Below, piece by piece: positions 1 through 64,000 of a stretch of 64,000 nucleotides of DNA (positions are counted from its first letter, which is position 1; each line of letters begins with the position of its first letter). Made by a program: the position numbers and the translations under genes. Under the pieces are notes generated by a model, which did not search any database, had not been told where the DNA came from, and saw only the letters and a list, made by a program, of their open reading frames with translations. The DNA comes from Bugula neritina (Eukaryota > Animalia > Bryozoa), in NCBI GenBank assembly GCA_964035545.1, contig OZ037771.1, forward strand, positions 7,991,408 through 8,055,407. The letters run 5' to 3'.

Positions 1-1071
1 ATTATGCTGGGCCGACTATAAGTATATGCAGCATATCATAGCACCAAAATAACGAAGCGAAACGTAAGACAAAATGCCCACCACTTTTAAAAACATCCGG
101 GCTGAAATGTCCAAGGTTAGGCATTTCTCCCATGATCAAGCACTGCTTGATTCCAAAAATTTTGTTGTTGTGATAATAGCAACGTTTAATACCAACATTT
201 CACATTAAACTTAATGCATGCGTGCCGATCCTTTTTTGTTGGCACTCTGTTCCTTTCAAGTTTGCAGGATTTATCTAACCCTGTATATTTACTATATTCC
301 TATTTGTGAAAAAGTAATTGAATTTGAATTGAAAACAGTTTACAAGTTTTCTACAAGACAACATGCATGCATAAAAAGAATACTCAAGATAGCTTAAAGC
401 TACACAGTTATTAGGTGGTGCGATTCAGTACCCTAAACATGTGTGAAGACGCTACACCTAACTTCACCGATCTAAGCTAATGATATCAGAGCTGCTCTAC
501 TCACCTCTATTGTCTTGCAGTCAGCACAGAGCACTTGCCACTGTAGATGATTAGGCTGAATGATCTCTGTGAAATCTTTCAATAGTTTATAATATTGAAA
601 GCAGATTTATTGGAATAATGTTTAAAATTATCTGCTGCTCGATGCATTCATTATACCACTTTTTCTGTGCAATCAACCGTGAAGGCACATGACTGCTGGA
701 AACTTCCATTGACCTTAGTTGAAAGGTCATTTTTCAGAAAATGTGGTGTATTTTTTCAATAGATAAATTGTTATAAATTCAGCTAAGAAAAATGAGGTCA
801 ACCAGGGTAAGCTTGGGGCTCAGCAGCTAAGCTGAGTAGTAAAGACTTGCTTGGTGAGGAATGAATAAAAAGCAGGAAGTTTTAATGAGATAAATTAAAA
901 AGAGTGAGCAACTCCCCGCAGATATTAGAATAAATTAATCAACTCAAATGCTTGCTGATAACACATCTATAACTGAGATAGAAACTGATTACAAAATTAA
1001 ACATGTTAATACATATAGTTGTACTTATTCAACATGCTATGAAGATACCACACACATACACACGGGCGCGT

Positions 1072-1178
<107 letters not shown>

Positions 1179-3432
1179 TGCACGCGTGCACTCACACACA
1201 ACACACAAATACTGTGTTTCTATAATTTCCAGTATGCAAATGAATCTGTCATTCGCGAATGGAAAAAGTTACATCGAAGGAAACCACAGCCATAAATTAA
1301 TGCAAACAGCAATCACAAGTATGGACATCCATTCGCATATGCGCAGTCATAGAAACGCAGTGCCACACACATGCACACGCATTCACACCTACTCACATCT
1401 ACTCACATTTACTCACACCTACTCACATGCACATGCATACATACACATACACATACGCACACACACCCAGATGTACGAACACATATATCCTACACACACA
1501 CACACATATATCCTACACACACATGTAAAATAGAGTCTGGAGACAGAATGATGAATCAACTAGTCAAAATTTCACTATTAAGATTCATACACGAAAGTGA
1601 AAGAAAAACATTTTAGGTACATTAGGTATTTGCTGAACTTTGTGGGACACATTTTAGACAGCCTCCAAAGTTCTTAAAAGCTTTTCAGATAAAATAAACT
1701 ATGTTATGTTTCTAAATGAAGTTGTTCAAGTAAATACAACTTTTCTAATATAAAAATAAAGTGAATAATAATAATCAAACACACTGTAGCGGAATGCATG
1801 ATTTAAATCCATCTATATACTTTGTATGTAGATGTTCCCATTTGACAATCAACTAGTAAACCAGTAAGCACAGCTAGCTGCTAATGTTAGACTTGATTGA
1901 CAAAACCAGTACAATTATCAGTTAAGTGCTAGTAACCTGAAAGAGTGCTAAAATAGAACTTGAACTTGGTGATGATGGTGGTATTACTAGGCAAGGGGTG
2001 GAAAGGACGATAATTGAAGCAATGCCACTAGTTGTTCTAGTAGTATTAGAAATGGCAGCAATAGTGACAGGTTCTGTCAAAATGAAGTATGATTTTTAGT
2101 TTGACAGCAGCTCCTATGATTAATGATAAATGTTCAGCTGCAGTGCGAATGGACCAAGTTTGAGAGCTTTGTTGCTCTCGTGTTTGTGAGATTAGAAAAA
2201 TGTTAAACTGTGGCTTCAATTTTGCGAGTCCAACTCATTGTGATATGATCTTGTTGGGCTGTTGCCTCTCTTGGACATTGTAGATTGTATAGCTGAGCTG
2301 TTAAAACAATTGTTCTATGGTTTGCAACTGTGATACTATTACCCATATTCTTGTGCTTTAATGTTTAATCAAATTAGTTTAGCTGTTGTGTACACTTTTG
2401 CAATAAAACTGTTTTATAAAGAATAATGAGTTATATGTGCAGTAACAGAGAAATGGAGAAGTCTATGTTTTAGTTGTGAGACGTAGCAGCAGAAGCTATT
2501 TTCTTGTGAGAATACCTGAGCCATAAACCAAAATTTATTAGAAAAAATTAATAACGCATAAGCTATTAAAACTTCTCTACTACTGCACATAGTTATTTAT
2601 AGATATAAAGATTAAAAAAATTCATTATGATTTTTCAGGCACACCCAATTGATATTATTTATGTGTTTGGATAGATTTATAAAATTTTACTTGTACTCTT
2701 TATAGTGATCTAGTTTCAATCTAACAATGGTATAAAATGACTAATTTTTCAATACTGATGAGGGAAAGGATAAATGAGACCAGGTAAACCAACCCTCCCA
2801 CAGCCTTTCTGGTAATTGGCAGTATCCAGTATATCAAGTTAACCAAAAAACTACTGAAAGATAATCTAATAATGTGCTTCATTAAAATAGTCCATTTAAT
2901 GACTAGCGCCAATAATAAAACTTTTACATTGGTTTATTTAATAATCAGATTTATTTATAATTGCAAACAAATATAATAGGTAAAATGATGAATTACAAAA
3001 TTGTACAAACTAGTTGTTGTTTTATTTCTACAGTTAGAAAAAGTCAATTAATATAGTATTTATTTGCCAGAATGAGTGTCTCCAGTTATTTTATATTCAT
3101 GTTCACAAGAGATAATGAAACAATAATAATTAACTACTATAAATATCCTTTTATAAATTTTTAAAATATCAAGTCTTGATAAATAAATTAAGGTCAGCAT
3201 ATGAGTTATAATTGGCAGCTATAAATATTTTCTTTAAAACCCGATTTCTCTGGCAACTTTCACATAGTGTTGATGCAGTCGTCTCCATTCTTATATGATG
3301 CGTACGAAAATAACTTCTTAGCTCTAAAACAAGCAATTACAAATCGTGTCAAATTAGAGCAAATAAAAATGAAAAATATTTTGTGTTAGTAGTACCATGT
3401 AGTAAATTTTCTAGATAAAAATATCAACTCAC

Positions 3433-12365
<8,933 letters not shown>

Positions 12366-14011
12366 TCCAGCTTCTATTAATCAGTTTATAAATACTTACT
12401 CTGAGTTATCTACAATATATAGATGAGTTTTCATAACAAAACTTATCAATTTCAACCATTTGATCTGCCAATGAATTTTATGAGCACTTTTTGAGTGCGA
12501 CATCACAAGAAGACTAGAGCATCAAAGTATATATAGAAATGAGTTTCAAACCATGTGGTTAGCCAAGTTAGATAAGAGTTACAATAGACATAAAATTTTT
12601 ATGCAATCAACTCACTAAGTATTTGCTGACTTCATTACGAAAATTTCTAGTTGAATTTTTAGCAATACAATCAAGAATCAATTGAGCATGTTAGCATTAT
12701 AATAATACAAAGTTTGAGCTACTGCGCTAATAACATTTCTCAGTCTAGAGCCACATGGAGGGAGTGCTATAATTTCCCGTGAGAAACTGTATAATATGAA
12801 AATCTACTGTGGGAGTTACCTGCTCCACATCTGTTGCCCTTTCATTAATTATTTCATTTTGAAATTCTTTTCACTGTTTTTCATAATGCAGTGAAATTGA
12901 TTGGGTTATAAACAGATAAACTGAAACGTATGTAAAAAGTGGAGTTGTTGAATAGTACCAACTAAATAGATCAATTACCACAAAAAATGTTTGCAGCATT
13001 TGTTTAGCATTTGTACGACATGGAATCTGCACATACCAGGCTTATTTCGTTAGCAGCGCATGTGGAAAGCTGCTTCATGGGGCCATAGGGTTGAGGGGCT
13101 CACAGCTTTTGCAACATTTTGCATTTTTAAAGTACAAAGCTTCTACTAGAAATATGTTTTTAGTTTACTAGAAAAATGATAGTTTTTTGTGATACTCAAA
13201 CAAAGCCACAAGTGAGAAACCGATTTATGCTTCTTGTATGTAACAGTAGAACATAATACATGTAGCAACAAAAAAGTTGAGCCTAATATAATTTTAGCAA
13301 GTAATTAATTTACGAAAAAATATTAATTCTACTTACTGTTCGGTTAGAAATGGCTCCAATTTGCAGCTGGTGTGTAAGAGTAAAGTCTAGTAGATCAGCA
13401 ATAAATGAAAATATTATCTAAGAATACTGACTTAAATGGCAAATCTGCTGTATTTTGCAATTTCATTTACCAAATAACATGAAACTGTTGCAATAGATGA
13501 ATAATGCTGGTGTGTTTTGCTGTTATAATTAGGAAGACAAAACTAAAGCTGTCAACCATGAAGGCACACATGGATGTTGAATATTTTGGTGACCTCCTAA
13601 TCAAAAGGTCACGTTGACGACCCAAAACACATGAGCATGCATGAGCATTAGGGTCACAAAAATGGATGTTGTTGAAAACAGACGGTGTGTAGTCAACAGT
13701 TATAATAGCTAAATGCTGAGTAATATACACAAATTATCTTATAGCTATAAGTTGAATAGAACAACATGTTTACAACAAGTTTGCTCTACATGCATGCACA
13801 CAATATTAAAACGCTACCGTTTTATTTATTGTTTGTTTTTTAATCATGTATAACTAAAGAATTATTCATTGAATGAAAAGAATAACAAAAAGTAATGTAA
13901 GCTATTCCTGTGAGAGCCTACGATTGGAAATATTTTTAAAGCAGGTTAAGGGTTTGTTTTTTTATTGTTGCAAACAGCAATTATGACTGAATGCCTCCAT
14001 AATGGCCTTTA

Positions 14012-14283
14012 GCCTAGGGCCACACTGTGCGTATTTTCGCATGCAAAAATTGAAACCACAGGTAGCAAAGGTGTCCACTGTAGCGTCAGTGATGCGTGAT
14101 AAATAAGGCTTCCATTTTTAAATCACACTCGCTTTTAATAAAACGCATATTACTGGAATATAGCGCTAAAATAAAAGAATTGGGCTCACTAAATAACTAC
14201 CAGCCAATTAGGTGACGACGACAGAGACGATTTGCACTTGCGTTGAGAATGCTGAGCGACAAGTGCGAATGTTTTCTCAACGC
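14012..14283. mobile_element. Truncated, inverted copy of the 4026-4369 MITE
   Basis: TTA|GCCTAGGGCCACAC start and internal sequence matching the reverse complement of the first copy; second TIR missing. Confidence 0.85.
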
Positions 14284-15039
14284 TTACTAGAATTCAACCA
14301 CTGACACCATGTTTACTAAGCCAGTGCTCTATAACCACTAGACCACAGCTGCTCTCTGAGTGTAAGCTTACACACTTTTTTTGATTAGAAGGACCAAATA
14401 ATGATTTAAAACTTATGAATCAGTTAGAAAGACATACATTTTTTGCAAGTAAATAAAATTCCTTATATAGAAAGCCATTTGCATGTTTTGTCACTGAAAA
14501 GTTTCGGCTCTTGTTTAAAATTGAGTTGTCTTTACTAAATGATGAAAATAGTTCTGCCAAAAGTTACACAATTTATGCACTTTATTAGCTAATTATGTAC
14601 TGAGTTTTGTATGTTTCTATCATTATGGTAAACAAATTATTAGTAATAAAGGAAACTTGTAATATTCCATGTGTTATGTTATCAGCATCTGACACTAGGA
14701 TTATGTGATTTCTTTTACCCCCTTATCATAAATTGACCATATAAGTGAAATTTCATGTATTCACTTTTACTTCCTTCAAAGTATATTAAAAGTTGATTCG
14801 ATCTATTTGGACAGATAATTTTTCACATTGTTGCAATCACACACACGCATGGGCACATGCACACACGCATAGGCACACGCCCACATACACGCACGCACAC
14901 TCAAACCCATGTTTTCGTGCATACTAGGCAAACGCTCTAGCCCCTAGACCACAGGATTTGGGGTATTGTATATATTGCGTCTAGCTTAGTTCAAGGACAG
15001 CTACATATAGGTCAGACAACTCCATAATACAATACATAC

Positions 15040-15183
15040 CTGTCTGGTAGAGTAACCAGTTCACAACACTCCATCTCTAACTCTTTCAGTGATACTAAGG
15101 ATGTGAATATATCATCAGGTAGACCTTCAGATAGGTTATTCCACGCTATCCTCAGCATCTCAAGACTTTTCAGTGAAGATATG
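15040..15183 (-). pseudogene. Orphan 144-nt LRR cassette exon (copy of 44037-44180) with intact splice sites
   Basis: 2 mismatches in 144 nt versus 44037-44180; ttacag acceptor, AG|gtatgt donor; flanking intron homology about 14965-15376 versus 43962-44370. No other LRR-gene exon seen nearby. Confidence 0.8.
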
Positions 15184-15370
15184 CTGTAACATAGCACACA
15201 GGTATGAGATACGGTGACACTGATGACTGTATTGTCATAAGTTCACTAACATGGCAGCAGGAAAGTGAGGATATTAAAGGATTGTAAGTTTCTAAAAATT
15301 ATTGTAAATTTACATGAAGAAATGTTTGTAAACATAGTATGAAAATGACTGGGTATGTATGTTATATGAT

Positions 15371-15560
15371 GATCGGTATGCCATTAGTTTATGAGTATTA
15401 CTATTAGTATTAGTGTGCTTGTAGCCCACAGTCTTCGTTTCAGTCTCTAAGTATAAAGTAAGTTAGTATTTGGCTAGTAGTTAGTAGGCGTATGCTCAAG
15501 TACTAGTAAAGGGTTTGTTTTAATTAGTATAAGTATCTCTTATGAATTTATTCACTCTGT
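15371..15560 (+). repeat. ~190-bp dispersed repeat shared with 20151-20357
   Basis: Alignable throughout, e.g. GTATGCTCAAGTACTAGTAAAGGGTTTGTTT identical in both. Confidence 0.85.
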
Positions 15561-18234
15561 CGAACGAATATATTTTTAATAATAATAATAACTTTAATAG
15601 TTTATAAACTTATTAAAATATGTATATATATATTTATATATTATTTGAATGAAAATAAATTTTCACTTAATAATTGATTCGAAGGGAGACAATTAACAAG
15701 TTAGATATTATTTGATAATTTTGCTTTGAAATTAGTGTCTGCAATCCAATAACTGTAGAATAAGAAAATAGGAGTTATCTCCGCTTGACAAATGTTTATT
15801 AATGGTTTGGTTTGGCAATATTATTTATGTATAAACAATATGTGTGGTTCTATGTGTATTGTGTAATAGTAGCACTCAGGTTATAAATTTCGTGAGACAA
15901 ATTTAGGACCTGTCTCTCAGGAAATGAACAAAACTCTGGATTTTGCTTGCGTTTTAAAATATCTATTTGATAGTAATATGGAAACAAAATTATAAGACAA
16001 GAAAGATTATTATAATAACCAAACCCAAAAGAAGTAAGATAAATATATATATATATATATCCTAGCGACCCTTTGAAATCCCGCTGCGTATAATATACTG
16101 GCAACAAAATTGATAAGCCTGTTAAACATAAATTTGGTGTAACTTAAAAGATCAAACAATTCCAAGACAGTTTCCTCAAACAACCTATGTAACTCAAAGA
16201 AAATTCCCAATTTCAACAATATTCCTTCAAATGTAATTTATGTGACTTCAAAGTAAATTTTTCAATTCAATGATAGCTTTTCCAAGTACAAATTATACAA
16301 TAATAAAACAAACAATAATAAAAATTAGTACATCACGAGAAAAATAAATCAAGTTACTTACAATGGAACTTCTCAGTCCAAAATTGATTAGATTTAATTC
16401 AGTTAAATATGTTCTAAATTATTTCACACAAAACTAAATACACTAACTACCTTTGATCATTAACGGCTCTTCTGATTGTTAATTGCTCCTCTTATCGTTG
16501 AATACTGTTGCTGCCTCTGTGCTGCCTTTTATAGTTGGGTTGTTTTGGATTTCTGAGGTATGGGCGATGAGTCTAACTAAGTAAGTTGCCGGTTGGTCCG
16601 CAGGTTCAAGTCAAACAGTGTGCTACGTGAGGAATTGTTGGTGACACCATCCCGGTATTGACCATATCAGGATCTCTCAGACTCATAAGTTATACCAGCA
16701 TTAATTCTACCATAACTCATAGCCTGGAATATATGTTTCATAACAAGAAAATATAATAATATGTATTAGTTGTTCACGTGTTGATTTTGTAGATATTAGA
16801 TTTTATAAGTGAAGGAAAACTCCAGGTTATATCAAATCCGTATAATTCATCAAGTATATATTATAATTAACGTTAAATGTCATCTATATGTTAGTATGAC
16901 TGAATAATCACATACGGCCCAGTTTTATTAATGTTTGTTTACCAATTAATGTTCATGTAAGACAAGGTTAAAATTACAAATCCCAACACGTGAACAAAAC
17001 ACGTATGTAAAACTATCCCTATACCACAATTACTTGTATAATACCATAATACTAAGCATATTATATTTGCATTATTCAAAGCGCTGTAAATCATACGTTT
17101 AGTATATTAATGTTTAAAGCAATTTCCATGTAGTATCATGACGCTTAGCTCATTTGCATATTTCAATTTCAGCTGTGCTCAAGTAACAAGTCCATTGCTT
17201 TTAGAATATGTATTCCACATTCTTTCTTGAATTTTGTAGATATACAGTGTAGTCTACATACCGTGACGGAGTAGATATAATAATTTATAGTTACGTCAAC
17301 CTGTCACAGCAGTCATCTCACTGAAAGTCTCAAGGAAGCAGGCAAGCCTCAGCACCAACGGAAACCATAATTCAGCAAGTTGAAATATCTTAAAGGTATA
17401 ACTTGTGAAATACAGAAGTAAGAGTTAAGCATATAAAAAAGAAAGAAAGCCCCATACATCTATAATTATGTACCGGTTCGAGAATAGCATATTTTCCAAG
17501 AACTGACTTTCTGGGAACTAAATTATAGTTTACCACCACTATATCAGATTACATTTACTTGGTAAACTATTTACCACTCATAGTCTACTCAAATTGTTGA
17601 CTCTAATATAGTCATTACCAGCATATTATTCTCTGTAAATGTATTACATTATTGTGCAGTATCTACTCTGCAAAAACACAAAACACTATGCATTTTTTGA
17701 TCTGACAAATATTTCTCACTCTCAATCTCCTTTCTCCCTGCGCTCGTTTCCCATTTCTTTATTATCATTTTAAAATTCAGGAACAGATAACTCTTTGGTA
17801 TACACTTCAGAAAGGGTATTTAATGTACAGAAATGTGACTTTTTAAAATAAAATTTTAGGCATTTATGAATGATGGCAGTAGCCCTCAACTAGTATTACA
17901 TGATGATGTATTAAATTATCACAAGTAGACCTATGGATAACTGTACTGAATCCAATATATTATCTTTATCTACCTTTCTAGCTGTGATTATTTCAACTGT
18001 TAGAACCAGATGTACTGCAGACAAGGAATAATGAGGACAAACTTGAGCTGAGGCTTGAAATTTGTATTAGTTGGCAAAGATTTACCAGTAAAATACACAA
18101 AAAACAGAATTTCAGAATAGCTATATGGAGATAACCCAAACAGTGATGCAACGAAATGTAGATAGGTCTAGGAGAGCTTGTTGAATCTTGTCACACTTTC
18201 TTGCAAAGGTTATGGAGTTGATAAGGTATGTGGG

Positions 18235-19016
18235 AAGAGGTATGGGGTAGAGGTATGGGGTAGAGGTATGGGGTAGAGGTATAGGGTAGAGGTATGGGAT
18301 AGAGGTATGGGGTAGAGGTATAGGGTAGAGGTATGGGGTAGAGGTATGGGGTAGAGGTATGGGATAGAGGTATGGGGTAAAGGTATAGGGTAGAGGTATG
18401 GGGTAGAGGTATGGGGTAGAGGTATGGGGTAGAGGTATGGGGTAGAGGTATGGGGTAGAGGTATGGGGTAGAGGTATGGGGTAGAGGTATGGGGTAGAGG
18501 TATAGGGTAGAGGTATGGGGTAGAGGTATAGGGTAGAGGTATAGGGTAGAGGTATGGGGTAGAGGTATGGGGTAAAGGTATGGGGTAGAGGTATAGGGTA
18601 GAGGCATAGGGTACAGGTATGGGGTAGAGGTATAGGGTAGAGGTATAGGGTAGAGGTATGGGGTAGAGGTATGGGGTAGAGGTATAGGGTAGAGGTATGG
18701 GGTAGAGGTATGGGGTAGAGGTATGGGGTAGAGGTATGGGGTAGAGGTATGGGGTAGAGGTATGGGGTAGAGGCATAGGGTACAGGTATGGGGTAGAGGT
18801 ATAGGGTAGAGGCATAGGGTACAGGTATGGGGTAGAGGTATAGGGTAGAGGTATAGGGTAGAGGTATGGGGTAGAGGTATGGGGTAAAGGTATGGGGTAG
18901 AGGTATGGGGTAGAGGTATGGGGTAGAGGTATGGGGTAGAGGTATGGGGTAGAGGTATGGGGTAGAGGTATGGGGTAGAGGTATGGGGTAGAGGTATGGG
19001 GTGGAGGTATGGGGTA
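18235..19016. repeat. 13-bp G-rich minisatellite (GGTATGGGGTAGA)n
   Basis: About 60 near-perfect copies; source of the PYLYPIPLPHTST ORFs. Confidence 0.96.
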
Positions 19017-21657
19017 GATGCTGTGTTAGAGATCTGCAATATAAGTATGAGTGAATTGATCAGGGAATGTGCTCCAATATTCCCAGTTAGAGTTACCCTT
19101 TCATATAGAAGGTTTTAGAGAAAAAGAATCACACATTGAGTTATAGCTGACAGTAAGTAGAAACCTACATGCGTCATTTTACTTTATTTAGTACACACCA
19201 GCAATTAGGACCAATAACTAGAATTGGTTGAAAGTCATAAAAAATTTAACATGTGGTATTTTTTATGATTATTACAAACATGCACAGAAAAAAGGCTGAG
19301 AGAGAAATCTGCAACAATAATTGCCCTATTGGTAATTCAAATCGCGTTGCTAATGCTATGAAATAACAATAATGGTCCACATATCCCAATTTACTAAAAA
19401 AATAGTGAAAGATATAAAAGTCAAGCCAAATTAGATAACACCTTAAATTTTTCCTTGTAATTGTCAATATTCAATTGATCTATGGGGAAAACATATATAT
19501 TAACAGCTAAATTGTGAAAAAATAGCCAAAAGCTAAAGATATTGGGTGGGTATTAAATTAAGTAAATTAACTCACTAATCCTGGCTGTTTGCCAAGATTT
19601 TACTGAAATTATGCTGATAGCTTTCAAAGCTGGGTGGGCTATTGTTGGCTTTTTTATTTGAATTTTGGCTGTAAATGAAACTCCTCAGTTTGTATTATGA
19701 TTCTTATTGGTTTCAATTGCTAGGAAAAGGTTTAGAGGAGCCAATATTTGTAAGTTTTGTTATAATTTAGGAGTTTTTGTGTTTTTGTTGATATTGTATG
19801 TTTGAAAGTTACTTCTGCATATGTTTTTGTACAGCATGTAACTTTTTTTCTTATACAGAGTACAAGTCAAAGACAGAGCAATAAATCTAGAAATGAAGGA
19901 CATTGTTTTATGCTTGTTGCTAATCAATCCACCAGACCATTTCTGGCACAGTACAAATATCAGCAGTGCTAGGTATCAGGAGCCATCATACCAACAATAA
20001 CTAGCAATTGGAGGAGTGCTAATTATCCCAGGGCAGTAGTAACCATCCATATTGATGTTGCTAAGGAAGTGGTGCTCCATATTGGCTGAAGAGTAGCAAG
20101 GTTACAAGAAGGCAAGTTTAGATGCTGTATAGCTACCTAGAAAGCTTGAAGATCAGTATGCCGCTTGTTTATGAGTATTACTATTAGAGTATTAGTATTA
20201 GTATTACTGTGTTCATAGCCTATAGTCTTCAGTCTTTCAGTCTCTTAGTATAAAGTCAGTTAGTATTTGGCTAGTAGTTGGTAGGTGTATGCTCAAGTAC
20301 TAGTAAAGGGTTTGTTTCAATTAGTATAAGTATTCCTTACGAATTTATTCACTCTTTCTCAGAATCAAGTGCCAGTATCCAGTGTCAGCAAACACCAACT
20401 GTATCCAGTGTCACTACAAGTATCAGTGTCCAGGGAGGCTGAAAGAATTGTAACAGACATGAAAGAAAAGCAGTACTGTAGTACTCAGCAGTGCCAGCCA
20501 GACCCATCTAGAACAGCGTCGGAGGGAGCTGGAAGACATTTACCAAGAGTTACTAACTGTTCATTTCCAGTATAGTGAGATGGTGGAAAATGGTGACACA
20601 TATAGTAGCTATCGTACGGTTAGTGGTTTTAATCTAAACGAAGATCTCGAAAACATTGAAGATATATATAAAGGTGCCATTAAATCTTGTTTTCATCACT
20701 TAGTTAAGCATGCTGAAACTTATATTAAAAGAGCTGATGCTATTTTATCAAAATTTGAGGAAGGTGAATGTAACAAGCAACTTTCTATTGATAAAGCTGA
20801 ATTGTATTTACTTAACTTTTCTGCTTACTATGAAGATTTTGATAATACTAATTTGCGTTGTTGTATTTCCAAATTGAGACAAGCTATAAAAGTATGCAAA
20901 GATAACCTAGCAAGTAATCAATTTGATACTCAAGAGTATGAGTAGGGGAAGGGCATTGCTCAGTCAACATCATTCAGCCCTTCACTTGAAAGTACAAGTA
21001 ACAACTTAGCAGGGTATAGAAGTGCTACTCAGGGCCAGTTAAGTAATTGTGATACATACGGTGTGTTGGCCTACAATAGTAGTATTAGAGCATGAGGTTA
21101 CCCTTTACCAAACTTATATAGTGATGAAAACTTTCAACTTTCAAGTGGTAGTACATTTAGAAAATAAAAAATTTATCAAAACTCCCTTACCAACATTTAA
21201 TGGGGATAGAAGGGTGTGGGAAAATTTTCGATCAATACGATGGCATTGAATGTGCTTGGGCCCTTAAGTTTTGTTTAAAAGATAAAGCATTGGATGTGGT
21301 CAAACAATTTTTGTTATTCAGGGGTGTGCTTATACTGGAATATAGAATAAGTTAGATGAGATCTAACGTGACGTAAATTTAAATATATACAATGTGTGCA
21401 TAGTGACCGAAAAAATTTGAAGCCAGTTCCAGAGGGAGACATGATTGAGCTAATCAAATTTGTAGACCAAGTGAAGCTAAGTTATAGTCAATTAGGTGAG
21501 GTTGCACAGATAAACGGTGTCACTATGCCTATGGTTAATGAATTGTGTGATTTGCTACCCACGTTCATTCGAAAGAAGTGGATGAGAAGGCACATCCTTT
21601 TCTTTAGATGGTCTGGCACCTCTGATTGTTTTATATTTGACAGTCTTTGACGCTTGC

Positions 21658-24600
21658 TGTCACAAATCTGTTGGTAGCAGTGTGACGAGTTCGAAAAGTC
21701 TGGTAGTCAGAAGTGTATAGACAAGTAGCATACAGCTTGCTAATCCAGTTGTGAGTAAATAGAGTTGTGAATAAGTAGACTTTATTTCTCTAGTAAGATA
21801 TGCACAGATGAATGTATAAAAATGAACTGATTCGTAAACACAACTGCCTCGGTATTTATAGTAAACAAAACACTCTAGAACATTCTCAAGCATTCCAGTA
21901 TAGAAGATTCTAGTAGAAAACATTCCCCACATGCCAATACTATTTATAGAAAATCAAAACAAAACAAAACATTGGAATTTCCATGGTTATTTCGCAATTA
22001 TTGCGCAACACCTTGTTTACATTGCTGGGCAGTAGTTAACATGACTAATGAAAACAATAACAATGAACAATGACCCATCTCTTTGATCAGTCTAGAATAT
22101 TTATGAACATTCGTGTATAATCATTAGGAAAAACCCGGTAAGTCTATAGGTATATGTCCACTCAGAATTTGTGACAACCCCCCATTCTAAGAGAAATTAT
22201 TTTGATAATTTCTCCTTACTACTTAAAATTCTGAGTCAATTCGGCTTAGATAATCGGCTCCAACATTGTCCTTTCCTTTGATTGACTCCACCTTGATTCT
22301 GAAGTTCTGTAAATACATAGCCCATCTCATCACTCTGCTGTTCTCAAATTTGGCCTGATTGATGTACACCAGCGGTTGGTGATCAGTCTGCAGCACGAAC
22401 TCCACACCATATAAATACTGTAGATATTTCTTGACCGCCCATACCACAGCTAAGCATTCCTTCTCTATGGCTGAGTAGTTTCTCTCTCGGTCTAGTAATT
22501 TCCTACTTGCGTAACTCACAGGGAACAGCTTTCCATCCTGAGGCTGCATCAGCACTGCCCCTAGCCCAACATCTGATGCATCCGTCCTTAGCACAAACGG
22601 TTTGTGTACATCTGGCAATTTTAAAATTGGTGCACTTGTCAGCATTGTTTTTAAGGTGGTGTACGCCTTCTCTTGTGGTTCCTGCCATTTGACTTTCTTT
22701 GGTTCTCCCTTCTTTGTTAAATCTGTTAGTGGACTCGCTATAGTTGAATAATGAGGTATATATTCTCTGTAGTAACTAGTAAGTCCAATGAACGATCTCA
22801 CTTGCGTCTTATTGGTTGGCCTTGGCGCAGCCCTAATTTTCTCAATGTTGTCATCCATTGGTTTGATTTCACCCCTGTAAAGTTTATGTCCGATGAACTC
22901 CATGTTTGTTCCTCCTACTCTACATTTACTTGGTCTAACGGTAAGTCCAGCTGTGGCAAGTCGGCTGAAAACTTCTGTTAGCATTTTAACGTGTTCTTCC
23001 CAACTTTCCGTGTGCACTAGAATGTCATCAATGTAGTTGTCCACTCCTTTCAGATTTACAAAAAGTTTTCTCAACCCTCTCACCAGTGTCGCTCCAGAGT
23101 TAACCATCCCAAATGGCATCTTGATGAATTCATAATGTCCATCGGGTGTCACAAATGCAGTTTTAGGAATATCTTCTTTCTTCACTGGTATTTGCCAGTA
23201 TCCCTTGGATAAATCAAGTTTGGTAAAGTATTTATCTTTACTGAGCTTTCTGAAAACGTCATCTGTTTTCACCATTGGTTCAGGATCGAATACTGAGACT
23301 CGGTTTAGTTTGCGATAGTCTATACAAATCCTGTTGCTTCCATCCGGCTTCTTTACTATCACCGTTGGTGAGGCGTAGGGAGAGGTAGATGGCCGAATAA
23401 CACCCATCTTCAACATGTCCTCGATGTCCGCCTTGAGAGTTTCTCTTACCCTGTAGGGCAATCCATATGGTTTGGATTTCACTGGCTCATCAGTCGTGAG
23501 CTCGATAGAATGTTCTATTCCCGTTGCATTTCCTGGCAAGTCACTGAAGATACCTTCAAACTTTCTTAGTAACTCCTCCAACTGTCTTCTTTGCTGATTC
23601 TCCAGCTCTTCACCCAGAATGACATCTTTGCTTGTTTCTGTCTGCTGTTTCTTACTGTACAGGTCCAACAAATCATCTTGGCCTTCTTCTCTTTCCTCAT
23701 CATGATCAATAATTCCAGTACCAGCAGCATCTAAAGTCATCACACCTCCAACAGTCATAGGGTCGGTAGGCGTCTCCCGCTCAAAATATTTCTTCAGCAT
23801 GTTGGCATGGTATGTTCTCCTCTTGCCTCTAATGTTAATAATGTAGTCATTTAGTCTGACTTTCTCCTCAATATTGAATGGTCCTTGCCAATGCATCAGC
23901 AATTTATTTCCATCCGTAGGTAGAAGAATGAGCACTTTGTCACCAGATTTGAAGTCTCTCTGCTTAGCTTTCTTGTCAAAATAGTGTTTGTATCTTTTTT
24001 GACTGTCTTTTAGCGAAGCTAGTGCCATTTCCATCATGTCATCTAAACGCTCTCTCAATTCAAAAACATGTTGATAGCAGGTCTTGACTTCATCGGCAGT
24101 GTCTTCTTTTGTCCAAAGTTGTCGCAGGATGTACATTGGTCCACGCACAGTTCTTCCATAGAGTAACTCGAATGGGGCGAAGCCTGTTGATTCCTGTGGG
24201 ACTTCTCTATATGCAAATAGAGCCGCATTGATAAACCGATGCCACTGTCTTGGCTCTTTAGCACACAACTTTTTTAACATACTCTTGAGGGTTCCGTTGA
24301 ACTTTTCCACAAGTCCATTGGCCATTGCATGGTATGGTGAGGTAGGAAGTTGCCGCATGTCAAGTAATCTGGTAAACTCTTTCATGTAGTCTGAGATGAA
24401 TTGAGTTCCTTGATCGCTTATCACCTCCTCTGGTATCCCAACACGACTGTATATGTCAAGCAGCGCTTCAGCTACAGTAGCTGAGTCAATGTTCTTCAAT
24501 GGTGTAGCTTCAGGGTATCTTGTAGCATAGTCAACTAAAGTTAGGATGTAGCGGTGTCCTTTCTCACTTGGAGGGTTAATTGGTCCGACTAGGTCTATCG

Positions 24601-27307
24601 CACATCTCTTGAATGGGGTGTCAATTAGTGGTGTTTCCTGTACTGGAACTTTCATGACTGAGCCTTTTTTCACCGTCTTCTGGCAAATGTCACATGATTG
24701 ACAGAAACGTACGACATCTCCATTTAGTCCTGGCCAGAACAAGTTGGAAAGCACTCTATCAGTGGTTTTCTTTACTCCTAGGTGTCCGCTCATTATGCAG
24801 TCATGAGCTTTCTGTAGAACTTCCTTCCTCAGTGAACTGGGTACCATGAGTTGTTTAACAGGTTTTACACTGACAGACTTCGAGTCGGTGTACTCACGGT
24901 ACAGAATCTTATTCCTCACCACAAACCTAGTGATGCCTCCCTTTTTCTCCTTCACTTCTTTTGCATCGAAGAAACGCTCCAATGTGGGGTCATCCCTCTG
25001 CAGTCTGGCTATCTCATCTTTTCCTATACTTAATGGGTTAGCATTTGAATCAATCATCAGTGGTTTGTCTCCTGACTTCTCCTTGACAGCTTGAGCTCTT
25101 GTGGTTACGGCGCAGTCCTTCCAGTTTTCCAGCGGTTGGTCAGCTGATCTCGCTCCATCCACATTCCCAATAAGCAGGTCACAAATCGTCTTGTCCATTA
25201 CTGCAGCTTTGACGACACCATTGTAAAATGGTGAGCGCACTGAGATAAGTGCCCACTGAGCCTCTCTAACACTTGCATCAGCCATATTCAGATAAACTGA
25301 TTCTCCAGTTAAATGTTGAGGTTGCACATACTTTGCATTGACTACAATGCAACCACAGCCGGTGTCGCGCATTACAGTAGCTCGTTGGCCATTAACTTCC
25401 GCATCAAATATCGCTGTGCCCCCATCTTTGAATTTAGGTCCATTCTTGCAGACAGCAGCGTTGACAAACTTTTTACCATTAACTGTGATTTCCGTAGGTT
25501 CTTCCACCTTAGATGAGATTCTTGGATCTGTGACCACAGTCTTATCCTGAGTAGTCGCTATTGCAGCAGCAGCATGCACTGACCTTCCACCATACTTTCT
25601 GCAGTCTGAAGTATTGTGGTTGTTCATCTTGCAATGTGAACAGTACTTCTTCCCTCGCCGTGGGCAGTTGCGAGCAATGTGTGACTTATCTTTGCAGATG
25701 AAGCATGCACCATCGCTTTTACTTCCTTGTTCAGCATTCATGCTACTGGCAGGTGTGTTTTCCATCCTTTTTGTATTAGTTTTCTTTGTCTTTGCTAGTT
25801 TCCTTCCACGAGCGTGCAAGAACAGTGACGCTGCATCACACATATCCTCACTGCTGTTGTAGGAACTTTGCTTTAAATGCACAGCTAAGTCGTCTGGGCA
25901 TGATGATATAAATTGTTCAGTTGCCACTAGTTTGGCTATGTCCATGCCCCCTGAAAGCTCCACCCACTTGTGCACATAACTTTCTATCCTAGTGAACAGT
26001 TGGGCAGGAGTTTCATCCTTGTAAGCTTCTGCCTCTCTGAGCTTTTTTCTGTAGCCCTCTTGAGTCAAGTTAAAGCGCTCCAATAAGGCTTCTTTGACTT
26101 TTTTATAATCTCTACGATCGGTAGGTGACAACCGGATGTAAGCTTCTGTTGCTGTACCCCTTAGGTACTGACTGAGATGGTAGGGCCAATCTCCCTTGTC
26201 CCAGTTACATCCTTCGGCAACCCACTCGAACCGCTCTAAATAGCTATCCATTTCATCCACCTTCTCATCAAAGAATGGTATTTTTGGTTTTGGTTTGTTA
26301 GCTATTTCTAACCTGGTGCTCTCATGTCTTGAGTGCTCCAAACTTGTGTTAGCTTTCAGCTTTTCCATATCTAATTCATGTTGTTGTCTTCTCTCTTCTG
26401 CCTCCTGGTCAGCTTTTATCTTGAGTGCCATTGCCTCCTGATCAGCTTTTATCTTCATCTCCATTATGGCTTTCTCATTTTCTTGCTTGATCCTTTCCGC
26501 CTCACGCTCTAATCTACGCTCCTCTCGGTCCTTTTCTTTTTCCTCTCGGTCCTTTTCTTTTTCCTCTCGTGCCTTTTCTTTTTCCTCTTGTGCAGCAACA
26601 ATGGGTAGGTTCTTTTCAACAAAAGCTACGAGCTTGTCCTCCACCAATCCAAGATCTTTACCCATCTGTGTCACTCTCTCCAACAACGCCATAATGTCTC
26701 AACAACTGTTAATTAATCCTGTGTATACTCACGTTGTAACTAATAACTTCCCTGTGTGCGACTGAGACTTCCCGGAGCAGCCCCCAATTGTCACAAATCT
26801 GTTGGTAGCAGTGTGACGAGTTCGAAAAGTCTGGTAGTCAGAAGTGTATAGACAAGTAGCATACAGCTTGCTAATCCAGTTGTGAGTAAATAGAGTTGTG
26901 AATAAGTAGACTTTATTTCTCTAGTAAGATATGCACAGATGAATGTATAAAAATGAACTGATTCGTAAACACAACTGCCTCGGTATTTATAGTAAACAAA
27001 ACACTCTAGAACATTCTCAAGCATTCCAGTATAGAAGATTCTAGTAGAAAACATTCCCCACATGCCAATACTATTTATAGAAAATCAAAACAAAACAAAA
27101 CATTGGAATTTCCATGGTTATTTCGCAATTATTGCGCAACACCTTGTTTACATTGCTGGGCAGTAGTTAACATGACTAATGAAAACAATAACAATGAACA
27201 ATGACCCATCTCTTTGATCAGTCTAGAATATTTATGAACATTCGTGTATAATCATTAGGAAAAACCCGGTAAGTCTATAGGTATATGTCCACTCAGAATT
27301 TGTGACA
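21658..27307 (-). mobile_element. Intact Gmr1-like Ty3/Gypsy LTR retrotransposon (5650 bp)
   Basis: 519-bp LTRs 21658-22176 and 26789-27307 (TGTCACAAAT...ATTTGTGACA), no differences seen; 5-bp TSD CTTGC (21653-21657, 27308-27312); PBS TGGGGGCTGCTCCGGGA (tRNA-Pro-like) next to the 5' LTR; PPT AGAATGGGGGGT next to the 3' LTR; single 1489-aa ORF. Confidence 0.97.
22223..26692 (-). CDS. Gag-Pol polyprotein: Gag (SCAN-like capsid, 2 CCHC knuckles), protease, integrase, RT, RNase H
   Basis: CFICKDKSHIARNC and CSHCKMNNHNTSDC; protease RDTGC; integrase HHCC (AHDCIMSGH...CQSCDIC) and D,D,E (IDLVGP, SDQGTQF, NGLVEKFN); RT YIDD; RNase H TDASDVGLG...ADYLSR. No stops. Confidence 0.97.
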   Translation of the reverse strand: MALLERVTQMGKDLGLVEDKLVAFVEKNLPIVAAQEEKEKAREEKEKDREEKEKDREERRLEREAERIKQENEKAIMEMKIKADQEAMALKIKADQEAEERRQQHELDMEKLKANTSLEHSRHESTRLEIANKPKPKIPFFDEKVDEMDSYLERFEWVAEGCNWDKGDWPYHLSQYLRGTATEAYIRLSPTDRRDYKKVKEALLERFNLTQEGYRKKLREAEAYKDETPAQLFTRIESYVHKWVELSGGMDIAKLVATEQFISSCPDDLAVHLKQSSYNSSEDMCDAASLFLHARGRKLAKTKKTNTKRMENTPASSMNAEQGSKSDGACFICKDKSHIARNCPRRGKKYCSHCKMNNHNTSDCRKYGGRSVHAAAAIATTQDKTVVTDPRISSKVEEPTEITVNGKKFVNAAVCKNGPKFKDGGTAIFDAEVNGQRATVMRDTGCGCIVVNAKYVQPQHLTGESVYLNMADASVREAQWALISVRSPFYNGVVKAAVMDKTICDLLIGNVDGARSADQPLENWKDCAVTTRAQAVKEKSGDKPLMIDSNANPLSIGKDEIARLQRDDPTLERFFDAKEVKEKKGGITRFVVRNKILYREYTDSKSVSVKPVKQLMVPSSLRKEVLQKAHDCIMSGHLGVKKTTDRVLSNLFWPGLNGDVVRFCQSCDICQKTVKKGSVMKVPVQETPLIDTPFKRCAIDLVGPINPPSEKGHRYILTLVDYATRYPEATPLKNIDSATVAEALLDIYSRVGIPEEVISDQGTQFISDYMKEFTRLLDMRQLPTSPYHAMANGLVEKFNGTLKSMLKKLCAKEPRQWHRFINAALFAYREVPQESTGFAPFELLYGRTVRGPMYILRQLWTKEDTADEVKTCYQHVFELRERLDDMMEMALASLKDSQKRYKHYFDKKAKQRDFKSGDKVLILLPTDGNKLLMHWQGPFNIEEKVRLNDYIINIRGKRRTYHANMLKKYFERETPTDPMTVGGVMTLDAAGTGIIDHDEEREEGQDDLLDLYSKKQQTETSKDVILGEELENQQRRQLEELLRKFEGIFSDLPGNATGIEHSIELTTDEPVKSKPYGLPYRVRETLKADIEDMLKMGVIRPSTSPYASPTVIVKKPDGSNRICIDYRKLNRVSVFDPEPMVKTDDVFRKLSKDKYFTKLDLSKGYWQIPVKKEDIPKTAFVTPDGHYEFIKMPFGMVNSGATLVRGLRKLFVNLKGVDNYIDDILVHTESWEEHVKMLTEVFSRLATAGLTVRPSKCRVGGTNMEFIGHKLYRGEIKPMDDNIEKIRAAPRPTNKTQVRSFIGLTSYYREYIPHYSTIASPLTDLTKKGEPKKVKWQEPQEKAYTTLKTMLTSAPILKLPDVHKPFVLRTDASDVGLGAVLMQPQDGKLFPVSYASRKLLDRERNYSAIEKECLAVVWAVKKYLQYLYGVEFVLQTDHQPLVYINQAKFENSRVMRWAMYLQNFRIKVESIKGKDNVGADYLSRIDSEF

Positions 27308-28023
27308 CTTGCAAACGGCTAGTTGTAGGATTTTTGCTTTTTGCAACTAAAGGAATAGTTCTTAGTACTTGAAGTTGATGGTGCTTTATTTGATCTGAGT
27401 ATTCCACTTCTTCTTCTACGAGTAGAAATGCCATCTACTATTTCAGATTTTTCTTTAGTGGTATTTTATACATTACTCTATATAGAGTTGTCTACACTTG
27501 CACAACTCTGATCTTGGTACATGACAACAGGTAGGACTTCCTCTTCTTCTTCACTATCTGTGAAAGAGAATTCTGGTCAGGCTGCCATATCTTCTTTAGA
27601 ACTCTGGCTATCAGCCCTAAATGCAGCTAAGAGCTCTCTGCGTGCGAGAGTTGGTGCGATATCAGTCATGTGCTTGTAGTTGAGCTTTGTAAGTGTAGAT
27701 CTCGAAGACTAGTAATCTGTAATGTTTGTTGTGACCAACTTCTTTAACTTGTCAGTTCTGTCATTATATGATGAAACTGTGACATCACTGTAAGCGCTCA
27801 GCAGACTCGCTCGCTCAAATGTGATCCCTGAAAGCTTATCAGTGGCAGCAAAACTGACAGCATCAGCTTCAGTGAGCATGCCAGTTATATCCACTACTTT
27901 AACATTCACAGAGTCTCCGAATGTTTGATTGATTGTTCGAGCTTGCTCAACTATTGTCTATGAGAAGTCACGGAGTCGGTATGCAACGCCATCTCTGCCT
28001 GGTATTTCTTGTTTATTGTTTTG

Positions 28024-31000
28024 TGTTACTGTTTCAGCTATCAATAAAGAGAGTGAGCATGCTCAAGTTAGTTGATCAACGGAAAAGGCCAAAGCAGTGT
28101 TTTATTGCCACAATATGCAATACCATATAATATTAAAATTATTACAAATAAGTGAAACAATTGATTATTATAATTATGCACAGAAATAGTAAATCAATAA
28201 AATAACATTAGAAATAAATGCTTACATCGATATAGAACGTTTCCCGCAGAATAGAAAAGTGCTAGGTAGGTATGAATGTGTTAAGAGGGCACATAGTCTG
28301 CCATCCAACTAGGGGGTTTCTGTTCTCTGGTTGAAAGCCGTAAGTTGTCGCTATGATTGGAACTGTTGGTGGTTTCAATATGGGTGTCGCCAGCATTTTG
28401 TTCTAGACCCTTTGCTTCCTCAGAACTCGCTGCCTCCATGACAAGCGGGTTGATATTCCCTGAGTTTCTTTGTAGGAGGTTGTTATTGAGCTGTACGGTA
28501 TAGGCTCTGCTAGTCAATTGTTTTTTGATTTATGCCTCCCGCCATTTTCTCCGGTGCTGGCTCCAGTCCCGAACAAAACTGGTTGCCCTATTTGCAGCAA
28601 TGCCAAATCTCTTGCATTGTCATTAAATCTCTGCTGCAGTCTTTCGATTGGGCTCTGCTTTTTCCACCGACCTTGATTGTTATCTGTTTCGACTTGTAGT
28701 ACAACTGATCTGGAGGGCCTTCCAATAAGTTGTTGAATTGAACTGGGCATCAGGTCTTTTTTGATGGTATTGAGATGTTTCAGGAAAACAAAGTTTGGGC
28801 TCCTTACATTTGCGGAGTATGCGTTTAATTATTTTTACAGCAGACTCTGCCTTCCCATTAGATTGAGAATGATAATGAGAGCTTGTGATGTGCCTAAAAT
28901 TCCATGATTGGCTAAAAGCAGAAAACTGGTTGACGTGAACTGTGGTTCATTGTCGGTGTGAACCTGTCTGGGTATTCCCAGGCGTCAAAAACGGCGTTTT
29001 ATAGAGTTAATTACAGTCTCTGTTGTTTGGTAGTTCAGTTGGTTGTATTCAAGGTACTCAGTCGTGTAGTCAACAATAGTAAGGTAACGAGTATGGTTGT
29101 ATTCAAATAAGTCAATTCCTACTTTTTTCAGGGTTGTTGGGGAACTTTGTGGAGTAAAAGTGTTTCCTTCTGTTGTTGGGGAGCATTCATTTGACATTTA
29201 CGACAGCTAGCAATCTTGTTTTTGATGTTAAGCCAAAAAACCGTCTGATGGCACGTCTTAGCGTGGAGTTAATCCCATTATGGCCAGTGTGAAGTAATTG
29301 GAGAAACTTTCTCTAGAGCGCCTTTGGAATAATGGCTTTTAGCCTTTTGTAAGCAATGCCACTGTCAATAAATAGTTCATCATGAAAGTGTTTGCACCTG
29401 TCATAATTTGTGCAGTTGGAAATGTTCCAGTCCTGTTTAATAAAGTTTGTCAGTGTCATAAGTTTATTGTCTTGTGTAGTAGCAGTCCTAATGTTATTAA
29501 TCAAGTCATCACAAACAGGAGCATCATTATTTAGAGAATCAATGTGGAAGATGTGTTTCGGCAGTTGTTGATAGTTGCATGGGAGAGTCAAAGTATGAGT
29601 CTCTTGAGAAAAAGTTGGCTGTGATTTGTTCAGCACCCTTTTGCCAAGTTACCTTAATGCTAGGGTATCTTTGTAAGTAAAGAAGCATAGCCTGTAACCT
29701 CCAAGATGCCTTATGAATGGGTTTACTGAAAATAGATACAAGGGGTTTGTGGTCAGTTTGTATAGTGACAGCATGGTGACCAAAGATATACTGGCCAAAG
29801 TGTTCAGCGCCAAACACTATGGCAAGGCACTCGATCTCTAGTGGTACATAGTTCTGTTTTGATTTTGTTAAACTGCAAGATGTATATGCTACAGGTTTGC
29901 CTCCTTGCATGAGTGTTGAACCCACACCAGCATTTGAAATGTCGGTATGTATAGTAACTGGCTTGTTTCAATCAAAGTATTGTAAAGTTTCCGAGTCTGT
30001 TAGTAAAGTCTTTAGTTTATTAAAGGCGTTTATTTGGTCGTCAGTCCATTTGAAATCTCGAGCATTGTCTTGTGTCAGTAGGCGTCGATTTTTTCGACGT
30101 CAGATTCCGATGCAAGATTGTTAATAAATTTTGACATGTATGTGATGTTACCAAGAAACCGCTTTACTTCTTGCAGAAATGAGGGAGGTTTCATTTTAAG
30201 AATGGCATTCATTTTGTTAGGATCTGATTTAAGTCCACTAGTTGTCAGTATGTGTCCAATGTAAGGTAGTCATCATGAAGGAAGCGGGATTTTTCTTCGT
30301 TCATTGTCAGGCCTGTCTGTTGAGCATGCTTGAAGAGCGCTTCAAGGTTGCTATCAAGCTCTTTCCTTGTCCTTTCAAAAATTAGGATGTCACTTGCAAC
30401 AATGGTGACGCCATCAAAACAAGCAAGATTTTCTGTGAGCCTTCTCTAAAATTCCTTCGGCGCGGATGCAATTCTGAAGGGTAGCCGTAAGTACTTGTAT
30501 TTCCCTATGGGAGTCCAGAAATTTGTCAAGTTCGTAAATTCTTCAGTTAGATGAATTTGATAGAAACCTTCTTTGGCATCACACAAAGACAAAAATTTAG
30601 CGCCATTTAGTTGTGGCAAAACATAATCTAATGTTGGCACGACAGCATGGTTTCGTTTAATTGCTTGATTAAGATTTTGTGGATCTATGCAAATGTGTAT
30701 TTTCCCAATAGGCTTGTGTACTGGCTGCAGATGGGCTATCCAGTTCGTAAGTGCCTCTAATTTGGTGATAATCCGGGGTTGTTCCAGTTCAAGAAGAGCA
30801 TTGACAAGATCTGATTTCATTGACAAGGGCACCTTCCGCGATCGCACTTGCACTGGTACAGTTCAGCTCGTAGCTCTATCCTATATTCCTGCTCAAATTT
30901 TCCTATTCCGGTAAATATGTTATCAAAGTCAAAATGTCTAGGCCAGTAGTGGCAAAGTTTACATTTTCACTTTTGGTGCTGGGCAGTTGTAATAGATCCA

Positions 31001-34000
31001 GATGCAAACATGACTTGCATGACAACAAGCTGTGTTGGGTGGTTTTCACAACTAGGAATTTTAAGGTAGTGTAATGTTCTTGCTTGTTTGTATCCGTATG
31101 CGTGTCCACCCTAGAGGTGCACACTTGCTTTGGTTATACTAAGTCAGCAGAGTATCGGTCAGTGTAAGTTTGCCATAGTCAACAGTGTTGTGTTTCAAAC
31201 AGGTGTATTGATCATAAAATAATTTACAATGAAAACAGTAGAAGTGTTACTACCTTATATATTAACTTGCACAGAAAAGCTGATATAGCTGTATATAAAT
31301 AAACAAAATAAGCGCTGAAGCTAACATGAAAAAGCCATTACATCTTTTAGATTTATGCAATGTCATGCTATAACACCTCCCGACTAGCTTAAAGTACTAT
31401 GTCTCTTTTAGCGTCTAGTTTGCCATCGGGTTCTGGTTGAACGTCTTGGATGGTCCCGGGTATATTCATCACCATCTGGTTGTCTAGGATTGCGTCTAGG
31501 TTGTGAGGGTACAGGATCTGGCTCTGGTGTTTCCTCTTGTTGTGCAGTATTTTCAGTGGTAACCATCAAATCATCAGGTGGCTCTGTATCTTCTGTACTA
31601 GAATGTCGTGGACAGAGTTGGTCAATGTGTCGTTTCCAAACTGGTCCTTTAGGTATGACTTTTACATTCACAGAGCGGCTCCCCAAAACTTTGATCACAA
31701 CTGCCTTAATCCACTTGGGTTGTCTGTCTCTTCTAGGCCCATAGTATAGAGCATAGCAAGGCGTTCCAACTGTGTAGCAGTGTAGTTTGTTGGTAGTCTT
31801 GTTCTGTTGCATCTGACGTCTTTGAGATAGGTGTGCTGGAGAGGGAAGTAGAACATCTATTTTGGTTCTGATCTGTCGCCCATTCAGTAGCTCACTTGGA
31901 GAAAATCCATAAGGCAATGGTGTTCTTCTGTATTGCATTAGGAACTCTTGGAGGGCCTCCCTGGGTGGAAGTGTAGACTTTCTCAGCGACTGCTTGAAGG
32001 ATTCTACTAGTCGTTCTGCTGCTCCATTGGTAGCGGGATGATAAGGTGCTTCTCTTAGGTTGACAATTCCTCGATTTTTACACCACTGTTGGAATTCTTC
32101 TGACGTGAAACTGGGTCCATTATCTGTCACTATGGTATGAGGGTAACCAAAGTGAGCAAAGTCTGTCTCCAATAAGTTAGTTGTCATCTTGGTTGATATA
32201 GAGCTCGTAGGATGAATGCAAGGATACTTGGTGAATGCATCCACAAGCACTAGCCAATTTGTTCCCATAAAGTTGATTGCATGGTCTGCGTGTAGTCTGC
32301 TCCATGGCTTTTCAGGCATCATCCAAGGGTGAACTGGTGACTACTTTTCCTGGTTTTGGTGCTCTCCGCAGGTTGAGCATTGCTGTGACAATTCTTTAAT
32401 GTCGTTGTCTAATCTTGGCCAATAGACTGCTGTGCGGGCAAGTTGCTTCATACGTTGTCTGCCAAAGTGTCCCATATGTAGTATTTCTAACACTTGTTTC
32501 TGCAGAGATAAAGGTATGAATATCCTTGCTCTATAGAGTAGGCATCCGCTTTCAACTGTCAGTGAGGTTGCGATCTTCTTGAAGTCTTTAATGGTGTAGC
32601 CATCAGCGATTGTTTCTGACGATTCTTTGCTTTCTTCACCATCCATCCATCCTTCCATAGTGTATCGCATCACGGTGCTGAGTACTGGATCTTTGGCCGT
32701 CTCTTTCTTTAGAACTCCAGGATCTGTGGGTTTCAGCTGCTTTTCAATAGTCTTTACTGTGCAAACTGTGTCGATATCCACACCTTCTTCCTCCTTATCA
32801 AAGCCATCGTCTGATCCCATTGGTAGGCGACTCAGTACGTCTGCATTGCCGTGGTCTGAGGTCTTTCTGTGTTCAATGGTGTACTTGTATTGGCTGAGAG
32901 TGAGTGCCCATCTAGCAAGTCTGTTGGCTGCCATAGCTGGTGTTGCTTTGTTAGGTCCAAAGATTGCCAGTAGTGGTCGGTGATCTGTAACCAATACAAA
33001 GCTCCTTTCATACAGAAACTGATGAAACTTGGTGATTCCAAATATGATTGAGAGTGCTTCCTTCTGTACTTGACTGTATCTTTGCTGAGTTTTTGTCAGA
33101 GTTTTGCTGGCATGGACAATTGGTCGCTCTGTCCCGTCTTGGTAACGATGAAACAACACAACTCCAATTCCAACTTCTGATGCATCACAGGATATGCCAA
33201 TTTGTAGAGAGGGGGTCATAGTGTGCTAATACCAGATCACTGCTTAACATCTTCTTCAGTTGTAAAAATGATGTTTGCTGCGTAGTACCCCACTGCCATT
33301 GCTCTCTTTTCTGCAATAACTTTTGAAGTGGTGATGTGACCGTGGAAAGATCCGGCAAGAACTTGTGGTAGAACTGTACAGATCCTAGGAAGGATTTCAA
33401 GCTTCTAACATCAGTCGGGGCTGGCATCTTCTTCAAAGCTTCTACACCAAATCCTTTTTCTATACCTTTGTCAGAAAACTTGTGTCCCAGGTATTCTACT
33501 GACTGTTCTGCGAATACACATTTCTCCAGTTTGCATCTTAATCCTCGGTCTTGCAGCCGGTTGCAATAATCTTCGTAGATTTGTGATGTGATCTGTGGCT
33601 GTGGCTCCACTGACTAGAATGTCATCCAAATAGACTGCTACTCCGGGTAGATCACATGTGAGCTGCTCCATAATCTCCTGGAAATAACCGGGTACTGAGC
33701 TGATACCAAAAGGTAAGCGTTTCTGTAGGCTGCATCAAGGAATCCACAGAAACTCCCAATTGTTGAATTCCATCTCTGCCGAGTAGGTTTAAGTTGGGTA
33801 TTCTGCTGATGATGAATTGAAGTTTCTTCTCCTGCTGGTCTCCGAATTTGGTGAAGAGTTCACAGGTTCCCATGATGTCAATTGGATGATGAGTCGCTGA
33901 TTCATAATGTATTTGTTGTGATTGAAGATTAGGTGATCCTAGTCTTTTCCAGTTCTCTAGAGACAAGAAGTTGTCTCCTGCTCCAGTGTCGACTTCTAAT

Positions 34001-37000
34001 TGAAAAGGTTGACGTTGAAGAGTTACATCTACTTGTAGTTGAGGAACTGTGTTCATAGTCTTTAAGGTCCTGATAACTTTGAGTGGTTTGCTGTCATTCA
34101 TCTTCTTCTTTCGGCATACAATTTCAAGATGTCCAGTGAGTTTGCAGTAGTTGCATGTAGAACTTTTGTATCTGCATTCTGCTGGCTGGTGATTTGTCTT
34201 TCCACAGCGATAACAGGGTTTGTTGATATGTGTTGGCTGAGTCTTTGGTGTAGAGCTTGGAGTCGTCTTCTTCTTCTTGCTGACTTTATGGAGAGCGTTG
34301 ACCTCTCCGTGAACAGTTTCTTTAGCTACTTTAGCTGCTTCTTCAGTTTCCACAGCGATTTCAGTAGCTCTGTTGAAAGTGAGATCTTCGTCCTTGAGTT
34401 TAAAGATTGCCTTCAGTATAGCTTCATTTCCTACTGAGCATATAAATCTGGTACGAAGTGCTTTATCTTGTGGGTCAGTAATTGAAGAAAAGTCACAAGT
34501 TGTTGCGTCATGTCGAATCCTAGCTGCTAGTTCTGGAATAGTCTCCCCTGGCTTCCTTTTCATGTCGTGCCAAAATCTGTATTTTTCTCTGATGATGAAT
34601 GTCCTTGGGTTATATTGTGTCATCATGTAGTTGTTAACTTCATCCATCGTCAGTTTGTTGATCTCCTTCTTTGGTGTCTGCTGCTCCGCCCAATCACTCA
34701 ACTGCTTGTAGATGGCTGTTGTTTGGTTTGTCAAAAATACTTGTGGTATTTTATCCTCTGCGATTGAGTTGGCTCCAATGAAGGTGGTGAATCTTGCTGA
34801 ATATTGAGTCCATAGTTCTGTACTTGGATTAAATGCTGCAAAATTCGAGGTTGATGCTGGGGTTTTCTTCTCTGCTGACTGGGTGAGTAGTTGAATCAGC
34901 TCCCGATTTTCTGTTTGCTGCTGTTCTATCTATCTTTGCCTCTTGCTGTTCCATCCTTGCTTCTTGCTGTTCCATCTGTTGCTTCTGCAAATCCATCTGT
35001 TCCTTTTGCTGTGCCAACTGCTGGGTTAACAAAACTATCAGTTGATCTGTAGGTGTAGACATAATTTTTGAAGTATGTCTAAATGAAGAGTCTTTGAAGA
35101 TTTGAAGATTCTGATGATAACCGCGTAAAGTAAAAGTAGATGATCAGTTGAAAATCCTTGAAGCTGATCCCATCCTCGTCGCCAAAATCTGTTGTGTTTC
35201 AAACAGGTGTATTGATCATAAAATAATTTACAATGAAAACAGTAGAAGTGTTACCACCTTATATATTAACTTGCACAGAAAAGCTGATATAGCTGTCTAT
35301 AAATAAACAAAATAAGCGCTGAAGCTAACATGAAAAAGCCATTACATTTTTTAGATTTATGCAATGTCATGCTATAACAAACAGTATTCAAAGTAATGCA
35401 TGACGCACCAGTGTCAAGATGAAATTCAATGTCATAAATAGTATTTACCTGCTTAGCAGTGAGCATCGCTAATGGTTTACAATCCCATACTGTAGTGGAG
35501 ATAGTACTTACATTCTGAGAGTCACTGTCTGAAGAGTAGTTTTAAGCGACTTGATTGGCTGTTTCGGTTGAGTCGAGATAATGATGCATGCATGACCTGC
35601 AGTATGTGGCAAAGTGATTGAACTTCTTGCAATGATTGCGCTGCTTCCCATATGCTGGGCAAGCTCAAAGTGGAAGGTTGCCTCCACAGTTTCCACGCCT
35701 AGAAGCAACAACTGATTTTCTGACGTTGGGCTGAGAGCGAGTGTGTGAAAGCTGTCTTTTGTGTTTATCAGTATCACGAGTGTAGTCAGACTGGTATTGA
35801 TTAGTCGTAGTTCTATCTTTTACCAAGTTTGCTTGTTCGAGTCTATAAGTGTTACCATTATTCATAGTCTTGTAGTCAATGGCTGATGCTTCTTCCCGTC
35901 TACAGAGCTTAAATGCTTTATCAACGTCAGAGTCAGTCAAGTCAAACAGTTTTTTTTTAATTTTGACACTTTCAATCCCTAGTATAAGTGCTTGTAGTAT
36001 CAGTCGGTTGCTCATAACTTTCAAGTCACATAGTCCTGACATGGTATATAGTTCAGTCAAAAATTCGTCAAATACTTCTATTTCTTTGCTTACACATCAG
36101 TAGTGAATGAGTCCTAGCCACTAAGTTTATTCTTGGCTTGCAGTAGTCATCGAATTGCTTCGCTACTTTGTAGTCAGTTTTGTCATTGTTGTCAGTTCAG
36201 GTAAAAGATTCGTATATTTGGTATGCAATTTTCACTTTGCTATTGGCTGTATTTTTCGTGGTGGCAGTTAAAAAAAATTCAAAGTCACGTTTAAAAGTTT
36301 TGCACTCTTTAGGTAGATTCGGTCCATCTGCTAATGATTTTAGATGTCAATCACAGCCTGATTTCAACACCCTACTTATCAAAGTTTTTTTTAAACTTCT
36401 TTAGTTGTTTTCAAAGCTTTTCACTTTTCATAATGAAATGTTTTAGCACTTTTTAGAAACTCTAAGCCATACTGCCGACAGAATCTTGGCAAGCTGTTAA
36501 TAAAAGTCATGAGCTTGCTTCTCTCTTCTAATAATGCCATGAGGTCTTTTTCAATGGTATTTATTTGACAATAGGCTTCTTCTGTTTTCGTTTTGTACTG
36601 CTCCACTTGAGCATCTGTGATAACAGATGAGTGAACTCTTCAACAAAGAAAAGAGAGTTTTGATTTAGTCTTAGACAGTGAATCCTGCTGTTGCTTCTCT
36701 ACTTGAAAAACCAAACTATCGCTGTTGCTCTTCAGGCCATCAATCACATCATCCATGTTATTCTGTCTTTCAGTCAACTCTTTCTGAAGATTGACTAGAA
36801 TATTCCCAGTTTATCCTGAAAAGACTCAGTTTTGTTTTGAATATGCGCTGCTGAAGATAGAGTGGCTGATTGCAGCTTCACTATTTCCTTAATTAGTCCG
36901 TGAAGTTGAGCCAATCTTTGACCCTATTCGAATAAAACAAATACAGTCATGTTTCTAAAGATGTATGGTGCATGGCAAGGCTACTTTTGGTTATAAAGGC

Positions 37001-37030
37001 CAAGTGTTTTATTGCCATCGAAACCCAACA
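28024..37030 (-). mobile_element. Old, frameshifted Gypsy element (Mag-like) interrupted in its protease by a younger Gypsy
   Basis: gag 35665-36060; protease FHLDTGAS at ~35400; RT 30446-30853 (CDAKEGFYQI, YLRLPF); RNase H 29539-29925 (TDHKPL); integrase 28750-29300 (KVGIDLFE). Ends approximate; a shared AAAGGCCAA..GTGTTTTATTGCCA motif at ~28085 and ~36996 may be LTR remnants. Confidence 0.8.
31186..35379 (-). mobile_element. Gypsy (Mag-like) LTR retrotransposon, internally deleted and frameshifted (4194 bp)
   Basis: 190-bp LTRs 31186-31375 and 35190-35379 (TG...CA, 3 mismatches); TSD AACAG (31181-31185, 35380-35384); PBS 35167-35184 equals the 3' end of tRNA-Ser(GCT) ATCCCATCCTCGTCGCCA; gag with 2 CCHC, protease VDTGA, RT YLDD, RNase H CDASEVGIG, integrase TDNGPSF/NGAAER in broken ORFs. 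Confidence 0.95.
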
Positions 37031-37492
37031 TATTTTTCCAGAGTTGCTGAATACAGCTAAGCAGTTTGTAATGAGAGATATGCAACAAGCAAGTGGAATG
37101 GATAAAGATCTTCAAAATGCTAGTGATGTCCATGCAATAGGTAAGTACTGTGACAGCACGGATGCTGTATGGCACAGACTGCAACTTAACTTTATTAAAA
37201 GAGTAACAGCTTCATCATAAGTTTGTCTGACTACATCATAATAAGCATTCAAATCTAAAGAGGAGACGACTCTATAGTCTGCATATTTATCATCTGCCTC
37301 AACTATGTTGCAATAACTTGTGTGAAAGTCATTAAACTCGGAGTGAACTTCATTTAACTGTTTATATAACTGCTGAAAAAGTTCTAAGTCATTGGGGTTG
37401 GAAGTACTTAGCTGTCTGCATAATGAAGTTATTCTGGTCTTCAACTTCAATCTTTGTAACGTCAGTTGAATAATTTCCTCCTTGTCGCCCAT
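37030..37492 (-). mobile_element. N-terminus of a second BEL/Pao-like gag, opposite orientation
   Basis: ORF 37112-37492 (KYADYRVVSSLDLNAY) resembles the 20580 ORF (TYSSYRTVSGFNLNED); probably continues at 28020-27313. Confidence 0.5.
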
Positions 37493-40400
37493 GTTGAGTG
37501 GGTAGACTACTGTTTTGTGGTGTACTTGTCTGCATATCTATCTTTAGTCACTTTATAACTTGGTCCTCTGCATGTAACCACCAGAATAATTGTATGCCTT
37601 CTGTCTAAGCTCTTTTTTGGCTATAGGGTGCTATCGTTATTGCCACTCTATCTTCCAAAGTAGTTGTTACTTTATCTCTTACAGTAATTGTTACTGTAAC
37701 AGCATGAATGCTGTATGGCATGGATGCCTCTCAAGATAATTGTTACTGTGTCAGCACGAATGCTGAGTGGCACAGATGCCCATGTGTAGCATTGATGCTG
37801 TATGCTGGATGCACAGATGCAGGCCACAACTAAACCTTTTGCCTTATGCCAACAGTCTATATTTCTCACAAAACTCAAACTGTAACCTATAACCGTAAAA
37901 ACATCTTGTTAAATTAACATTACTCAACACAGCTATTTCTGACAGAACTTTTAATTATCAAAGTTAAAAAGAAAAGATAGTAACAATTACAATTATTTGG
38001 ACAATAAAGTTTAAGTTGCCTGCACTTTTAACAAAAGGGAAATTGAGCTGTACTGACTCAATAAACAAAAACTACCAGTAAAAAGCTAATGCAAAAGCTT
38101 TCACAAAAGTTTTCATCAAACAATCAAAAAGCTCCTGCAACAAGTACACACGACTCCATCCTGTGAGAAATGAGCTAGGCATTTGGATAGTTAGAACAAA
38201 ACTTTAGGAAACAATCCCCTGGCTGTAGATCCATCAATTTTACCCATCCCTTTGCCCATCGATGATCCATTGACTTTAACTTTAGTTCGTAAAGCGCATA
38301 TTACAAGTGAACATTGTAGTAGGATTTTACATTGGCTAAGCTTAGACAAGATTATTGGTGTATTAGTGATCTAAAGTTAGCTAGGAAGGTAGTAAATAAT
38401 CGTCAGAAGTGCCGCCTAAGAGATGCAAAGCTCCTTTAACAACAGATGGGAGTTTTACCTAGAGAGCGAGTTACGCCAGGCCGTCCTTTTAATTGTGTTA
38501 TGGTAGACTTTTTGGGTCATATTTGATGAGAGATTAAGTAGAGCACAGAAAAAGTAGGAACACACATGGGATTCTCTAAATTGATAATTTATATTTATGA
38601 GCGGGTCACATTGAAGCTGCTTTTGGGTATGATACTTCGGGCTTTCTTCTCAATCTTAAAAAATTTACCAGCTTAAGAGGATGGCCACAGGTGATTCTCA
38701 GCTCATTGGAACAAAAAGGGAGTTGTCAACTATGTGGGAAACCACTTGCAGACTTTGTGCTTAAAAGAAAATTAAATGGGTCACAGGGCTTGCAGACAGC
38801 AGTTGGCATCAAGATGCAGTAGAATTTCTTGTCAAAGCTACTAAGCGAGCACTAAAATTTGCTATCAACAATCAGAGACTGTCAGCATTAGAATTTTCAA
38901 CAATATTGACAAAAGTAGCAGATTTATTAAATAAAAACCTTTGAGAACACTAATTAGTGACAGTGACCTCGTTGTAAAATCCTTACTCCTAATCTTCCCT
39001 TGCTAGGTAGATCTGAGGCTACAAATCCTGGCGGATTGAAAAATGATTTCAACCTCAACGGTAGAGTGAAGGTTGTAGGCCGGGTTACTCGACTGTTTTG
39101 GGAAATGTGTGTTAAGAATTGTGCGCTCACTCTTATGATTCAGCGCAAGTGGAAAACTCGAACGCCAAATTTGCAACCGGGAATATAGTAGTTGTAGCTG
39201 ATGTTAACGTGCTTCATGGCCAATATAAAATTGGTATGGTGAGGGAGGTTTTTCCAAGGGTAGATGGCATAGTTCGAAAAGAAGTGGTATCTTATAACAG
39301 TTTAAAGGTGGGAGAACAAACCTATGAATATAAAGGGGCTAAAGATATTTTTGTTACATGTTGTGTTCAACGCCTCAGACTTCTATGCCCTGGGGATACC
39401 AATAACAAGTAAGAACGGTGCTTGAATGATGTAGACTGAGTAATTCATTTTTGTACTGCTTACCCTAGTAAATAAATTGGTGTGCATACTTTTATTGCTA
39501 GTTATTGTTAGGGTCATGGTCTCTTAACTAGCCATGATCATGCCAACATCACCCCTCCGATGTGCCAGGGAGATAATTCTGACTGTTCACCTATATTTTA
39601 CTGAAATTATGCTGTTAGCTTTTGCGGTTTGGTGAGCTAGTTTTTGGCTTTTGTTATTTGATTTTTGGCTGTAAATGAAACGACTTAGTTTGTATTATAA
39701 TTGTTATTGGTTTCATTTTTCAGAAAAATGTTCAAAGGAGCTGATATTTGCAAGTGTTGTTATGAATTAAAAGTTTTTTTTGTTGATATTGTATATTTGA
39801 AAGTTAATTATGCATATTTTTTTGTACAGATGTAACTATTTTCCTTATATAGAGTATACGTCAAAGACAGAGCAATAACTACATACAAACATCTCGGTGT
39901 AGACAACTTCCCAAATTATTGTAATGAACGGAAGTTATAGTTTTAGGTTGGCAACAATTATCCCTTGTTGAAATTTTTTTTTACTAGAATACCTAACCCA
40001 ATGAACCAAAACTTGATTATATATAGAAGGTTATGTTCAATGATATATTATATTTATATTATATTATATTATATTTCAATGCGATACAGAAAACATTACA
40101 TACAACTATATTGAAGCCAATAGAGAATAGGTTTTCACTGAAACAAGTCACATACATTACATGAAAACATGCATGCAAAATGATTTATTGCTCATTTATC
40201 TGCTGGACAGCTAAATCACTACATTGACTGTAAAATGCACATATTTTCAATATATCATTAGGGGCCTACTGCAATATTCTAAATGTTTATATGTGTGTTT
40301 GTGCAATGTGCATAATAATAATATATACATATAAATAATGCAGGATACAGCCTAATATACAATATACATAATGCACAATATTATTGTAATTTTGTGCTCT

Positions 40401-41432
40401 GCAATAAAATTACTAAGGTGAGAGTATGTGGAACCAATGCTAGAACATAACTTCCTGTGATTATGTGAAAGGGTTAGATGAGAGAGTTGTCTGTCAATCA
40501 ATGCATAGTGTAGACTTGCTATATTATAGAGTTTACACCTAACTCTTTATATAATCACTTGAACAAGTCTAAAGAACAATAGTCTCGCAACAAAACAGTA
40601 CATGAATAGAGTTATAGAAGTCTGAATGCGACTGTCACTGCAAACCATCTTGCTTATATAGGGGGATGGTCTCTTCTCATTGGTCCACATCATCGGCCAC
40701 CACTCCTGCTGCGGGGAAACTCGCGAAAGTGTCATTTCATCATCTTTTGGCAGTGAATCAAGAATTAGTACACACGTATAAGTGTAGAAACAAAAGGGAC
40801 AAATGCTGCTTCTGAAAACAAGACTCTGCATGGACTTTACTTTTTGAATTATTATTAGCAGTAATTTGGTATAGTAACCAGAAAATACGTTAAATATTGT
40901 AGTGGCTTTTAAATATCGTGGTGCACTGCTCTCCATACTATAGAATATAAAGCATTGTTTACGATATAAAGCATACTCCCAGCATAGTATTAAATTTTGA
41001 TGTTTTATAAAACTGCTGAACTATAAAGTCTGAAAATGATTTACTAATCAGTATAAAATACACAGAGGCCTACTACTAACTCACACAGATACAATCTCAG
41101 AGCTGCATGAACTGTAGTTTACACACATTTATCTGCAAACTTTTGCACCCTTTCAAAATAATTCTACAAGAAATATTAGGTATACAAATACTTATGTCAT
41201 TGCAAAGACTAAGTATAAATCAGGCCAGTCTGTAATTGTTTACAATATATGTACAATTTCATATAAAAGTACTAAAAGATCTGTTCTGTGTGAGATTTTT
41301 GTGTGAAGATTGACTTTACTTAAGTGTCAAAGGACAGTGATTTTAGCCTCATATGTTTTCTTATACACTATTTATATATATATATTACTATATCTATATT
41401 ACTATATTACTATATATATATATATATATATC

Positions 41433-41573
41433 TCAATCTGTGGACAGCAGCTGTTTCGGGATTTGTCCCCTCATCAGCACAGAACAGAATACCATGGCCC
41501 ACACCTTCGCAATAGTAAAACTTATAGTTTTACTGAAGCATATTTAAAAGGTGTGTAAACTCAAGCCAGAGTG

Positions 41574-41575
<2 letters not shown>
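41433..41575 (-). mobile_element. Short hammerhead-containing repeat embedded in (TA)n, copy 1 (Penelope-like remnant or retrozyme-like)
   Basis: Near-identical inverted copy at 61721-61863; (TA)n on both flanks. Confidence 0.75.
41437..41483 (-). ncRNA. Type-I hammerhead ribozyme
   Basis: Minus strand reads UCUGUG CUGAUGA GGGG-ACAAA-UCCC GAAA CAG-CUG-CUG UC^ CACAGA: complete core, stems I-III, GUC cleavage triplet. Confidence 0.9.
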
Positions 41576-41630
<55 letters not shown>

Positions 41631-42819
41631 GCCTAAAATAACAAAATTACATATATACAGTTGTAGATAAATGACATATATAATAAATCACAACTGTGAT
41701 AAGTTTGATGCAATAAATAATAAGAACACATGAATTTATTATGTAAAATTGTTGAGTAAATATAAAATAATATAACAAATAACATAACTGACCTGTACTC
41801 TTATAAACAATCTCTTTATTACATGTTCACATTCTGTCAGCAAAATAATTAACTTTTATTAAATTAAAGCAAAAGTTTATGAGTGTACTCTATGATGTTG
41901 AAGGCTGTCTGGCTGATTGGGTTAAAATTATAAGAAATGACCTGTTCTAATGAACTTATGAATGCTGCATCATTGCCTGGTGCTTGCAGGGTTAATTACC
42001 TTGAGCGTTGATCATAATGCTTATGCAAGAAGACAAAGAAGCATTTTATGTGTATTGTAAATGAAACTGAGTAATTCTTAAAGCAGATTCTACTTGTCAG
42101 TATAACATGTTATATGAATGTGAATGCAATTATGCATATCAGCATTATTGTTAAGTGAAACTATCACTGCATTCTTGCTACCTTTACAAAATATAGCTTT
42201 AAGTTTTTCCTTTGATATATGACTTTTCCCTTAAAAGTGAACATAAAAACAGTGGCTATAGCATTTAACTTCTTTTATTTATCAACAAGATTTTGACTTC
42301 ACAAAACTACTATGCCTCTAGTAAATATTTATCTTTTCAAGTGAACAACCAGTTTAATTGGATGATTGAATATCTACCTGTACTACAGATAGAACAGCTT
42401 CCACTATTCCATATATATAAAAGCTTGCACTGTTATATTGATTATATATATTACTAAACGTTATTAACATCTCAACTTGTGCAATATGATTCCCACTACT
42501 TTATTGCACTATAAATGCAAAACTGTTTGTTTTTGGCAAAAAAGGAAAGGTAGATAGCATTTGCAATTAATTTCCTTCTCAAAATAACCAAAATCGTTTG
42601 CTAGATACGACAGTTACAGAATAATTAAATAAAAACTTATCAAGAACATAGTATAGAATCATAGAAGTAGACAGTAATAGTACCAACATACATGACAATC
42701 TGCCCTTTCTGTTGGCTTTACAAAACAATTACAGAGGAGGGTAAAGGAAATTAGTAGACTAAACTTTATTTCAAGGCTGCTATAAGTTGTTGTGAAGTTA
42801 AATATTTCTACAGATCAGT

Positions 42820-45800
42820 TCAGGTTGGAGGTTTTAAATTTGTGAAATACTTTTTGACATCATAAGCCCCTTTCTGACACACTCTAAGTGGTGGAGATAT
42901 GAGAGCATCACAACCGTGCCCTCCCAGAGAGTAAAGTTCAGTTAGTTGCAGTATCGCAGGATCTAAGGATGTCAATGACTCATTGGAGGATATATTCAGC
43001 GCCTGCAGACTACTCAGTGTGTACACAACAGGCGGTAAACTGGTGAAATTATTTGATGATATGTCCAGTCTTCTTAACTTCTGTAGATTCTGCAAACTAT
43101 AAAAAGTAATCCATCTTCAAGAAAATTAATGTAAATTTTATAAGCCCATGTTGGCATACAATATACACAGAATTAGAACTAGCAGTTCCCCCTTGAAAGT
43201 TATATTCACTTGCATATAATAACTTGTCCTTTACTTGTTGGAAGAAATAAATAAAGAAATAGTAGAGAAGTTACATGCAGCTTCTGTATCAGTCTATTTA
43301 TTAATGAGAAAAACTGGCGAATATCAACAAGTGTCTATTTTCTACACACTATGTGGATAGAACACGCATCCTCATTACAATATTCTATCACAATTTAGCA
43401 ATAGGTTTTGAAACTATTTAAAAGTAACCAAAATATCCCAACCAAGCAACTTAAGGATTCAAAAACTAGTAATGTCAACAAATGTAAATTAGAAAAAAAT
43501 AAGTGAATTACTTACATAATTACAACTTGAATTTTATTATGACTTTATAATTGATTATTGATTTGAACCTACAATTTTTAAGCTGGCTACTAGTTCCATT
43601 ATACTACTCCTGTTTCTATAGCAACAGTGACACAAAATTGTTTGGGTAGCTGTGATTGGTTAGCAAGACAACAGTAATAATGGTTGACCATCACAAAGTG
43701 AGCTGCGATTGACAAATTCGTTCATAACTTTTTACATCATATATTTCTGACGGTTCACACTACAAACTAGATTTACTAACACAAATAAACCAACTCCACC
43801 GACATAATTTAGTAAAATTTACCAGCAACATAATGTCCAATGCTAAATCAAATTATAGCTCACTCTATACTGTAATCTCAACTGGCCATAATAACCTCTC
43901 TGTATGCACAAACATGTTGCTCCAATGAAGACACCAGCCCTAATAAAAGCACGGCTACCATATTGTATATATTGCGTCTAGCTAAATTAAACGGCAACTA
44001 CATATAGGTCAGACAACTCCATAATACAATACACACCTGTCTGGTAGAGTAACCAGTTCACAACACTCCATCTCTAACTCTCTCAGTGATACTAAGGATG
44101 TGAATATATCATCAGGTAGACCTTCAGATAGGTTGTTCCACGCTATCCTCAGCATCTCAAGACTTTTCAGTGAAGATATGCTGTAACATAGCACACAGGT
44201 ATGAGATACGGTGACACTGATGACTGTGATGTCACAAGTTCCCTAACATGGCAGCAGGAAATTAAAGATATTAAAGGATTGTAAGCTCATAAAAAATATT
44301 GTAGATTTACATGAAGAAATGTTTGTAAACATATGAAAACGAGTCAATATGTAAGTTACATGCTGATTGGCTAGTGAAGCTACATGTTGATTGGCTTGTG
44401 AAGTTTCATGCTGATTGGCTAGTGAAACTACGTGCTGGTTGGCCAGTGAAGTTACATGCTGAAGATCCGTTACAGAACATTTCTCAGGTCTGATTAAATA
44501 CCCAAAACTTCACAAGCAAAACTATTAGATTACTTTATTACTTAAATGTTGGTAATGTTACCATCTGAATATGTGGAATAGTCCTATAAGCATCTCAAAT
44601 TTGGGGGGGGGGGTGAAGGACGCTTTTCGTTTAGGGGTCTCAAGTTTGGAGTTGCAAACCTAACTTTAAATTTGAGAACCCAAAACTAAAATCGTCCTTC
44701 ACCCCCAACTCAGAGCTGCTTATAGAACCATTTGAATATGAGACTCACGACCAGTTCATTTTCATGATAGATAGTTTCGATGGCCATACTGGTGAACTGT
44801 ATTGTATTTCCTTTTAGTAAGAAGGAGACGTCAAGTGTATAATTTATATAACATAAACTATTGCAGAGTTATACCATTGTATATTTATCACAATATCATG
44901 CTACTATACACACCTGTTTGGTACAGCCTTCAAGCTACACATTCCCATATCCAACTCTCTCAATGACTGTAAGGGTGTAAACAGATCGCCATGGAAACCT
45001 TCAGACAGATTATTCTCAGATATATCCAATACCTCAAGGTCCTTCAGTAGAGAGATGCTGTAACATATCACACAAGTATACAATGTAGCAAAAGTAAAGC
45101 TTAAGAAATGCCCAGTCCAACACCTTAAAAGGCATATTACCTGAAAATACTTCACTCAACAAAGAGAAGAGAACTTTATAATATCGAACACGCACCTGCT
45201 TGGTAGAGCTACAAGTTTACAGTCACACAACTTCAACTCTTTCAATAACAGTAAGGAGGTGAATATATCTTCAGGTAGACCATCAGATAGGTTATTGAAT
45301 GATACATTCAGCACTTTGAGATTCGTTAGTGAAGAAATGCTGTAAAATACATACATGGGTAACAAAGAACAGTACTGAGCGAGTGCAGTAGTCAGTGAAC
45401 TGCCATACTCGACACAGACTGCAGGTAGAAACAGGTGGCAGACCTAACTCTGAGTCATATGGAGATGCTTCCGTAAAAATCTGTCATCACAAAAACAAAC
45501 ACAATTCAGGAGATCCATTCCATTTCGAGCTTAACCTCCTTCAGTAAGATACCCACCTAAACAGTACATACAATACCATAGTGCCGTTTACCTGCTACAT
45601 GGTATAGCCAATTGAGTCAAGACAATTCTACGACAGGTTCTACACACCTGTTGGGTAGAGTTGGCAATTGACAGTAGTTCATATCCAACTCCCTCAATAA
45701 TATTAAAGGTGTGAATATGTCGTCAGGTAGACCTTCAGGTAGGTTATTGTCTGATATATTCAATACTTCAAGACTCTTCAGTAAAGATATGCTGTAACAT

Positions 45801-48800
45801 AACACAAGTGTGTAAAATCATGGATTAGGTGCAATAAATGATCCTAAACAGCCAATCTAGCATGTTTTTGAGTAGATACAGAGACTAGAAACAACACACT
45901 CATGTTGCTGTGCCAAAGAATGGGGATTGAGCTGCTCAAAAATACATAAATACACCAGTTTGAATGGTCAGAAGATAATGTATGAACTCGACAGTCATTT
46001 GATATCATATGGTGAAATATAGATAAAATATAGTACGCATACACAAGAGAACATAACACACACATGCACACACGCACACACATATATATATATATAAATG
46101 TTGAAATGCATATAGTGTGCAGTCTGTAAGGATAAGAGAATAAAACATTGATGTCATATGGTGGAATCATCGGATTATGATATATCTAGCCAAATATCCT
46201 TTACAGAAAGTATAATTAGTAGTATTGCATGTTATACACAATAGACACCTGTTTGGTAGAACCGATAGTTTACATGTCCTCACGCTCAAATCTCTCAATG
46301 AAAATAAGGATGTGAATATATCGTCAGCTAGACCTTCAGATAGGTTATTATTTGTTAAATTCAAAACTTCAAGATTCTTCAGTGCAGATATGCTGTAATA
46401 TACATACAGGTTGTAGCCATGAGAAATGAAACCATCAGTGAAATGGTGGAATCATTAAATTGGATTATTTCTACATGGAAAAACATTAACTCTAGCCAAC
46501 TATGGAAACACAGGTAGAGATAACTCTGAGACACGGATAACACACCTGTGTGGTACAGTTACCAGGTCACAGTCTTCCATGTCCAATTCTCTCAATGATA
46601 ATAAAGATGTGAAAATATCGTCAGGTATACCTCCAGAAAAGTCATTTTCTAAAATTTTCAATACTTCAAGATTCTTCAGTAAAGATATGCTGTAACACAA
46701 CACATAGCTATGAAATCCTGTATATCGTAATTGAACAGTAAGCAAAAGGTTCTATGAACTAATACAGTTCCGTGTAATGCAAAATATACATATACTATGC
46801 CACATACCCAGTTGGTAGAATTTTCAGTTTACATTCTTGCATGAATAACTCTCTCAAAGATACTAAGGATGTAAATATGTCGTCAGGTAGTCCTCCTGAG
46901 AAGTCATTTTCTGATATATCCAATACTTCAAGATTTCTTAGCAAAGATATGCTGTAATCATAGAGACACATAAATTTCGGTAATTACAGTGAAAAGAGCT
47001 TCACTAAAACTAGTTAGTGAGCTACGAAATATGACAATTGTATAGTTAGTAGTACCACTTATTACTCTGTATAATAATGTCCTGTACTCATCAGTAAATA
47101 CACTGCATTGGCACTGAGTAGCTACTAGCTACAGCACACCTGCTACTCAATGTCACACAGCACATCTGCTACTCAATGTTACACAGCACATTTGCTACTC
47201 AGTGTCACACAGCACACCTGCGACTCAGTGTCACACAGCACACTTGCTACTCAGTGTCACACAGCACACCTGTTACTCAGTGTCACACAGCACATTTGCT
47301 ATTCAATGTCACACAGCACACTCGCTACTCAGTGTCACACAACACACTTGCTACTCAGTGTCACACAGTACACTAGCTACTCAGTGTCACACAGCACACT
47401 TGCTACTCAGTGTCACACAGCACACCTGCTACACATGGTCACTGCAGTGCATTTACTAATAAGAGCTACAAGAAAAACCCATGTATTCAGTAGTAGAGAG
47501 TATGTATGATACTGAGGCTCGGACAATAAGAAATACTGAACAATTACGCGGACACTTCCACTTAAAAGTTGTGTCAGTTATATTCAAGGAGTGCAACAGG
47601 TAATGTCATTATATATATGTATTGGTATGCCACCCAGATGTATTGGCAGGCAGCCAATCATTAAAGCTTTCAAGCTTCAAAGCTTTCACCAAAGCTACTA
47701 TTAGCTGGGAGAGCTAGTGCATTCACTGTACTGCATGAGTCAGTGTATCATGATCAAACCGCCATATTTACACTCTTCGTAAGAATAAACTATCGGTTTC
47801 GGTATTGTGATGGCTAAGAATTTTACCTACGCATCAATATTGTAAGTTTATTAGAATTATAATAGTTCATGTCAATTTGTTTAGTTCTGTAATGTTCATG
47901 GTGTTCCTCTGAATTTTGATTTATATTGTGACTACTTACTTATACAATTTCTAATGTTTCCCATTTTTCTAGGGTACGATTTGAGAGTTAATAAACTTGA
48001 AAACCTGTTGCCAAGTTGGCTAGTAGTTAAAGCATATCTTGCAACCAGACACAAACACAAACCGATACAATATATAATACACACCTGCTAGGTAAAGTTG
48101 ACAATTTGCATTCCCTCATGTCTAACTTCCTTAATGGTAGCAGAGATGTGAAGAAGTTTTCAGGTAGAATTTCAGGTAAATCGTTATAAGACAAACTCAA
48201 TTCCTCAAGACTCTTTGTGGGGGATATACTGTAGAATAACATAACACGCATGTTTAGCAGTAGTTGTAGTGCTTTATCACTACATAGAATATATAAGTAT
48301 AATTATGACCCAATTATAGATTCACATATGTATTTACAAATATTTATATTATGTAGTTTTGTACTCTCACGCAAGTTTATAGTCACCATTCCTGTCGGAA
48401 CCTCTGGTGGAAGGGGTTTGTAAAATTGGGCTAAGGACTTGTTCACAAGTGGCATAAAAGCAATTAAGACTGGATGCTCTTCCTAACATCACCAATGGCT
48501 TTTACTGGGGTCCAAACCAACGAATTTGTGTTTACCAAGCCAACACTCTAACCTCTAGACCTAGACTGCTCCCTATACTATATAACTTTATACATATACT
48601 CCAAAGTTACTTTTAATGAAAACGTTGTATTATACCTGTTGAAGTTAGTATCAGAATCTGCAAAGTTTACTCTCAGATGTGTGATATTAGGAAACATTGT
48701 GTTGATATCTAAAGAGTTATCTCCTCTCAGTATAACATGTGTGACAGTTTGATGTTTGCTTTTTTCCTTGATCTCTTCTATAGTGTAGGCTGTAGTGTTG

Positions 48801-49464
48801 TTCTCCATCCACTTGTCACCGTCTTCAACTATACAGGATGTGTTGAACCACACCCAGTATTTCTCTACAGGTAACACAAAATTTACTCTCTATTAACACT
48901 AGGCTGCTGATTGAACAAAATGCTGCCACTATGCAGACCAGTCAGCAGTACTTTATATGCTAAGCAGTGTCAGTAACATTGACAAGTATACTACCCTCAA
49001 GTTTCATTTTTAATAAAAAACTCTGTAATGTTAGAGAGTGGAAGGACACCAGCATATCATCAGGATATGCAAGTAGAACCATGTGGTCAGTCTTAGAGAC
49101 AACATATACTAACTAAAAATGTCCATTAATAATTCTACTACTTTCATTCACTAGTAAATAAACACCTCAATAAAATTTGTGGAGTCTGTTTCAGATTTAA
49201 TTTCATTAATTCTGTAGTTACCTGAAATGTCTGCTTCTATATAACTTACTAACCAGTCACAGACTGAGTTGAAGGCAGAGCTACAGACTGAGTTGGAGGC
49301 GGAGCAACAGACTGAGTTGAAGGCGGAGCCATGAACTGGGTTGGAGGCGGAGTCACAGATTTAGTTGGAGGCGGAGCTACAGACTGAGTTGGAGGTGGAG
49401 TCACATTCTGAGTTAGAGGCGGAGTCACAGGCTGAGGCGAAAGTTGAGAAGCTGAATCACTCAT
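42820..49464 (-). CDS. LRR protein B (622 aa): Pro/Thr-rich N-terminus, N-cap domain, 8 two-LRR cassette exons, ROCO/MFHAS1-like C-cap
   Basis: Exons 49254-49464, 48636-48864, cassettes 48085-48228, 46808-46951, 46546-46689, 46249-46392, 45648-45791, 45196-45339, 44914-45057, 44037-44180, last 42820-43096. All GT-AG; total 1869 nt in frame with no internal stop. Confidence 0.9.
44355..44462. repeat. ~24-bp tandem repeat (GTTACATGCTGATTGGCTAGTGAA)
   Basis: 4-5 degenerate copies. Confidence 0.8.
44583..44727. repeat. Imperfect foldback/inverted repeat (probable MITE remnant)
   Basis: CTATAAGCA..GGGGGTGAAGGACG pairs with CGTCCTTCACCCCC..TGCTTATAG. Confidence 0.7.
47125..47432. repeat. 26-bp minisatellite (TGCTACTCAGTGTCACACAGCACACY)n
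   Basis: About 11 copies; the same array sits in the corresponding intron of gene A (57968-58212). Confidence 0.93.
48371..48572 (-). mobile_element. tRNA-like SINE copy
   Basis: Reverse-complement homology to 51775-51980; head-only fragments also at ~14305-14356 and ~14905-14953. Confidence 0.7.
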
Positions 49465-50133
49465 ACTGTGGTCACCGGTCACAGCTGTAGATGTCTTTAG
49501 TCTTATCTGTAACAACAAATTAGTAAGGAACTCACCACACAGATGACACATAAATGTGGTCCTACTAAAAAGAAATAATTAATTTCAGTTTAAATACATT
49601 TGAAAGTTAGTAGGCAGCTTTAGGATGTGTACTAGCATCATATAACAATTCATGTCACTTGTACTACTGCAACCATCCTTGTGAAGTTATAACAGATAAT
49701 AGTCATTCATCAGCTTGAAAGACACAAGTCACACATGATTTGTGTGTTTCCATAAAATAACTGCTGCTCTCAAATATAACCACACATTCTGCTTTTCCAG
49801 CTTATAAATTTTTCACTCCCCTATTGGCTATTCAACTAGAATGATTTCACATTTGACAGAAAAAATTGAATAAGATATCAAGTAAACTTAAGACTGGTTT
49901 ACTAGTTACCATTACTAAGATTTTATAATCATAGTTGTGAGGAGAAACTTTATCATAAAATTGTCACCTCAAATCAAGTATTAAGTTTAATATTACTAAA
50001 TCACTTCATAGGTTTACTCATGAAGCAAACACAAACATAGTAATAATTGGTTACAAAGCATAGCACTTAGTAAAGGTATGCTCTAATAAAACTGGCTACC
50101 ATACATATACACAGAAACTCTTCAACGCTCTTA

Positions 50134-50512
50134 AGGCCTGGCCTCACGATCGTGAGAATCACACGAAATCGTATGACGATTTTCGTGAGTTATCCTCTTG
50201 TTTTGACCAGCCACACACTAGTCGGACGAAACACATAATAAATACTCCGTGAATGAGTCTTGCACGAGGTACAAACAGCAGAAAATTGTCAAATAGAGAA
50301 ACGTGATAGAAATGAAATAATTACTGTTGCTAAAATTCTATTGACCAATCAAATGGTACTTATCGTCGATTGTGATTTTTCGTCCATCGTCATTGTTGTG
50401 TACACCCAACGATGACGATTTCGTTTGAATTCCCTCAAATTTTCTTGTAGGAATAATTTTTTGTGTCAAATAGACGATTTCGTGTGATTCTCACGATCGT
50501 GTAGCCAGGCCT
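50134..50512. mobile_element. MITE, PIF/Harbinger-like (second family)
   Basis: About 39-bp TIRs AGGCCTGGC..CACGATCGTGAGAATCACACGAAATCGT; TTA TSD on both sides. Confidence 0.85.
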
Positions 50513-51077
50513 TTAAGGTCTCTCCACATCTGGGAACTTTGAAACTGTTGAAACTAGCCACTGAAAAATACAAACTGCCAAGACAGACATATTTTTTAAC
50601 AAAGTGTTAAAGGGACCAGGTGTGACTGAATGTGCAGTAAGTGTTGTGTTCAAAGACTAACAATCTACTGAAAACCATTGTGACCAAAAACGGTTGTGGC
50701 CATCACAAAACCTCCAATTTTGGAGGCCCATAAGAGATGAGAGTTCTGCATATTCTATATTGGTGTCAGAAATGAGTAAAATATGTATATATTTGGTAGA
50801 ATATTCTTATTTAGATAAAATAAAAATTGTGGTTATTTTTTAAAATAATTTGCATTAAAATTACATATTTCTAATTATTGTCATACTGAATATTCAAGTG
50901 AGAGCAGTGATAATTATAAGTAATAATAGTAAAATATGTATTAGCAGTAGTGACTGTAACTATCTAGATATTGATAAATCCAGGACTAGAAAACTATAGT
51001 CTTCTAATAATAGTAGGATTCTGAAATTAATATCATAATGACATAAATCATCATTAGCTGTCTACAGGACCAGATCA

Positions 51078-51300
51078 CTGTTGACAGAACTAGGTGAATG
51101 TTGACAGAACTAGGTGAATGATGACAGAACTAGGTGAATGTTGACAGAACTAGGTGAATGATGACAGAACTAGGTGAATGATGACAGAACTAGGTGAATG
51201 ATGACAGAACTAGGTCACTGCTGACAGAACTAGGTAAATGATGACAAAACTAGGTCACTACTGATGGAACTAGGTCACTGCTGATAGAACTAGGTCACTG
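51078..51300. repeat. 20-bp minisatellite (GACAGAACTAGGTGAATGAT)n
   Basis: About 11 copies. Confidence 0.92.
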
Positions 51301-51774
51301 TGGTTCCACTCTCACAGAAGTCAGTTAAAAGTTTAAACTTTTCAAGTCAGCGCAGTGATCAAACCGTGTGCTGCAGCAGCTAAGAATAACATGTAGTGAA
51401 TATTTACAAAGAGTTTATAAAAAACAGCAATGATTAGTATTAGTTTTATAACACTATGAACTTCAGAGCCAAACACCATCAGTATGAGCACATAATTTCT
51501 TATAAAACAAAATTGTTTGAGCATAAGATCCTGAAACAGTCTGCAGATTATAGATGAGGTATATATGGATGCTTTATTACTGCATAACTAAGTTGTGTCG
51601 AGATTCTTTAATATATAATATTTATAAAAATAAAATGTTGCAGCTATAAGATTGAATCATTGAAATATTTTAAATTTACCAGTTCATGAGTCTAGCTAAA
51701 AGACTTAGTTTAAATTTATAGAACTTTCAAAACACATTTGCAGAAAATTAACTAGCCAATTGTGTGTAATACCA

Positions 51775-51980
51775 GAGAGCAGCCGTGGTCTAGGGGTTAG
51801 AGTGTTTGCCTAGTAAGCATGAAGTCATGGGTCCAAGCCCTGACAAAAGCTATTGGTGATGTTAGGAAGAGCATCCAGTCATAATTGCTCCTGTGGCCCA
51901 TCTGAATAAGTTCTTAGCAGCTTTAACAAAAAACCCTTCCTTCAGGGGTTTCTCACAGGGATGCTGACTATAAACTTGCA
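51775..51980 (+). mobile_element. tRNA-like SINE overlapping the stop codon of LRR gene A
   Basis: A-box-like GTGGTCTAGGGGTTAG and degenerate B-box GGGTCCAAGCC; body and tail align with 48371-48572 through GACTATAAACTTGC. Confidence 0.72.
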
Positions 51981-54900
51981 GGAGTTAGTGTGTAATACCG
52001 GTTCACGGCATTGACTCCTCTCATACATGTTGCTAGTGGAGGAGATGTGAGAGCATTACAACTATATACAAACAGTGACTGGAGTTGAGTTAGATTTTGT
52101 ATCGCAGGATCTAAGGATGTCAATGACTCATTGGAGGATATATCCAGCGCTTTCAGACTACTCAGTGTGTACACAGCAGGCGGTAGTTTTGTTATGTTGT
52201 TGCTTGGTATCATGAGTCGTTGCAACTTCTGTAGACTTTGTATACTATAAATACGAAATAAATTCACATGACAAATATATATGCAAAGTCTCGGCATGCA
52301 AATTACCTGCTAAAGTGCAGCAGTAAACTCATAGATATATAGTATATAACTGTCAGTAATGGGGCATGAAGAGACGATTCTGGATTGTGCAAGAAGTAGA
52401 GATTTGACGCTGGTTACTACTTTCTACGCCAAAAGTGATGAGAAGACCTATACATACAAGATTGACCTAAACCAAGGAGTGATTGATTGCATCATAATAC
52501 CATGAGAACATTTTGGTAATGTGAAAGGTTTTAAACTGATCCTAGGTGAACCAATAGCACCACAATGTATGCTCTTAGTGATGGGTTGAAAGGTCAAAAA
52601 AGAGAAATTAGTAAGAAAGAGTACACTGGTAAACGTCAAAGAGAAAGGAAGTGAGCTGGTTTGCAAGGTTGCAGACATGTTAGCACATCAAAGCAAAGTG
52701 AGTGATTTGACATACAATAAGACATACCCAAAAATAATTAAAGCAGCAAATGAGTCACTTGGAGTAAGCAAAGGTGAATAAGGAATGAATCATGGTGATG
52801 GAATGAGGAAGTCCAAGAGGGAGTGAAGAAAAAGCAAGCCGCCTTCAAAGACAGGAAAAGAATCAAATCAGTCGAAGACAAAAGATACTGAAGACTGAAT
52901 AAGATCAGCAAAGAAAAGTGTGCAACAGCAAATGGCAGTTGTGAAGACTTGTGTAAAGATCTAGAAGAAAATGGCCCAAAATATATAAGTTATAAAGGAC
53001 AAGCCAAAGCAAATAGAAGAACATATATATGATAGCATTCATTGAAGATGAGCAGAGTAAAATCAGGAGTGAACATAAGGTCATCAAAGAAAGATGGAAA
53101 GAGTACTTCAACAGACGACTAAAAACCAAAAACATAAAACAAGAAAAAACAGCAATGGAGAAAGTACAGGAGCCAGTTGAGGATATCACAGGAGAGAAAG
53201 TTCAAAAATCAGATAGAAATGATGAAATCGAATAAAGCAAAAGGTCTTGATGAGCTCCCTATAGTGATGATTAATAAATGTTATCTCAGATGACAATGGG
53301 GGAGATACACTGTGGAATATGCTGTGTACAGATGACCAGGTATTTTTCTGATGAGAGTAGAGGCAATATGGAAGAAAGATTAAAAGACTCGAAAGGAAGA
53401 TGATCAAATGTCAGCAGATCTGAAGCTGAAAACCTACTCAAAAAGAAAGCAACACAACATCAAGTGAAAGGTATATATGATAGCTCTAAACATGCCATTT
53501 TGCTCTAAAAAAACTGCATTCAAATGCCTGGGGATTCAATCACCGGAATGGAGGATGCAAGGCAGAGGTGAGAGAGTGAGAGGGAGAGAGGGAGAGAGGG
53601 AGAGAGAGAGAGGGAGGGAGAGAGAGGGAGGGAGAGAGAGGGAGAGAGGGAGAGAGAGAGAGAGGGAGGGAGAGAGAGGGAGGGAGAGAGAGGGAGAGAG
53701 GGAGAGAGAGGGAGAGAGAGGGAGAGAGAGGGAGAGAGAGGGAGAGAGAGGGAGAGAGAGGGAGAGAGGGAGAGAGGGAGAGAGGGAGAGAGAGGGAGAG
53801 AGGGAGAGAGGGAGAGAGGGAGAGAGGGAGAGAGGGAGAGAGGGAGAGAGGGAGAGAGGGAGAGAGGGAGAGAGGGAGAGAGGGAGAGAGGGAGAGAGGG
53901 AGGGAGGGAGGGAGGGAGAGAGGGAGAGAGGGAGAGAGGGAGGGAGGGAGAGAGGGAGGGAGGGAGAGTGATGATGACATCAGAAGAGTACATGAGATGA
54001 TAGTAAAAAGGAACAAAAAACTGATGGCAATGAGTACAACCGTCACAACCGTAGACGATCAGCAAGACGACAGCAGACAGTCAAACACTAAGACTTGTTG
54101 GTAAACGGTAAGCTAGCCTAGTCGTAGGTGTTGGCTTTAACTTGCTATATTATGTATCTAGAACATCGTTTAGTTACAACAACTTGCTGTACTTTACTTT
54201 GTATTTAAAGTTTTCTTCTAAACATTTTAAACTTGTAGTGTATTCAATGCTTTTTCCTGACTATTTATTATTATTGTTGCGATAGCATACATGGCTATTC
54301 TCTAGAAAGTTGTATATAAGCAAGGCAAAGCTTAGTTAATGTTCAGTAGTATGGAGTAATAATTTGTAGTAGCTTTCAGAGCAGTTAGAAGTTGTTCATT
54401 CAGTTAGTGTGTTCAGGAAAAAACTACAAAGTAACACAATGAGTCAAGGATTTTCAACTTACGGAATCAACCCCGCAGTACACCAGAAACTGCCCAACAT
54501 CAAAATCATCAGCTGACTACAGGTTCTACTCTACATGTCCAACATGATGGTTGGAATAATTGCTCTGAAGACCAGAAGAAAACTTATACTACTCAAAACC
54601 TCTAAGAGTAGCTGTTATTGGCTAACCAAAGTTATGTAATAATAATCTTTTGACATTGCAGCCCCCTGAGTTTGCCCACTATACCCATGACCTAAACTAA
54701 TATATGTTCTATTACATATATTGTTATATATTAAATACTAAACACAACTCATTAAGGTAAAAAGCAAACCTGTCTGGTAGAGTTATCAGTTCACAATACT
54801 CCATTTCTAAATCTGTCAATGATACTAAGGATGTGAATATATCGTCAGGTAGACCTTCAGATAGGTTGTTCCATGATATAATCAATTTCTCAAGATTCTT

Positions 54901-57900
54901 CAGTGAAGATATGCTGTAACGCAACACACATGTATAAGCTACAGTGTAATAGAACACACAGACACATAAGTTAACTATTATCATCATTACTATGGTTTTA
55001 GTGTTAGAGATGATATTAGTGCTGGCAGTGGTATTGGCAGTAGCAGTGGTGGTAGTTGCAGTGGCAGTAGCAATAACAGTAGTGGCAGTGATGGTAGTTG
55101 TAGTAGTAGTAATAGTAGCAGTGGCAGTAGTAGTTGTAGTAGTACTAATAGTAGCAGTGGCAGCAGTAGTTGCAGAACAATTAAAACAGTAATAACTAAT
55201 ATTCAAGTAGTTATACACAGCAGTTGCACAATACAGTGTTTCTAGGATGTAACAATATATACCATAAACAATATAGCTGTACATATTAATTCCAGCATCG
55301 TTCTACATCGTATTACAACACTCACCTGCTCGGTAAAGTTACTAAGTTGCACATCTCCATGTTCAACTCTCTCAATGATTGCAAGGATGTGAATATATTG
55401 TCAGGTAGACCTTCAGGTAGCTTATTCCATGATATATCCAATACCTCAAGATGTTTTAGTAGAGATATGCTGTGACAAGGGAAACAGTATACACTTAAGT
55501 TTTAATATGGAAGCATTTCACAAGAACAGGTGAGCGATTTTACATAATGTAAGTCTATGACAGTTGTATATCAAGTAGTACCACTTATTACTGTATAACA
55601 GTGTTACACAGTTAGAGTTGTCTGCTACTTCCACTGACGTGGGCATGTGATTCATTATATTCTTAACCAAAGTACATATGTCAGATAAACTCAGTAGACA
55701 TTGACCTACGTTTGCCATCACATGGTATGAGAATTACGCAGTGAGTGCCCATTCAGCAAATACCCAGTCACTGTTATACCCACAACAAACAGAGTCTAGT
55801 TGACAAGTATTGTACATTAGAGAGTTGTCTTCCCTATGTAATTGAAATTACATAGTGGAGATAACTCTCTAATGTAAATACTCACCTGTTTGGTAGGGCT
55901 ATGAGTTCACAGCTACACATGTTCAACTCCTTTAATGATGGAAAGGATGTGAATATATCATCAGGTAGACCTTCAGATAGCTTATTGTCCTGTAAAGTCA
56001 ACACCTCAAGATTCTTCAGTGAAGATATGCTGTAACATAACATAATTGAGTAAAAAGAGTATATAATGGAATGAGATAAAGAACAACAGTGGTGAGTGAG
56101 CTGTTATAATTGACATAGACTGCAGGTAAAAGCAAACAGAAGAGAAGGAAGAAGTAAGAGTTGTATAACTTGACATAAGCTTGCAGGTAGAACTTCAATA
56201 AACATGGCAGGTGCTTGTATAATAAATATGCAACTGAAATTAATAAATGTTATAGTTGTCAATTCTTATACAAGAAAAAACTATTAAATGCTGTAAATGA
56301 CATCATGTTGTAAATCGGCGTTAGCGAATAAAGACTAGCTGATAAATCAAGGGGTGTACAAAAAAATAAATGGCTTACTAAAGAGGAGCTGAATGAGATG
56401 GAGAAAAGAAGTGATGATGAAAATACTAATGAAGAGGGAGATAACCACAAAAATGGTAAGACACTGCCTAGAAATTGCAACCAAGAATAAAACAGAAGGA
56501 AATATACTAGAGAGAATGCCAAGAGAATTGACTTCAAAGAAAAACAACTGAGAGAAAGAGAAAGCTTTACAGAGTTTTTGAGTCAAAATTGGAAACTTTG
56601 TCAAAAACTGTCAGAATCTTCACAAGAGCTACACCTAAATAATTTGGAGTGCGAAAGTGATCCACGTGGGTCATGAGAAGAGAGAAGGAAAATAGGACAG
56701 AAGAATCATTACAACAAGGAAGCTTATCACTATGAATCGTGCACTCTACCCAAGAGCAGATGTGGACAGACTGTATGTTAGAAGGAGAGAAGGCAGCAGA
56801 GGAATGATGTCAGCTGAATAATGCGTAAGGATTGAAGAATGCAGCTTGTCAGATGGGACACACAATGTGGAGTAACTTCTAAAGGACAAAATCCCTGAAG
56901 CACGGAACATAAATGAAGTGATTGAAAAAACTAAGAGATGAAAAGAAAGGCACTACATGATTAGTACATTAGAGGAGTGAAGAAATGGACTGGTTAGTTG
57001 AAGATGTCACCAAATAAGTAGTATAATTATACCTTTTTGGTAGAGTTACCAGCTCACAGGACCGCATGTGTAGCTTTCTCAGTGATACTAAGGCTGTGAA
57101 TATGTTGTCAGGTATACCTTCAGATAGGTCGTTTTCTGTTACATCCAATACCTCAAGATTCTTCAGTAAAGATATGCTGTAACACACATACAGGTTGCAG
57201 CCATGAGAAATGAAAACAGCAGCAAAATGGTGGAATCATTAAATTGGAATATTCCTCCTTGGTTATACATTGAGTCTAGCCAACTCCGGAGGTACAGGTA
57301 AAGGTAACTCCAAGATACCTAGTACACACCTGTTTGGTAGAGTCAACAGTTTACATTTCTCCATGTCCAATTCTTTCAATGATAGTAAGGATATGAATAT
57401 ATCGTCAGGTAAACCTTCAGCTAGGTTATTATCAAACATTTTCAATACCTCAAGATTCTTCAGTGATGATATGCTGTAACATAATATATGAGTGTGAGAT
57501 CATGTGTATTATAATGGAACAATGAGCAAACAGGTTCTCTGAAATAATACAATATATGATTTAAACAAGATACTACATTCTATAATATAATTAATAAATA
57601 TTACATTACGCACACGCACGCACAGATATAATACATACCTGCCAGGTAAAGTTGCAAGCTTGCATTCATTCATGTCCAGCACTCTCAATGATAGTAAGGA
57701 TGAGAACATAACGTCAGGTAGATCTTTAGATACGTAATTTCCTGATATATCCAATACTTCAAGATTTCTTAGTAAAGATATGCTGTAAAAGGCAAGGATG
57801 TATAAATGTTGGTTATCACATGGAAACTTCACTATAGCTAGTTTGTGAGTTACAGTAGGTCTATGACAGTTGTATAGTTAGTAATAGTACTTATTATTCT

Positions 57901-59402
57901 GTGTAATAATGTTACAGTCAAAGTCGTGTACTCATCGGTAAATACACTGCATTGACACTGAGTAGCTACTAGCTACAGCACACCTGCTACTCAGTGTCAC
58001 ACAGCACACCTGCTACTCAATGTCACACAGCATACTTGCTACTCAGTGTCACACAGCACACCTGCTACTCAATGTCACACAGCATACTTGCTACTCAGCG
58101 TCACACAGCACACCTGCTACTCAATGTCACACAGTACACTAGCTACTCAGTGTCAGACAGCATACTTGCTACTCAGTGTCACACAACACACCTGCTACTG
58201 AGTGTCACACAGCTATCATTAGTAAATGCACTGTACTGAAATCTCCACCCAGCCAGTTGAATAAGTTATAAATAAGAATTCAAACAAATGTTATTATATA
58301 TAATACATGCCTGCTAGGTAAAGCTGACAATTTACATTCCTTCAATTCCAGCTTCCTTAATGATAGCAGAGATGTGAATGCATCGTCAGGTAGAAATGTA
58401 GATAAATCATCATAAGAAAAACATAATACCTCTAGACTCTTTATTGAAGCTATACTGTAGAATAAAATATATATCTGTAATTGTTACATGAGTATATTGC
58501 TGTACAATCAATATATAAAATTTAAAATGCTTATGTGCTTTTTCGTTTTAGTGTAGGCCTACTTTCCTCTGCATATTTTGTTATGTGCGTATGCATGTGC
58601 GTGTGAGTTCTATCTTTGATTAATGAAGTCTTGCCTTACATATATGAAAAACGTGTTTCTACATTGAATAAGCATAAGGCAGTTGAATAGAATAAGTCAG
58701 TAAACATAGACACCAAACAGACATGCAGATATTTTATGTGAGTCAAGTGAAAAGAAAATAATAGGGCAGCTACAAAGATATAGGGCTGGATTCGAGAAAG
58801 TGATGGATAAGTTAATTATGTTGCATTTTGTGATTCCAAATTATAATCTTACACTATACCTGCTAAAGTCAGTGTCACTGTTCACATCATAAATGGATAG
58901 GTGTGTGAGATGAGGAAACAGTGTAGCAATATTTGGAGAAATGTTCTCTCCCAGTATCATATGAGTAACTGTATGACGTGGACTTATATCTCGGATCTCT
59001 TCTATAGTGTAGCAGGAAGTAAAACTCCCTATCCACTCGCCATCTTCTTCTTCTATACTGGATGTGTTGAACCACACTCGGTGCCTATCTGCAAGTTATA
59101 CGATATGTGATAGTTTATACATCACACCGTCAATGAGTAGATATTTACAGATTTCATCACATCAGTATCCTAACCTTATACAGCACGATGCTCTGCCAAA
59201 ACTGCGCCTCACACAATATTCAGTATAACTACTGCTATTTGATAGGTCTGCTACAGATCTAAGTTGATACAGTCCTTAACCACCGGTCAAAAGGTTTGAG
59301 TTATATAATTTACTAACTTGGTACTAGCTGAGTTGGAAGTTTAGTTTGAGGTAGAGTTGAATGTGAGGGTTGAGTTGGAGGCTGGGATACAGACTCATCC
59401 AT
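51968..59402 (-). CDS. LRR protein A (532 aa): paralog of B with 7 two-LRR cassette exons
   Basis: Exons 59318-59402, 58860-59088, cassettes 58311-58454 (GC donor), 57639-57782, 57330-57473, 57033-57176, 55886-56029, 55326-55469, 54770-54913, last 51968-52244. Total 1599 nt in frame; the 229-nt and 277-nt exons match gene B in size. Confidence 0.88.
52355..53500 (+). mobile_element. Decayed non-LTR retrotransposon fragment (RTE-like endonuclease/linker)
   Basis: Broken peptides [42 protein letters not shown]. Confidence 0.6.
53570..53968. repeat. GA-rich (GGGAGAGA)n simple repeat
   Basis: Homopurine tract of about 400 bp. Confidence 0.96.
54990..55172. repeat. Degenerate (GTA/GCA/GTG)n trinucleotide repeat
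   Basis: Intronic; yields the poly-T/A and poly-V ORFs. Confidence 0.85.
56200..56960 (+). mobile_element. Decayed, internally deleted non-LTR retrotransposon (R4/Dong-like)
   Basis: [21 protein letters not shown] at ~56745-56810 is the typical post-RT motif; upstream [10 protein letters not shown] segment. Confidence 0.55.
57968..58212. repeat. 26-bp minisatellite, paralogous to 47125-47432
   Basis: Same unit and same flanking intron sequence. Confidence 0.92.
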
Positions 59403-61503
59403 TCTGCAATCACTGAATAAAGTTGCCAGTCTCACTTAGTAACGTTCATTCTCATCTGTTACATCAGCATCATTAATTTCAGTCAATGCACTTCAAACTA
59501 GTTCTACAGCTTACATGATGATGTAAACTTTTATTAAAAATAAAAAAACTGTGACAGACAATTCTAGAACACACTAGTTATTCTTCTGCTAAAAAATCAA
59601 CTAAAAATTCTCACTATCCTTTAAATAGCGGCAGCTTTCAAATAAGATGCATAACATTGATTCAAAATTATGTTTAACTAAACAATATTGCACTCTGCTA
59701 CAAGAAACCTGCTTTAAAACTAAATCAAAATCTGCATAGCAAAATGATAGACTTTAGCACAAAATTCTTCTTGTTGACTTTAAGCCTCAAATTACATACC
59801 CAGCCTCACAGTCACTGACTTACTAGCACAAATACAAAACGTAATCTTAGTCTAAATGACAAAAGAAATTTTCAAATTTCAACATGAAAAGCTTCAAATT
59901 GACATACCTGCCATCACAATAATCACCTACATAGAGAAAGTACCAGTACCAGAGAAGTAGAAGTAGAAGTAGAACTAGAAGTAGAGCCTTAGAATTAGAC
60001 TGTTTTAGAGATCAACATAATTATTACTAGTAGCACTAACAGTAGTACTGCTGTTGTTACAAATAATAGTACTTTAACATTAACCCTGAGTGCGAGTAAT
60101 GACTATCACAGCATAAGTAACACTATTAGAATTACTACATATAAAAGTACAAGCATCAGCATGATTTTATATAAATGATATTATATTAAGTTGAGTAACT
60201 ATTCTTATTATCATTTTGATTTTCATTATGAGAAGTTAGTTTTATGTATGAAATAACCATCATGAATGAGGAATTTGAAGAAATATTTAATTTCATTTTT
60301 ATAATAAAGTAAAATATTAAAGCGGAACTACAACTTAAGCATAAGAATTAAACTTAATTAATATAATTACAAATAACATAAATATATTACTAAAATAATT
60401 AGAATGTAGTTTAAGTTTTAGTTCTATCTAATTCTATTAATTTCAAAAATTTTATGCATACAGTAATTTTTCTGTCATTACTAATAACTAATACTAATAG
60501 TAATAAGCAACAATAGTAATACTAAGAGACATAGCTATCCTGATCCTGACAATAATAATACAATAGTAGCCTACTCATCACTTATGGTAAATGTAATGCT
60601 AATAATACTAGCATTGCTAGAACCTAGAATTTTGTAGACACATCATTGACAAACTATTTAGACTGTACCCCTAACAGTAACACCAAACTGAAACTTGAAA
60701 CCTTCAAAGCACTGGAATCAGTAACTCCAAACTTTGTGCTGCATCAGGTTATTTTCAATCTTTTTATGATGATAATTACAAAGATAAATTTAACAACATT
60801 CACATTGAATAATTGATAAAATTGAATCAATGATATTAATAATAATATTAATATTTATTCATAATTGAATTTGATAATGATATTGATTGTATCGAGTTGG
60901 TTAAAGATTCTTTACTATAAAACATAATATAGTTACGTTTAACAGATGATGCCAGTCACTTAAGTAAAATGAAGCATTTTAGTAATGCCAATCGAATTAT
61001 ATAAAAGTATATTTCAATGGATGGTGCAATCTATTGAAATTATACTATATAATAACTATATTATTTCAGTAACACCATCACAGTCACTGAAGTACAGAGA
61101 AATGCATATTATTTGACCTTTAACCCTTAGACTAAAATACGAATAAAGCAAAATGTGTACTTCGAGCGGAATAATTTTAGTCCGATAATTTAAAACGTTC
61201 TATAAACAAAGGCAATTTATTTTCGCCGTTCACAATTATTTGAGTTACATTTTTTCTATTACAAGAGCGGTATATATCAGGAGTGGCGACTTTAGCATGA
61301 GAAGTCAGCATGCCGCTATTATTACCGCGAGGTTATTTAATATATAAAGAAACATTTTGCCACTTGCGTTATTTTATTATTTTCTTATATCATGTGTACA
61401 TTTTTAGCTTTGTTTACTAGTTAAATTTTTAAACATATTTCTCATGCATATAAAATTAAAAGAAATTTAAAACTCACACACACGCACATATTATATATAC
61501 ACG

Positions 61504-61992
<489 letters not shown>

Positions 61993-64000
61993 CTGACACT
62001 TTCATAGAAAAACGGTCGATCTGAGCACATTTCTCAGATCGATCTCAGCGAGATCGATCTGAGATTGATCCATGAAAGCCTGTGAATGTCTCATGAATAT
62101 ATATTTTTCACTCTGTTTATATTATCCAAGTGGTAAACATGTTTTACACACATCAAAACATAATGGTAATCAGATTCTAGAGTATTCTAAGCAAACAAAT
62201 GCAATCTTATTAATTATAGCTTCAGCTTTGTTAAGAAAAGAATGGAGCTGCATGGGTGGTAGATAAACATACAGAATTCGTACTAGCATAGCTTCTATTA
62301 TAGCTCCACCTCAATTATTATAATTAAGGCAGAGCTATAATATTTAGCTACAGGGTGCTAAATATAACGATGGCTCTGCAAGTGACAGTAAACAAAGCGC
62401 TTCTGTACTTTTGGATTACAGGGTGACACCACATGCCAAAATGAAGTCTTGGTGGACAATTGTGGTAAATATAATTTATTCCATTTTATAAAGATATTTT
62501 TAGTAAATATGGGAAAATTTTGGTGATTTTTTAAAGATATTATTTAAACAAGCTTTGAGAGTGGTGGAAAAATTTTAATTTAATTCTAAAAATAGCAATA
62601 GCCACTTAATTTTAGTAAGTATTTATATTGATATTGTTTGTATATCATTGTTTTAGATGTTGGTGACTTTCTCCAGCTGGGCTGCATCTTCCCATAATTT
62701 CCCAGTGAGGTATGTGTAGTTCTTATTATTACCACATATAATGAATCAAATAATTGTTGCCTATTTTCTCAGTTTTTTATTTGTTGTTATTATTACTTAT
62801 CCTAATCTGTTTCTAATAGAAAAAGTTTTAAAATTGGGCTACAGGCTTGGTTTCTGCAGCCAGACATAAAGCCAAGTATGGCTGGTCCGTCTTCTTTACC
62901 TTTTCACTGGCAATTGAACTGATCACTCTAACCGTAGACTACACAGCTGCCTAATAATATTATTAGATATTTTTCACAATAATCAGGCTAAAAATTGAAA
63001 AGAATTAAAAGCTTCATAAAAAAAATTTCTATTATAGATGTGTTCTCTCTCAGTTATTTTCTAAATAATTATTGCCCCTCATTCACCCTTACTGTACCAT
63101 AGGCCGTAACATAAACATCAGCCATTTTTAATGTGCCCGGGCTGAAGTTTTCAAAGTTTGCTATTAGGTATGATCTATGACACTTCATTGGCCAATTATA
63201 TCCAATGAGTTAATGCAAAAGTCTTTCTGTCCAATAAGAGTCCACCAAAAAGTTTTTTTAATCAAGCAATGCTAATTGATCCTAACATACAGCAACTCAG
63301 TACAGGAAGCTTAGGCATTTGTAAAATTGGCTGATATTTGCTGTTACGACATATGTAAGTGTGAATGAAGGGTGACTGGTGATACCTAGGCTATATAATT
63401 CATGTGACAAAATTAACAAGAAAACACATGCAGCTTTTCTCTGGAAAGCCTCTGAAAATAATTGTCTCTACCTTGTGCCATAGCCGTTGGAGTTCTCGGT
63501 GCTTTTAAACTTACTAACATGATATAGCTGTTTCAGCTGTTGCTGCCAAATATTTTGTAAAATTTTAATGAACCATGACTTATTTGTGTGCTTTTTCAGT
63601 CATATTTTCTTGGTGTTAACATACTTCTTGACTGCTATAAGATGTTATTATAAACTTTCTCAATATAATATGTTCCCTTCAATTTCTCCTGATGGCCATG
63701 CTTTTATGTTAAATTAATCAATTACTTCTTACTAACTACTTACTTATTTATAGTTCAATCAATTGTTCTTTTTTACTGCTGCCTCAGTGAAATATTTGTT
63801 TCACTACTTTAGTTGGTTGTATGATTTGGTGTAGAAATGAATATTTTAGTATATACAGCTTTAGTTCTAATTAATTAAAACTGCTTTTGTATTTTAGATA
63901 ATTTATTTTTATGACTTTCTTTATGGCAGAGAAAACATTATAAATTTTGTTCCAGTAATAACCATGTAGCATATAAATGGAAACTAAAATTGAATGCATA

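Follow-up and report, generated by a model that had tools for sequence, protein, structure and literature searches.

Two neighbouring genes (A and B), both on the minus strand at positions 42820-59402 of the 64,000-nt stretch of Bugula neritina DNA analysed here (the window), have been under purifying selection since the split of two lineages and are not decaying, and sequence comparison indicated that they are descendants of a ROCO gene that lost everything past the C-cap. Their predicted products are complete, capped cytosolic LRR solenoids without GTPase or protease, which probably serve a ROCO-caspase family diversified in the germline as its LRR-only decoys or partner sensors; genome-wide searches showed about 110 predicted LRR-Roc-COR-caspase paralogues of A and B.

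An ungapped scan of the interval 42820-59402 found 15 exons whose length is exactly 144 nt, eight in gene A and seven in gene B, and one more at 15183-15040, thus confirming the cassettes of the initial annotation as well as the stray copy that it had placed elsewhere in the window. Every one of them is preceded by an AG acceptor and reads as 47 open codons with a single extra base in front and two behind (phase 2-2), and all cassette donors are GT with the exception of a GC at 58311 (cassette 1 of gene B). The encoded unit consists of two LRRs, one of the Asn type (25 aa) and one of the Cys type (23 aa), with the motifs LxxLxxLxLxxNxL from residue 4 and LxxLxxLxMxxCxL from residue 29, and the cassettes are 56-88% identical in pairwise comparisons, well above chance. 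The plan described before for both genes (P/T-rich exon, 229-nt N-cap exon and cassette array) was also recovered (Table 1), and the spliced frames are open over 622 aa in gene A and 532 aa in gene B. The two genes are colinear tandem duplicates, A being one cassette longer, with common intron DNA over cassettes 2-4 and, in each gene, the same 26-nt minisatellite in the intron that follows cassette 1 (47131-47442 and 57975-58213), which marks their tandem origin. By-eye reading revealed neither a signal peptide nor a membrane segment in A or B, whose N-termini are rich in P, T, S and Q and whose C-termini stop at the cap, in agreement with the cytosolic location proposed earlier. The N-cap had no Pfam match and gave weak leads at best in the Atlas; 43 representatives of it, mainly exon-sized, were obtained.

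Table 1. Features of genes A and B and associated elements in the window
Feature	Position	Strand	Description
Gene B first coding exon	59318..59402	-	ATG at 59402 and 28 P/T/Q/S-rich codons, phase-1 donor; ATG in frame in second lineage
Gene B N-cap exon	58860..59088	-	229 nt, phase 1-2
Gene B cassette array	54770..58454	-	Seven 144-nt phase 2-2 exons
Gene B cassette starts	58454, 57782, 57473, 57176, 56029, 55469, 54913	-	
Gene B terminal exon	51968..52244	-	Three LRRs and C-cap; ROCO-exon homology stops at YYT
SINE-like repeat	51762..51999	+	226-nt insert, 12-nt target-site duplication
Gene A first coding exon	49254..49464	-	ATG at 49464 and 70 P/T-rich codons of 24-nt repeats, phase-1 donor
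Gene A N-cap exon	48636..48864	-	229 nt, without Pfam match
Gene A cassette array	44037..48228	-	Eight 144-nt phase 2-2 exons
Gene A cassette starts	48228, 46951, 46689, 46392, 45791, 45339, 45057, 44180	-	
Gene A terminal exon	42820..43096	-	Three LRRs and C-cap; AATAAA at 42770
Stray A8 copy with flanking intron	14964..15376	-	Exon 15183-15040, 142/144 identical to gene A last cassette

Profile searches covered the 216-Mb assembly, in which the Roc-less genes A and B sit within the 64,000-nt window. The genome-wide search for the cassette, proposed in the initial annotation as a check, gave at least 150 matches (827 candidates), whereas the N-cap and the terminal exon (C-cap) gave 56 and 108 matches, respectively. 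Beyond most of the C-cap matches the frame remains open for 680-750 aa, and this extension is Roc-COR; the Roc search itself gave 111 matches, none of them in the window. In the paralogues Roc scored above the Pfam cut-off and COR-A weakly, and their caspase exons exceeded the Pfam cut-off for Peptidase_C14 (PF00656) and carry the motifs THG...EVCSG and SHG...HACSG (His-Gly and catalytic Cys). When counted by hand, a caspase exon was located at most 8 kb downstream in 81 of the 108 C-cap matches.

Gene structures of the paralogues were derived from 20 sampled genome loci, spliced models being searched by single exons. The order in these parent genes is a P/T-rich exon, an N-cap exon, the cassettes, a 2-kb C-cap/Roc/COR exon and the caspase exons; the 20 sampled genes have from 2 to 9 cassettes each, and several possess a like P/T-rich first exon. 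The cassette length was 144 nt in 89 of 96 cases and 132, 141 or 147 nt in the others, all of them symmetrical and in frame. The caspases of loci L001, L003 and L004 and those of L002, L006 and L017 belong to two types, HACSG and EVCSG, with about 44% identity, although these loci have near-identical cassettes and their Roc-COR exons are 76-90% alike, which suggests possible effector swapping.

All the named relatives were bryozoan, namely B. neritina EB796_002463, whose tail matched assembly GCA_964035545.1 at 82-95%, and proteins of Watersipora subatra. The earlier proposal of a lineage-restricted, expanded family is supported. In a Watersipora gene, six double-LRR exons of 141 nt (phase 2) occur together with Roc-COR and next to a caspase model, so the design is common to two cheilostome genera. 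Two scans of metagenome contigs gave no match, and the papers searched, a set to which subscription journals mostly did not belong, described neither a ROCO-caspase family in bryozoans nor any animal family that combines an LRR sensor, a Roco switch and a caspase.

The variation within the family is concentrated on one face of the solenoid. Among 53 related cassettes the scaffold was near-invariant, while 7-15 different residues occur at positions 14, 36, 38 and 39; all four are x positions of the LxxLxLxxN/C strand, which in established LRR structures form the concave face. Disjoint pairs of paralogous cassettes had a dN/dS of 1.6 (range 1.4-1.9) on the concave face versus 0.44 in the scaffold. 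The dS of the cassette scaffold was 0.13 versus 0.45 for Roc-COR of the same gene pairs, and the nearest cassette lay in another gene for 73 of 86 cassettes (the cassette tree was poorly resolved), both of which point to probable sequence exchange between the cassettes of different genes. One JGI gene had a caspase half without a match above 86% in this genome, which would be consistent with gene turnover. Taken from these sequence comparisons, the diversity of the family appears to be germline in nature, its sources being the birth and loss of genes, the duplication of cassettes, inter-gene exchange and concave-face change.

The contigs nearest to the window genes came from two JGI samples whose records cite AY690838, the B. 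neritina mitochondrial genome (PMC2678162). Orthologous loci of these contigs and the assembly are about 87-93% identical, and identities of 90-93% at such loci lead us to infer that the JGI sample is a sibling Bugula lineage, about 10% diverged, of the B. neritina complex.

The terminal exons of A and B were 77-78% identical in DNA to the 5'-end of the ROCO exon as far as a junction, where the match ends at YFT/YYT; the stop of gene A lies about 20 codons ahead of the position of the Roc P-loop. Both are indeed 277 nt long, as the initial annotation had noted for its C-cap exon, but they are really the 5' stump of the 2-kb C-cap/Roc/COR exon. No Roc-COR homology was found past the junction in the window, and caspase motifs were absent from the window genes. 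The only candidate for Roc-COR remnants farther down the window was a single hit with an E-value of 0.008, which was rejected because it lies within retroelement DNA. Splicing of the C-cap onward at a GT near the junction was also rejected, since this GT is not conserved in the JGI copies. ROCO proteins being defined by Roc followed by COR, genes A and B fall outside the definition, while their paralogues carry Roc.

In gene B a SINE (3555 candidate copies in the genome), missing from the second lineage, sits four codons ahead of the original stop and supplies the last 21 nt of the exon (six codons and the stop). The uninterrupted exon measures 271 nt, and the equal length of the two stumps is therefore a coincidence. 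The SINE was rejected as the cause of the truncation, given that SINE-free copies stop four codons later. The JGI copy of the gene A terminal exon has an identical stop position, and that of gene B stops where predicted once the 226-nt SINE is removed; hence the truncations are older than the lineage split, and all the later divergence tests truncated genes. AATAAA is present 3' of both stops, at equal distance in both lineages.

Loss of Roc-COR was not limited to these genes. At least 11 genome loci matched the C-cap fully with no Roc behind it (the nine beyond A and B were judged by search tables), and the internal stops at two of the 11 imply that some are pseudogenes. In all four Roc-less junctions that could be read, the break lies no more than about five codons past the cap helix. 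A single clade of all Roc-less copies was rejected (p-AU 0.008), in a tree that gene conversion could distort, and the sister grouping of A and B in C-cap trees received moderate support (95/91 and 77/75). The repeated breaks, leaving exactly a capped solenoid, would fit selection for an LRR-only product. A Roc-less locus at 33.92 Mb (C1) was also present in the JGI lineage, at 97% identity including the DNA after the stop, and another at 15.68 Mb (C6) had a more distant Roc-less match. The 97% between L026 and C1 (33923492-33924633), compared with 87-93% at other loci, may reflect either introgression or unusual conservation.

Selection was measured by codon counting. Over 386 codons of A/B exons and their JGI copies, dN/dS was 0.34 (p = 5e-5), dS equalled the intron divergence (0.104), and no indels were observed versus about 11 expected; over 701 codons, including all seven cassettes of gene B, dN/dS was 0.45 (p = 3e-6). 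The constraint is weaker than on Roc-COR (0.34-0.5 versus 0.22). The array order is B'-B-A in the JGI lineage and B-A in the window, so some of the compared copies may be paralogues, which leaves the selection test unaffected because all copies share the truncation.

These results bear on the idea that A and B are pseudogenes or a silent cassette reservoir from which the full-length genes receive sequence, a proposal made for Ectocarpus (PMC3341825). The truncation, the SINE in one coding end and LINE-like remains in introns are in keeping with it, as is the stray cassette, 29 kb off, which shares a near-identical 227-nt tract with A8. Nevertheless, with dN/dS well under 1, about 3.4 kb of exons without stop or frameshift and all splice sites intact, we consider it very improbable; moreover, the window cassettes are 77-89% identical to the nearest sampled cassette, versus 92-97% for those actively exchanged, and thus lie outside the sampled exchange pool. 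As for the stray copy itself, 3 of 227 nt differ from A8 over the exon and near introns, but farther out in the flanks 18 of 152 nt do so, a pattern that suggests a gene-conversion tract or selection on the stray copy. Directly downstream of it, a minus-strand gene with Sushi/CCP-repeat exons occupies window positions 7500-12100.

For gene B, all seven of whose cassettes recur in JGI contig L029, and for the full-length genes L008 (5/5) and L011 (6/6), the two lineages agreed in cassette number and order. Deletions of 44 and 59 nt in B5 and B6 of contig L028 were taken as assembly errors, being absent from the otherwise identical L029. The first exon of gene A has one more 24-nt repeat unit in the JGI lineage. 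The variable cassette number claimed in the initial annotation thus holds among the paralogues but not for gene B, and fixed number and order had been named there as evidence against A and B being diversifying receptors, a view that is not supported for these Roc-less offshoots. The claim of diversification fared likewise: it stands for the concave face of paralogous cassettes but not for A and B since the split, where concave dN was 0.098 versus 0.066 in the scaffold (1.4-fold, p = 0.21). In full-length orthologues the concave codons change about three times as much as the scaffold (p = 6e-5), with synonymous change also raised (dN/dS 0.46).

A combinatorial receptor generator, in which cells would skip or mix cassettes into many isoforms or rearrange them somatically, is suggested by the fact that all cassettes, here and in the paralogues, are symmetrical and in frame, and LRR exons of brown-algal ROCOs are alternatively spliced (PMC11378527). 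However, the 256 and 128 in-frame subsets of eight and seven exons are pure arithmetic, and symmetrical exons by themselves are no proof of combinatorial diversity, since exon duplication alone yields them with no need of skipping. The stable number and order, the retention of its own sequence at each cassette position and the strong, canonical splice sites make such a generator quite unlikely. Because selection keeps a fixed exon set, A and B look like decoys or partners and not like a variant mixer.

By analogy to bacterial conflict proteins (PMC8195603) and brown-algal ROCOs, the full-length members may be one-chain sensors, in which ligand binding by the LRRs would flip the Roc-COR switch and activate the caspase. 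Genes A and B would bind a ligand or partner through their now stable surface without signalling of their own, and could thereby be decoys or dampeners of the full-length proteins, or work with them in trans as partner sensors, possibly in responses to pathogens or in allorecognition. A wider scheme, a bryozoan cytosolic immune or allorecognition network of about 110 receptors tuned by recurrent LRR-only decoys or partner sensors, plus alternative cassette splicing, is conceivable but doubtful.

The solenoids could instead have been co-opted as non-immune cytosolic scaffolds for fixed protein binding, unrelated to the signalling of the parents; a SHOC2- or RSU1-like role is a model for such a scaffold. 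A stable cassette set and a concave face without excess change since the split are what this would predict, and the proline-rich N-terminus might engage SH3/WW-type partners. Even so, the Roc-less genes have more than one origin and are located among or beside parent genes, and the locus differs in copy number, which is typical for conflict-driven families, so that a scaffold role seems unlikely to us. The sequence is compatible with a decoy, a partner and an unrelated scaffold alike.

Likeness to the Ectocarpus LRR-ROCO genes was noted in the initial annotation and proved closer than was known there. Brown-algal LRR-ROCO genes (Ectocarpus, Saccharina) have phase-2 symmetrical LRR exons upstream of Roc-COR and are clustered, with birth and loss (PMC3341825, PMC11378527). 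The bryozoan LRR exons are likewise phase-2 symmetrical, the bryozoan family too is clustered and shows birth and loss of genes, diversifying selection on the concave face was also found in bryozoan paralogues by the counting method, and LRR-only relatives occur in both (S. japonica has 15). In contrast, the bryozoan exon encodes two LRRs in 144 nt and the algal one a single LRR in 72 nt, the bryozoan parents add a C-terminal caspase, and the window genes lack Roc-COR and are under purifying selection. What the window adds, as read from the genomes, is a Roc-less class kept by selection and, from the comparison of lineages, evidence against the mixing of cassettes.

Bacterial conflict proteins combine LRRs, an AP-GTPase (Roc), COR and an effector (PMC8195603), an example being the Roc-COR-CHAT protease of Runella, which is paired with gasdermin (10.1101/2021.06.07.447441). 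Bacterial conflict proteins and bryozoan parents alike are single chains in which an LRR sensor is joined to a Roc-COR switch and to an effector of the caspase family, but the bryozoan family is animal, intron-rich and of about 110 copies, and the window genes are the sensor only. MFHAS1/MASL1, under whose name the Watersipora relatives are annotated, has the LRR-Roc-COR order of the parents but, unlike the bryozoan family, neither cassette arrays nor caspase; genes of this type are single-copy in vertebrates. Lamprey VLRs resemble the bryozoan family in their capped LRR solenoid and concave-face variation. They are secreted or membrane-anchored, and their germline gene is incomplete until non-exonic cassettes are added to it somatically, whereas A and B are complete in the germline, with spliced exons as cassettes and a cytosolic product. 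Tandem arrays of same-phase exons are what A and B have in common with arthropod Dscam1; the Dscam1 exons supply a single domain in mutually exclusive versions, while those of A and B encode consecutive solenoid repeats, conserved one-to-one, an anatomy that would favour consecutive use.

In fusing LRR sensor, Roco switch and caspase, this animal family resembles bacterial defence proteins and has an independent parallel in brown-algal ROCOs; its selected sensor-only members offer a handle on the regulation of such receptors. They also provide a natural control for studies of the ligands of Roco LRRs and of effector gating by Roc-COR, a question that extends to LRRK2-type proteins.

Elsewhere in the window, an LTR retrotransposon at 21658-27307 has LTRs of 519 nt that are identical to each other and a single intact ORF of 1489 aa, with integrase domains followed by reverse transcriptase and RNase H, plus a weak SCAN match; it is a very recent insertion. 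In an Rfam scan of the window, no hammerhead ribozyme was matched at 61814-61860, either at the gathering threshold or at E-values up to 1. Several broken or nested retroelement frames lie within positions 29300-39400, where a 190-nt direct repeat (98% identical) occurs at 31186 and 35190.

Follow-up and report, generated by a model that had tools for sequence, protein, structure and literature searches.

Locus and exon architecture

The window, a stretch of 64,000 nucleotides from the bryozoan Bugula neritina that was analyzed as a whole, contains 15 near-identical cassettes that the open reading frames and a splice-site scan define as 144-nt exons on the minus strand, encoding two LRRs apiece. 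They form two tandem, paralogous minus-strand genes, with eight cassettes in gene 1 and seven in gene 2. The exons are listed below from gene 2 to gene 1; brackets after each cassette number give the four residues before its Asn and before its Cys.

58860..59077, minus strand: gene 2 N-terminal unique exon (ORF, 5' limit approximate; donor AG|GT after 58860, phase 2)
58311..58454, minus strand: gene 2 cassette 1 (CFSY / ELKE); GC donor; divergent "first cassette" type
57639..57782, minus strand: gene 2 cassette 2 (DISG / DMNE); ORF and splice sites
57330..57473, minus strand: gene 2 cassette 3 (KMFD / DMEK); ORF and splice sites
57033..57176, minus strand: gene 2 cassette 4 (DVTE / HMRS); ORF and splice sites
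55886..56029, minus strand: gene 2 cassette 5 (TLQD / NMCS); tree partner 45196, bootstrap 87
55326..55469, minus strand: gene 2 cassette 6 (DISW / NMEM); tree partner 44914, bootstrap 79
54770..54913, minus strand: gene 2 cassette 7 (IISW / EMEY); tree partner 44037, bootstrap 97; weak donor GTTTGC
51968..52244, minus strand: gene 2 terminal exon with three LRRs, C-terminal cap and stop, without Roc-COR (ORF, acceptor, LRR_4 and LRR_8 matches)
48636..48877, minus strand: gene 1 N-terminal unique exon (ORF, 5' limit approximate; donor AG|GT after 48636, phase 2)
48085..48228, minus strand: gene 1 cassette 1 (SLSY / DMRE); ORF and splice sites
46808..46951, minus strand: gene 1 cassette 2 (DISE / FMQE); exon end GG, junction Gly
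46546..46689, minus strand: gene 1 cassette 3 (KILE / DMED); ORF and splice sites
46249..46392, minus strand: gene 1 cassette 4 (NLTN / SVRT); ORF and splice sites
45648..45791, minus strand: gene 1 cassette 5 (NISD / DMNY); ORF and splice sites
45196..45339, minus strand: gene 1 cassette 6 (NVSF / KLCD); ORF and splice sites
44914..45057, minus strand: gene 1 cassette 7 (DISE / DMGM); ORF and splice sites
44037..44180, minus strand: gene 1 cassette 8 (RIAW / EMEC); ORF and splice sites
42820..43096, minus strand: gene 1 terminal exon with three LRRs, cap and stop, without Roc-COR (ORF, acceptor, LRR matches)
15040..15183, minus strand: orphan copy of cassette 44037-44180 (2/141 coding nt differ; AG/GT intact)

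An earlier note on this DNA had given these residue strings, 15 before the Asn and 15 before the Cys, and all of them match the sequence exactly; the scaffold motifs that it described are likewise present in the cassettes. The two LRRs of a cassette are unlike repeats, one N-type and one C-type, with periods of 25 and 23 residues, and both follow the LRR motif LxxLxLxxN/CxL (core L1, L4, L6, N/C9, and L11, period within 20-30 residues). Among the window cassettes, L7, L10, L32, L35, C40, and L42 are invariant and N15 is nearly so. With Pfam profiles, the cassettes score 20.6 bits for LRR_1, exactly at its cut-off of 20.6, and 19.3 bits for LRR_8 and 15.6 bits for LRR_4, both below the cut-off of 27.

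The cassettes are bordered by AG acceptors and GT donors, with the GC donor of 58311-58454 as the exception and a weak GT donor at 54770-54913. All cassettes are of phase 2/2, so that the junctions read AG|Y and encode Ser, or Gly where cassette 46808-46951 ends in GG. Since phase 2 and AG|Y hold at all junctions, including that from the N-terminal exon to the terminal exon, any subset of cassettes remains in frame. No reading frame is interrupted in any of the 15 cassettes or in the N-terminal and terminal exons of either gene, and their splice sites are usable. The N-terminal exons of the two genes are 44% identical, and a Pfam profile search with that of gene 2 (58860..59077) gave no match. 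In the cassette tree, the order of cassettes is collinear between gene 1 and gene 2, and the two first cassettes (58311 and 48085) cluster together with 100% bootstrap. The orphan at 15040-15183, a sixteenth near-copy, lies outside both genes, and its flanks match those of 44037-44180 at 110/120 nt. Window positions 46051-46114 were replaced by N for BLAST and for the cassette scan.

A large LRR-Roc-COR family in the host genome

The cassettes belong to a family of more than 100 LRR-Roc-COR genes in the host genome. We found at least 844 cassette candidates genome-wide, and none of the 150 that were scored has an internal stop. At least 111 Roc-COR places adjoin cassette arrays, and the 57 genomic places homologous to the N-terminal exon are co-located with such arrays as well. 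In a typical family member, the N-terminal exon is followed by between two and at least nine cassettes and then by a single terminal exon of ~700 codons, which encodes three more LRRs, a cap, the Roc GTPase, and a region resembling COR. The Roc profile PF08477 scores 28.9 bits (cut-off, 27) in L034, a paralogue with this typical layout, and 30.1 bits in P0151. The COR-A profile reaches 20.5 bits in P0187 only, short of its cut-off of 35.3; precomputed PF16095 matches occur on more distant database matches, and the COR-like region of the paralogues is 35-42% identical to P0016 over ~350 residues. The closest named relatives are models from the bryozoan Watersipora subatra, which NCBI names "MFHAS1 homolog/-like". 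Two of these "MFHAS1-like" models, P0188 and P0187, carry tandem two-LRR units ahead of Roc, as does P0016, and the homologous protein models hold 5-8 such units in series.

The window genes depart from this layout at their 3' ends. Roc-COR of P0016, P0020, and L034 gave no tblastn match in the window. Homology between the window terminal exon and that of a full-length paralogue stops at residue 103 of the latter, at the LRR cap, and is followed by a stop codon; the possibility that a Roc-COR lies in another reading frame of the window was rejected. Because gene 1 and gene 2 stop at the same point, the truncation is older than their duplication and has been kept.

Variability is concentrated at the x positions

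The x positions were defined as positions 2, 3, 5, 7, 8, and 10 of LxxLxLxxN/CxL, giving 12 columns over the two repeats. Mean column entropy over the 15 window cassettes rises from 0.40 bits at core L/N/C positions to 1.89 at the x positions, with 1.03 for the remaining columns, and this contrast between position classes is significant (Mann-Whitney p = 0.0013). The earlier note had proposed a hypervariability confined to the predicted concave beta-strand face. Variability is indeed concentrated there, with the x columns enriched rather than both faces evenly variable, but it is not confined: the 12 x columns account for only 43% of the summed entropy in the window (60% among the remaining family cassettes), and three non-x columns (43, 47, and 30) are among the ten most variable in the window. 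Of the residues in the four-residue blocks that the note quoted, position 6 belongs to the conserved core (I/M), and Ser predominates at position 7 of the first repeat. The first repeat also conserves E and V at positions 2 and 3, and position 10, which lies beyond the quoted blocks, is variable. In the family, entropy peaks at columns 14, 39, 38, 36, 41, 43, 11, 16, and 34, and the family scaffold is less variable than that of the window.

Site models detect diversifying selection

Codon models were fitted to 121 intact family cassettes, drawn from the candidates counted above. The one-ratio model M0 gives omega = 1.12. Allowing a positively selected class improves the fit strongly, with a likelihood ratio (LRT) of 391 for M2a against M1a (omega 5.6) and at least 401 for M8 against M7, the latter being a lower bound because the M8 optimization stopped early. 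Across M2a and M8, the selected class has an omega of 5.4-5.6 and includes 17% of sites. Eight codons have a posterior of ~1.0, namely LRR positions 5, 8, and 10 of repeat A and 3, 5, 7, 8, and 10 of repeat B (columns 11, 14, 16, 34, 36, 38, 39, and 41). All eight fall within the 12 x positions (probability by chance, 1.6e-6), and the core codons only a few bases away are unchanged. Testing each site with a synonymous rate of its own gave positive results at columns 11, 14, 16, 34, 36, 39, 41, and 47, which confirms seven of the eight.

The window's own 16 cassettes give the same signal on a smaller scale (M2a against M1a, LRT 25.4, p = 3e-6, omega 3.6), with posteriors above 0.95 at sites 14, 36, 38, and 39; under M1a, 55% of sites in the window cassettes are assigned omega = 1. 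Positional pairs between gene 1 and gene 2, which duplicated at dS 0.5-0.9, have an omega of 0.94 at the eight selected codons, a value that does not exceed 1 but is three times as high as on the scaffold. Omega between the genes is 0.38 for the N-terminal exon, 0.48 for the terminal exon, and 0.31 for the scaffold, and these low values on the scaffold and unique exons indicate that both gene copies stayed constrained.

Exon and intron histories differ

In only 19/121 cassettes does the exon point to the same nearest neighbor as the flanks do. Specifically, 18 pairs have exons at most 3.5% diverged and unrelated flanks, and 24 pairs have flanks at most 6% dissimilar and exons at least 8% diverged. 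Cassette homology ceases within ~15 nt of the splice sites. Since exon and intron histories disagree, recombination among cassettes is likely, and such recombination can inflate tree-based selection tests. Purifying selection, and apparently also homogenization limited to exons, keeps the remainder of the exon alike.

As a tree-free test, we used a control set of 29 independent cassette pairs with near-identical introns. They served as the main test in place of pairs chosen for smallest exon distance, a measure that mostly reflects the selected codons and that joins cassettes with unrelated introns. In the intron-matched pairs, introns diverge by 4.3% and pS is 4.0% (the standing pS among cassettes is 12%), and pN at the a priori concave positions 2, 3, 5, 7, and 8 is 18.9% (Fisher test, 1e-35 against introns and 5e-5 against synonymous sites). 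For these positions, dN/dS is 3.3, and dN is 4.9 times the intron divergence. In one pair compared base by base, 16/141 coding nt of the 144-nt exon differ, compared with ~3% over 330 nt of the neighboring intron. The changes at selected codons fall on codon positions 1, 2, and 3 in the ratio 84:45:28, and 45% of them are transitions, compared with 65-72% in introns and other codons. Altogether, the family LRT, the excess of dN over intron divergence, and the window LRT support diversifying selection on the concave-face codons of the cassettes, as the earlier note had proposed; dN/dS lies above 1 at these sites in the site models, and only the positional gene pairs are slightly below it.

Position of the selected sites on homologue models

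The mapping of sites rests on homologues with the 47-residue unit, rather than on a window protein, and uses DSSP strings rather than solvent accessibility. The AF2 model of P0016:1-470 (pLDDT 82, pTM 0.81) has strands at motif positions 3-7 and a bridge at position 10, and its conserved PD..F/G segment forms a helix. Its structural matches are Leptospira LRR proteins, SHOC2, and the LRR domain of a Chlorobium Roco protein, with TM scores of 0.65-0.71 against SHOC2 and Chlorobium tepidum Roco (PDB 7tvf and 5il7). The P0188 model is weak (pLDDT 58.5) and served only as a cross-check. On the P0016 model, the selected sites are predicted to lie on the concave, ascending-flank surface, at strand positions 3, 5, and 7 and then at 8 and 10.

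Interpretation and alternative explanations

We consider it probable that the cassettes are exons of two LRR-only genes of the ROCO family, derived from the very large MFHAS1-like LRR-Roc-COR family, whose binding-face codons are under diversifying selection, with a likely role in ligand recognition. All cassettes of a gene may be included serially in one transcript, which would yield a horseshoe of ~17-19 repeats. The near-constant residues would supply its hydrophobic core and convex helix. At the concave codons, amino-acid changes accumulate at ~5 times the rate of synonymous or intronic ones. The x positions of LxxLxLxxN/C form the ligand-binding surface of LRRs, and this general knowledge, together with the homologue model, suggests that the variable face may bind ligands. 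The family may have an immune role, as an intracellular receptor repertoire that would recognize varied ligands from pathogens, symbionts, or non-self tissue, and the window genes, which lack Roc-COR, could serve as decoys or adaptors.

Because x positions vary by definition in any LRR protein, they might simply drift freely while the rest is constrained, with no positive selection, and the omega of 0.94 between gene 1 and gene 2 agrees with such relaxed constraint. However, drift cannot exceed the neutral rate and is therefore insufficient where dN does, as seen in the family omega of 5.4-5.6 and in the intron-matched pairs, where dN exceeds both intron divergence (4.9-fold) and dS (3.3-fold) and dS equals intron divergence; we regard relaxed constraint alone as very improbable. 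It is also quite improbable that exon-limited conversion or shuffling produced an exon excess and homoplasy that were misread as omega >1. The discordance of exons and flanks (19/121 cassettes and the sets of 18 and 24 pairs) and the end of homology ~15 nt from the splice sites would fit such an artifact, yet conversion moves synonymous and nonsynonymous variants alike, whereas pS in the intron-matched pairs (4.0%) is close to the intron value (4.3%) rather than to the standing 12%, and it is codon positions 1 and 2 that differ. Although conversion could well be a source of variants, it does not explain why only the concave codons retain them. The pair with 16/141 coding differences beside 330 nt of intron at ~3% is the kind of contrast that a targeted mutator acting on these codons, similar to a diversity-generating retroelement or a deaminase, could leave. 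This candidate is scarcely credible and was rejected, given the 84:45:28 codon-position bias and transversion-enriched changes with no single-base signature; moreover, adjacent core codons are untouched, and the cassettes are germline paralogues rather than somatic variants.

Two further alternatives concern the window genes themselves. Their variability might reflect decay, if they were pseudogenes that lost Roc-COR, as the absence of Roc-COR from the whole window, a scaffold more variable than that of the family, one GC donor, and one weak donor could indicate. We think this unlikely, since the 15 cassettes and the N-terminal and terminal exons of both genes have open frames and usable splice sites, omega has remained at 0.38, 0.48, and 0.31 (N-terminal exon, terminal exon, and scaffold) since a duplication at dS 0.5-0.9, and the shared truncation point implies a truncation that predates the duplication and was retained. 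Finally, the cassettes might be alternative or mutually exclusive exons that provide many receptor isoforms per gene, given that all junctions are phase 2 and AG|Y, with any subset in frame, and that tandem LRR exons are alternatively spliced in brown-alga ROCO genes (PMC11378527). This seems fairly unlikely, because the homologous models hold 5-8 units in series, a solenoid of a single two-LRR unit and three terminal repeats would be very short, and the cassette order is collinear in both genes.

Relation to known systems

Animal ROCO proteins are usually seen as a handful of conserved genes (LRRK1/2, DAPK1, and MFHAS1). Vertebrate MFHAS1/MASL1 has N-terminal LRRs followed by Roc, as in the nearest annotated relatives of the cassette genes. 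It is a single-copy gene in vertebrates, and we know of no report of a hypervariable LRR face in it, whereas here more than 100 paralogues are under diversifying selection and COR is only weakly detectable by Pfam. Plant NLR and R-gene LRRs and lamprey VLRs form large, rapidly duplicating repertoires with diversifying selection on solvent-exposed xxLxLxx residues, and selection on the cassettes has the same focus on exposed beta-sheet residues. In contrast to plant NLRs, which carry NB-ARC, the genes here have a Roc GTPase or no signaling domain; in contrast to VLR cassettes, which lack splice sites and are assembled somatically, the cassettes here are spliceable (AG/GT) and lie in order within germline genes. 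The likeness to SHOC2, which binds its partners on the concave face, and to the LRR domain of Chlorobium tepidum Roco is one of fold only, as both are conserved rather than hypervariable.

The closest known case is the LRR-ROCO family of brown algae. Its members in Ectocarpus and Saccharina are candidate receptors with one LRR per 72-bp phase-2 exon and exon shuffling (Zambounis et al. 2012, PMC3341825; PMC11378527); positive selection at a few concave-face sites was detected with M1/M2 and M7/M8 comparisons (PMC3341825; PMC11378527), and alternative splicing has been shown (Front Plant Sci 2024, PMC11378527). Both families have LRRs followed by Roc and then COR (here a COR-like region), short tandem LRR exons of equal length and phase 2, positive selection at concave sites, and exon histories decoupled from those of introns. 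They differ in that the exons here are 144 bp long and encode two unlike LRRs, rather than 72 bp and one LRR, in the host (an animal here, a stramenopile there), and in the far greater number of Roc-COR places here (at least 111), with window copies that lack Roc-COR.

A full-text literature search found no description of an animal ROCO family of more than 100 genes with a hypervariable binding face. We tentatively raise the possibility, which we hold to be somewhat less than even, of a bryozoan analogue of the brown-alga ROCO system, in which more than 100 germline LRR-Roc-COR genes and their LRR-only offshoots would form a repertoire for recognition inside the cell, with a binding surface diversified through positive selection and exon-island gene conversion, and perhaps further diversity from combinatorial splicing, directed at pathogens, symbionts, or other colonies, replacing NLRs or acting beside them. 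If true, this would be a further example of an animal lineage building a recognition repertoire, convergent with the exon-per-repeat design of brown algae. The cassette family also provides concrete bryozoan candidate genes for symbiont control, pathogen sensing, and colony fusion or rejection.

As a separate observation, a search for sequencing runs yielded one DNA run and only two RNA-labeled runs, both "symbiont metagenome", which contain 6% of the sampled words.

Two window genes are assembled from 144-nt cassette exons

The window DNA is eukaryotic in character, with short ORFs, microsatellites, and a GC content of about 35%. Its minus strand carries 15 exons of exactly 144 nt, which we call cassettes, each coding two leucine-rich repeats (LRRs; N-type repeat A and C-type repeat B). 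Upstream of each cassette lie a pyrimidine tract and AG, and downstream a GT donor, except that exon 58311-58454 has a GC donor; the donor of exon 54770-54913 (GTTTGC) is weak. The first base of each cassette is codon base 3, and its last two bases open the next codon. Because every cassette starts and ends at this phase, all junctions read AG/C or AG/T (Ser), with the sole exception of 46808-46951, which yields Gly. The 47 internal codons (columns 1-47) align without gaps across cassettes, and all 30 four-residue strings quoted in the earlier note occur exactly in the window cassettes. The exons form two tandem genes.

Exons of the two window genes
ends 48636, minus: gene 1 N-terminal exon
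48228 down to 44037, minus: gene 1 cassettes (n = 8)
43096-42820, minus: gene 1 terminal exon
ends 58860, minus: gene 2 N-terminal exon
58454 down to 54770, minus: gene 2 cassettes (n = 7)
52244-51968, minus: gene 2 terminal exon

Cassettes pair in collinear order between the two genes (bootstrap 100 for first/first, 97 for last/last, and 87 for 55886/45196); therefore, the cassette array predates the gene duplication. A 26-nt tandem repeat lies in the intron between cassettes 1 and 2 of both genes (47131-47432, 12 copies, gene 1; 57975-58213, 9 copies, gene 2), and it has thus been retained since that duplication. The repeat, which could be a regulatory element or merely satellite, is absent from the rest of the window and from all 51 family loci fetched. 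In addition, a 50-copy (GAGAGGGA)n array at 53570-53968, between the last cassette and the terminal exon of gene 2, forms a strong GC- and AT-skew peak.

Variability and positive selection coincide at the x positions

Registering the cassettes to LxxLxLxxN/CxL places repeat A at columns 7-17 and repeat B at columns 32-42. Within the window, variability is highest at columns 39, 11, 14, 38, 43, 47, 36, 30, 41, and 13. In a family set of 121 intact cassettes (the window plus 50 loci), the scaffold is far tighter than the window's, with most columns below 1 bit and entropy peaks at columns 39 (3.4 bits), 14 (3.3), 38 (3.1), 36 (2.6), 41 (2.1), 43 (1.9), 11 (1.8), 16 (1.7), and 34 (1.5). Variability is thus concentrated at positions 5, 8, and 10 in repeat A and at positions 3, 5, 7, 8, and 10 in repeat B, and the peak columns are occupied mostly by Y, W, N, D, S, G, H, R, E, and K. 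The earlier note had described hypervariability confined to the predicted concave face and occupying the four residues before the Asn or Cys. The concentration at x positions (2, 3, 5, 7, 8, and 10) holds, but in the window variability spills into columns 30, 43, and 47, and the four-residue block is only partly hypervariable, since position 6 belongs to the core. Recurrent minority states at columns 5 (E), 13 (L), 18 (Y/F/P), 20 (D), and 22 (L) may mark cassette subtypes.

All selection tests used the ungapped codon alignment, with a GTR+G tree from IQ-TREE and our own implementation of GY94-F3x4 site models, in which branch lengths were scaled from the tree. For the 121 cassettes, omega under M0 was 1.12. 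M2a was preferred over M1a (lnL -4771.7 vs -4967.4, LRT 391), with omega2 = 5.6 at 17% of sites, and M8 over M7 (lnL -4772.4 vs -4973.1, LRT at least 401). Both family models select only columns 11, 14, 16, 34, 36, 38, 39, and 41, with posteriors of about 1; all eight fall among the 12 x positions (chance 1.6e-6). The window's 16 cassettes gave a smaller signal (M1a vs M2a, LRT 25.4, p = 3e-6, omega2 = 3.6), with posteriors above 0.95 at columns 14, 36, 38, and 39 and of 0.54-0.89 at 11, 43, and 47. A per-site test with site-specific synonymous rates was positive at columns 11, 14, 16, 34, 36, 39, 41, and 47. The core L, C, and P columns tested negative; at column 38, synonymous and non-synonymous rates were both high. 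The diversifying selection proposed in the earlier note is therefore supported by its suggested M7/M8 comparison, with omega above 1 at the selected x positions.

Exon-intron discordance and an intron-matched comparison

Exon and flanks point to the same nearest neighbor for only 19 of the 121 cassettes. Exons diverged by no more than 3.5% sit between unrelated flanks in 18 pairs, and the reverse is true of 24 pairs. In the former, identity ends about 12-15 nt beyond the splice sites, so that each exon forms an island of homology. This is most simply read as gene conversion or shuffling able to start and end only within exons. Under such exchange, the scaffold, including its synonymous sites, would stay alike, and selection would hold the concave codons apart. 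This discordance is a caveat on tree-based selection tests.

Since pairs picked by exon similarity proved to have unrelated introns, we picked pairs by intron similarity instead, obtaining 29 independent pairs (60 nt each side, at most 10% mismatches).

Divergence in 29 intron-matched pairs
Flanking intron: 4.3%
Synonymous sites of the exon (pS): 4.0%
Non-synonymous sites at the concave positions chosen a priori (2, 3, 5, 7, 8): 18.9%
Non-synonymous sites in the remaining codons: 4.3%

At the concave positions, dN/dS is 3.3 and dN/d(intron) 4.9 (Fisher 5e-5 vs synonymous sites, 1e-35 vs introns); the latter ratio is 1.0 at the remaining codons. Because pS tracks the introns and not the standing exon diversity (pS 0.12), this comparison is free of the discordance caveat. 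In one within-gene pair, introns 97-99% identical over about 450 nt enclose an exon with 16 substitutions, of which 14 change the amino acid. At the selected codons, changes fall 84:45:28 on codon positions 1:2:3 and transitions make up 45%, vs 65-72% in introns and other codons; this pattern is expected of selection on the protein and not of a mutator.

Outside the eight selected sites, codons in these recent pairs change at about the intron rate (omega 0.94) and are conserved family-wide. Among the family loci, for example at L012/L013/L040 (G000:C1:33.967-33.984 Mb), at least four cassettes of one gene have introns 97-99% identical and exons 8-11% different, as if the cassettes had recently been amplified within the gene and the exons had then changed very fast.

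Selected sites map to the presumed binding face

In standard LRR geometry, positions 4 and 6 point to the core and 3, 5, and 7 to the concave surface, and 8 and 10 line the ascending flank. We mapped the sites on residues 1-470 of the homologous protein model P0016, in which the two-LRR unit has 47 residues (48 in window cassettes) and precedes Roc-COR. The predicted fold is confident (pLDDT 82, pTM 0.81), with a strand over motif positions 3-7 and a bridge at position 10 in each repeat, and a short helix over P-D-x-I-F/G, a segment conserved in the window cassettes. It can be superposed on SHOC2, on the LRR domain of the Chlorobium Roco protein, and on LRR proteins of Leptospira, and a weaker model of P0188, a homologue from Watersipora subatra, agrees with it. 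Given this geometry, the eight selected sites lie on the presumed binding face, with a conserved convex side. The structural mapping called for in the earlier note thus places them on the presumed concave/ascending-flank face, by way of a homologue and standard LRR geometry.

Homologous protein models carry five to eight two-LRR units in tandem, which by analogy favors serial inclusion of all cassettes. Since every junction is in frame, splicing of cassette subsets would also be possible.

The window genes derive from a large LRR-Roc-COR family

A cassette profile search of the 216-Mb genome found at least 844 candidates, concentrated at C1:32.5-35.1 Mb with more on C3, C5, and C7; all 150 that were scored are open. 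The N-terminal exon has 57 homologous places. Elsewhere in the genome, a single exon of about 700 codons downstream of arrays encodes three terminal LRRs, a Roc GTPase, and a COR-like region; this Roc and COR-like exon occurs at 111 places, and in L034, a typical family member, the Roc domain (PF08477) scores 28.9 bits (cut-off 27). The best named relatives come from the bryozoan Watersipora subatra, are annotated as [quoted passage not shown], and are 38% identical, and JGI metagenome contigs encode proteins at 75-82% identity.

In both window genes, homology to a full-length paralogue stops at the LRR cap and is followed by a stop codon, and no Roc-COR remnant was found in any frame of the 64-kb window. 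Their shared end point indicates that both descend from a single ancestor that was already truncated. Over the time since the two genes duplicated (dS 0.5-0.9), omega is lowest in the cassette scaffold (0.31), followed by the N-terminal exon (0.38) and the terminal exon (0.48), values that argue for genes that kept a function rather than decayed.

Among described systems, the brown-alga LRR-ROCO family comes closest; there, 72-bp phase-2 exons, each coding one LRR, undergo exon shuffling and alternative splicing and carry four positively selected concave sites (PMC3341825, PMC11378527). The logic is the same here, but the host is an animal, the exon is a 144-nt two-repeat unit, the family is much larger, and the window genes are Roc-COR-less derivatives. 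Literature searches of open-access text turned up no account of such a family in bryozoans or other animals.

Several further features were observed. At residues 844-895, where the Watersipora subatra LRR-Roc model P0187 ends, a caspase domain begins (Peptidase_C14, 35.4 bits, cut-off 21.4), which hints at a link between this ROCO family and cell-death signaling. ORFs at 49249-49551 and 59313-59435 (minus), upstream of the respective N-terminal exons, gave no match in a Pfam search; the former starts with ATG and continues into 24-nt tandem repeats that encode PPPTQSV-like units, and each ORF may be the first exon of its gene, encoding a Pro/Thr-rich head. A 16th cassette copy at 15040-15183 (minus) is a recent duplicate of gene 1's last cassette (44037-44180), with intact splice sites, two coding differences, and flanks identical at 110 of 120 positions. 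It lies 29 kb from the genes, and a motif scan detected no family exons beside it. Between this orphan and gene 1 lie long retrotransposon ORFs at 22223-26692 and 31408-34734 (minus), one of them a gag-pol of 1489 aa that has integrase and reverse-transcriptase motifs, along with a second gag/pol set.
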